DNA of 61,534 bases, filler included, from Squatina squatina (Eukaryota): assembly GCA_031763465.1 (NCBI GenBank). It is 3 parts of 3 records of this genome, joined end to end, with 100 filler letters (N's around TTAATTAATTAA, not from the genome) between each part and the next. Parts side by side here need not be neighbours in the genome. Positions count along the whole stretch, not along the records: positions 1 to 31,853 come from JARFOE010000233.1; 2 more parts are not named here. One strand, 5' to 3'. The translations under genes and the position numbers were made by a program. Below are positions 1 to 61,534 of this stretch, in pieces. How positions within the stretch are numbered: the stretch's first letter is position 1; every line of letters starts with the position of its first letter. The notes below the pieces were generated by a model. That model saw only the letters and a program-made list of their open reading frames with translations, ran no database searches and was not told the origin of the DNA.

Positions 1-21
1 CTTTTTTACCCTTCTTTCTAG

Positions 22-213
22 GCTCAAACACAGTACCACCACCAATGGGAGCAGCAGAAAAAGGAGACAGAGGCAGCACACAGTCAAACAGTACAGCACT
101 TGGAAAGCAGGCTAGCTGAAGTGGAAGCTATCAACAAGGACCTCACTGAGAGGAAATACAAATCTGAATCTTCAATACGAGAGTTGAAAGCCAAAGTATC
201 TGGCATGGAAGAG
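22..213 (+). CDS. SASS6: SAS-6 centriolar assembly protein, internal coiled-coil exon ([14 protein letters not shown]...[12 protein letters not shown])
   Basis: Polypyrimidine + AG at 20-21, GT at 214; 192 bp, phase 0/0. Translation resembles the recalled vertebrate SAS-6 segment [21 protein letters not shown]. Confidence 0.93.
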
Positions 214-522
214 GTTGGCAAAACCTTTTTAATAGTTTTAGGTTTTATATGTGATTGTATTCTCAATGTTTACATTTTTTTTTAAAGAATAAAACCATAC
301 GTTAACAGAGTTACTTTATAAAACTATTGTTGTTAAGGCCACGGCCCTTAATAGTTAGGTAAAGCAGTTGCCCAGTGGCACAGCAATGTAACAATGAGCC
401 ATATTGACTGGAATTGTCCCGATTTGATCTTAAGTTAAATGAGATATAATTTCTCTGCTAAGTTATTCCTGTTTGAAGTTAAGGTTTCATTTTTTATGCC
501 CCCTTTGTTATGTGGTATCTAG

Positions 523-717
523 GAGTGTCAAAGATCAAAACAGGAAGTCCTTTCACTGAGGAGAGAAAACACCACACTAGATACAGAGTGCCATGAAAAA
601 GAGAAACTACTGAATCAGCTGCGAACACGGACTGCTGTCCTGGAACAGGAAGTCAAAGACAAAGAGCAAGTGGTTACAAGGACAACAGAAGTCTTTGAAA
701 GTATGCAGGAACACAAG
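523..717 (+). CDS. SASS6: SAS-6 next exon ([28 protein letters not shown]...MQEHK)
   Basis: AG at 521-522, GT at 718; 195 bp, in phase with the previous exon. Contains [27 protein letters not shown] typical of SAS-6. Confidence 0.93.
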
Positions 718-3700
718 GTATTGAAAGTCAGATGATATCAGTTGAAGTTTTCAGTTGCTTAATCAAGCAGAGCAGAGATGCACAGTTAAACTGTAATTAA
801 TAACATACTTTCGTTAATTACAATAGGAGCATGTTAAAGGCCTTCAATAACTAAGACCAGGTTCCCAGCTTGCTGCTGCAAAACCATTCTTCCAAAAAAT
901 CCAGGGGTGGGAAGATTCCGAAAGGCATATGTCATTAGCTCCATACCCGAACCAGCCTCAATCATCCCAGACCACAGNNNNNNNNNNNNNNNNNNNNNNN
1001 NNNNNNNNNNNNNNNNNNNNNNNNNNNNNNNNNNNNNNNNNNNNNNNNNNNNNNNNNNNNNNNNNNNNNNNNNNNNNTGCAGGGAATACAGAATTGTTGC
1101 TGCTTCCCCCTCCAGTGCTTAAACATCAAGTTCTGTCTTATTAGTAGGACAGTAGTTATGTACTTTCTGATTCTGCAAAATAAATTTGATAGTTACATAC
1201 TAATGAAATTCAGGTGCATTTTATCTGATGAAGGTGCACCTCAGAAATATTAAGTGCCATTATTTACAGTGCCCTATCAAATTATTTGCCTGTAAGTATG
1301 AACTACTGCAACTTGTGTGTAATTCTGAATTATATCACTTCAGTAAGGTGACTAATATAATCACATCAGGGATTTTAAAGCACATCAGATGTACAGAACT
1401 GGCACTATGTTCCCTATTGTGCTGTAACTAGTAATTTATGACATCTGTACCGAATATATGTCAATGTACAAATTGTAATATATTTTGTATTTAAAATGAG
1501 TGTTGCATACATATTTTGACTGAATAAAATATATGTACTTTTGCAGAAGAAATTGTTGAGCTTTTCAAATTTTGTATGTTAATGTTTGCTCAGATCTGCC
1601 ATCAATGAGTATAGCTGGAATATGCGAGGCGTGGGGGCAGAGGGGAGAGACATTAAGGTTATTTAAAATAACATTACATAGCATAATAGAAGAGTTCATG
1701 TACTAGAGGAGGGATGCACAATGAGACCAGTGGCCATTTGTCAATCCTGAATTGTTTTGTGTTTTTATGTTCTCCTTTCCTGAGAGCTGACACTTACTGA
1801 ATGTGGTTCTATAGGTAAGGGCAATCTTCCAGTACATTGCACCTAAGTGACCATTCTTCATATTGGAGCTTAGAGAGTGAGGCCTAGAAATATAGGGGCT
1901 TAGCGCCAGCCGTTAAGGCCCATTTTGATGAAAAAATGGTGACCAACTCGCTTCTGGCAGGTCCTATGGCAGCTGCCATTTTGGGAAGGTCAGGAAAGAG
2001 CGTTGCCAGCATCNNNNNNNNNNNNNNNNNNNNNNNNNNNNNNNNNNNNNNNNNNNNNNNNNNNNNNNNNNNNNNNNNNNNNNNNNNNNNNNNNNNNNNN
2101 NNNNNNNNNNNNNCCCACATAAAAGTAGATATATCATGATCCTCCAAATAGCAAAAGTAAAAAAGTATCGAGTACAGGGAGTAATAACGAATGTCATGGG
2201 TACAACAGAAAACTCAGCACCACAATGACCAGTTTGCTGGGTATACTTATTTTAATAAATTACTTTGAAGTTATGTACATTTTATACAGTTCCAGGTGAG
2301 GCACATTTGAAGAAAGTGGTAATGTAACTGTAACTGGACACAAACAATACCAGTGCAAAGATGCCTGCAGTTCTCTGCTTTTGTGAATTTCTATTTCAGA
2401 AAAATATATTTTATAATATACCTTCTTTTTTAAAGTTCAAAATAATTTGTTTTAGGAATTCTCTTCACAATATACAACACATTGCACTCGAGCATAATCT
2501 GTGTGAATACAGATCATTACCAAACTCCACAAAGTAATCCAAAATCAGATGGGCCACATTTTAAATCAATTTAAAAGGTCTTAATTAGAAATTCAGTTCA
2601 AACTCAATCCTTAGCACATCTGAAAATCGATGAAACCAGAACAAGTTATTTTTTCCTGAAATCAAAAGTTTGTTTTAAACTGTAATGGACTGAGAAAAGC
2701 AATTGTGATAAGGTGTTTAGAGTTTTTGTTGTGCTAAAGGTCACTATTAAAATTATGCCAATAGCAATCTAACTGGTGAAACTACCAGTGGTAAACTACA
2801 CCTTAGTGCTGATCAGAAGGGCAGTTTTATCAATGCCCAATTTTAGAAAATCACACTCCCCTCAACACAATCCTGAGATAGACGGGCACAATTCTGTGAA
2901 AGGGTCTGAATTTAGGTTTTTGCCACTCCTTATCCCAGTATAAATTTGATATTGTTCCTAACCGGATATAGAAGTTACAGAATTTAAAGAGTAAACTAAA
3001 ATTACCAAGTAAATGATCACTTTATTTTAAGGCATGATGTACCCTCACTGACCCTGCTCAGTGCATTTCTTTACTTTGTATTTGATGGCAAAAAATAACT
3101 CTAGTTTCAAGGAAAAATAAAAAGGATAGACGAGGACCCATCCAGCTTTCGTATTGCTTTCATGAGAAATTAAACAATGATTTTGGAAAATTGATATATT
3201 TTTTTTAAATAATGCAAATATTTGGGGATAGGAAAATAAGATCTTCACTGGCTATATCAGATCATTTAAAAACCACTCTCTATCAAGGGCAATTCATTTT
3301 CCAAAGATTACAAAAACTGTCTGAATGAAGAGTGCAATAGTTATAAATTACCACAATCATATCCAATTTTCATTTCTACCAAATTAGGCTTTCTTTCTGG
3401 GATTACAAAATTGAATTCAATGGAACCATTTCATTAGTCAGCTTACCCATGTACACTCATATCAATAATGTTTCATTGTAATGTGCTTCTTCCAAACAAA
3501 CTGAACTTCTGATAAAACAGGAGTTTCATAATATCAGGAAAGAAGTTTTCCTACATGCCAAAAGAACTTCCCATAAACAGCACCCCACTGTTTCAAAAGT
3601 GAATGCAGTCCAAATAAGCTGATGCACTAATGCACACATCAGCAGAGAAGAGGTGAAAATTAAAAATAGCAGGCCTACGAAGCTGTTTGCATATAGGCTG

Positions 3701-4714
3701 AAGCTGAGGTAGCAGATTACATTTGAGGCTGTGCACGGTTAGCAGCTGAGGCCAAGTGTAAGGAAAGAACAAGGAGGTGGTTATCTGCTGAACGGAACTA
3801 CTTCCTTCTGTTTTAGTGAAACCCTTTTGACTTTAAAATAAAAAGCAGCTTTTCACTCAAGTACAAAAGGTTTCTCTAAATTGCCCACAATACTGTGTCT
3901 TAAATGTTAAATATAAAATTCATTTCAAAAATAGTATGATTAGATAATCCATACATATTGTTCTTTAGAAAACTGCAGTTATTTTCACAGGTCAATGTAT
4001 ATTTGTTCCTGAAGTTATCAGAAAATAAAAATAATCTTCTCCAACATACCTCAACCACAGCCTTCTCATAAAATGAAAAAAAGACACGGAATATGCATGA
4101 AACACTTGAAATGTTCTCTTTTAACAAGCCTTACAAATGAAAAAAAAAGTATTTCCTTTACCCTTAGCAGTTTAATTGTCTGGGATGTTGACATAAGAAT
4201 CTATAGCTCATTTATTACAACTCCAACAGTTATTAAATAATTCTGCTTCATTCATCTACAAAAAGTAGCCAAAGTAGTGAACTTCATATTTCCACAATGT
4301 ATTTTGTTCAAATTTGTAAGAAGGCTGAGGGAAGCTAGGGCTGTAGTTTCACAGATTGCATTCCTTAAAGCTTTGCAAGTCAGGTAAACTTAATGATTTG
4401 CATAGCCATCTTCAACAATCTATGCACTAATTTCTATGCATGTCATTCAGCCCCTTCTCTTTGTCCCTGCCCCCACATCCATTCTATGGAGCTTCAGGGA
4501 CTCAACAGAAACAAATAGTTACAGTGGATTCCATGATTCCTTTTCTTTAGGGGCAATAGTACACAATTACCGCAGCCAAATCGAACACAGACTGAAATAC
4601 AATTGGGAAAGAGTTTATTGTTACAGGGGTAGTAAATAGATCAGATCAACCGTCACAAAATTATGTTCCTTTCCCCCTTTCCACTGATGTACAAGTTACA
4701 ACCCTGAGATGTGG

Positions 4715-5192
4715 CTCTGAATGTGTGTCTGTGTATTCGTGTGTCTGGTGTGTGGCTTTGAAAGTGTGTGTGTGTGTGTATGTGTGTGTCTGTATCTATG
4801 TGGATGAGTGTGCGTGGCTGTGCGTNNNNNNNNNNNNNNNNNNNNNNNNNNNNNNNNNNNNNNNNNNNNNNNNNNNNNNNNNNNNNNNNNNNNNNNNNNN
4901 NNNNNNNNNNNNNNNNNNNNNNNNNNNNNNNNNNNNNNNNNNNNNNNNNNNNNNNNNNNNNNNNNNNNNNNNTCTGTGTGCATGGCTGTGAGTGTGTGGC
5001 TGTGAATGTGTTTTATGTGTTTTGCTGTGAATGTCTATTTCTGTCTGCGAGTGTGTCTGTGTGGCAGTGAGTGTGTGTGTGTGTCTGTGAATGTGTGTCT
5101 GTGTGTGTGTGTCTGTGTGTGTGGCTGTGAGTGTGTGTCCGTGTGTGTGGCTATGAATGTGTGTCTGTTTGTGTATGTGCGTGGCTGTGATA
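4715..5192. repeat. Degenerate (TG)n-rich micro/minisatellite spanning gaps
   Basis: Runs of GTGTGTCT/GTGTGGCTGTGA; source of the His/Thr- and Cys/Val-rich spurious ORFs. Confidence 0.9.
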
Positions 5193-5505
5193 NNNNNNNN
5201 NNNNNNNNNNNNNNNNNNNNNNNNNNNNNNNNNNNNNNNNNNNNNNNNNNNNNNNNNNNNNNNNNNNNNNNNNNNNNNNNNNNNNNNNNNNNGATACATA
5301 TGTTCAAGTAGCTTGCATTAAAAATGAAGCAATCAAAACCATATGGGTGCATCCACTTCCATGGATCTTGAAGTCCTTCTTCAAAATGGTTTCCAATTTT
5401 CATAGGCCATTTGGTCTTTCAATGTCCAGTAGATCTAGTGGAATTCAACACATTGTTCTTCGTTTAGATCTGCTATTTCTCTTCAAGCAAGTAAAGCTGG
5501 TGTTG

Positions 5506-5715
5506 TCACACACTGCTGTCCTGCAGCAGTGGCTCATTGTCCTCATCACTGCCAATGGGTGGAGTGGTGGGATTGTTGCCAAGACTGCTGCTGTGCTTCC
5601 TTACATTATTGGCTTTACCAGACGTGTTATGCTCAGGGATAAACAAGGCAACCAAAAAAGCCACCAAGACTGTAATGGCTCCAAACAAGAAAGGCGGTCC
5701 AGGGATAACAGAATC
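5506..5715 (-). CDS. MFSD14B: MFSD14 (HIAT-family MFS transporter) terminal coding exon, B-type C-terminus (DSVIPGPPFLFG...SDEDNEPLLQDSSV*)
   Basis: Acceptor CAG at 5718-5716, 70 codons to TGA. IPGPPFLFGA..LVALFIPE motif; SDEDxEPLLQDSS resembles MFSD14B more than MFSD14A. Confidence 0.85.
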   Translation of the reverse strand, partial: DSVIPGPPFLFGAITVLVAFLVALFIPEHNTSGKANNVRKHSSSLGNNPTTPPIGSDEDNEPLLQDSSV

Positions 5716-5799
5716 CTGAGTGAACAAAAAATGAATGTATGAATCAACAGCCACCAACATCTTGCAATTAAACAGCGCCTTTAACAAAGAATAAATGTT

Positions 5800-6130
5800 C
5801 AAAGACATTTCACACAGAATATTGGGAGGGATGATCAAAGCTTGTTTAAAGAGGTTTTAAGGAGGGTTTTAAAGAAGAATGAGAGGGAGGTGGAGAGGTA
5901 GAGGTTACAAAAGGTAGGGAATTCCAAGAGTGGGCCCCAGACAGCTGAAGGCATGGCTGTGCCAATGGTGGGGCAAAGGGAGTGGAGGATGCAAAAGAGG
6001 CAGTCAGATGAAGAGCGCGTTTGAGAGTAGGAGTTACAGGGCTGGCAGAGGTTACAAAGCCATGGAGGGATTTAATTACAAAGACTGAGAATTTTAAAAC
6101 TAAGGAGTTGGAAGACCAGGAGTCAATGCA
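5800..6130 (-). mobile_element. L2/CR1-group LINE 3' fragment
   Basis: Minus-strand translation ...HSWNSLP...SSLKPSLK, typical of LINE ORF2 ends. Confidence 0.6.
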
Positions 6131-6444
6131 NNNNNNNNNNNNNNNNNNNNNNNNNNNNNNNNNNNNNNNNNNNNNNNNNNNNNNNNNNNNNNNNNNNNNN
6201 NNNNNNNNNNNNNNNNNNNNNNNNNNNNNNGCCAGTTTTAAAATTACAATTTGTATCTTGAGATCTTGAAGTCCTACAAAATATGGATCATCTTTTACAC
6301 ACACAGTACAATGCTCTCAGCATGAGAAATTTTGCAAGCCTAAGCATTCAAAAATCCAGATAATTGGTTTCTGGCGTCACTGGATTCGCAGAATCGCATT
6401 TTACAGAATACATGCCAGTATCCCAATGAAGCATGCCTGCTTAC

Positions 6445-6550
6445 CAGGGCTGGGATCCAAAGCCATACCAAGCCAGCTGTAACATCCAAGGCCAAGGAGA
6501 ACAGTGTTCTTATTACCTATGGACCTCATTAGGACACTAAGAAATACAGT
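6445..6550 (-). pseudogene. MFSD14B: MFSD14B exon TVFLSVLMRSIGNKNTVLLGLG/(frameshift)/MLQLAWYGFGSQPW with a 7-bp deletion
   Basis: Canonical CAG/GTAAG ends. Exon is 106 bp versus 113 bp needed for 37 codons + 2; the FQ codons are lost and the frame shifts after GLG. Confidence 0.8.
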
Positions 6551-7478
6551 CTGTGAAAACAGAAAGTAGGAAAAAAGATCCATTAATTTGTGCCTATTTC
6601 TTACTTTTAAATAATGTTTGCATCTTTAGGTATGAAGAATCTACTTGACAGTGAGAATGGTTAGTCCAGCAGAAAAACAAATATTAATCCCTAACCCAAT
6701 TTACCAAAGACCAACTTTTAACATTCTGACAAGCAACAATGGGATTATTAAAAATCTGATGTTCGGAGCATAGATTCACAGAACTCTTTGAAAATGCAGG
6801 TCAGTCTTGTTAATTATAACTTCTTGGGCGAGATGCTCAATTCTGCTCAGTATATTTGATCAATACCCGAATTGTAAAAAAAGTGCTTTCTGTAAAGGTT
6901 ACAAATTATTAACTGTGAATGCAAACTTTCCTGAAGGTTTAATGAATAAATTCTCAGAGTGTGGCGCTGAAACCTAAATCAGAAGGTCCCAGAGTCACTT
7001 GTTTTCAGTTAAGTTACAATTAGCCTCAGGATCCACAAGTTAGAGAAGGAAAAAAAAACAATGCCATGGCTTGCACCCATAGTTACCATCCAATCAGCCC
7101 AACTAGAAACTGCAGGTGTGATGAGAGGAATCAGGTATGCCGTGGTACCCTCCACAGTCAATTGGTCTGCTAACGCTCAAAGAATTACCACGTGGGCCCA
7201 ACAGTTTACNNNNNNNNNNNNNNNNNNNNNNNNNNNNNNNNNNNNNNNNNNNNNNNNNNNNNNNNNNNNNNNNNNNNNNNNNNNNNNNNNNNNNNNNNNN
7301 NNNNNNNNNACTAGCCTCCTGTAAAAAAAAAAGCATTTCCATGAGGTTACAAGGTGCTTTGTAAAATCAGTGTTTCAACCATGTTCACAGTTTTAAAACA
7401 GACCAACAACCTTGCTGTCCAATTAAATAACAATACTGAGACTGTACAAGGGAGCTGAGTGGAAAATTTGGCACACAC

Positions 7479-7592
7479 CTGTTTAAGATAAAGGAAAAAG
7501 CTAGAGTACTGTCCAGCCTCAGGCAGGTACGAGAGAAACACAGTTATACAGATGAGCAGTACAGTGGTGTCCTTCCCAACTTTCTTCAAGGA
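7479..7592 (-). CDS. MFSD14B: MFSD14B exon SLKKVGKDTTVLLICITVFLSYLPEAGQYSSFFLYLKQ
   Basis: 114 bp, phase 0/0, CAG/GT; near-identical to the MFSD14 family motif. Confidence 0.92.
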
Positions 7593-9281
7593 CTGTAACA
7601 AAAGAAACAAAATGCTCTTATGAATGGAGTCAGCTTTAAGTTGCTTATTCATATTATATTTTATAACCGATCAGAAGTCCACACCCTACAACTCTTGGAC
7701 CAGCATCCTGGAGTTTAATGGCACTGCACAAACATACCAAGTGACTTTTCAACTGTGCTGCCTTGTCAGCATTTTCAAGGGTTTGGATCATAATTATTTA
7801 CATCAAAGAGTGGCACATTTTAAAAAATGGCAGAAAGTAAAACTATTTTGTTATTTTACTGGTTCTCTCAGAGGTTTGAGAGACAGAGTCAAGTTCTGCA
7901 AATTAACACAGTCTCAAATTATAAAGGCCTGACTAAAAACACAAGTCATATAAACAAATNNNNNNNNNNNNNNNNNNNNNNNNNNNNNNNNNNNNNNNNN
8001 NNNNNNNNNNNNNNNNNNNNNNNNNNNNNNNNNNNNNNNNNNNNNNNNNNNNNNNNNNNCAGGACAAAATACCTAAATGCTCATGCAGGAGATTGCAGCA
8101 CACAAACTCAAAATAATTTGAAACTTCATATTATTCAAAAGTGAATGAATAACCATCACAGTCAGAAAGAAACATAATGTTCCCATAAATCTCTATTCAA
8201 GCACTGTCTTCTATGCATTAGTGGCTTGATTCCCTCCTCACTAAATTAGAAATAATTTGGAGAAAGTTTGGTCACAATATCAACATATGTGCACATGTAC
8301 ACATTCCAACAGGGACCACTGAATAGCAGTCAACGACATTAGTTTACCTTTTGTCTTTCCAGCCAAACACGCTGACATTGGCTGTTGCACCCCAGTTCCC
8401 TCAGAATTAGCAGCAAACTTGCAAGAGTTTGTTTCTATCTCATTTGCACAGAGGTGTAATTTCATTATAAAATATCATGGGCATTCCGGGAATTAGGAGT
8501 CATTCAGCTGAACCTAGCTCCGCAAATCATTTTCAGAATCTAAAGCAACCAGTGCCAGAGATTCTGCCATGAAGAGAGGGATGCTAGCAGAGCATCACAG
8601 ATATGGAGGCTCGGTGTACTCTCACAATATGTAGGGCAAATGATAGGCAGAGTCCTCTCTGGCACCAGCAGAGTGGAGTTTACATTGATGCAGTGCTTCC
8701 TGGAATAATTAACACCTTTAGGTATATTGGTGAACATCTCCCATAACCAGGAGGCTTCTAGCCCAAGTGCACTTCCAACATGGAAGTATTTATTGATGGC
8801 CTGCGGCTTGGGAAGACCATATGGAGAGATCAATGGATACAGGATTCAGATTTCTCCAGAGCAGCAGCTGAGAGGGCTTGGAAGATATCAGGGCTCAGGC
8901 TTATTAGTGATTTGAATTAGGTCATGTTCCCTGCAGACCAGCGAATCAGTCTCCTGACCTCACTTTAAGTGGCAGAGCAAGGCAGTGCTTGGTGCAGCCT
9001 GCTCACCCTCATCATGACAGTGACACAGGAGAGCTCTCAGAACAATCCCTTTGGATGCCTTCATGAGCGGCGGTTAGTCCGCAGACCCGGGCTGCTGAAT
9101 TTTCCAGTCCAGAGAAGCAGCCTGCCATTCCCAGACTTAGCGGATCTGAGAGGGAGTCCACCGCCGTTCCAAGAAGCTCATTCTAAAAGTACTCAGAGCC
9201 TCCCAAATCACAGGGCCCAGGCCATTAAGTGGCACTGGAAGAAACATAAGAATAGAGTATGAGAGGTTATAAAGACATATA

Positions 9282-9397
9282 AACAAAAAATGCTGGAAAA
9301 ACTCAGCAGGCCAGGCAGCATCTGCGGAGAGAAAAACAGAGTTAACGTCTCAGGTCGACGACAAAGGGCCTGCTGAGTTTTTCCAGCATTTTTTGTT
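9282..9397. repeat. Perfect 31-bp inverted repeat built from a Penelope-type terminal repeat
   Basis: AACAAAAAATGCTGGAAAAACTCAGCAGGCC (9282-9312) and its exact reverse complement (9367-9397). Same family motif recurs near 17690, 32390, 48285 and 54660. Confidence 0.85.
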
Positions 9398-9724
9398 AAT
9401 TGTTTACAACATTGTTTCCATTATTAAATTCTGTAACATTCTGCTCAATTACTGATATTCCCAAAAATGCAATGCAATCTGGACTAGTCCAACGAGCACT
9501 GCAAAATGAATCAATGTGTACGTGAAGGATGAAATACTGCTTCAGGAGTAGTTTGATGCAGACATCAGCCAGTATGCAAGATTGTCAAAGTTTGGCATTC
9601 GAGAGTTAAAGAATAAAAATAGACATGTACGAGCCTTTATATTAGGTATGGTTTGCTTAATACTACAGTAACAAGTTTTGCATTCTGGTAATTACAATCT
9701 ATGTACAGATCACTGCATGCTCAC

Positions 9725-9943
9725 CGAAAAAGGGTCCGCTTGCTCCCATGAAAAAGGTGATCCCCTTGAAGCTGGTCGAACCTTCTCAGGGAGAGATTCG
9801 GGCACAGCCACTACGATAAAGCAGATGTCCAATGCAGCAATCACAGTGGCTACAAGTACCACAAGGTTATCACCGTATTTACTTGAAAGATAAGCACCAA
9901 TGGCAGGACTGGTTACCAAACTTGCTGCAAAAGTTGCAGATAC
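9725..9943 (-). CDS. MFSD14B: MFSD14B exon VSATFAASLVTSPAIGAYL...VAVPESLPEK...SWEQADPFS
   Basis: 219 bp, TAG/GTGAG, phase 0/0. Confidence 0.92.
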
Positions 9944-10719
9944 CTAGAGAAAGAGCAAAAAAGAGGCAAGTTTTACTTACAAGATCATTAACAGTTAAAA
10001 GGTGAACATCTCCGAAAACAAAACAAGCAACCTATGAAGTAAACGCTATATAGACACATAGGGGATGAAATTATTCTAAGCCAGTGCAAACGGGCTCATA
10101 ACAAATTGGCTTCATAACTACTGTGCTGATTTTCTTTTCAAATGACTTCAATGGACAAAAAAAAAAATCAGACGCATTATAATATGGCCTGCTGATTCTC
10201 TTCGAGCCCATTACACACTACTAGCATAGACCAATTTCACCCCCATATTATTTTTGAACTTCTAAGTATTTTCTTACAGTTGGTCCGCCGAAGGGACAGG
10301 AGTGAAGAACCTGAATGTAATAAGTAACACTACTGTACACTCGATTGGGTCATCAATCCCACTACTCTCGTCTGACCAGTAAAGAAGTGTCCAGCTGTTA
10401 TGGAAATTGTCTCCAACTTACATATTCTAATAGAGAATTGGATCCAATTTAAACACTAGAACAAACTCAATAATCCTTTATTTGACACCGGAGGCAAAGA
10501 GGATTACAACTGGAGCCAAAATTCAGTCCAACTCGGCAAAATTGCTACCAGACTCAGAATAAAAAGCATCATTTTTAGGGGTTCATCGCACTCACTTTGT
10601 GGTGAAACTGACAGCAATTAGGAACAGACACCATAGAAACCCAATCTATGATGATTTTCATTTATTAGCCTCTACCTTTCCAAATACCATTTAATTTTGT
10701 CTCAAATTATCTTCTCTAG

Positions 10720-11319
10720 AAGTTTCCCCACCACCAACGTTCGGCTGACTGGCCTGTAGTTGCCGGGTTTATCCGTCTCCCCCTATTTAGGAGTGTAACA
10801 TTTTCAATCCTCCATTTCTCTGGCACCACTCCCATATTCAAGGAAGATTGTGGCCAGAGCCTCTGCGATTTCCACTCTTACTTCCCTCAGTAACCGAGGA
10901 TGCACCCCATTCGGGCCTCATGCCTTTTCTACTTTGAGGATTGCCTATCTTTTAAGTACCTCTTCTTTGTCTATTTTTATCCTATTCAATATCGCTATGG
11001 CTTCCTCCTTTACTGCTATATTTGCAGCATCCTCTTCACTAATGAAGACAGATACAAATTGCTCATTTAGAACCTCTGCCTCCACAAGAAATTTCCTTTT
11101 TGGTCCCTAATCGCCCCCACCCTTCCTTTGAAAACCCTTTTACTATTTACATGTTCAGTAAAGACTTTTGGGTTCCCTTTTATGTTAACTACTATTCTAT
11201 TCTCATACTCTCTCTTTGCCCCTCTTATTCCCTTTTTTAGACCTATTCTGTACTTTCTATATTCTGCTTTATTTTGAACCTTACAATTGTCAAAGGCCTC
11301 CTTTTTCTGTCTCATTTTA
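10720..11319 (-). mobile_element. CR1 LINE ORF2 fragment
   Basis: Translation KKGIRGAKREYEN..NIKGNPKVF...RVGAIRD, plus an NYRPVSLT-like segment near 10740-10765. Confidence 0.8.
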
Positions 11320-11429
11320 NNNNNNNNNNNNNNNNNNNNNNNNNNNNNNNNNNNNNNNNNNNNNNNNNNNNNNNNNNNNNNNNNNNNNNNNNNNNNNNNN
11401 NNNNNNNNNNNNNNNNNNNTCTTTATTAC

Positions 11430-11544
11430 CAGTACATACGCTGTACTTCTTTCATGCTCTTGAGTAATGTCAGCTACATATGCAAATATCACCGAGAAAG
11501 TGACTGCAAAAACTCCTGACACTGAAATAACAGCAAAATACCAC
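11430..11544 (-). CDS. MFSD14B: MFSD14B exon WYFAVISVSGVFAVTFSVIFAYVADITQEHERSTAYVL
   Basis: 115 bp, TAG/GTAAT, phase 2/0. Confidence 0.92.
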
Positions 11545-12437
11545 CTACATAAGCAAGCAGAAACAAGAGTAAAGAAAAGAGCATAACAAACTGCACCATC
11601 GATATAAATTAAAATTAGCATTTTTGCTTTGTTTCAAATCTTAGGATTTCTCATTACAAGCAAGTCTTTTGACTTTAGGGTGAAACCCAAGATTTATCCC
11701 TTGAAAATAATTTGAAAATTAGAGTTGAACCCAGAAACACAGACATTGGCATACTACAGTTGTTTTGTGGTACACCCAGCCAGATTTCCTATGTGCAGGG
11801 ATCACTTATCATCTTTTGACAGGTAGCATTAATGCTCAGCACTTCTTCAGCCAATTGTTTCCAGTACTGAATAGTTCAGTGGGAACGAAGCACTAAGGAT
11901 GCACATGAATTCATACTTTGTGAAGGCAGATGATCACTTTGATTATTTACTAAGTATTTTATTTGTTCCTTCCAAAATTGTTCTGCTGATTAAACCTGTT
12001 GTTTTCAGATTACAAAGATCTGGTTTTACTTTTGACCTGAAAAGGAAACATATTAGGTCACAGCTGATTGTATCAGATTTGACCTGAATTCAGGAAAAAG
12101 AAAAGATCTGGCAATCAGAAGGTCTATTTATAGGCTGAGCTTCAAAATTGTAATACTGTCCTCTCCTCCTTCCATCTTACCCCAAATGCTATGTTTAGTA
12201 ATACACTTTATCTCACTGCTTAATTATTCTATAACGCAGAGTATCTGGTCGCAATACCATCTGAGAAACAAAGCAAATTATTCCACACACAAATGTATTT
12301 TATTTCCAGGAGAGTTATTAACCCATTCTCTTGACCGTTTATAAAAGTAACACACGATAATCAAAATGTAACTTGAAAGTATTTTGTTGCACCTCTACCC
12401 CTCCTCTCAGCTGCCAGCTGTTTGCACGTGAACACTA

Positions 12438-13245
12438 TGGCCAGGATTTTCCTTACCCCGGTGGGTCCAGTGCAGCCGGTGTTAGTGGCGGGTCATGGCC
12501 CCGCTGCTGGCTCCACCCCATTGCCTAAAATGAATTTACGCTGATAGGGCTTGTTAAGCCCGCCCAGCACGTTTCCCAGGCCAATTAGAGGAAGCAGGTC
12601 TGGTGACATCATTCATGACATGTCATCAACCGATTTCATTAAAGGGACCATAGCCAACTTTCTTTTGACATTTCTGCTTATGGAGGGAGTCAGGACTACG
12701 CAGGGAGGTCCCTCATCCATTCCGATAGGCAGGAAGATACCTCGCCAGGAGACCAAAACAGCCTGGTTGCACATTACACAGGAGGGCACAAGCAGGGATG
12801 TGGTCAGGAGGATCTACGGGCAGTGCCACAAACATTTCAATCACCTTACCGATTGTGAAAATGGAGTGAGGAACAGCTTGTGGCTGAGGAAAGTGATTTG
12901 TCAGGTGGGAGCTTTTATTGTACATTTGAAGCTGTCAAGTAATCAGCTGCAGCAATGGCCACTGAACTCCCACCTCAGGTTGACCAACGTGATCACCGAA
13001 CAGTGAGGTTCCCATGGCCATGAAGTTAAAGTTAAAAAGTAAGATTAAAAATACTGTTAAAGGTCTGGTAAGTGCATTATAATTTGTTTAATTGGGTCAC
13101 CCTAAGCCTGTCGGTTCTGCTCAGCACTGATAGACCGACATTGGGAAAAGAACATTGCGGCAGGTTGACAGCGGGGTCCTGGCCCGTTGTAAAAGAAAAA
13201 CACTTCCACCCGACCTGCCACCGATACCCCAGAAATTTCCAGCCA
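12438..13245 (+). mobile_element. Non-autonomous PIF/Harbinger element with a remnant Myb/SANT coding segment, in an MFSD14B intron
   Basis: Imperfect TIRs TGGCCAGGATTTT / AAATTTCCAGCCA; flanks CTA and CTG (possible 3-bp TSD). Internal ETKTAW..DVVRRIYGQCHKHFNHL is homologous to 16807-17046. Confidence 0.7.
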
Positions 13246-13279
13246 CTGTGATCTCACCATTCTAATCTACAATTCTTAC

Positions 13280-13407
13280 CATGGACTTATCCTCATTAAA
13301 GGAATTGGGACACAAGTGAAGAACACGGTTAGTAAGAGAAATGATCTCCTCCCCCACACATCGGACAAAGCACCTATTAGCGGAGCACTCATAAATGATA
13401 AAAAACC
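13280..13407 (-). CDS. MFSD14B: MFSD14B exon GFLSFMSAPLIGALSDVWGRRSFLLLTVFFTCVPIPLMRISPW (MFS motif A)
   Basis: 128 bp, TAG/GTAAG; contains the GxLSDxxGRR MFS signature. Not in the ORF track. Confidence 0.93.
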
Positions 13408-14630
13408 CTAAAAAGAGACAAAACATAGAATTAGACCAAATTGCAACAGCACAGTCAATTTATACATTACTGCAATAAATACAGGCTGGTTTCATCACAC
13501 ATGACAAAGTTAAAATCTAATTCTCAGCTAACCGCCAAACTAGAGCTTTCAAAATTTAAGTAACAAAAATGGTTTCAATGATCGTCATTCTTTCACCTAG
13601 CTCTAGTGCTATAAATTGGTCTAACAACAGTAGTGGTAATGTAGGNNNNNNNNNNNNNNNNNNNNNNNNNNNNNNNNNNNNNNNNNNNNNNNNNNNNNNN
13701 NNNNNNNNNNNNNNNNNNNNNNNNNNNNNNNNNNNNNNNNNNNNNGCTGAGAACTGACAAAACTTCACTAAAAGATACACCTACCTGATTGGCTGGGGCC
13801 TCCCAAGTGACCTCTCCAGACTTGCCCGGGAATCTACAGAGCCCCGCTCTGAATCTCCAACTCGGGAGTCTCCAACTCGCAAGGTCACTTGGATCCAGGA
13901 CCCTTAGGTAAGTATGTAGAGATAATTGCAATCGGAGGCACCCGCACGCAGGAAGCCTCTGACCGCAATTTCAGGGCCAATGTGTTTCAGTTTTAGTAAA
14001 CAGTTCTCCCATTCACCTTATCAAGAGTTTATCTTGACTGAGTTGTCAATCAACCAAATCATTCAACTGGAGACAGGTAGAGGCCCAATACTTTAGTTAT
14101 CACTTGACTATAAACCTCAACAATGTTCTCAGAGTAGTTGGCCAGCCTAGTTACAATTCCTCAAATGGACAGCACCATTAACCTATCAACTATCTCACAG
14201 TTGCACAACTTATCGTGGTTGATGCAGTCATCTGATAAAGCATATCTGGTTTTGCCTCTGCTGAACCCTCATCAGCTATATGTCCCTGTACTTACTTTTC
14301 ATTTCACTGGAAACAAAACTGAAACCCACATCTCCAGCCTTCTGCCAGAAGCTTACTGAACAAGCAAAAGCTAACAGTTAATAAAAATAATTAACTCTTT
14401 CCTTACATCACTTCCACCAGTGCGTATTGGGAAATTACTGTCCATGATTTTCCACTCATTTCCCAATATGTACCTCCAGTGGGGGAGGTTCCTCCTGGCA
14501 GGGCAAACTCAGAAAATTGGCCCGAGTGAGCAAACCTGCTGTGGTACCCAGCTCTGTCCCCTACCTGCATTATAATTTGAGTCTCTCTCTTGTGAACGCG
14601 TTCATTAAAATTAACATTTGTTGTTTGTAG

Positions 14631-14703
14631 GCATGGCCATGCATTGGCAGTCGCTGGAAACATAGCATTCATATTTGGAGGCTGTTCTACTGTTAGTATG
14701 AAA
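14631..14703 (+). CDS. Kelch-repeat protein exon (R)HGHALAVAGNIAFIFGGCSTVSMK
   Basis: TTTGTAG/GTGAGT, 73 bp, phase 2/0; R.GH...FIFGG Kelch motif. Confidence 0.85.
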
Positions 14704-14949
14704 GTGAGTAATCATGTAAAGTTTTACTTTCATTTTTATTCAGTATATTTCAGGATATTGTAGATTTATAATATTTTTGCCATGATAATCTCTATGTGAC
14801 ACTGACCTCAGACATTCAATTATTTACACTAAGATATAAGTGGGTTTAAAGATTAGACACCCACCCCTTTTCTGACAGTTGCTTTTCCAAGCTGGCAGAT
14901 TGTTATATGAAAGAACTTGGGGACTTCTGATTGTCACTTGAAAACTTTA

Positions 14950-15628
14950 TAGACATCGATGGTGGGGCCTTCAGAAGAAAGGTGATGGGCATACAGACAG
15001 AAATGCTCGGTGCAACGGCAGGTCTGCCAGAGAGCCCCTTGTCAGTGTCAAGGAGCATGGAGGAGTCTGGCTCCAACATTGCACTGGACTTTGCGCAGTG
15101 CTGGAAGCGCATGATTTCCAGGATGAAAGTGATGGGTAACTCCATTAGCGCACTTGTGGACCCAACCATGATGCTAGGTGTAATGGGCGATGTTGCAGCT
15201 TCCATTGCAGCACAAGCGGAAGCGGCCCAACGTCTTGGTGCTGCAGTGGAAGCTCGGACTGCTTCCATGAAGTCTCAGCTTGCTGCCATGCAAGGTCAGA
15301 CTGATGCCATTGTGACTGGGTTTATGAGGGTGGAAAGGGTAGTCCAGCAATGTGTCCTCCAACAGATCGCTAGGAATGCTGAGGCGCTGCCCTGGGGAAG
15401 TGGCAGTGACTCCGATGAGCAAGGATCCATTGTCCTCTCTCATGATGACAGCATTCGTACTTCCATTACTTACACTCCGCCAGTGCCCCTGCAGCTGCCT
15501 GCCAACCAGCCCAGATGGCTGCCACCCATGCCAAGGTGGTGCAGTCCACAGCCGGGCCTTCTAGGCCCAGAGCTGCTCGAGGACGTCCTGCAAGGCCATC
15601 TGCGGTGTCCCCCATGGAACATCAGCAG
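14950..15628 (+). mobile_element. Harbinger ORF2-like C-terminal coding segment (Ala/Met-rich helical ORF running into a gap)
   Basis: GC-richer than its flanks, about 230 open codons, next to the Myb/SANT exon. Family assignment is from recalled resemblance only. Confidence 0.5.
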
Positions 15629-16279
15629 NNNNNNNNNNNNNNNNNNNNNNNNNNNNNNNNNNNNNNNNNNNNNNNNNNNNNNNNNNNNNNNNNNNNNNNN
15701 NNNNNNNNNNNNNNNNNNNNNNNNNNNNNNNNNNNNNNNNNNNNNNNNNNNNNNNNNNNNNNNNNNNNNNNNNNNNNNNNNNNNNNNNNNNNNNNNNNNN
15801 NNNNNNNNNNNNNNNNNNNNNNNNNNNNNNNNNNNNNNNNNNNNNNNNNNNNNNNNNNNNNNNNNNNNNNNNNNNNNNNNNNNNNNNNNNNNNNNNNNNN
15901 NNNNNNNNNNNNNNNNNNNNNNNNNNNNNNNNNNNNNNNNNNNNNNNNNNNNNNNNNNNNNNNNNNNNNNNNNNNNNNNNNNNNNNNNNNNNNNNNNNNN
16001 NNNNNNNNNNNNNNNNNNNNNNNNNNNNNNNNNNNNNNNNNNNNNNNNNNNNNNNNNNNNNNNNNNNNNNNNNNNNNNNNNNNNNNNNNNNNNNNNNNNN
16101 NNNNNNNNNNNNNNNNNNNNNNNNNNNNNNNNNNNNNNNNNNNNNNNNNNNNNNNNNNNNNNNNNNNNNNNNNNNNNNNNTATATTAAGAATGGGTAACA
16201 GTACCATTATGCACATGCTGAACATTCATTGGCTGCTGACATTAGTTACCATATGAGGGACTGCTGTATGCTATGTGAC

Positions 16280-17341
16280 TATATGAGATGTAATTCTGAC
16301 ACCAGGTTGTTGAGAGGTCCCCCTCTCTTTGTCCCCCACCGCCAACTGCTCCACAACTCCTGACACCTCCAGGGCGACCTCCACTACTGCTGTCAAAGTG
16401 GTGAAGAATGAAGTGTCACCTCCATCTTTCCCTCTCCCTGTTATTGTTCTCTTTTCCTTCAAGGAGGGAAAGAAGAGAAGTTTGAGTGAGAGTACTGGCA
16501 TGAGTGTAAAGAATGTGTGGGTTACATTTTTAGAGGGAAACTATGAGGGAGTGGAGTGCCAATGCAAAGTGCCCTCCTTGGGTGTTGTTTGTTGGAATGT
16601 TTGCATGAGAATAAGGGTGATTGTGAGGCATGGTTAGTCAGATGGGGATTTGAATATGTATATAAAGAGAATTGGGTGGACGTGCAAGCTATGTTGGTGT
16701 GGGTAATGATGTGCAGGAGTAGGCTTGGGAAGGCAGAGTGATGGGGNNNNNNNNNNATGTGATGACAGGCACAGCAGGATGAAGTTGAGTGTGGCTTTGC
16801 ACTCACCTTTCCTGATCTCATGAGGTCATTGAAGCACTTCTGGCACTGCGCCCAGGTCCTCCTCACCACATCCTTGCCGTTCAACTTCTCTGCAATTTGG
16901 GGCCAGGCTCTTTTAGTCTCCTGTGGAGGTCTCTTCAGCCCACCAGCAGGGAAGAGAACCTCCCTGCCTGCTCTGATTCCCTCAGCGAGAAAATGTAGGG
17001 AGTCATCTCAAAACCTGGATGCAGCCCACTGTCTCTGTGAAGCCATCTTTGCATGGCTGAGCAGTAAGCAGATGATGACATGTACTGCCTGCACACTCCT
17101 AAATAAACCATCAAATGAAGTGTGGCTAAGGCTGCTTTAAATATCTCTGCTGGAAGTGAGTCATCAATGGCGTCATCAGACCCGCGCCATTTAATAGGGC
17201 TTGGAAACACGCAGGTCTGCCTTAATAGGCGCCATGAATGGAAAGTCGCTCTGAGGAGCGGGATGATAAGAAGAACGGGGTTCAGACCCGCCATGCTGAC
17301 CGGTCACACCCGATCTGCTCAGGTAATGAAAATTCTGGCCA
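16280..17341 (-). mobile_element. PIF/Harbinger element 5' part: TIR, spliced Myb/SANT (NAIF1/MSANTD-like) exon 17046-16807 and a degraded second exon near 16460
   Basis: TIR TGGCCAGAATTTTC at 17341-17328. Translation MASQRQWAASRF*DDSLHFLAEGIRAGREVLFP...TKRAWPQIAEKLN..VVRRTWAQCQKCFNDL; one in-frame TGA at 17010-17008; GTGAGT donor. Confidence 0.8.
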
Positions 17342-17865
17342 TTGACTTTATACTTGACTACGTCAAACCAATGTACAGCATATAGATCCTCTTTCACCAA
17401 TATTGCCACTGCACCTCCTTTCTTATTTTTTCTATTCCTCCTTTTTAGCAGAGGCCACTGGATAGCAATTAGGAGCAGAGCCCCGATGTGATTTTTTTTC
17501 TTGCCCAAGCCCAGGGGTGCTGAAGCCTTCCTGGCTGAGACCTGCTATTGGTGGATTGAGTAAGAACAAGCACAATAAGTAGAAATAGCTTACTTTGGTT
17601 TATATATTCTGACAGAATATTGTAAGTTGATTGCTTTAGAAGTTTCAGTAAGCATATTTTTTTCTTAAATAAAAGCAAAAACTATAGGTGCTGGAAATCT
17701 GAAACACAATCAGAAAATGCTGAAAACAGTTAGCAGGTCAGTCAGTATCTGTGAAGAGAACAGATATGTTAACACCAGTAATTTCCAACACAAACCAATG
17801 ATGTGGGTATGTCACTACTGAAATGTCTGAATATAATTCTGGAACAATAATTTTGTGTTTGTTAG

Positions 17866-17908
17866 GATGAGGAGCCCAAATATTGTAGTGACTTCTACAT
17901 GCTTACAG
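17866..17908 (+). CDS. Kelch-repeat protein exon DEEPKYCSDFYMLT(V)
   Basis: TTGTTAG/GTATGT, 43 bp, phase 0/1; joins in frame to both neighbouring exons. Confidence 0.75.
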
Positions 17909-18886
17909 GTATGTGATTAGAGTAATGTTCTTTCGACTATTTAAGAGACATAAAATAATGAATGGTCTACTTAAGTCTACTGTTCCTTTATTATGTTTTA
18001 CTTCCGGGGATTCCTAGTTGCTACAAGACTTGTGTTATAGGATACAGGTTTGGTGCTGTAATTCCCCATATGGAATGTTCTCAATCTCAGTTGGGTCATC
18101 GTGGGGAGGCATTCCGTGGAGGTCAGGTGCCTCCTCCGTAGGTGACAAAGCGACATTGGTAGAGGCCTGCCAGCTGCTCATCTACCTGCTATCTTAGGCA
18201 GGATGTGAAGCTGAGAGAGAGAAAAAGGAAAATAAATACTTTACTTTACTGAAATATGTAAATCTTTCATTGTTCCAACCATTTTAATACAAAGGTTTCT
18301 GTGTGTTAATGTCATTTTATTTTCAAGTAATAGCAAGCAAAGTGACCTGCTGTAAAGCTATCAGGCCAAGATATAAATGGCTGACAATGAAGGTTAAAAA
18401 AAAACAAGTTGGTAAAGATAATACTTGGTGTGATACTGAGCCAACCAGAGCAGAATGGTTCCAGATTCATAGATCACAGTATCATAAAATAGTGCAGCAC
18501 AGAAAGAAACCATTCAGCCCATCGAGTCTGTTCCAGGTCTTTCAAAGAGCAATCCAGTAAGTCCCACTCCTCCGCTCTTTCCCCATATCCCTGCAATTTN
18601 NNNNNNNNNNNNNNNNNNNNNNNNNNNNNNNNNNNNNNNNNNNNNNNNNNNNNNNNNNNNNNNNNNNNNNNNNNNNNNNNNNNNNNNNNNNNNNNNNNNT
18701 ATTTTTTTAAAAACTCCTTTCAAATGAATCAAGAAAGTTGATATTATTGACTTTAAGTAAACACAATCAATGAGCCTGAACAGTTTTAATGTCATGATGT
18801 TCACAATAGCAAAGTGACTATTTCCATTTAAAAAAAATTACCTGTATTACAATATAATTTACTGATCCGTGTTTCCTTTATAACAG

Positions 18887-18965
18887 TAACTCCCTCTGAT
18901 TTGACGTGGGAAATAATACCACAAAGTGGATACATACCATCATCCAGAGAAGGGCACTCCATGTG
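18887..18965 (+). CDS. Kelch-repeat protein exon (V)TPSDLTWEIIPQSGYIPSSREGHSM(C)
   Basis: ACAG/GTAAGA, 79 bp, phase 1/2; W...G..PS.R.GHS Kelch motif. Confidence 0.87.
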
Positions 18966-19773
18966 GTAAGACAGAACTTAGGATCATTGGAGTGAGTAAA
19001 CGCCAAGACACTGGGGTGGATATCTGATTATACTGTTTATGTTTGCTGCTTTCAGAACATAAATGGCTGGAATAACAGTGAATGATGCTGCCATCAGCAA
19101 TTTTTAATCTTGTTGGTAGCAGTGGAAAAAATCTTCCCTCACTCTAGATGAGAGTGCATTGGACTAAAGTGGGATGGGTTGGTTTCACTTCCCAAATGGC
19201 ATTTGATTTGTTTCTCCCGTTTTCTGTAGTGTCATTTCCTAGTGATAGGGACAGGGTCAGTTAGAGGCTGGTTTAGTTCCATCCCTCAGTGGAGCAGGAG
19301 TCAAGCTATCTGTTGTGAAAATAATTGGTGAGATCAAAGCGAAAGAAAGCCAGAGTTAGTTTCCTGCAATATCCACTGGCGGCAGCAANNNNNNNNNNNN
19401 NNNNNNNNNNNNNNNNNNNNNNNNNNNNNNNNNNNNNNNNNNNNNNNNNNNNNNNNNNNNNNNNNNNNNNNNNNNNNNNNNNNNNNNNAGGATGGGCTAA
19501 ATGGCCTCTTTCTGTGCTGTAGATTTCTGTTTCTGTAGTGTGTGATGCAAATAATTTATTTTCATTCATTAGTCAATAAATATCCCTTTATTGTTTCAGT
19601 AACTTTGACTTGGAGCCAGTGTGAGGTCAAAGGTGAAGGACCATCTGGCAGGGGATGCCATACCTTCACATCACACCATGATAAGGTAGATTTAAAGTTG
19701 TGCTGTATTTTTCTATATAATTAACTAAATTATTAAAAATGTAAAATTACAGTGACAATATTGTTAAATACAG

Positions 19774-19855
19774 GATATCTATGTATTTGGCGGATCATAT
19801 AATGACCAGGGGGGCAGCATAACAACGTTAAATGATGTTGCGAAAGTGAGCCTTG
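19774..19855 (+). CDS. Kelch-repeat protein exon DIYVFGGSYNDQGGSITTLNDVAKVSL
   Basis: TACAG/GTAAGT, 82 bp; IYVFGG...LND motif. Confidence 0.87.
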
Positions 19856-22484
19856 GTAAGTACCTTGTTGGTATGGGTTATGAATATTTATTGTAATTTA
19901 TTATAAATGCTGTTTCAGGGTGTAAGAACATTTCTTTGAGAGAAAATTTTTTTATTTTAACAGTTTGAACTGCTTGAAGGCAGCCTACTGTTACAGCATG
20001 CTAGAATGTAATGTCGTGGAGCAATGGGATGTGAATTTACCCCTTTGATTCCCCATGTGGAAAGTTCATGATTTCACTTAAACTGTTTAGGGGAAAAAGT
20101 GCTGAATGCAGACAATGCTATTCCACAGAGGGTGGGGAAAGCAGCACGTTTATGTGGCCTCCAAAATGCAGGTCAAAGGTGGATATCACCAGATATTTAC
20201 CTCATGCTCAGAACCAAGGACCATCCCTTGTAAACGAGCCTTTGCTACTTACGAACCAAAATATGACCCTTGGTACAGAATATTTGATATTGGTGAATTG
20301 CCAAACAAGATTTTTTTTAAAAAATTGCATTTAGCTTACTGGAGGTGGCGTGAGCCCATTGTGATTTCCTAAGCTTCAGAAAGTTACAGAGTAAACATTC
20401 CATCAGAACATAGTTTGAACTATAAACTACAGGACAGGTTTGCCAAAAAATCACAGGCAGCCACAAGTGAAGACTTTGCAACTTGCTGATTTACACAACA
20501 TCTAATTATCGCTCCCTTAGGTACAAAAATAATAATTATGCTGATAATCTTGCACCTGAACCAACATTGTAATGTAAATCTTATAAGTGAGATTTTGTCT
20601 ATTCAAACATGGAGTCTCCCTGTACAAACCTTACACGAGCTGCAGTTCAATGGTATGCAAAGAACTGATGAACTGGGAACAGGTTATATAAAAACAAGTT
20701 GAAATTTGGCCTCAGGGGAAACAGAAAGTAACTCTATTGCTGAACCAAGCTTATCAAATTATATGCTTCCTGAAATCCACTCCAGACTATTTGCATTTGT
20801 TGCCAAGAACTGTAACTTGATCAAATTTTATGACAAAATATGTGGGTGCTGAAATTGGGTCCCGCCGGCATNNNNNNNNNNNNNNNNNNNNNNNNNNNNN
20901 NNNNNNNNNNNNNNNNNNNNNNNNNNNNNNNNNNNNNNNNNNNNNNNNNNNNNNNNNNNNNNNNNNNNNNNTGACCTACAGATCAAGAAGGTCCAAACTT
21001 TGATCCTAGGTGTATGCTGGTTATTTGATCACAGCAGGAACATCAGTAAGAGAGCTACAATTGGCCTTGGCACCCCTGGGTTAGGGAGGGGAAAAAAGTC
21101 GGAGTTTGCCAGCTCCTGATCCAGTGACCCCTCCTGGAAAGGACAGGTGTGTGGCTGAAGAGAGATTCAAGCTTCATTCTGATATCCTTCATGTTCAGAA
21201 TAGTCTGCTGACACTCACCGTCCAGACACACACATGAAGAATAGCCACATGACATTCAGGAGGTTTGCTGCCATTCTTGGAACCATGTACCAGCATGAAT
21301 CATGCTTTCATGAGGCAAGGCAAGGAATCTGAGAAAAAAATGGAAAACAATAAACTTGATCTTCAGCAGTTTTAAAGAGTGCCTAATTGTGCTTTTACAT
21401 ATGTGCCTCTGGCTGACCTACAGTGACTTTAATGAAATAATTAAAAATGTAATGATACTTTAACAAAAAACATAGCACCCCCATAGCTAAATAAATTGTC
21501 ATTTTAGCAAATTCAGACCAAGTGAAATTGATATGTTAGTGCATGCTTTTGTGGTTAGTCTCTGTTTTTGTGCTGCCTTAGCCTTTTCATTTAACAAATG
21601 CACTGCCTGGATTAAGAAATCTGCTCCTTAATTCACATTTATTTTTCTTTAAAACAACTTTGTGGCCCTTTCTCTTGCAAGCCTGCTAGAATTATGATTG
21701 ACTGCACACTGGCTGGGAGACAGTTAACTATCTATCTCACCAGGGAAAGTACTGTTCCCAATTCCTGGTGTAGTTGTAGTCCTTACAGGTTAACAGGTGT
21801 TGCTGGATATGCTATGTTCAGATCCTTATGGATTCTGAGATCAACAGTTAATTGGCTTTGACAACACAAGATTGAGCCTCTGCACTAGCTTGAGGGGCAT
21901 TGGGATTACTTGTTTNNNNNNNNNNGTCGGTGCTTTGTGGGTTGTTAGTCCCGTGGTCTTTTCCCTTGGAACAGATGTCTCTCACAGACAGCCCTAAGTA
22001 CCATGGTGAATTGACAGATGGCACTCTGCTGTAAGCATCAGCTTATGGTTTATATAGCAGTATGAGGACCTCCACTGAGAAATTTCTGCTCTGAATGTGA
22101 CAGGGACTGCACTGTTAAATCAGGAGCAAAGTACTTGGTAGCAACGGTTTAGTGGCTAATTTACTCAAAAATTGAAAAATGGTTAAAAAAAATAATTTTA
22201 GTCAGTGAGTAAAACAAAAGCAGCATAACTCACTGAGCACAACGAAGTCAAGTAGTTTTCAAATTAAATACAAGCAAAAGAACACTACAAATACTAGAAC
22301 TCTGAAAGAAAAAACAAAATAATGCTGTAAATAGGGAGCAACTCAGTCAGAATCTAAAAAGAAATAGGTTTTGTGTTTAGCCCCAGCATTTTCGCTTTTT
22401 ATTTAGGATTAAATATACTTACGTTAACTACCATCATCGTGTTAAATATAGAATTGAAGGAAAAAAAAACACCATTTTTTTCAG

Positions 22485-22572
22485 CTTTACATTTTCGGTG
22501 GAGTCAATGAAGAGCAAGAATTTAATGACATAAAGGCAATGAAGTTAATAAATCCGTCTGACAGACAACCAA
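22485..22572 (+). CDS. Kelch-repeat protein exon LYIFGGVNEEQEFNDIKAMKLINPSDRQP
   Basis: T-tract + CAG/GTAAGT, 88 bp; LYIFGG...FND motif. Confidence 0.87.
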
Positions 22573-23577
22573 GTAAGTCTCATGGTTCCAGTAAGAACTC
22601 GTAAAAATGTTATGTGGTAATATTATGAAATTGCGCTCCCAGCACAAAGCTTTGCTCACCAGGAATTCAAGAGCACACAACCGAATTTCCCACATGCACT
22701 ACTGCTGGGCAAGGTTCCCCGCCATGGGGTCAATTTTCTAAAATGACCTCTTATATGCCATGATAAATAAAAAGATTCAAATCACTAAATTAAGTGGAAA
22801 GGCACATTGATTTTATTAGTGGTATAATTCTCAATGAAATAGTGATAATTGACACATAAGCCCTGAAATTGTGAGACACTGCTCCCAGCTTGGAGACTTG
22901 CTCAACAGGACTGCAGATCATAGTAATGAGGGTAGAAGTCAGTATGTCTGATTCACAGGGTTCCTGATTAATGCCCAGAAAATTGGGAGGTATGCTGACC
23001 TCCATGCGCTTCTGAGAGCCGAGACACCACAACAGGAGGAGAGTCTTACAATTTTCGGGCTGCTTTCTTGCCAACCTAATCCTAAAATCTCTGGGCTGAG
23101 GTAAGTGGAGTCTGTTGCTATGGAAAGAGAGTGCACGCTCCATATTGGGGAAACAGAAACTCTTACCTGTATGGATTTCTCAGTCACTTGGTTTGGAGAC
23201 TCTTAAGCTGCATTAGACAACTAGCTGACCAGAAAAAAACACCTCACCCAAAGGTTCAGTGGATAAATGTTCCACATTGTGTGGCACTAATACATTCAAT
23301 TTTCCTATGTTTGGTACCTTTGCTTTGTGCGGAATAAGCTAATCTCCCACTGGGCACATAGCAATTGACCTCCGTGTCACTCGGTTAGGGAGGGCTAAGG
23401 ATTCACTGAGTTTCCATGCTGATGGTTGCTTCTCTATGGATGCAAGGTGAGGACAGGGTTAGGATCATCTGCAATGACCTTTCATGGTGAATAGCCTGTT
23501 GACATTCAACATTTAAATTCATACATGAAGCATTCTACTTGGGGGAGTTACCAAGTATACATGAAGCACTAAATTTT

Positions 23578-24740
23578 AAGGCGCGAAATTGGAGTCAGTT
23601 TAAATGGGCGCTAATGCGGGAGCGCTGGAAACGCGGCACTGGGCATAAAATGGACTGTCTGACGTTATCAGAGGTGACACCCAGAATGAACGTTATTTTG
23701 GGTGCAATCTTAATGTCTGTGAGGCCTCACCATTTTTATTGCAAAAAGCTCCGTTTTGAGATGTGATAATGCCTTGGATTCATTGTGTGGGACTTGGAAC
23801 TGCCATTTTGAAGATTTTGTCTGCTTTCGGCTGACCAATTGACAGCAATGGGTCTATTCGGCCATGGGGGCCATCACTAATGTTGGAGTGGGTGTGGACG
23901 TGCAGGGATGGCATCCTTTTGCAGCAGAGAGAGATGATCTCAGAACAAGATGATACCAGGCAGCATGTTGGAACAGTTGGTCATCATCANNNNNNNNNNN
24001 NNNNNNNNNNNNNNNNNNNNNNNNNNNNNNNNNNNNNNNNNNNNNNNNNNNNNNNNNNNNNNNNNNNNNNNNNNNNNNNNNNNNNNNNNGGTATTGCCCC
24101 GGTCGGGGCGTTAACTTTTGTGAAGCTGGAAGTTTAGCACCAGGCGCTAATCAATCTCGCTGCCTGCTAAATTCAGCCTCAGTGCTCAAAGAATGCAGAG
24201 GAGTGCTAAATCAGACACTAATGGCAGAGGTGAGTGGCGTTAGGCTCCAAGCAACAACAAATAGGAGGTGTTGTGTAATCGGGAGTGAGCATTGTTGAAG
24301 GTGCCTTCCAGCCATTAAGGGGGAGGGTTACTGGAGTCTGCACACCAACCCCCAATGATTCAGGGAGTGCAGAACGGCGATATACAATGGGATGAAATGC
24401 GAAGTCCTTTGACGACCTGCTACACTCCGGGGATTAAGGAGCCTTTATTTGGCTGCAGATACATCGTGTGCTCTCTGTCACTCATAACTGACCTTTGGAC
24501 CGGAAGCTCCTTGACAGCTGAGTAGCGCCCGCCAGCCGCCAGCCGGCTGGTTCATGCCTCCGCTCCCTGGTGCTGTCGGCGTGAGGCAGCAAAGCGTGAG
24601 GCGCTACTGAAGTGTCTTCTTTACTGCACACTCGCTGGCGTCACGATCTGCATGGCGAGAGGTGCTGAGGCGCTAAGTGCTTTCGGCGGCACTACAAAGC
24701 CGGCGAATTTGCTCCGCCGCGGTGCTACTGCCTGATTTTT
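23578..24740. mobile_element. Cluster of GC-rich Harbinger-like DNA transposon fragments/MITEs
   Basis: Termini such as GGCGCGAAATTG, GCTAAATTCAGCC and GCGAATTTGCTCC; degraded IVEGAFQPLRGR near 24291-24326 resembles the Harbinger transposase VERAFGxLKxR motif. Confidence 0.45.
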
Positions 24741-25074
24741 CCCCGAATAATTGCTCCAATTCCAGTCAAACTTATTGGTCTTCGTACAGTGAGTTTTTTC
24801 AGTTGTTGTCAAGTTTGCTAACCCCATGAGGAGGAGGGAGAGAATAGGGTAGAAACATTATAGGCTGTAAAACCAAAAAATGTAGATAATTAAAGGTGCG
24901 TTGTCACCCTTCTACTTGTTCTAGGGGATGGAATCCCCTAATTTTAAACACAACTGGCAGCCCAAGTGAGATCACAAACTCACCTGATGTGAAATGATCC
25001 AAGACATTAAAGTCAAAGTCTGCAAATATAGTAAAAACTTAATGACCGTTGTTTTTTTAAAAATGTATTTGTAG

Positions 25075-25175
25075 GCAACAGAATCCCGGGATTTGAGTGC
25101 CATTTACAAGCAATCTATGGAAATGATCACAAATGCTTTCGCTATGCTGGACATTGAGTTTCAAAAACTGGATAA
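25075..25175 (+). CDS. Probable downstream helical/coiled-coil exon of the Kelch gene ATESRDLSAIYKQSMEMITNAFAMLDIEFQKLD
   Basis: TTTGTAG/GTATGT, 101 bp open frame, amphipathic pattern, same strand. Linkage to the Kelch exons is inferred. Confidence 0.65.
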
Positions 25176-25553
25176 GTATGTTATGTCAATGTTACTTTAA
25201 ATATCATTGGTGCTAATGGAAACATTGTAGTAATAGATTGAAATGAAATATAGTTTATCATTTTCTTTTCAATAACTAAAATATTCACTGTACTTTTGAA
25301 AATACATGCACAGAGATGTAAGGAGAAAATAAACACCAAGCGAAAGGAGCACATATTAGGATGGGTGACCAAAAGCTTGGTCGAAGTGATGGGTTTTAAG
25401 AAGGGTCTTAAAGGAGGAGAAAGAGGTGGAGAGTTTGAGGGGTTTACCATTTTNNNNNNNNNNNNNNNNNNNNNNNNNNNNNNNNNNNNNNNNNNNNNNN
25501 NNNNNNNNNNNNNNNNNNNNNNNNNNNNNNNNNNNNNNNNNNNNNNNNNNNNN

Positions 25554-26907
25554 AGGCATTCAGCCCCTCAAGCCTGCTCTGCCATTCAATAAGATTATGG
25601 CTGATCTTCTACCTCAACTCCACTTTCCTGCACTATTCCCAAATCCTATGATTCCCTTAATATCTACAAATCTATCGATCTCTGTCCTAAATATAGTCAA
25701 CGGCTGAGCATCTACAGACCTCTGGGATAGAGAATTCCAAAGATTCACCACCCTCTGAGTGAAAAAATTTCTCCTCAGTCCTAAATGGCCAACCCCTTAT
25801 TCTGAGACTGTGACTCCTGGTTCTAGACCCCAAGTGTGGTCTCACCAGGACCCTATATAATTGCAGTAAAACATCTTTACTCTCATACTCAAATCCTCTT
25901 GTAAAAAAGGCCAACATACCATTTGCTTTCTTAATTGCTTGCTGTACCTACAGGTTAACTTCTACGTGATTTGTGTACAAGGACATCCAGGTCCCTCTGA
26001 ACACCAACATTTCCCAATCTCTCGCCATTTAAAAAAGTACCCTGCTTTTCTATTTTTCCTACCAAAGTGGGTAACTTCACATTTCTCCACATTTGCCATG
26101 TTCTTGCCCACTCACTTAGTCTGTCTATAGTCCCTTGAAACCTCTTTTCATCCTCCTCACAACATACATCCCCNNNNNNNNNNNNNNNNNNNNNNNNNNN
26201 NNNNNNNNNNNNNNNNNNNNNNNNNNNNNNNNNNNNNNNNNNNNNNNNNNNNNNNNNNNNNNNNNNNNNNNNNATTTTTTTTCTATGTCCCGAATTGCAG
26301 GGCTTAAAGGGGCAGCGCCGAAACCGGAACTTTGCACGCAACAATTCGTCGATTAGCGCCAGTAACCCAGGGAGGTCGAATTGGTCATCCCTTTACTCTT
26401 ATAATCAAATCCTCTTGTAATAAAGGCCAACATACCATTTGCTTTCTTAATTGCTTGCTGTACCTACATGTTAACTTTTAGTGATTCGTGTACAAGGACA
26501 CCCAGGTCTCTCTGAACACTAACATTCTGTGTTCCAAAAAGAACAGTCCTAACTTTTCCAACCTCTCCTCATAACTCCCTCATCCCTGGTAACATCCTGG
26601 TAAACCTCCTCTGTACCCTTTTCTAAAACGTTTAGATCTTCCTGAATTGTGGTGTCCAAAATTGTCCACAATACTCCAGCTGAGGCCGAACCAGCGATTT
26701 ATAAAGTTCGAGTATGTTTACAAGTTTTGTGTCATCTGCAGACTTACAAATTATGACCTGTATATCCAAGTCCAAGTCATTCATATATATCAGTGGGGAA
26801 CACCACTGTGTACTTCCCTCCAATCTGATGAACAATCGTTCACCACTACTCTCTTCTTTCTGTCCCTTAGCCAATTTCAGTGCCACTGCCCCTCTAATTC
26901 TGTGGGC
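25554..26907 (-). mobile_element. CR1 LINE RT/3' fragments (several, with a gap and an intervening MITE piece)
   Basis: LQLYRVLVRPHL, YMNDLD..SADDTKL, LELYKSLVRPQLEYC motifs. Confidence 0.85.
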
Positions 26908-27084
26908 NNNNNNNNNNNNNNNNNNNNNNNNNNNNNNNNNNNNNNNNNNNNNNNNNNNNNNNNNNNNNNNNNNNNNNNNNNNNNNNNNNNNNNNNNNNNN
27001 NNNNNNNCTCGCACATTGAGAATCAAATCTAGGATCTTCTTCATCACAACATTGGATGGGACTTGTACCTACTAAAGAAAGAAT

Positions 27085-27492
27085 GTTCAATGTGTACATC
27101 ATCAGGATGTCTCAAAGTGCTTTACAACCAATGAAGTACTTTTTGAAATGTAGCCACTGTTGTAAAGTAGGGAAACGCGACAAGCAATTTGCAACAGCAG
27201 ATTCCACAGAAAACAATGTGATTAATGACCAGATAAACTGTTCAGTGATGTTGGTTGAGGGAGAAATGTTGTCCAGGACATCGGGAGAGCTAACCTGGTC
27301 TTCAAATAGTGCCATTGGGATCTTTTACATGCACCTGAGAGGGCTGACATGGCCTCAATTTAACGTCTCCTTCAAAAGTGTCACCTCTGACAATGTAGCA
27401 CTTCTCAAAAATGCACTGGTGAATCAGTCTAGATTATTTGCTTAAGTCTCAAGTGGAAGCGAAAGTGCTACCACTGAGCCAAGGCTGACACT
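27085..27492 (-). mobile_element. tRNA-headed SINE, Deu/SacSINE-like
   Basis: A-box TGGCTCAGTGG (27481-27471) and body TTACAACAGTGGCTACATTTCAAAAAGTACTTCATTGGTTGTAAAGCACTTTG. Related copies near 57700-57985 and 59848-60130. Confidence 0.7.
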
Positions 27493-29918
27493 AGGTTATC
27501 AGTGATGCACATTAAGAATTCTATTCTAACTCTAAGAACAGACTCCAATTTATTCAGAATTTGTTCTTGGACTGTATAAGTTACTTTCTTAAAAACTACT
27601 GATCCTAGTCTTAGCCAGCTGCTAGTATAGTCCGTTCATGTTTTCTTATATTTGTTTTCTGGCTTGGGTGGGTGAGGCTATTACTTTGTCTTGTAGCGTT
27701 ATATAATGTTGAATATAGTGTTATTCATGCCTGAAAGACAGTTGAGACAGATGTGGTGGGAACAAATGGATACTGAGGAGGAAGGAAGAACAAGTCAATG
27801 GAATTAGGGAAGGGGCTAAAATAACTGCTTTTGAAACCAGGAATGGAGGCGGTGAGGTGGAAAGATTTCAGGAGGGAGTCTGAGGGCAGGATTGTGGTGG
27901 ATGAATGAACAGCCACCAAAAATGGAATGTGGAGGATGGCAAACGAGGAGTTAGACCAGTGTCGGAGAAGGATGTGAGCAGGGGTATATCCTGAAAATGG
28001 AGTACGTTGGGGGTGAGAGGCAGTTGAAAGGAAGGGAAAGGATGTTGAAATTGACATGCAGGGTCACAGGGAGCAGTTGGGTTGGTGGAATTATGAAGCT
28101 ATGAAAGGATAAGGACATGATGAGCCGTACTTTTCTTGATTAGTTGCAATTTATGGAGGGTGGAAGTGGGGAGACCAGCTTGGGAAGCAGTAGAGAAATA
28201 GAGCATGAGGTGACAAAGACATTGAATAGAGTCTCAGCAGCAGTGATGAGTTGGCAATTGAGGCTAGTTCTAACGTTAATATTGACATGTGTAGTGCAAG
28301 ATGGACAAATGTGCTGTATGTACTTAGCTTGCTAAGGATGGCTGAGTTTATTACCCTTTTCTCATCCTTTTTATATCAAATATTCTGGAATTTGTAACTG
28401 TTATGTCTGACCAATGTGGATTTCAGTGCCATTCAGTTAACACCGGCAATGTAATCCTCTCTCTGATTTGAAAGCTGTTAAAGTCAGCTGCCTTCTACAG
28501 GCCTGCAGACTGTGCAGTGTTGCAAATATATTGGGGTGGGTTCTGCCCATTTTCTATATTAGCAGTGACAACTTTGGATAGATCTTGTCTTGCACAGATA
28601 CTACAATTAGAGTCTGTGATTTTTTTTTTTCCATTGGTGGAGTCCACAGATTATGTGTAAATAGTTTGAGCAGATAAAGCATGGTGGCGATATGTTGCCT
28701 TTATTTCCTGCTTCTGGATTGTTTGTCTGCAGCTTACTCTCTCTGCACTAGGCTGCATGGCCAAATTCCAGAGTTGGGTTGGTAGAGCTTTATACAAGCT
28801 GTGAAANNNNNNNNNNNNNNNNNNNNNNNNNNNNNNNNNNNNNNNNNNNNNNNNNNNNNNNNNNNNNNNNNNNNNNNNNNNNNNNNNNNNNNNNNNNNNN
28901 NNNNNNCTAAGTATGGGCCCATTAGCGCTGAAATTAGCATGTTTTTTTTTTAAGCTGTTTGAGAGATTTTTTCCAAAGTGTTGAAAAGCCAGACTTAGGC
29001 CTAAAATTCTAAGAGCTGAACTTTGCGCCCAACTATTCTTCTGTTAGCGCCAGAAACTTAGGGCAATCGAATTGGGCGCCCTTGATGTTTACACTAATCT
29101 TGGGTGAGCAAGAAGGAAAAATGCAGGCACAGTAAAAAATGCCTGTTCCCTGGGTGCAAAGGTTAGGGAAAAGGGGCCACACCCACTTTATGGTGTGCTG
29201 GGATTCCCGGGGCTTCTCCTGAGGGGTGGAGTAGGACATGCGCCTACAATTGGCACAGATCGAACATATTTGTGTAAGTAAAGCAGGCGGGGCTCTCCTG
29301 GCCTTCAGCCTCAATTTTCTGGAACTGTGGCTCGGGGACACCCCCAAGAAGGGTCTGAGGGCACCTGGTAGTAAACCAAAGAAGACCCTAGAGGTGGGTC
29401 AGTGTATATTTTTTCAGTTCCAACCAAATCTTCAGGCTGTGGGGCCTTCTGGCTTTAAGAATATTGGAAAAATAGTAATGAAAAATGTAATTATAAGAAA
29501 TATTAAGTTAGGCATAGTGGCTATCAATAGTGGTTAATACAGTTGTATTTCAGTAGTATTTCCTACCATTGAACCAAACTGGCACTTTAAGGCAAAATGA
29601 TTGATGAGGCTAATTGAATTTTGTATACAAAAGAAATAATACGGATAAGAGACTTGGGAAATATTTACTTACATGTAGAATTTGTTTAGTTAAGTTTTGT
29701 CAAGCAGATGTGATTTCCAAGGAATAGTTACATTTATGTATTTTTTTTTAAACAGGCCTATTGGATCTCTGTGCATTCAGCCTGGTTCCACGTAACTCTT
29801 AATGCTCGTGCTGGATGCTACCACAGCAGTTGTCTGCATTGCTTGGGGCTCCCTACATCACACTGTAGGCATCACTTTAGCTTTACCTTACCAAAAGCTG
29901 TGCAACCTATCCAGATGA

Positions 29919-29973
29919 ATGAAGACCCCATTTGGGAAACGATCCAGTCAGAGGTTGTCGATTGATGCAGCAG
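29919..29973 (+). CDS. SPIN1: Spindlin first coding exon MKTPFGKRSSQRLSIDAA(G); exon with 5'UTR probably starts at 29756
   Basis: MKTPFGK N-terminus of SPIN1; CAG/GTAAG donor; T-tract acceptor ending at 29755. Paralogue identity uncertain. Confidence 0.85.
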
Positions 29974-30814
29974 GTAAGGACTTTTAAAGCTGAAGAATGC
30001 ATTTGCTTGATTTGGTCTGCGCTCCCAACAGTTTCTGGAATTGCAATAAAAATATTTGGTGCTGTAGATGATAAACCTACACTGCTTCCTTTGTTCTGGA
30101 TTCCCCCTCAGAGGAACTAGTTTCTCTGTGTCTACCATATCGAATCCCTTGATAATTTTAAACACCTTGATTAGTGCTCCCCTCAACCTTCTAAACTCAA
30201 GGGAATCTACACNNNNNNNNNNNNNNNNNNNNNNNNNNNNNNNNNNNNNNNNNNNNNNNNNNNNNNNNNNNNNNNNNNNNNNNNNNNNNNNNNNNNNNNN
30301 NNNNNNNNNNNNCGGTCGCAGGCACAGGACAAGCATCTTTACCGGCCCCTGGCAACCACAGAGGAAACCTGTTGCCAATGTCAGTGGCGTCGCGGGGCAG
30401 GCTGCCTCCAACACTTGAGGCAGCGCCCTCGCAGCGTGCAGAGGAGTCGGCGTGCGATGTTATGACATTGCGCGTCCGACACCAGCGCCAACTGCGTCTT
30501 GGCGGTGGGGCCTCTACACTGCCGGGGTGCCATGCCCAATAAACCATTTTTCAATTTTTTGCCGCAATGCTGATTTTATGCCCGGGTAGTGCCGCTAATC
30601 GGTGCTACCTGACGTGAAATCACACCAGTTGGGGCCCCCAGCTGTTTTGGAAGAAGTAGCTAAATTGCCTGCATAATGTTTTTATGCACTGTTGCACTTT
30701 TTACTTCTATTTGCACCACAAGTTAACCATCTATTCTGTGGCCATGTGTGAAAGACGTATTTTGATTTTCCACTCTTGCTTAACATTTCTAAGGTATATG
30801 TTCCTCTTGTACAG

Positions 30815-31065
30815 GAAACACCGTAGTAATGTGGGACCAAGCAAGACAGTATCTCATTCACGACGGAACATTGTGGGTTGCAGAATTGAGCATGGATGGA
30901 AAGAACAAGGTGGAATAACGCAGTGGAAAGGAACAGTTCTGGATCAAGTTCCAGTAAATCCTGCACTTTATCTTATCAAATATGATGGATTTGACTGCGT
31001 ATATGGACTTGAACTTCACAAAGACGAAAGGGTCTTAGGATTTCGGGTCCTTCCGGATCGAGTTT
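30815..31065 (+). CDS. SPIN1: Spindlin exon encoding Spin/Ssty (Tudor-like) domain 1
   Basis: ACAG/GTGAGT, 251 bp; [47 protein letters not shown]. Confidence 0.93.
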
Positions 31066-31199
31066 GTGAGTGAAAATATGGTTTTAAGATTACTAATGAC
31101 TCAAGTTTACATTATGCTAAAAAAGGATATTTTGTGTTGTATATTACTAATTACATAACAAAATTACTAAATATTGTATGCATTTTGCTTTGCTTTTAG

Positions 31200-31436
31200 C
31201 TGCCTGTCGAATCAGTGATGTGGATCTGGCAGAAATGATGATAGGCAAAGCAGTTGAGCACATGTTTGAAAAAGATGATGATGGGGCTAAAGATGAATGG
31301 CGGGGAATGGTGCTTGCACGTGCTCCAATCATGAATACGTGGTTTTATATCACCTATGAAAAGGATCCTGTCTTGTACATGTACCAGCTTCTTGAAGATT
31401 ACAAAGAAGGAGATTTACGTATTATGCCAGACTCGA
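31200..31436 (+). CDS. SPIN1: Spindlin exon encoding Tudor-like domain 2 (H3K4me3-reader cage)
   Basis: TTAG/GTAAGT, 237 bp; [43 protein letters not shown]. Confidence 0.93.
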
Positions 31437-31853
31437 GTAAGTACAAGGGGAGCTTTTATTATTTATAGAAAGAATTGCTTTTTCTGCCTGTGTGTATTTA
31501 TATTCAGCGACTATAAAAGTTACTTTAATTGGATGCTGGAGAAGGAATATTGCATTTGTACAGAGACTCTGGAATGTAATATGGGCTCTATTCAAATTTG
31601 AGTGTGTGAACTGGGGGTATTGCTCAAGTCTTACAGTCAGCTCTTAACAAGATGACTTTACAAGTACATATTCCAACAATTTTTTCTTGTTTAAATTTAA
31701 TGATGAAATGGTATGAAAATGCAGGACGGCAAGGATTTGAGAATACGTTTGTCTTCACTTTCTACCTGGGCTTGAAACTGATCTGAGATAGGTTTTTATT
31801 AAGTTTAACATTTATTTGGTATGCTTCATGTTAGAAACATAGAAACATAGAAA

Positions 31854-31953
31854 NNNNNNNNNNNNNNNNNNNNNNNNNNNNNNNNNNNNNNNNNNNNTTA
31901 ATTAATTAANNNNNNNNNNNNNNNNNNNNNNNNNNNNNNNNNNNNNNNNNNNN
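31854..31953. other. Artificial scaffold linker 44N-TTAATTAATTAA-44N
   Basis: Palindromic six-frame-stop 12-mer at 31898-31909 centred in Ns. Confidence 0.95.
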
Positions 31954-32440
31954 TAGGCACTTTACAGCCTTCTGGACTTAACATTGAGTTCAACAATTTC
32001 AGAGCATAACCTCTGCTCTATCATTTTTTTCATTCATTTTTTTTCTTTTCATCTTTTTAAATTAAATCTATTTTCTGTTTCCCTCATGGCTGCTTCTGTT
32101 GTTTCTCCCCTGTTTACACCCCATCTAGAAGTAATGTGCTTCGTTATGTTGCCATTACCACCTCTGATTGCCTTGCATCATCTCTCAATCTCTTCTGCCT
32201 TCCAGAAAATCACACTATTATGTTACCCTTTGTCCTTCCCTCTCCCCTCCCACCACCTCCCCACCTGCCCCACCCACCCCCACCTCTTTGCCTGTCAGTG
32301 CTTTAAAACTTGCTGTATTTCTGGCTTTTTTCAGTCCTGACGAAGGGTCATCGACCTGAAACGTTGACTCTGTTTTTCTCTCCCCAGATGCTGCGTGACC
32401 TGCTGAGTTATTCCAACATTTTTTGTTTCTATTCTTTGCT
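31954..32440 (+). mobile_element. Penelope-like element 3' end and terminal repeat
   Basis: ORF end GTLQPSGLNIEFNNFRA*, then a pyrimidine-rich UTR, a hammerhead motif and the ATGCTGC..GACCTGCTGAG..TTCCA tail. Confidence 0.8.
32333..32369 (+). ncRNA. Minimal type I hammerhead ribozyme motif
   Basis: AGTC-CTGACGA(A)-GGGTC ATC GACCT-GAAA-CGTT-GACT: stem I, conserved core, stem II and palindromic ACGT stem III. Confidence 0.65.
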
Positions 32441-32529
32441 GCAAAATATTTGTTTAACTCCTCTGCATTTCCTTGTTCTACATAACTATTTTCCCAGCCT
32501 TATTCGCCAAGGGGCTTATGTTCACTTTG

Positions 32530-34505
32530 ACTTCTCTCTTTGTTTTGATATACTTAAAGAAGTTCTTATTGTACAAGGCCAAAGACAGAGAGGTCAGAGT
32601 GGGAATGAAGTGGAGAATTAAAGTGACAGGCAACCGGAAGTTCGGGGTCACGCTTACGGTCTGAATGGAGGTGTTCTGCAAAGCGGTCAACCAATCTACA
32701 TTTGGTCTCCCCAGTGTAGAGGAGACCACATCGTGAGCAGCGAATACATTATACTAAATTGAAAGAAGTACAAATAAATCGCTGTCTCACCTGGAAGGAA
32801 TGTTTGAGGCCCTGGAGAGTGGGAAGGGAGGGTGTTGCATCTACTGCACTTGCACAGGAAGGTGCCGTGGGAAGGGGAGAGGGTGCTAGGGGTGATGGAC
32901 TAGGGTGTCACGGAGGGAGCGCTCCCTTCGGAATGCTGAAAGGGGAAACATAGAAACAGAAAATAGGAGCAGCAGTAGGTCATTTGGCCATTTGGGCCTG
33001 CTCCGCCGTTCAATACGATCATGGCTGATCCTCTAACTCAGTACCTTGTTCCCGCTTTCTCCCCATATCCCTTAATGCCTTTAGTATCAAGAAATATATC
33101 TATCTCTTTCTCAGATATATTTAGCGACTTGGTCTCCATGGCCTTTTGTGATAGAGAATTCCACAGGTTTACCACCCTCAGTGAAGAAATTAGCTTCTCA
33201 TCTCAGTCTTAAATGGCAAATCCCATATCCAGAGATTGTGACCCCTGGTTTTAGACTCCCCAGCCAGGGGAAATGTCCTCCCTGCACCTATTCTGTCTAG
33301 TCCTGTCAGAATTTTATAAGTATCAATGAGGTCCCCTCTCATTCTTCTAAACTCTAGTGAATAAAGGCCTAATCGCCCCAATCTCTCCTCATATGTCCTG
33401 CCATCCCAGTAATCAGTCTGGTGAACCTTCGCTGCACTCCATTTATGGCAAGAACATCCTTCCTCAGATAAGGAAATTAAAACTGCACACAATACTCCAG
33501 GTGTGGTCTCACTATATAATTGCAGTAAGATGTCCTTACTCCTGTACTCAAATCCTCTTGCAATGAAGGCCAAAATACCATTTGCCTTCCTAACCGCTTG
33601 CTGCACCTGCAAGTTTGCTTTCAGTGACTGCTGTACAAGGACACCCAGGTCTCGTTGCACCTCCCCATTTCCCAATCAATCACCATTCAGAGAATAATCT
33701 GCCTTTCTGTTTTTACCATCAAAGTGGATAACTTCGCATTTATCCACATTACACTGTATTTGCCCACTCACTCAACTTGTCTAGATCGCCTTGAAGCCTC
33801 TTTGCATCCTCCCTACAACTCATCTTCCTCCCCCCTAACTTTGTGTCATCTGCAAACTTGGAAATATTACATTTAGTACCCATATCCAAATCATTGATAT
33901 AAGAGGGAAAGATGTTTTTGGTGGTGGGATCAAGCTGGAGGTGGCAGGAATTGGCAGCGAATGAGAGGTTGAGCATGGAGGCTGGTGGGGTGAAAGGTGA
34001 GGCAAGGGGAACCCTATCGTGGTTCTGGGAGGGAGGAGAAGGGGTGAGAGCAGAGGTGCGGGAAATAGAGCAGACATGGTCGAGGGCCATGTCAACCATG
34101 GTGGGGGAATCCTTGGTTGAGGAAAAAGGAAGACATGTCGGAAGCATTGGTTTGGAAGGTGGTGTTGTCAGAATGGATGTGACGGAGATTGAGGTACTGG
34201 GAGAAAGAAATGGAGTCTTTACAGGAAGCGGGGTGGGAGGAAGTGTAGTCCAGGTAGCTGTGGGAGTCAGTGGGCTTATGGTAGATGTTTGTGAGGAGCC
34301 TATCCCCAGAAATGGAGACAGAGAAGTTGAGGAAGGGAAGGCAAGAGTCAGAGATGGATCATGTGAAGGCGAGGGAAGGGTGGAAATTGGAGGCAAAATG
34401 AAAGAAATTTTCAAGTTCAGGGCGAGAGCAGGAAATGGCACCGATACAGTCATCAATGTACCAGAAAAAGAGGTTAGGGAGGGGGCCTGAGTAGGACTGG
34501 AACAA
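32530..34505 (-). mobile_element. Penelope-like element (RT thumb + GIY-YIG endonuclease), degraded, split by a CR1 insertion
   Basis: Minus strand near 32670-32790 reads CIRCSRCGLLYTGETKCRLVDRFAEH (GIY-YIG). Region near 34180-34290 reads like KPTDSHSYLDYTSSHPASCKDSIPFSQ. Confidence 0.8.
32948..33902 (-). mobile_element. CR1 LINE 3' ~950 bp nested in the Penelope element
   Basis: YINDLD..ISKFADDTKLGG, RDLGVLV, RRMRGDLI, TRGHN motifs; CATAGAAA tail. Confidence 0.9.
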
Positions 34506-35320
34506 GGCTCACACTGCACATCCCTCATTGCCCAGGCTCACACTGCATACCCCTGACTGCCCAGGAACTGGGTTCACACTGCATATAGCTTGCTACCCAG
34601 GCTCCCACTGTATATCCCTCACTGCCTGCATATCTCTTACTGCCCAGGCTCACAATGCATTTCCCTCACTGTCCAGGCTCAACCTGCATGTGTAATGTGA
34701 CCATGAAACTACTGGATTGTAAAAACCCATCTGGTTCACTAATGTCCTTTTAGGGAAGGAAATCTGTCATCCTTACCTGGTCTGGCCTATATGTGACTCC
34801 AGACCCACAGCAATGTGGTTCACTCTTATCTACCCTCTGAAATTACCTAGCAAGCCACTCATTTGTAAACAACCGCTATGAAATGTCACCACAAAAACTG
34901 CAGCAGTTCAGGAAGGCGGTTCATCACCACCTTCTCAAGGGCAACTAGGGAAGAGCAATAAATGCTGGCCTTGCCAGCAACGCCCACATCCCAGGAATTA
35001 ATTAAAAACACTGCACTCAGGCTCACACTGCATATCCCTCACTGCCCAGGCTCATAATGCATATCTCTCCGTGCCTAGGTGCCAGGCTCACACTGCACAT
35101 CCGTCACTGTCAAGGTGCCACTCTGTATATCCCTCACTCACTCGGCTCCTGCTGCATATCCCTCTTAGCCCAGGAGTCAGGCTCTCCCTACCCAGGCTCA
35201 CACTGCACTACCCTCACTGCCCAGGTTCACACTGTAAATCCCTCACTACCAAGGAGCCAGGCTCTCCAGTGTATATCTCTCACTGCCCAGGCTCACACTG
35301 CATATCCCTCACTGACCATA
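34506..35320. repeat. ~29-bp tandem repeat (CCCAGGCTCACACTGCATATCCCTCACTG) interrupted by a SINE at ~34690-35008
   Basis: Many degenerate units; exact unit at 35286-35314. The insert ends in the CR1-type tail CACCACCTTCTCAAGGGCAA...GCCCACATCCC. Confidence 0.8.
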
Positions 35321-36460
35321 TGGGCCTGCTCTGTCATTCAATAAGATCATGGCTGATCTTCGAACTGAGCTCCACTATCCTGCCCAATCCCCATATCCCT
35401 TGATTCCCCTAGGGTCCGTATCTATCTCAGACTAGACACTCAACTGTCACAATCCCCCCATCCCTCCTCACAATACCCTTCCCCCTTCCTTATAATCCCC
35501 CCTCGCAGCTTAAACCCCCCCTTCCCCCCGCCCCTCACTAAACCCCCGTTTTCCCCCGCCTTCCACTACACATCCCTTATCTCTCAGCAGCCAGGATTCC
35601 ATTGCGTATTCTTCATTTTTCAGGAGCCAGGTTTCCTCCCCAGGTCATGTTTCAGCCAGCAGTGTTTCCACTGTTGCCTCTGCTAACTTGGTGAGAGGAG
35701 CGGGGCGGGGTTTCTTTGCCCTGCAGTAGACCTCGGAGTCATTATACAAAGATTCTCAATCCTCCTTTGCATTGAGAGTTGTCTATTTACATGTTTAAAG
35801 TTAAATAGTTTGTTGGTTTATAGCCTGAGCTTAAGTTTGATGAGCTTGTACATTCATCGACCGAAGATGAGACATATTTCAGGAAGCCTGAGCATTTGAG
35901 AATCATGGACTGCGAAGAGCAGGAGCAGAAAATCAACTCAAATCTTAATTCCTCTTTGTGCGGTTAATTTGTGACATTACAGTTGGCCCCAGGGCAGGTG
36001 GGAATATTGATCACACCACAGTATGAGGATAGGATTGGACTTGGCTGTAAGACAGCCTGCCAACCCTCATTGTCAATGATCATACATGAAGAATGGCCAT
36101 TTGGATCAGGTACCAGAGGGCCCTCTGTCCATGTAAATGTACTACAGTCAGAATCAACACACTCAGGAAGGGAAAGGGGAAAATGAGCAGAGAACATTTT
36201 GGTTGATGCGAGGAAGGGGCGGTGGCGAGACAGAGGAAAGGAAGAGAGAGAGAGAGAACATGATGGATACTTAGTTCACCGAACAACGTTAAATAATAAC
36301 ACTTCCGATTAAACGTCCAGTAATGCTCAGATTGTATTTATTTTTAGCGAAGTAATAAATCTGCTGCAAGGAATCGGTCATATTCCTGGCCCATCCAGTT
36401 GGTCTTGTAAATTTTAGCAGTTGCATCATTATTGAGAAACCCCGTCACATGCAGGTCTCA

Positions 36461-36503
36461 TTAATATTCATCATGGAATGGATAGTTGGGGTGGTCAGTA
36501 AAC
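36461..36503 (-). CDS. Candidate orphan terminal exon FTDHPNYPFHDEY*
   Basis: TTTCATTTCAG acceptor, short open frame, AATAAA about 120 nt downstream (36342-36337). Gene not identified. Confidence 0.4.
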
Positions 36504-39500
36504 CTGAAATGAAACAGAAAAACATGAATGCAACCAAAGATGCTTAAAATGCTTGAGATCTTTCCACAAATTATTGTCGGTGGAGGAGTTCAGTCCCAGC
36601 TGAGCCAGTTCTGTCCTCTCTTGCTAAACAGCAGGAGTCACTAGAGAGCAACCAAGAATCTGAACCGACACAGCAAGGATCAGATCCAGTGCAGGAAGGT
36701 CCCCTGTTCAGATAACTCCACCCAGGGATTGATCCCAATCAGGGTCAGAGTAGTGCTTTAATTTACTTCAATATCCTGGGTTACAGTGTGGGAAAAGTTT
36801 TCTGGTTTCATTTCAGGATACTCAGTGACTGCTTGAGTAACGTTGGTATGATGATGATATGCCTGACAATGGGAAATTGGTCTGTGGTAGACTCAGTACT
36901 CGGTTAGCTGAGCTAGGCAGGTTCATGGTAGCCCAGGGCAGTGATGATTGACCATTCAGCCAGGCTTATTAGGACCTGGAAGGATAGAGCTGTTGCTGAA
37001 AGCAGGGAGTTCTTCTCACTCAGCTTCTGAAACCCAATGTCCCAGAAGAAGAAGGTGGTCCTAACAGGTCCAATAGTGGGAAGCTTATCCCATGCCCCTG
37101 CTCTTTCCTGCCCTCAAGCTCAATTCCTCCCACTTGCCACATCTCCTCATCTTCAAAAATCTCATTTAACACCCCTAACTTATTGTCTTTTCCTTTTACT
37201 CTTCTTTCTCGGTGGGTACTCTTCTTCACAATTTATCTATATGTGCCAAATGCTGCAGAAATGCTGTTTACTGTTGAAGTTTACCTGTGCTTTGTGCTGG
37301 TAAGGTGTACGGCTTAGCTAGATTAACTTCAGCAGTACCCCTAAACCTTGGGTTTCCTGAACCTTGCTTGACCCATGTTTTCTGGGCTTGGGTAAGCAGA
37401 GTCTGTCCTTTTGGAGAGAGAATGCACTCCCCATCAGCAAAACAGAAAATGTATTGATGTATACTTCTCATTAGTTTGGTAAAAAGTTTCTACAGGTGTC
37501 AAACACTCAAAATGCATATGTGGATCCAGAACGAGACTGCTGCCCCACAGTAAAATATTCTGTTACTCTCTAAGCTTGCACATTAATGACAGCCACTTGG
37601 GCACAATAAACGAGGGTGACTGCATGGGACCATACCACAACAAGGAGTCAATAGAAGAGGTGGGGGGGAAACTCAGGGGAAATAAAAGGAATAATGGATC
37701 TTCTCCCTCCCTAGCCCGAATTAGCTGTGGCCAATAATCGTACCTATCGCCATCCCAACCGAGATCAGCTGACTGCACAAATCAGGTCGAAAGGAATAGG
37801 AGAGACAAACAAGTAAAATTAGAAGTAATCATGAGGTGACATCAAGCTTCGGTTTTAGATCTATGGAATCGGATGTGGGAGTTCTCCAGTTTTTAGGTTC
37901 TAAGAAAGAAATGAATTGGAGGATACTGTGTGATGCTTCTTGATTTCAGTATGGTGAGGAAATGTGTGGCTGTCACATTTATTGGATTTCTGACTATCTG
38001 GCCACGGAAGGACTTTAGTTTTATCAAATTCATTAGGTTAAATTCAGCTAAAAGAATTTTATGTTGTGCTTTTCACGCTCTCAGGATGTCCCAAAGAGCT
38101 TCAGTCAATGAGATGTAGTCCCTATTGTAGGGAAATGTGGCAACCTATTTGCACAGAGCTATCTTTATATGAAGCAGAAGGAAACAGCAGATGGGAAATG
38201 GAAAGACTGCTGTGCGTGGGTGATGCACAATTAAAGGCGAGGGTTTTTAAGGCAGGATTTTGAAAGAAAGGTGATGGATTTAGTGACAGAATGCAGAGGG
38301 GCACAGGGGCGAGCAGCTGAAGAAAAGCCATCAATTGTGGAATGGAGATATCGCGAAACAAGTATTACCTAGGACTAGAGGAACAGGATTTTTAAAAATA
38401 TATTTACAGGAGGTGGCAAAACAGCATTTGTTGCATCTTCAGAGTTGCTCAGGTCACACTGAAGAGGCCTTTTTGAAATTCTGCAGTCCTTATTGTGATG
38501 GTGCTCCCATGATGGTGCATTCCAAGTGATGGATGTACATCCAAGTTAGGATGGTGAATAACTTGAAAGCTGGTGTTCCCATGCCACTGCTGCAGTTGTC
38601 TTCAGTGGTAGAGGTTACAGAGGTGAGAGTTGCTATCAAAGCAAACTTGGTAAGTTGTTACAGAGCATATTGTAGATTGTACACATATACAGTGCTCCAG
38701 AGGTGAAGGTAGTCAGTGGCACAGAACCTGATCAAGTGGACTGCTTCGTGCTGGATGTTGTTTAAGCTTTGAGTATTGCTGCAGCTGCATTCATCCACAT
38801 GAGTGGTGAATTTTCCATCACACCACTGACTTGAACCTTGTAATTAGTGGAGAAACGTTGGGGAGTCAGGAGCTGAGTCACTTGTCAGAGTACCCTGCCT
38901 CTGCCCTGCTCTTGTAGTCACGGATCTGGTCCAGTTAAACTTCTCGTCAGTGGTGATTCCCAATATTTTAATGGTGGCGGACCCGGCAAAGATAATTCTG
39001 TTGGAAGGTCGGGGGAAGTGGTTGGGATTTGTTATTGGCATTGGCACTTGTGTGTCGTGAAAGTTACCCAGCAGCCAAAGCTAGATGTTGTTCAAGTCCT
39101 GTTGTAGGCCAGAATGGGCTACTACATAATTAGGAGTTGTGAATGTAGCTGAACACTGGAATTTTCAGAGAACGGCTCCACTTCTATGTGCACAAATATA
39201 TGGCTGGAGGAGATCGTCAAGGCAGATTGCAGAAAGGCTTTGAAGGAATTTGAAAGTGAGGTTCTTGGAAGTCAATTTATTGAGCACAGGGAACAAGCGG
39301 TGTTTGTCAAGTCAGGGGTGATAGGAATGTGAGACTTTGTGGGGGTGGTGAGAGGTGGTAATGGGCCTCAATAACTGTTTGCTGAGATTAGATTGACCAA
39401 GAATCAAACCTGCATACCCTGGACCACACTGCAGACAGGAAATTGAATTCTTCAAAGATCATCTCTGCGCTCCCCACACTAAAACTAATCACAAGGAATT

Positions 39501-39779
39501 CAACAGCAGTTGGGAAAAGGATGTGGGCCATTTCATTCACATACAAGCAGAACTGTTTCAACCACTGAACTCTGCCCCTGTAAGTAATGGAAATGATAAT
39601 CTACTGAAAAACAATGCAATTGCCTTGAGCCAGCCAATTATTGCAATTCCAGTTGAGGCCAAGAAGGATACAAGAGAGAACCCCAGGAGAGGGTGGCATC
39701 ATTAATGCATGTTAGTGAGGCACTCGATGAAATGATGGCTGAACAGTCAAGGTCTTCAAGTCATGTTGGCTATTTCCTG

Positions 39780-40700
39780 GAGATGCTGGAAATCAACTAT
39801 AATCACAATTGTTCAAAAACTAGGCAAAGTAATTACTGGCCCATCAGCCTGCTGAGCTCACTGGGAAAGCTGCTGGAGAGAGTAATCACTTTGGGGGCAT
39901 TGACTTCTTCAACTCAGGCCAAGCAGGGTTCAGGAGAGAAAGAAGCACCAGTGACAACTTGCTAAAACTATCAAAGCAATGGTCTGCAGATATGCAATCT
40001 CCCAGCTTTGATAATCCATTTAATCAGCTCTATTGGGATGTCAAAGTTCCTAGCAAAGCATACAATTGGTGTCAGAGTGCCACCTAGTTTTGCCTCATAG
40101 CAGGGATCTCCAGGGCTTGGTCCTCAGTCCATTTCCTGTTCTTCACTTGAGTCAATGACATTCCAATACCTGAACGAAGGACTCGTGTTTGCTCAGTTTG
40201 CTAATAGCAGTTGGGTATCCTCCATGATCTCAACAAATAGCATCAGAAAAGCTGATGATATGGATGAATGGGTGTGCCAAAGGTGAATTCTGCTGAACCT
40301 CAAAATCAATATATGGTATACTCAGAAAAAAACAATTACAAGAAACATGATGTGGGGATTGAGTTCATGTCAAGACCAGCTAAGAGCAGAAGTTCCTGGT
40401 CATAACTTTCCAGAAGAACAAGGCTTGGACACATGGATGACATCAGTTTCAGGGCACTAGCCAGTGTATCCTTAGTGATAGGAACAGAGTAAACCCCAGA
40501 ACTTACCTTTGACTGCACAAAGCTCCATCCACTAAATCCTGGAATGAGGCCATCCAGCCTGGTGCGCAGCAAGTCATCTACAAATTGAGGCTACAAACAA
40601 TCCAGAACTGAACACCAAGGGCAACTTACCACACTATTTGCTTAACCTAACAAATAATGGAAGAAAGCTTTCTGAGACTTCAGCAGAGACACATGGGCAA
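39780..40700 (+). mobile_element. Ancient non-CR1 LINE reverse transcriptase relic (Jockey/I-group-like)
   Basis: NYWPISLLSSLGKLLERVI; frameshifted GI.QGLVLSP near 40103-40133; AQFANS in place of FADD near 40191. Confidence 0.55.
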
Positions 40701-41239
40701 CGTGAGAACATATTTTATCACTGTCATGCTGATAGAATCTTCTGTGATTCAATGTTTTCTCCTTCTATCACAACGATCAGATAAGCAAGTGGACACTGAA
40801 ATCTGTACGTCAGAATGTCCAATATAAAAAGGATATGAAGTGTTATTCTTAGCAAGCACCCAATGTTACTAATACTACCGCTGATAACTAAACTATACTC
40901 CCTGGCATGGTAGGAGATCTCTTACATTAAAGGATCACAGCACAATAATTATACCCATTTGTATATGACTTACATTTCAAGAATTACATATCGGAGGGTT
41001 TTGTTTATTCCATCAATCCTTTTCATCTCTTCATCAGTCAGACAGAAGTCAAAGATCTGCAACAGTATAGAAAAAGATTCTGTCACATTCAGATTTGGAA
41101 ATTGCTGCACTTCCTTTGCTATTGCACACCAATCCTTGAGGGTGTTGTATTTTATACATCATGATTCAATCATCAACCTCCTTAACACAGCATCATCCAG
41201 CCTCCCCAATAGCTCTGTTGGTAAACTAGATTCACAGAG

Positions 41240-44200
41240 TGATACGGCATAGGAGCAGGCCATTTGGCCCCTCGTGCCAGTGCCATCTCTTTGGTAGAGC
41301 TGTCCAATGAGTCCCACACCTCTCTTCTTTCCCCAAAGCCCTGTAAATGTTTTCCCTTCAAGTATTTATCCAATTCTCTTGAAACTATTGAATCTGTTTC
41401 CACCGCCCTTTCAGGCAGTGTATTCCAGATCACAACTTGCTACGTTTAAAAAAAAAAAGTTGTCTCTGGTTCTTTTGCCAATCACTTTAAATCTGTCCTC
41501 TGGTTACTGACCCTTCTGCCACAGGAAACAGTTTCTGTTGGCATGTGGATCCTGGTTAATTCAGCTTCTGAAAGGGGTTCATGTTTAATTCATTCAATAT
41601 AGGGAAAAAATGTGGCTGGTATCATTCGAGAGAGACAGATTTCACTTAGCAACAGCTGGTGTTTTGCGACCAACCAGCCTTTGATATTCATAATGGAAAT
41701 GTTCTTCTAGATTGGAAATATGATAGGATAAGAAAAGTCTAGAGACTAGTGGTTTATGCTAATAAATGAAGGCCACAATGTTTCTCTGTGTGTTGTTGAC
41801 GTAGGCTTATGGCTCTGGACTATGCAGTAGCCAGGGACTACCATATTAGGTAATGCCTGCTCCAGTTTGATAAGAAAATAGTGTATAAATGTAAAACTTT
41901 TCCCTTGTTCAGTAACTCAGAGATACCCGTGCCTAGGTATAACTTGCTCTATCTGTGACTATACTCCGCTTGTAAATTGCTTTTTATGCTGAAGTTAAAG
42001 AATAAAATGATTATAACCAGAAGACTGAATTCATTACAACTCAAGTGAACAAACAGAACTTTAAGTTTCTCCTTATTTACTCTTTCAAAAACGTTCATGA
42101 TTTTGAATGCCTCTTATCAATTCTCCTTTTAACGTTCTCTGCTCTAAGAACCACCCCAGCTTCTCCAATCTCCACATAACTGAAATCTCTTCAGCAGCCT
42201 TTAAATCCTTCCTAAAGTGTGGTGCCCAGAATTGAACATAATACTTCAGCTGAGTCCCAACCAACGTTTAGTCAAGGTTTAGCATACTTGTGTACTCTGG
42301 CTCTATTGATAAAGCCAAGGACCACATATGCTTTTTTAACCACCTTCTCAACTTGTCCTGCCACCTTCAAAGGTTTGTGTACATACACGGCCAGGTCTCA
42401 GTTCCTGCACCTCCTTTAAAATTTTACCTTGCCTCTCCTCATAGTTCCTATCAAAATTTATCAATTCACACTTCTCTGCGCTAAATTTTATTTGCTCATT
42501 TCACCAGTCTCTCTTTCCTCTTGGAGTCTGTTACTGTCCTCCTCATTGTTAATTTCTGAGTTTCATGTCATCTGTAGACTTTGAAATGATGCCCTGTATA
42601 CCCAAGTCCAGGTCATTAATATATATCAAAGAGCAGTGGTCCCAACACCACTGCATACTTCCCTCCAGTCTGAAAAACAACCGTTCACCACTACTCTCTT
42701 TTCTGTCTGATAACCAATTTATTATCCACGCTGCCATATTTCCTTTAATCCTATGGGCTTTAATTTTGCTAACAGGTCCATTAAGTGCTACTCTATATAC
42801 ATAACATCAACTGACCAACCCTTTCAGTTACTTCAAAGAACTCAATCAAGTCAGTCAAACAAATTCCATGCTTTCACTTATTAGCCCATAGTTTTCCAAG
42901 TGCCAATTCATTTTGTCTCAAAGTTTACCTCTGCAGTTAGGCTGACTGGTCTGTAGTTGCCAAGATTATCCCTCTTCCCTTTTTTAAAAATGAGGGTGCA
43001 ACATTGCAATCCTCCAGTCCTCTGGTACCACCCCCATATCTAAGGAGGATTGGAAGATTATGGCCAGAGCCTCTGGCTTCCCTCAGTAACCTAGGGATAC
43101 ATTCCATCTGGACAAATGTAGAAATAGTGGGTAATATATTAGCACGAATTGAGAATTGGCTTACTAACAGAAAACAGAGTTGGGATAAATGGGTCAATCT
43201 CAGGATGGCCAACTGTAACTAGTGGGGTGCCACAGGGATCAGTGCTGGGGTCTCAACTATTTACAATCTATATATAAGGGGCCGAGTGTATTGTAGCCAA
43301 ATTTTCTGACAATACAAAGATAGGAGGAAAAGCAAGTTGTGAGGAGAACACAAAGAGACTGCAAAGGGATATTGATAGGTTAAGTGAGTGGGCAAAAATT
43401 TAGCACATGAATTATAATGTGAGACTACAGAATGCTGCAGTACAGAGGGATCTGGGTGTCCTCGTACATAAACACAAAAAGTGAGCATGCAGGTACAGCA
43501 AGTAGTTAGGAAAGCAAATGGAGTGTTGCAAGTGAGAATGACCCATTTATCCCGACTCTGTTTTCTGTTAGTTTGCCAATCCTCAATTCCTGCTAATATA
43601 TTACCCACTACACCATGAGCTCTTATCTTGTGCAGTAATCTTTTATGTGGCACCTTTTCGAATGTCTTTTGGAAATCCAAATACACTACATCTACTGTTT
43701 CCCCTTTATCCACCCTGCTCATTACATCCTCAAAGAACTCTAATAAATTTGCAAGGGGAATGGAATATAAAAGTAGGGAAGTCTTACTACAACTGTACAG
43801 GGCGCTGGTGAGACCACAGCTAGGGTACTGCGTACAGTTTTGGTCCCCTTATTTAAGGAGAGAAATACTTGCATTGGAGGCAGTTCAGAGAAGGTTCACT
43901 AGCTTGATTCTTGAGTTGAGGAAGGGCTGAGTAGGTTGGGCCTTTACTCATTGGAGTTTAGAAGAATGAGAGGTGATCTTATTGAAACATAAGATTCTGA
44001 GGGGGTTGGACAGGGTAGACGCTGAGAAGACGTTTCCCCTCCTGGGGGAATCTAGAACTCGGGGGCATAGTTTAGGAATATGGGGTCGTCGCCCATTTAA
44101 AATGGAATTGAGGAGAAATTTCTTCTCAGAATCTTTGGAATTCTTTACCCCAGAGAGCTGTGGAGGCTAAGTCATTGAATATATTCAAGGCTGAGACAGA

Positions 44201-47200
44201 CAGATTTTTGAACTACAGGGGAGTCCAGGGTTATGAGGAACAGGCAGGAAAGTGGAGTTGAGGCCAAAAATCAGATCAGCCATGATCTTGTTGAATGGCG
44301 GAGCAGGCTTGAGGGGCCGAACGGCCTACTCCTGTTCCTATTTCTTATGGACCGAGTGACTTTTCTACTTTGAAGACTGCCAACCTTTTAAGTACCTCCT
44401 TTATCTATTTTTATCTTATCCAGTATCACTACTACCTCCTCTTTTACTGCTATATTGGCAGCATCCTCTTCTCTACATCTCAATACTTACTCTTTGAAGG
44501 TCTCCTGTTGTTTAACTACTGTTTTGCCTACCAATTTTTGATTTCAGTCCTCCTGGGCCAGGCCTCTTTTCAACCCACAGAAATTAGCCCTTCTCCAATT
44601 AAGTATTTTTATGCTTGATTGCTCAGTGTCCTTTTCCATAACTATTCTAAGCCTGATGATCACTGTTTCCAAATGCTCTCCCACTGAAACATGCTCCACT
44701 GCATTCCCCAGAACTAGATCCAGCACTGCATCCTTCCTTGTTGGGCTGGATGAAGAAATTCTGTAATTAGCCAGTTCATCCTGATGGTGCCAGTTTCAGT
44801 TCTACTCCCTGATGGAGCTTAACTGGCTTTAGTGACCCTTTGTGGAAAAACTGGTGAGGGTTCTCATTCTTCACACTATCTAATGACCCCCTACTAGAAT
44901 ACTCTTCAGGTGGAGTGCTAACCTCAACCAAATATCCTGCCAACACTCACTGTCCAGACTCACGAAGGAAGAATGACCAAAGTACTGGAGGCACGAGTCA
45001 GCTGGAGAAAAAAAGTAGAATATACAAACTAAAAAAAATCATTGTCAGAGTGCAATCACTTTATAAAGAGACAGTGTTGGAATTCCTAACTTTTTAATGA
45101 GGACTGAATGTATTATCGAGCAGAATGCATCATATGGGGAGGAGGACTAGAAACAATTCAGAACTCCCCTTATTTACATCATTTCTCCCACTTCATGATC
45201 AGACCGCTCCTGTGGACCCAGAACAGTGTAAATACAGTGTAAACTGCCATGGAAAGAAAGAACAAACACGTTGTGTAATCTTGCGAAGGTAAACCCCAGG
45301 CATTAGCCCACAGAAGCCAGTTTTGCAATGTGCATGGCCTTGAAACTTAACTGTGATTACTAACTCGCTGATGCTTCATTCTATCTCAAAACGAAATGCC
45401 CGGATATGCCAACGTAGGGAAATCCTAGATCAGATTTTGAACTACAAGATGTATGCATGAGGCAGGGTCACACAGTAAAAATATATAGGGTTAAAACTAG
45501 CATGCTTTGTCCGTCACATGGGTCATAGGGAATGGTCAAGTGACGTAAATGTATTCTGCTTCACCTCCCCCTCCTACCAGCCTGTTTCTTTTCCTGCCAA
45601 TTTCCATCCCATTCCTCAGTGATTCACAGGGTACAGTTCCATGGACTAGTCACTCGTGGGTTACTTCGCCCAAGGGACCATTATTCTCAACACCATCCAG
45701 GACACAGCATTTTGCATGATTGGTGCTGTTAACCACTGAACTCAATATCTTCCCCTGTCACTGGCACACTAACTTCAGAATGTAAAAGAGTTGAAGGTCT
45801 CTGCCTCCACCACCAATTCGGGCAGCGAATTCCAGACACCCAGCACCCCTTGGTTAAAAAAGTTTTACCTCATGTCCCCTCTAAGCCTTCTACCAATCAG
45901 CTTAAATCTATGTCCTCTGGTTCTTGAACTCTCCGCTAGGGGAAACACATTCTTCTTGTCTACTCTATCTAGCCCTCTCATAATTTTGGACACCTCAATC
46001 AAGTCACCCCTGAGCCTCCACTGTTCCAAGGAAAACAACCCCAGCCTATCCAATCTCTCCTTGTAGCTGCAATTCTCAAGCCCTGGTAACGTTCTTGTAA
46101 ATCTTCTCTGTACTCTCTCCAGAGCAATTACATCCTTCCTGTAATGTGGTGACCAGAACTGTGCACAATACTCCAGCTGTGGCCTTACCAGCATTTTGTA
46201 CAGTTCCATCATTACATCCCTGCTTTTGTATTCTATACCTCGGCTAATAAAGGAGAGCATTCCGTATGCCTTCTTCGTAACCTTGTCTACCTGTACTGCC
46301 ACCTTCAGGAACCTGTCACGTGCACTTCAAGGTCTCTCACTTCCTCTACCCCTTAATATATTCCCTTTGCTGTCTTATGTGGAAAGGTTGAACAGGTGGA
46401 CCTATACTCATTGGAGTTTAGTAAAATGAGAGGTGACCTTATTGAAACATACAAGATTCTGAGGGGGCTTAAGAGGGTAAATGCTGAGAGGATGTTTCCC
46501 TTCGTGGGGGAATCTAGAACTAGGGGGCATAGTCTCAGAATAAGGGGTCGCCCATTTAAGATGGAAATGAGAAGGAATTTCTTCTCTTAGAGGGTTGTGA
46601 ATCTTTGGAATTCTTTACCTCAGAAAGTTGTGGAGGCTGAGTCATTGAATATATTCAAGGGTGAGATAGATTTTTGAGCAGCAACGGAGTCAAAGGTTAT
46701 GGGGAACAGGCAGGAAAGCGGAGTTGAGGCCAAAATCAGATCAGCCATCTCATTGAATGGTGGAGCAGGCTCGAGGGGCCACGCCACTGGCGTTCAACCC
46801 CAGCCGCCCCAGGCGCGTCCGGGAACATGCTGCATCCCAGAGCAACGAATACTGGGAGGTCTGGGGCGGGGTGGGCTTCGGTGTCGGCAAGCGAAATGGC
46901 AGGTCCCACCCTGTACGCATTTTAAATGCGGCAGCAGGCAGTTTTGGCCCCTAAATCTCTGTTTTCTCTGTGCAGATTTGAGGTGATTGGCAGAAGAACC
47001 AAAGGCGACTTTAGGAAAAACTTTTTTTTTTTTTTTAAACACAGCGAGTGGTTAGGATCTGGAATGCACTGCCTGAAAGGGTGGTGGAGGCAGATTCAAT
47101 CACAGCTTTCAAAAGGGAGTTGGATAAGTACCTGAAAGGAAAAGAATTGCAGGGCTACGACGAAAGGGCGGGGGAGTGGGACTAGCTGAAGTGGTCTTGC

Positions 47201-47270
47201 AGAGAGCCGGCACAGGTTCAACAGGCCAAATGGTTTTCTTCCGTGCTGTAACCATTCTATGGTTCTATGG
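41240..47270. mobile_element. Dense stack of CR1 LINE fragments in both orientations (~41240-41540 -, 42090-43105 -, 43105-44350 +, 44370-44750 -, 45790-46370 -, 46372-46780 +, 46960-47270 +)
   Basis: VDVVYLDFQKTFEKVPH, YINDLD, LYKMLVRPQLEYCAQFWSP, LERVQRRFT, RLRGDLIE, TRGH motifs. Confidence 0.88.
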
Positions 47271-47867
47271 AGACCATAAGATGACAAAATTGGGATTGAG
47301 AGTGGGTAAAGGGTTATGGAATGCAGATGCCTATGTATTAGCATAGTTCAGAAACAGCATAGGTTAAGTGAGATCATAACTAGTAGGTTGGGTGACAAAG
47401 AAGGAGACATCTGGAGGGTTGAGCTGTGATCTTATGCGACTAATGTGTTCTTGGTGTTGGCAGTGAGTATACTCAGGGTAATATAACCTTCAATAAACCG
47501 TAGTGTTTGACTGTGTGTGAATTAATTCTTGGCTACAGGCACAAGACTGCAGCCTTTGTAATATTACAAAATTCACATTCCTAACACTGTTAAACACTCT
47601 GGGGTGTTTTCCCAAGTTAAAGACACTACATAAATGCAAGTTGTTCTTGTTAAATGAAGCTCAGGAACGATGATCGACTGTGCTAAAAGTGAATAGTTGG
47701 CAACTATGAATAGGATTAACATCTCCACGAGGAATATTTTACTTCTCTGTTCTGCTTCATATGTCCAGGATTGAAACTCTTCAGAATAACCACAACATCG
47801 CGTTGCACTTGATAGCGTAGGGCTATTTGAGCTGTGTCTTGTGGTGTTTTACACCAATCTTTTTCAG

Positions 47868-48015
47868 CTCCAGGTCGTTAAGAAGGTTAGGACTGTTTGT
47901 GTTGAAGCTGTATTGGAAATTGAAAAGGATCATTATAAGATCTCAGGATTTCTCAAAATTTCTTCCACCCTCAACTACACAATAAATAGCTGTGATTCCC
48001 TTCCGTTTGATGAAT
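47868..48015 (+). CDS. Candidate orphan internal exon LQVVKKVRTVCVEAVLEIEKDHYKISGFLKISSTLNYTINSCDSLPFDE
   Basis: TCTTTTTCAG acceptor, GTAAGT donor, only one open frame over 148 bp. No recognised homology. Confidence 0.35.
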
Positions 48016-48034
48016 GTAAGTGAAAATAAGCTCA

Positions 48035-48272
48035 ATTTTTTTTTTTCGGTCCTGGGACATGGGCATTGCTGGCAAGGCCAGCATTTATTGCCAATCCCTA
48101 ATTGACCTTGAGAAGGTGGTGGTGAACCGTGTTCCTGAACCACAGCAGTCTACGTGGTGAATATTACTGTTAGGAGGGTGGAGCTCCAGGATTTTGACCC
48201 AGCGACTATGAAAGAACGGTGATATATTTCCAAGTCAGGATGGTGTGTGACTTGGCAGGGCACTTGGAGGTG
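48035..48272 (-). mobile_element. CR1-group LINE 3' terminus
   Basis: Minus strand encodes VAGSKSWSS..HHLLKVN-type ORF2 end, followed by AATAAATGCTGGCC and an A-rich tail. Confidence 0.7.
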
Positions 48273-48350
48273 GTATATAAACAAAAAATGCTGGAAAAAC
48301 TCAGCAGGTCAGGCAGCATCTGTGGAGAGAAAAACAGAGTTAACGTTTCG

Positions 48351-48450
48351 NNNNNNNNNNNNNNNNNNNNNNNNNNNNNNNNNNNNNNNNNNNNTTAATT
48401 AATTAANNNNNNNNNNNNNNNNNNNNNNNNNNNNNNNNNNNNNNNNNNNN
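48351..48450. other. Artificial scaffold linker 44N-TTAATTAATTAA-44N
   Basis: 12-mer at 48395-48406, identical layout to the first linker. Confidence 0.95.
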
Positions 48451-48459
48451 CTCCAATAA

Positions 48460-48624
<165 letters not shown>

Positions 48625-50418
48625 TAAGTAAAAATGTCTCTGTTGAAAATTTGAATCAAATTCTTTAGGTAAGTTTTCTTTCTCCTAATTTTAGCCCCAA
48701 AACTTAAGATACTTTTTTTGAAGAGCTGCGGGCATGCCTCTTAGACTAGGCCAAGCTCTTTTTAACGCTTTTAAGTTCAGTGCTAGATGTCCCGGAGGTG
48801 TGCAACACGTCACTTCTGAACTGGACACAGCTGCTGCGGATTTACAGCCCCGTTAGCTCCGAGTGTTAAGTTCTCTTGTATGTGTGAGGGATGGGATGGC
48901 ACCCAGGGCTCGCTGTAACACATAACAACCCTGGTGCCTGTTAGTGACTACAGTCCCCACACAGAACTGCAGGGTCCACTGCTCCTCAGGCCCTCTAAAT
49001 GCCTGCACACGAATGAGCTGACCACACTACGTAACCCTCGGTCAATTTATTAGCATATTTTGACAGGGCTTCAAGTACATGATGCGCTGGGAGTGGCTGA
49101 AGTGTGGGGCCAGGATTACTCGGGGCCAGTAGTCCTTAAAGAGCTGTTGTCTATCTTCAAGGCTACACTTTAAATGGCAATCAGCTGCCCCACTGTCAGA
49201 GACCCGAAGCAAAAAGGTTTCTCCTTGTGGCGGAGCCAATTGTGCTGGTTTTGGGGTGTGTGGGTGTCATGACCCCTCTCTCAATCATTTTGAGGTCAAC
49301 CATGCAACTTTGGAGGAGCCACCTTGATTTCACTCCCAGGGATCTCTGTCACCCGTCCTCGGCCTCCAGGTTTGGCCTGTAATAAGGCTTCACGGTTTCC
49401 AGCTCAGTATTTGGATAAGGTACATCGGCGGTCCCCCACTATACAACTTAACATCTGGATATCTTAATAAATGCTAGGTTGCTCTTAGCTGCTCCCACAA
49501 GCTGCACAGAATATACGTTATGGTCTGCTATGCAAAAAGTCACTTCAAAGATAATATGAATAAATTTCTACAGGGTCAGGGGAGGGGTTCCCATTCCCCC
49601 TCCATAAGTTTGGCAGAAGAGCTGCGGAAACCCTGGAATAAGGGCATGAATTCCTGTNNNNNNNNNNNNNNNNNNNNNNNNNNNNNNNNNNNNNNNNNNN
49701 NNNNNNNNNNNNNNNNNNNNNNNNNNNNNNNNNNNNNNNNNNNNNNNNNNNNNNNNNCGTGCTGTGCCTCCCTCCATAAGCATATGGAGGGATTCATGGG
49801 AGAGCCTGGGTGCAGCCGTGCACCTCTGTGTAGTGGTTGTCAGTGATTGCAGCATCTCAATGGTATAGAACACTGTCAGCACAATTGTCAAACTAAATTT
49901 GTGCATGGGCTTTTTAAGGAAACCGGCTGATGGAGCATCATCGTATGATATCATCAGACCAGCTTCCTTCAATTGGCCGGGAAACGCGCTGGGCGGGCTT
50001 AACAAGCTCAATCACTGTAAAATCATTTTGGCCAGCGGCTGGAGCCAACAGCGAGCTCAGATCCGCCACCAACTTCACCCACTACAGACCCACTGAGCTA
50101 GGGGAGCTCGCGGGTTTAGCGTCTGTTCGCTTTCCAATTGGCCGTGGGAAGACAGGGTCCACAAAGGATAGGCCAATAGTGGGAGTGTGTGGTGGGGGTG
50201 GGGTCATGTGATGAAACCTCTGGGACTACACCCTATCAGAGTTGGCAGCCCTAGACATAAATCATTGAGTCAGCCTGATGTGCCCTGGTGCCTTTGTAAT
50301 GTTGGTAACAGTGTGTTTCTCTGCCACCAGGGGGCAGACTGACTATGCCAGTCTCCTGTCCTGAAATAAAGACCATCCCACTTCCACCAAGGAGATTTTC
50401 ACTCTGCTATGTCCTCAC

Positions 50419-50584
50419 CTGCAGGTTTCGTAACCTGCTGCCTGGGCCCTCTTCAACTGTCCCAGTGTTGCTAGGGTGGTCCCAAGGGACTGGCACAGAT
50501 CTGCTGCAGCCTGGAATTCCAGTTGATAGCGCCCACCTGACTCCTTGTGAAAGACTCCATGGTGCTCGCACTCTGTCTTCACAT
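50419..50584 (-). CDS. CD44: CD44 link-module exon (D)VKTECEHHGVFHKESGGRYQLEFQAAADLCQSLGTTLATLGQLKRAQAAGYETCR
   Basis: CCCAG/GTGAG, 166 bp, phase 1/2 like CD44 exon 2; GVFH...GRY...AADLC...ETCR; lies between SLC1A2 and PDHX. Confidence 0.85.
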
Positions 50585-51329
50585 CTGGGAACACAAAATG
50601 GAACCCCCACAATCTTACTGCTTCTGATCACTCTCATTTCACATCTACACCTGCTCTTAATACCGGCAACTGAGCCATACAGGTGTGTAGGGACTTGATA
50701 CTCAGGCTCTCGGTGCTGTGCCTTCAGGCTCTGCTCTTGCTGATCGCTGAGTCAAATACACATTGTTTAATGTATTACAGCACTGTTATTGTATACTGGT
50801 GCGTACCCAGCAATAGTGCTCATGGATAAAAGGAAATTGTCTCTCCCTTCCTATAACCAATTTGTTGCCTCTTTCCCTCCCTTTGATTCTGTGCCCTTCT
50901 CTTTTGTTTATTTTGACTTCCACTTTTCCACACTGTATGGCTTCTAAACACTTTCCTTATTGCAGTTTCTGTATTCCTCTGCATCCAACTCTTTTTCTCA
51001 TTCGTTCTGTCTCTCCCTTTTGTATGATTCCAAAATTCTGCACCTTGTACATACTCCCTCACCATGTAACTCTGGGTACACTATCCCTCTCCAGGTACAC
51101 TCTCCATCTCCGGTTATACTCTCCCTCTCCATGTACACTCCCCCTCTGCATGTATATTNNNNNNNNNNNNNNNNNNNNNNNNNNNNNNNNNNNNNNNNNN
51201 NNNNNNNNNNNNNNNNNNNNNNNNNNNNNNNNNNNNNNNNNNNNNNNNNNNNNNNNNNATTGTTTTGTAGAAAGGACAGACTATGTACATCCTTTTATAC
51301 AATTACGTAGGTTTTATTTCTGATATTTC

Positions 51330-52530
51330 TTCTCTACTTTCCTCCCTGTGCCTCTCCACCGAACGAGTTCTCATCCTCAGTGATTTCAACCTCCACCTCA
51401 ATTCATGATGCTTTCTCTCCTCTGAGTTCACAATCCTCCCGTAAGCTCTCCCTCCATGTAAACTTCCCAACCCATATTCACGGTCGCCCCCTTGACCTTA
51501 TCATCTCTCGTGGCCTCACTAATCCCATTGAGTCAATCGCAGATAAGGCCATCTCTGACCACTTCCTCATATCACTCTCCGCCCCTGGAAAAAACTCTCT
51601 CCCGACTCTATTACAACTGCACTTATGAACTCCCAACTGTCCAGCCTTTGACCATCCATTCACCAAGACATTTCTGCAGCTACTGATCTGCTTAATCACA
51701 CCCTCACCACGACCTTTGATGCCCTAGTCCCTGTTACAACAATTACCCTCTCTCACTCTGGCTGTTCCCCCTGGTACAACCCTGATCTTTGGTTACTTAA
51801 ATCTAAGGGACGCAGACTTGAATGGATATGGCGGACAACTGGTCAGTCAGATCTGGCTGGACCACATAAAGCATTATCGGATCCTGCTCTCATCTGCCAA
51901 AATTGCTCGTTATTCCAGAATCATTCTTGAATGTAAAGATAAACCCTGGCTTCTATTCTCTACTGCTAACCGTCTTTTTAAACCCCTCTCCCCAGTCTCC
52001 ACCCTCATCACCAACAATAAGTGTAAGGAGCTCATGGACTTCTTTGTCTCGACAAGTGAGACCATTTTTTTGGCCGCCTCTGTGTCTCCCCTTCCTTCCC
52101 CTAGCCCACCAGGCCAAACTTCCTCTAAGGATCCCCCTCCCTGCCCTAGCTCTGATCTCACATCTTTCTCCAGATCCTCTCCAATCTACCCTCATGAACT
52201 TTCTGAGCTCATCCTGTCCATGAGACCCGCTTTCTGCTCCCTTGACCCTATTCCCACCAAACTGCTGACCACCCAACTTCCTTCTCTGGCTCCCATGTTA
52301 GCTGACATTGTTAACGGTTCTCTCTCCTCAGGTTCTGTCCCCCTCTCCTTCAAATCTACTGTCATCACTGCTTTCTTCAAAAAAACAAACCTCGACCCCT
52401 CCGTCCTTGTAAAGTACCGCCCCTCTCCAACATCCCTTTCCTTTCCAAAGTCCTTGAACGGGTTGTTGCCTCCCAAATCCGTGCCCATCTTTCCCACAAC
52501 TCCATGTTTGAATCCCTCCAATCAGGTTTC
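51330..52530 (+). mobile_element. L2-clade LINE ORF2 fragment (endonuclease end to RT start)
   Basis: PTHIHGRPLDL, ISDHFLI, CSLDPIPTKLL, LDPSVLVKYRP motifs. Confidence 0.88.
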
Positions 52531-52630
52531 NNNNNNNNNNNNNNNNNNNNNNNNNNNNNNNNNNNNNNNNNNNNNNNNNNNNNNNNNNNNNNNNNNNNNN
52601 NNNNNNNNNNNNNNNNNNNNNNNNNNNNNN

Positions 52631-52970
52631 AAGAGGCCTGATTCAGAGGAACAGAGAGTTTGGGGAGAGGAATTGTAGGGCTGGAGGAGGTTACAAGGAA
52701 CGGGCCATGAAGGTATTCAAACTCAAGGATGAGAATCTTACATTAGAGATACCGGGGGAACATGGAGCCAATGTCGGTCAGTGAGAACTGCGGTGATGTT
52801 GGGGATAGGGGATTAGAACTTAGAGTTGAATAGGATGACGAGGTTGCCAACAGCCTGAGACAGCGGCCGGGGAAGGAGATGGAGTTGCTTGCAAGGGTAC
52901 GGATATTGTGCCGAGGACCGAAAATGATGGCTCTGGTCTTGCCAATGTTTAGTTTCAAGTAATCCTGCAT
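52631..52970 (-). mobile_element. L2 LINE RT 3' fragment
   Basis: MQDYLKLNIGKT.AIIFG motif. Confidence 0.7.
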
Positions 52971-54339
52971 TGAAGAGAGAAATCATACCCAGCTGAATAA
53001 TATATAATTCCTGGCCATTTTCTAATGTTGAAGCAGCAATGGGAAGCAGCTCTGCTAAGCTGCTTGGTTTTAGTTAGTTAATGTCCAGCAGTAACCCTGT
53101 GTACACATGGAGCTCTGTCAACCTGTGCCTAAGCATCTGGACCTGGGTTAATCTGATGTGTTCCTCTGGAAGTTGTGTATATCCACGTGGGCCAAACAGA
53201 AACCCTAACTGAGTAGCTTGAACTGGAGACTCTTAAACATGCTGATGGGCTTCTCCATGTGTCACACACCTGACTGACTAAAGGCAAATGGTAGCTCACC
53301 AGCGGTGCAAACTGAATGCCATTGGAGGGCCTTACTAACCCAGGATACACCATCTAGTTATCTACATACAGAAGACCTAGAAACAAAATCTCAGCCCAAC
53401 CCTAGCCTTGGGCTGATACCTAGCTTTATATTGAACTATGACAGGAAATGAAAGTTCCATCATCCACCTCTCTAATTCTAGTCAGGACAGAGTGGAATGG
53501 TGTGTTGAACTGCTTTTTCATTTCCCCATGCTGACCTGAGGAGCCGACAGCCATTCCATCTCTCTCGAAACATTTCCTGTCTTGAAGACTGTTCTCGTAT
53601 CTTTGGTATCGTGGCTTGAACATAAGCCAGATTCGATGAAAGTCTGCTTCTGATGAGCGTTAAGTTAAATGGGTTTGTGCAGTAGATTCACTTTCCAGTT
53701 GTCAGGGGTTCAGGGCACATAAAGCACTGGCCTTTAGAACTGGTACAAAGGTAATAGTTTACATTGCAAGGTTTGATTTCAGCAGTTTTGACTATAGCCA
53801 GATCGGCTGGGAGAAATGAATAGTGTTTGTTTAATAAGGAAATCCTGGAAGTGGTGTTTGTTTTTTGTAGTAGCCCTGTATAATATTTACAGTGATTTCC
53901 ACAAAGTCAGATTTGTGCTTTATCACACTGCTGAGAAGCAGCACTTTGTTACTGAAAGTAGAGGATATACAAGACTGAATAGTTTCCAGTCAATAAACAA
54001 ATGGCTGCTTAGTGCTTCCTTTCTGTCAGATAAATGNNNNNNNNNNNNNNNNNNNNNNNNNNNNNNNNNNNNNNNNNNNNNNNNNNNNNNNNNNNNNNNN
54101 NNNNNNNNNNNNNNNNNNNNNNNNNNNNNNNNNNNNCTGTGCTGCTTTGACAGTTTCATATTCTGCGTCCTATTCATTTCCTTGTCACGATGCATGTACT
54201 GGATCTCTGTACTGCACCAGGATGGTCTCTGAGTTCACCACTTCTTTCTTGAACAGTGGCCTAATCTGTCATCTGCTTGTCTGAGCTTGTTCTCACCCTG
54301 ACTGCTTCTCTTTTAACTCCATTCACTTCCTTCAGATAA

Positions 54340-55330
54340 AGTGTGTTGCTATGGAAATCTGTATAAGCTCCAATTATGCCTGTCTTTTGGTAGGATATAT
54401 GGAACTTTCTTTGCTTCAATCCCACTCAGGCTCTCTTCATGACTTCTTCTCCATTACACTGATGGCTGTGTTGATGTTGCTTCCTGCTTGTTTCAATCTG
54501 GAGAATTTCATTGACTATGTTTCCAATTCCTACTTATCATTTTTTGTGGTCCACCTCTCTCTCTTCCCTTCCTGGACTCAACTCATTATTTCTCTGCCAA
54601 TAGGCTTTTCCTGAGACATCTATACAAGCCCACTGACTCCCACAGCTAATACAGAGATGCTGCCTGACCTGCTGAGTATTTCCAGCATTTTGTTTTTATT
54701 TCAGACTCCCATAGCTACTTGGATTCTGTTAATTCCTATCCTGCTTGCTGTAAAGTCCCCATTACTCCATCTCCACTCTCTGCACCGGAGCTTCTGAAAT
54801 GTCCTTCTCCTTTCCTAAGCTAATGTATTCCTTCAGCTGTAGTTGACAGGGCCCTTGATCGTGCCTACCCCCAGTTGCAGCATCTCCACTCACAGACAGG
54901 GTGACCCTGTCCTCAGCACCCCACTACCTTCCACATTATCTACAGCCATTTCAGCCACTTAAAACATGATCTCACCAACAAGCACATCTTCCACCTTCCC
55001 CTTTGCTTTCCAGGGGACCGTTCCCTCTGGGATGCTTTTGTTCATTCTTCCTTCACCCCATCTTCTGACTGCCCTTCCTCTGACACTCTCCCAGCAGTGA
55101 CATGTACTTATTCATCTCTTCCCATTCCATTAAGAGACAACAGACTATGCATACTGTATTTGCTGTTCTTGGAGCAGTTACCAGTACAATGGGGAGTCCA
55201 ATGGTAGATTGAACCATTTTGCTGAGTATCTCCTTTTTGTCCGTACGTGTGATGCCGAGCTCACTGCGGCCAGCCTTTAGGCTGAATGGTAACTGTCGTG
55301 ACGTCAGACTTTAGCTGGAGCCTCCTTTTC
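54340..55330 (+). mobile_element. Degraded Penelope-like element
   Basis: NYACLLVGY RT motif, YKPTDSHS segment and an embedded terminal-repeat piece at ~54655-54705. Confidence 0.65.
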
Positions 55331-56099
55331 TTGCCCTTTTTTCTCATCCACCTGCCATTTCATCCACTTCATTTTGGAGTTTTCTCTGGGCCACATATCT
55401 TTTCTGTACCGTTTCACTGCCGTACTTCGCTATTTTGTTCTTTCAATGCTTTTTCACTGCCTCACAGAGGTAACTGTGGTTTATCATTCACCAATTTCAC
55501 CTTTAACTAGCCCTTCAAAAAACCTGTTGCTGGGCATCCATCAGCTCTACTTTAACCTGTGGTTCTGCTCCTAGCCTTCCGTGTCGAAGCAGCTTTTGGA
55601 AGCTCAATGTACAAGGTGAAGCACTTTCATAAAGACCTTGTTGCCTGGGCTTAGGAGGGCCGTGGCTGATTGCCAGCCTATAATACACTGCAACCACACA
55701 CATTTTAAATAGTTGGTACACCTCAAGTGTTCTTTTATCATGCCATCAGTGTATCCTTCAAAGAGTAGAGCCTCTTTTATTCCTTGACAGAGGGAAGGTG
55801 CTTTCCTATCTCTCAAATGCTGCCTGGGAATTGTGTTCCCTTTTCTGCTACCCATTGCTGCTGAATGTTACACACTGCCTCCATCAGGTATTTTCTTCTC
55901 CGAATGTTTGAAAAATAAATACTTGAATGGTATTTCCGACTGAGCAATCGCAAATGAGCCTGCCACAGTCTGCCAGTGAAATGATTCACACACTGGGCTN
56001 NNNNNNNNNNNNNNNNNNNNNNNNNNNNNNNNNNNNNNNNNNNNNNNNNNNNNNNNNNNNNNNNNNNNNNNNNNNNNNNNNNNNNNNNNNNNNNNNNNN

Positions 56100-56438
56100 C
56101 AGGAAGAATGTTCCCCATGTTGGGGAAGTCAAGTAGCAGGGGTCACAGTTTAAGGATCAGGGGTAAGCCATTTAGGACCGAGATGAGGAAAATCTTTTTC
56201 ACCCAGAGAGTGGTGAACCTGTGGAATTCTGTGCCACAGGAAGCTGTTGAGGCCAGTTCATTAGCTATATTCAAAAGGGAGTTAGATGTGGCCCTTACAG
56301 CATGGGGGATCAGGGGGTATGGAGAGAAAGCAGGTAGGGAGTACTGAGTTGCATGATCATCCATTATCATATTGAATGGCGGTGCAGGCTTGAAGGGCTG
56401 AATGGCCTACTTCTGCACCTATTTTCTATGTTTCTATG
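56100..56438 (+). mobile_element. CR1 LINE 3' end
   Basis: SRGHSLRIRG..FFTQRVVNLWNS; TTTCTATG tail repeats. Confidence 0.88.
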
Positions 56439-57510
56439 AGCCAGATACTGCCGTCAAAATAATGGCGAGACTAATGATGCTCGCCGTTATTTATGTTGAA
56501 ATGGTACAGCAACTTCAGGTGAGGTGCAGATGCGCAGTTAAATGCGAATATACAAAAGTTGCTGTCCAAATTGCTCCGGTCCACCATTAGTTTAGAGTGG
56601 CGTTTTGCTTCCTGCTTCACCACTGACATGCATTGAACAGTGTTAAGTTGCTGTATTTCCACAGTAGATACGAACTTAGAGTAAGTAATTACAAACCTAA
56701 GTACCCTTTTAAAGACGTGATGTATTATTTAATTTTTCTTACTTTTCCTTTCGGTGTCTTTTAATCTAATCTTTCCCTCTCTATTTCTCTTTCTGTACCT
56801 GTTATAACATTGAATTCACTCCCTTTCTCCGTGTTTCTGTGGTTTATGACCAAGTCCTTCAAGCTCATTGGGTAAGGAGATATCCTGTTGGTTTCCCACT
56901 CAAGTCCCAGATGCCCTGTTTCCCTCGCTGCGTCGTTATCAGCTCGCACTTTCAGCAACTTAGTCGGAAAATTGTTTTGAGTTGATGGGTGCAGAGGCAA
57001 GTCTAACTAATGGCAGGCGCTGTTAACTGCCCTGCCACATTGGATTAGAGAGAGAGAAAAAAAAAGACAGAAGAAATGCAAGAAAAAAACCTGGCCCCTT
57101 ATAATCAATGGTACTGTCAACAAGGCAATGCTACTACAGAACAGACTATATTACTCTGCATGTTTGTGATGATAAAGCTGAGAAAATGTCCATTATTTGG
57201 CTCATGGTAATACTCCTTTAATTTAGTGTCTCAAATGAAAAACAGAAAATGCTGGAGATGCACAATATTCAGTGTTTGAAAGTGAAAGACTGGTACTGAT
57301 GGCGTGTCCCACCCAAAATGTTAACCTAATTTCCCCTTTCACACATTTCCTGATCTGAGGTGTTTTCAGTTTTTATTTCACATTTACAGCATTAGTATCA
57401 CATGTTCTCATGTCCTCTGAGGTTTAGAAGTCTGAAGTAGCTGTAGGGGGACATATGAAAAACAAGCCATATCTTTCTAACAGTAATGTCAAATGAATAG
57501 CAAAACCCAC

Positions 57511-57658
57511 CTTTGGCTAGTTGCTTCCTTGTCTTAAAAACTTGTTCAATGTTACAGTCGATGCTGACGTATGAATGGGGGATGGTAGTCTTGGACTCTA
57601 TTAATCTCCGTGCAATGACTTGCCGAATGTTACTAGCTGGGATTTCAGTAAATGTGCC
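57511..57658 (-). CDS. PDHX: Pyruvate dehydrogenase complex component X exon [49 protein letters not shown]
   Basis: TTTCAG/GTGGG, 148 bp; [20 protein letters not shown] matches recalled PDHX. Confidence 0.92.
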
Positions 57659-57699
57659 CTGAAAATAATAGGAAACAATGTAAATTGCCAAATAAAAGA

Positions 57700-57985
57700 A
57701 AAAACTTGCATTTATACAGCAAATTTCACATCAACAGGATGTTCCAAAGTGCTTCACAGCCAATAATTTACTGTTTAAGTGTAGTTCCTGTTGTTAAGTA
57801 GACACAAATAGCAGTCAAATTGCAGACAGCAAGGTCCCACCAATACCAATGAGATGAATGCTTCTGGTGGCATTGACTGAGGATGAATGTTGACCAAGAT
57901 ACCCTAGAATTCCCTGCTCTTCAAAATATGGCCATAGGACCTTTTACATTCATCTAAACAGGTAGGTGGCCCCTCTCATCCATAA
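57700..57985 (-). mobile_element. Deu/SacSINE-like SINE
   Basis: Same family as 27085-27492; tail GCTGTATAAATGCAAG on the minus strand. Confidence 0.65.
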
Positions 57986-60900
57986 GATGCCATTGCCGAT
58001 AATGCAGCTGGATTATGTGTTCNNNNNNNNNNNNNNNNNNNNNNNNNNNNNNNNNNNNNNNNNNNNNNNNNNNNNNNNNNNNNNNNNNNNNNNNNNNNNN
58101 NNNNNNNNNNNNNNNNNNNNNNTTGCACCTCTCTTTTGACCACTACAAATCCTGATACAGGGGCCAAAACTCCACAGGCCGTGCTTCCAGCATAATTGCT
58201 GGATGGTGCTCAGTGGTGCACTCCAGAGGCAGCCCTGTTGGAGTTTGCAGAGTAAGTAGGAGGGAACCTCGTCAGCACGAGGCTGGGATAGTGGCCATGA
58301 CACTCTGCCCCTTATCAGGCTGCATTGGATTGCCCAACTGACGTCAGGTCTCAGAGTAATCAGGACCTGGTCGTTTCCCTAGTCACTGCACCAGAATTAC
58401 CGTGGGAGTACAAAGGAATTGCCTGAGGAAATTCAGGCCCTAAAATCTGTAAATTCAGTTCTGGGATGCTCTGTACATTGAGGATGCATTGTCATCTTGT
58501 GCATAGATGCAAGTCAAACCCAAATATGGCTGCATAGTTCAATTTTGTGCATGGATTCCGAGGAAGAAGCCTAAACATATTACTTAAATATCAGGATTTT
58601 CCAGGCTTTTCTCAGCTCCCGAACAAAGCTACTACTACAGCATCACAAAAAAATTACTGTATTATATATCCACATTTGAAAAGTCTATTACACAATGCCT
58701 GCACCCAAATCATTTTCCAAATGCACTGACTATGAATAAAATCAACATAGTTGCAAAGATTATTTAATTTTGTTCATTTTTTCACTAAGTCAAATTAATT
58801 CCAACTTGACTAAAAAGTATGTACAGTCACGTTTCTCTAAAATTTGACATTTTCCCTAGCTTCTTCGCATTAGGAGGGACCAACGCCTGCATAAAATCAA
58901 CTCTCGATAAAGTGCTATGTTAAAAATTGAAGCATTAAGAGGAATAAGAGATTCAATGATCTCATGTTTGCAGAAATTCAGTATTTCACACTGAAGTCTA
59001 ATTACACATTGATATAGAGAAAATGACATTTTAAGTCCTAATACCAACGCTGACTTAATCGCATCCCCTGTCCTAATTTTCCTTAAACTCTGTACTTTTT
59101 AATGCAATTACTATTAAATAAAAAACTAATAGGGATTTAATCAGTATGGCATTTGATTGGAAAGTGCACAAGTCTCTGCAAGATTACTGCAGGTCACCAA
59201 AGTGATTTATCGTCTCAAATGCTTACAGAGAAGTTTATTAAAATTCAGGATGAATATCTTATCCATTTTATCCCCAACATATCTTGTATGTGTCAGGTTG
59301 CAGCCTATGCTGCCTATAATAAGGGCTATTTCCTGCATTCCCAAGCTGTAGACTTCAGAATATTGGTATATAATAGTGCTGTTTAAGGGCATCTATCTTG
59401 CTATTATGCTTTTGCCTGAACACACTACTCACAGCAGACATATTTTGTTGCAATCAAAATATGCAAATCATACAAGTTACTAACCAGAGCAGTTATAAGA
59501 GCATCAGGATACCTTGGGGCCTAAACTGATGCAAAATGTTAACATTTCTAGTTTTGTTATTTTATCTTGCAACATGGCTGCTTTGATTAATCTTGAGACA
59601 GACAAATAAGCATTCACAAGTTCCTCCCAAGCCAACAAAATGGAAAAGCTAATCCTTAAATAATGGAGAGGACAGCAACTTACATAGTGTTACTTTTAAT
59701 ATTTAGAGTATACTAAATGATAGGTATCTAAATGATTGTATACAGCATCTTAAATCATAAATAACCCATTTGTCAGGTAGTCAGGTATATTAATATCTAA
59801 AGGAATTTTTCAAATATTCTGCTTGGAGCTGAAGACAAATGGAAAGCCTTGCATTTATGTAGTGCCTTAGCATCTCATCAAAACCTTTTAAGCTGCTTCA
59901 CACAATGAATTACTTTTGAACTGCAGTTATTTTGTAAGCAAACATAGCAGCCATTCTGCAACAGCAATGTCCCTGAAATAACAAGGAGACGAATGACCAG
60001 GCGATCTGTTGCTTCGGTGGTAAAGCTTGACCAGGAGGGAGCCCCCTACCCTTCTTTAAATAGAGGCTCCTGGATCCCTAACATTCACTTGAATAGGCAG
60101 ACTCACCCCATCACCACTATCAGCCTAGGTTATACCGTCACTGAAAGTGATCCTTGCAAGATATTCCTGTAGTTTTTCCTGATGTCTGACACAGCAAAGC
60201 AGCATAAGGAAGCAAAGCCAGCCCTCCATAGAATACAATTACCATAATAATCTGAAGCATGCTACTGGATCGGTCCAAGCCACAGCCATTAATTAACATT
60301 AGTGACCAAAAAATAAAAATACATAGAGGCATAAAATCTTGGAAAAGTATGATTTTTTTTTTTAGGAAATCTGTAGCAAGTGTACATGACAACTGTGAAC
60401 AATAATTAGATCAATACAAGACTCAGGGGGTCCAGCACCTGCTTAGGAGATGTCACACACCAGGAGATACCTTCACAAATGTCTACTTATCATCGAGCGA
60501 TAATGGGCTGCTAGTATCATTAGCTACAGCCTGTTCGTTGTTCAAAGCTAGATATGTATACAGACCTGAAAAATAACATAAGATGGCTCAAGTTTTGTTG
60601 CAGGAATTGTCATCTGGCTTATCTCCCCCTCAGTAATTCTTGTGCACTGGTTACCCCAACCATTACGCAGCCAATAACTCGGTTTACGACAATCCTCTCG
60701 TACCAAGTTTTTGAAACTTGGTGTCGGTATCAGGGTCTCCGAGGTCAGGTATGGCACGGTTTAGCTGCCTCTACATTGCCCCAGTGGCAGTGTCAGGTCA
60801 TTGTTTGGCACAAGCTAAGTACAAAGTAAATATCCCAACAATTGTTCATAACCTCAGAAGATAACTCCCTGATGATAGCTCCGTGTCCTGTACCACTCAT

Positions 60901-61534
60901 CCTTGCAGCCTCTCAATGAGATTGACAACTTAGTGTAAATTAGCGCTGACGAGAGTCAGCTATACATGGGTGGATGGTAAATGTACAAGTGCAAGACACT
61001 CAGATGGCCTGCATTTCACATGCAAGTCAAGATAGCAGGTACACATTTTTTTTAAAAATGCACTTACCTGTATTTAAAAAACTATAAAAATTCTGTATTT
61101 TAAACATTTTTAATTTCCAGATAGTTATTCAAAATGAGAGCCAGGCAATTGCAATTTTAGTGATTTGTCTGAAAACATCAAACTGCTGCTTCAACAAAAA
61201 TATTCATGAAAAACAGAAAAATATCTTAATGAGAACTCTTTATAACTATTGGTCTAGAAATTCTGCCTCCCCTTCAACAACACCTGCAGGATTGTGAAAG
61301 CTGTAATTTCAGAATGAATCGGAATTTGCTTCAAGCTCTCACTGACAGCTGAGACATGAATCTAAATTACAAATAAATGCCATGAATATGTTTACCAACT
61401 AGCTAAGATGCATCTAATTCAGACAATGGGGTATTAAAACACACCATCTGTTGCTCACTAGCAAAATAATCCAGCAGTATTGCTTTCAATAACTGGGAGT
61501 ATTTGTTCCAGGGATCAGCTCGGGACTCTGACAG

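Follow-up and report, generated by a model that had tools for sequence, protein, structure and literature searches.

The C-degron receptors KLHDC1, KLHDC2, KLHDC3 and KLHDC10 possess a six-bladed Kelch propeller, a BC-box and an R/F-S-R motif, the latter being their carboxylate anchor according to PMC11568203. LZTR1 carries a BTB domain in addition to its propellers, and RABEPK (Rab9 effector p40) is described as a Rab9 effector in PMC12035522. In yeast, Kel1/Kel2 and Tea1, in which a coiled coil comes after six kelch repeats, are non-ligase scaffolds that pair (PMC2132843 and PMC2173414). Kel1, with its six repeats and coiled coil, acts in morphology (PMC2132843), and Tea1 requires its coiled coil for retention at the cell ends (PMC2173414). 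The Kelch gene analysed here shares its propeller subtype with the KLHDC receptors and RABEPK, and its order of parts with the yeast proteins. We consider it somewhat more probable than the contrary that its 507-residue product, a predicted six-bladed propeller with a long C-terminal helix that is likely paired, is a two-headed scaffold that holds partners together and does not pass them on for degradation.

The window, i.e. the whole stretch of 61,534 nucleotides of Squatina squatina DNA that was analysed, contains seven coding exons of this gene (Table 1). Together they encode 180 amino acids, 165 of them identical to P0009, the 507-residue protein of Heptranchias perlo, and account for some 36% of the protein; roughly 64% of the coding sequence is not among the visible exons. 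The first-pass annotation had listed six exons, and all of them were recovered at its coordinates, each open in frame and bounded by AG...GT, but it had missed the seventh at 19600. Its first three exons indeed join in phase. The final Cys of the peptide it had spliced from them is not encoded within the third exon, which ends in TG, although this Cys is present in shark relatives. In tblastn against shark proteins, E values ranged from 1e-11 to 1e-25 for five of the six first-noted exons; for the 43-nt exon at 17866, whose order and phase were correct, E was 0.1-1. The ten matches returned by a search with the exon at 22485 all belonged to the zmp:0000001301 family.

Table 1. Positions of the Kelch gene exons, of the gaps that may hold its missing parts and of the neighbouring genes in the window.
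Feature	Position	Strand	Remarks
Coding exon	14631..14703	+	Residues 22-45 of the 507-aa family protein, Kelch blade 1; 23/24 aa identical to P0009; tblastn E 1e-13
Coding exon	17866..17908	+	About residues 46-60; 10/14 aa identical to P0009, 11/14 to P0005; in phase with both neighbouring exons
Coding exon	18887..18965	+	Residues 62-86, blade 1 to 2; 24/25 aa identical to P0009
Coding exon	19600..19685	+	Residues 218-245, blade 4 to 5, family motif HHDKD; 27/28 aa identical to P0009; AG/GT ends; in phase with exon at 19774
Coding exon	19774..19855	+	Residues 246-272, blade 5; 24/27 aa identical to P0009
Coding exon	22485..22572	+	Residues 302-330, blade 6 and start of post-propeller helix; 28/29 aa identical to P0009
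Coding exon	25075..25175	+	Residues 377-409, start of long C-terminal coiled coil; 29/33 aa identical to P0009
N gap	13646..13745		Probably holds exon 1 (residues 1-21) together with the 5' exons of the neighbouring transporter; sole gap in 11600-14631
N gap	19389..19488		Probably holds residues 87-216; sole gap in 18965-19600; flanking exon phases do not join directly
N gap	20872..20971		Probably holds residues 273-301; other candidate, a 10-base gap at 21916
N gap	23990..24089		Probably holds residues 331-376; sole gap in 22572-25075
Stretch with four N gaps	25454..28906		Probably holds residues 410-507 and the 3' end
MFS transporter gene, visible exons	5509..11600	-	Points away from the Kelch gene; MFS_1 match in two exons, E 0.002, below the Pfam cut-off
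Spindlin gene, visible coding exons	29919..31436	+	Spin-Ssty E 7.5e-26 and 1.9e-23; best PDB match Spindlin-1, E 9e-53

For residues 1-21, 87-216, 273-301, 331-376 and 410-507, no match above shuffled controls was found in the expected intervals. With just 180 of about 507 residues visible, the locus might be taken for a decaying pseudogene in which the remaining exons were deleted and not hidden by gaps. This is very improbable: one or more N gaps lie in each interval expected for missing residues, exons are likewise missing from the neighbouring genes, and the seven exons show neither stop nor frameshift, with splice sites and frames intact. Of 71 conserved columns, this copy departs from the consensus at 2, which equals the median of 41 relatives (range 0-10). 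A strong donor at 13907, with a fitting phase, was considered as the end of exon 1 and rejected, its translation not matching residues 1-21. A second copy of the CpG-rich stretch near 24500-24790 was absent from the window.

The neighbouring transporter is one that we take to be of the MFSD14 type. The head-to-head arrangement with MFSD14B that had been reported held as to orientation, but the identity of the transporter stands at MFSD14 A or B. The first exons of both divergent genes lie outside the visible sequence. A promoter shared by the two, if there is one, would sit in the gap at 13646. As also reported, spindlin is found downstream of the Kelch gene and on the same strand. In one further genome, sturgeon, gene model P0139 fuses the Kelch gene to the last Tudor repeat of a spindlin. 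A SAS-6-like gene is also found near the Kelch gene.

On sequence grounds, the gene is the orthologue of zebrafish zmp:0000001301, whose family also comprises XENTR_v10001847, PTSG_05386 and CAOG_03617. Length, order of parts and the spindlin neighbour agree, the window exons are 92% identical to the shark member, and no difference was seen. The gene was missed by the ORF track, as the first-pass annotation had observed in calling it hidden, but the family is annotated in well over 100 protein clusters, under many borrowed names. Main-text literature searches by gene name, locus ids and topic yielded no publication on it, and the Capsaspora and Salpingoeca gene ids were absent from the supplements of PMC3870316, PMC11934334, PMC10530576 and PMC4877666, where other ids may have been used or files may be missing.

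The whole architecture, including a homologous tail, was found in Capsaspora, Chromosphaera, Salpingoeca, sponges, coral, Ciona, hemichordates and vertebrates up to turtles and lizards. To judge from these sequences, the family predates animals, an age that had not been foreseen. A tail profile built from vertebrates only scored 25-69 bits on 11 of 12 non-vertebrate tails and at most 5.7 on the controls (240 shuffles, 18 reversed sequences and 114 other Kelch proteins). Between shark and Capsaspora, the tail aligned with E 6e-18 and the coil was free of gaps. The tail outside vertebrates is thus truly homologous to the vertebrate one. Echinoderm members and Macrostomum have kept the propeller without a matching tail, and the coil is therefore dispensable there. 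In a propeller-only tree, from which 8 of 50 rows with a Kelch region above 400 aa were left out, all 25 family rows and one unlabelled row grouped together (support 99/76, not starred). No fungal member was among the named matches.

No bird, crocodilian or mammal was among the matches listed in the turtle search (120 of 204); a second family search listed 120 of 182 matches. No human counterpart was found, in line with the earlier failure to match the gene to a human one. Judged by the matches listed, the loss in mammals suggested by the first-pass annotation is likely, and apparently extends to birds and crocodiles. This would amount to two losses, one in mammals and one in the bird-crocodile line. 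In Salpingoeca, PTSG_05386 is expressed and is among the 480 of 11,629 genes listed as higher in colonies, with a weak signal of log2 fold 0.82 and P 0.10 versus attached cells (PMC4054682).

Structure prediction, which had been proposed as a check, revealed a propeller and a coil, and the view of this locus as an uncharacterised gene of the Kelch plus coiled-coil type proved sound. AlphaFold2 models were computed for P0009, and not for the window's own sequence, with 41 and 130 sequences; both had the same layout (mean pLDDT 84 and 89). A six-bladed Kelch propeller (1-322) is followed by a helix (325-338), a loose linker (343-382) and, in both models, a C-terminal helix of 124 residues (383-506). 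The linker stayed below 50 pLDDT even with the deeper alignment, and docking of its motif, P-T-x-x-P-x-V-x-Y, on the propeller was not seen in that model. A candidate for the SxIP-type motif of microtubule tip trackers, which is S/T-x-I/L-P within a loose basic region, reads T-x-I-P in 66 and T-x-V-P in 73 of 140 vertebrate rows and is not kept there in most non-vertebrates; a tip-tracker reading is weakened.

The tail was predicted to form a parallel coiled-coil homodimer over residues 383-504, about 18 nm long. Its contacts were in register and its score was 0.57, against 0.00 for the best of three controls, in a setting where two copies were tried and where long helices pair readily. Contact agreement between runs was at least 55% and pLDDT at least 69. 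Among solved pairs, 21 of 30 from microbes and 17 of 29 from eukaryotes (7/16 for animals; 1/7 where no older solved relative existed) attained the mark used for dimers; among single chains, none of 23 from microbes and none of 30 from eukaryotes did so. The coil contains a polar core stretch, H447, N451, W454, N462 and E465, each residue present in 109/109 vertebrate rows. For the tail alone, the ESM Atlas gave no usable match and Pfam just weak generic coiled-coil matches below cut-off; fold searches covered residues 2-348.

Among these fold matches, the KLHDC receptors were the best, with 21-26% identity, KLHDC3 leading (Z 39.1, rmsd 4.5, 323 aligned). The first-pass annotation had leaned towards a substrate adaptor, and the gene could encode a cullin-RING substrate receptor of the KLHDC2/3/10 kind, with a degenerate or new link to the ligase. 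The KLHDC3 fold alignment extends to model residue 348, beyond helix 325-338, which follows blade 6 at the place of the KLHDC3 BC-box; in vertebrates no other part is as well kept as this helix (0.90 column identity). In profile alignment, however, the match to KLHDC3 stops at the end of the propeller, and the helix segment after blade 6 is missing or unalignable in the sponge, choanoflagellate and Capsaspora rows. The BC-box consensus pattern was absent after blade 6 from all 140 vertebrate rows and all 12 non-vertebrate tails, and was present in 2 of 4 KLHDC3 controls. The R/F-S-R anchor, sought in all six blades by alignment position with KLHDC3 spacing, was found in the KLHDC3 control and in 0 of 130 rows. 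Pfam scans of three full-length members (P0009, P0004 and P0012) detected no BTB domain. In place of these ligase-receptor parts, the family has the 124-residue coiled coil; a receptor function is unlikely and the adaptor leaning was not borne out.

The best sequence match among solved structures was LZTR1 (phmmer E 2e-37; Z 38.8, rmsd 2.3, 303 aligned), which differs from the family by its BTB domain and shares 18-20% identity with it in fold alignments. LZTR1 propellers bound to RIT1, KRAS and MRAS were the top matches, which would suit a small-GTPase effector or membrane tether in which a Rab or Ras-type GTPase is bound by the propeller or the dimeric coil. Rabs commonly bind to two-fold coiled coils, and the commonest database label of the family, 'Rab9 effector with kelch motifs', stems from RABEPK. 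That label, however, is one of many borrowed ones. P0256, presumably a RABEPK-like row, matched at 28-34% in several shifted registers and had no matching tail; it fell outside the family branch of the propeller tree, but is itself a long branch. We regard an effector role as rather unlikely.

The 'acyl-CoA-binding' labels stem from plant ACBP4/5-type Kelch proteins, the nearest other clusters by language-model features (0.85, a lead only). No acyl-CoA-binding domain was detected by Pfam in P0009, P0004 and P0012, and the modelled propeller begins at residue 1-8. A structural role in cilia, axonemes or centrioles is improbable as well. In its favour are sequence matches to outer-arm dynein alpha (its Kelch domain, E 9e-30) and to a flagellar protein, the SAS-6-like gene close by and the presence of cilia in most carriers. 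The dynein match is nevertheless weaker than those to LZTR1 and KLHDC3, and no mammal or bird was among the matches listed, although both have motile cilia. Moreover, the full protein is present in Capsaspora, an organism without flagella that has kept 29 of 117 flagellar genes (PMC3753549).

Returning to the two-headed scaffold, two copies of the protein would, according to the models, pair through the parallel coiled coil and thereby present two propeller heads. Each propeller may bind a peptide or protein partner, and the polar core stretch of the coil and the linker motif are candidates for second docking sites. The dimer would thus cluster or bridge cytoplasmic partners. By analogy with yeast Kel1 and Tea1, the site would most likely be the cell cortex or the cytoskeleton. 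Kel1/Kel2 and Tea1 are much longer proteins than the 507-aa family protein. More tentatively, and with doubt prevailing, the family may be a pre-animal Kelch plus coiled-coil scaffold, the holozoan counterpart of Kel1/Tea1 in cell shape, division or cell-cell contact. It would have persisted from Capsaspora and choanoflagellates up to sharks, frogs, turtles and lizards, with one loss in mammals and a separate one in birds and crocodiles.

The surprise is moderate, since annotations of the gene exist for other genomes and scaffolds that combine Kelch repeats with a coiled coil are a known kind. The database names of the family point to the wrong families. The same length and gap-free coil from unicellular relatives to reptiles suggest that the protein probably has a basic cellular job. 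If our proposal is true, this scaffold has been overlooked because human, mouse and chicken are without the gene. If the double loss holds, the family would offer a clean case for what mammals and birds gave up or replaced.

All six short exons that the first-pass annotation had read as a Kelch-propeller plus coiled-coil gene were found at their coordinates, each flanked by AG and GT and open in one frame; the in-phase joins of the first three were likewise borne out. A splice-site scan added a seventh, which joins in phase to the exon starting at 19774. With the exon starting at 22485 and its flanking codons as query, ten proteins from sharks, rays and lizards were retrieved, all of one family, that of zebrafish zmp:0000001301. 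Against the window, these ten matched the seven exons only, with order kept. The exons encode 180 residues, 165 of which are identical to P0009, a 507-residue protein of Heptranchias perlo whose numbering is used here; this points to a cartilaginous fish as the source of the window. The gene is thus not hidden, as had been claimed, since its family is already in the databases. Members are named there RABEPK, ACBP4/6, KLHDC3, Tea1, HCF1, LZTR1 and others; drawn from so many different proteins, these names must be borrowed. At residues 44-50, the shark and ray gene models P0009, P0004, P0006, P0008 and P0011 continue beyond the donor that closes the exon at 14703, while P0005 and other vertebrates agree with the window's join; the former models may be mis-spliced.

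Coordinates of the Kelch gene, its neighbours and other features in the window
Feature	Position	Strand	Remark
Kelch gene, seven exons	14631-14703, 17866-17908, 18887-18965, 19600-19685, 19774-19855, 22485-22572, 25075-25175	+	
MFS transporter exons	5509-11600	-	upstream of Kelch gene, divergent
SAS-6-like gene, two exons	22-213, 523-717	+	second exon E 4.9e-25 to PDB 6z26
Unique stretch	13746-13907	+	right after gap
CpG-rich stretch	24500-24790		possible donor near 24789
232-codon stop-free frame	14931-15626	+	runs up to N gap
LINE-type reverse transcriptase gene fragments (look-alike frames)	33193-34537, 43264-43848, 45868-46326, 51728-52531		by eye

For residues 1-21, 87-216, 273-301, 331-376 and 410-507, the window intervals expected to carry them yielded no score above that of shuffled queries. 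Each of these intervals contains at least one N gap, mostly of 100 N, a size that usually stands for unknown length, and the neighbouring genes miss exons in like manner. Across 41 vertebrate rows, 71 columns are conserved at the 90% level; the window departs at 2 of these, which is also the median for the rows themselves. From the sequence, we take the gene to be intact and the gaps to belong to the assembly. The unique stretch closes with a strong splice donor and showed no match to family residues 1-21. Two further features lie within introns of the gene: the CpG-rich stretch, single-copy in the window, could be a repeat or the first exon of spindlin, and the 232-codon frame is probably derived from a mobile element.

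Of the proposed neighbours, spindlin was found downstream, and upstream a divergent MFS transporter that may be MFSD14B, as proposed, or MFSD14A; its tail looks more like MFSD14B. In a sturgeon gene model, the Kelch gene and the last spindlin repeat are fused, so at least one bony fish shares the order Kelch-spindlin. The SAS-6-like gene lies tail to tail with the transporter, its remaining exons not being visible before the transporter's 3' end. Human SASS6 adjoins MFSD14A, so this neighbour would rather suggest MFSD14A. If the transporter is MFSD14B, the SAS-6-like gene could have arisen as a second copy of SASS6 through genome duplication.

A profile search over 1.84 billion representatives showed the family to be old. 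The best 150 of 54,398 matches, with organism look-up for 29 of the 150, included full-length relatives from Acropora, Oscarella, Sycon, Ciona, two hemichordates, Salpingoeca rosetta, Chromosphaera perkinsii and Capsaspora owczarzaki. Since coiled coils produce false likeness, the tail was checked with a vertebrate-only profile, which gave 25-69 bits on 11 of 12 non-vertebrate tails (the twelfth 2.9) and at most 5.7 bits on 240 shuffles, 18 reversed sequences and 114 other Kelch proteins. The Capsaspora protein aligns with the shark protein blade by blade from residue 1, gap-free through the coil. In a propeller-only, midpoint-rooted tree, from which 8 of 50 rows were dropped and whose deep order departs from the species tree, all 25 labelled family rows and one unlabelled row, P0217, share one branch (99/76), with KLHDC3 outside. 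Members from echinoderms and Macrostomum retain the propeller but show no matching tail; in echinoderm rows P0141, P0142, P0144 and P0150 the coil is lost or replaced, and sea urchin members have long acidic tails.

Looked-up representatives with the tail, where named, were fish, reptiles, invertebrates and protists. The 120 of 182 matches listed for the shark tail came from cartilaginous and ray-finned fish, lungfish, coelacanth, amphibians, turtles and squamates. A turtle query, listed for 120 of 204 matches down to about 58% identity, included 6 rows from turtles, 16 from squamates and one frog cluster, and no bird, crocodilian or mammal row among those 120. Birds and crocodilians are the closest kin of turtles, and their copies should therefore rank near the top. 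Among the matches beyond those listed there could still be a copy that evolves fast, is short or lacks annotation. We consider the gene very probably lost in mammals and, with somewhat less assurance, lost in birds and crocodilians.

Two AlphaFold2 models of P0009, one built on 41 sequences (mean pLDDT 84) and one on 130 (mean pLDDT 89), both predicted a propeller (1-322), a short helix (325-338), a loose linker (343-382) and a single helix (383-506). Two proteins shared first place among the fold matches, at 20-25% identity: KLHDC3 (Z 39.1 over 323 aligned residues, rmsd 4.5) and LZTR1 (Z 38.8 over 303, rmsd 2.3). When residues 325-507 were modelled as a pair, the prediction was an in-register coiled coil (383-504), with a homodimer score of 0.57 against 0.00 for the best of three controls, contact agreement between runs of at least 55% and pLDDT of at least 69. 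The pairing mark was reached by 21/30 solved pairs and 0/23 single chains from microbes, and by 17/29 pairs (animals 7/16; 1/7 without an older solved relative) and 0/30 single chains from eukaryotes. The prediction supports pairing of the tail with a second copy. H447, N451, W454, N462 and E465, within the predicted interface, are kept in 109/109 vertebrate rows.

The lean towards a substrate adaptor, suggested by the propeller type, was not supported. The hallmarks of KLHDC1/2/3/10 are a BC-box following blade 6 and an R/F-S-R anchor (PMC11568203). The BC-box pattern occurred in 0/140 vertebrate family rows (2/4 KLHDC3 controls were positive), the anchor in 0/130 family rows, and Pfam detected neither a BTB nor an acyl-CoA-binding domain in three full-length family proteins. 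The profile alignment with KLHDC3 stops where the propeller stops. The protein may still reach a ligase by a new kind of link, as the short helix, strongly conserved in vertebrates, occupies the position of the KLHDC3 BC-box in the model; the missing pattern and anchor speak against this. Capsaspora carries the gene yet is described as without flagella (PMC3753549), which makes a purely ciliary role unlikely.

A propeller without ligase signatures, tied by a loose linker to a long parallel coil, would likely make up a two-headed scaffold. In yeast, Kel1 combines a coiled coil with six kelch repeats; it partners with Kel2 and has a role in cell fusion and shape (PMC2132843). Tea1 depends on its coil to remain at cell ends (PMC2173414). 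From this likeness in build, we infer that the family may share their working principle, without claiming membership in Kel1/Tea1. Of 11,629 Salpingoeca genes, 480 are given as higher in colonies, a list tied in that paper to septins and cytokinesis. The family's gene is on this list, though with a small change (log2 0.82, P 0.10; PMC4054682), a weak hint that fits the scaffold reading. The main rival to a scaffold is a GTPase effector.

No paper on the family was found in the main texts searched, with supplements and most subscription journals outside this scope, and PMC12035522, where the human KLHDC members are listed, never mentions a coiled coil. In conclusion, the Kelch gene is real, conserved and uncharacterised. 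At family level, what appears new is the absence of ligase signatures, the homologous tail predicted to form dimers, the pre-animal origin and the likely double loss.
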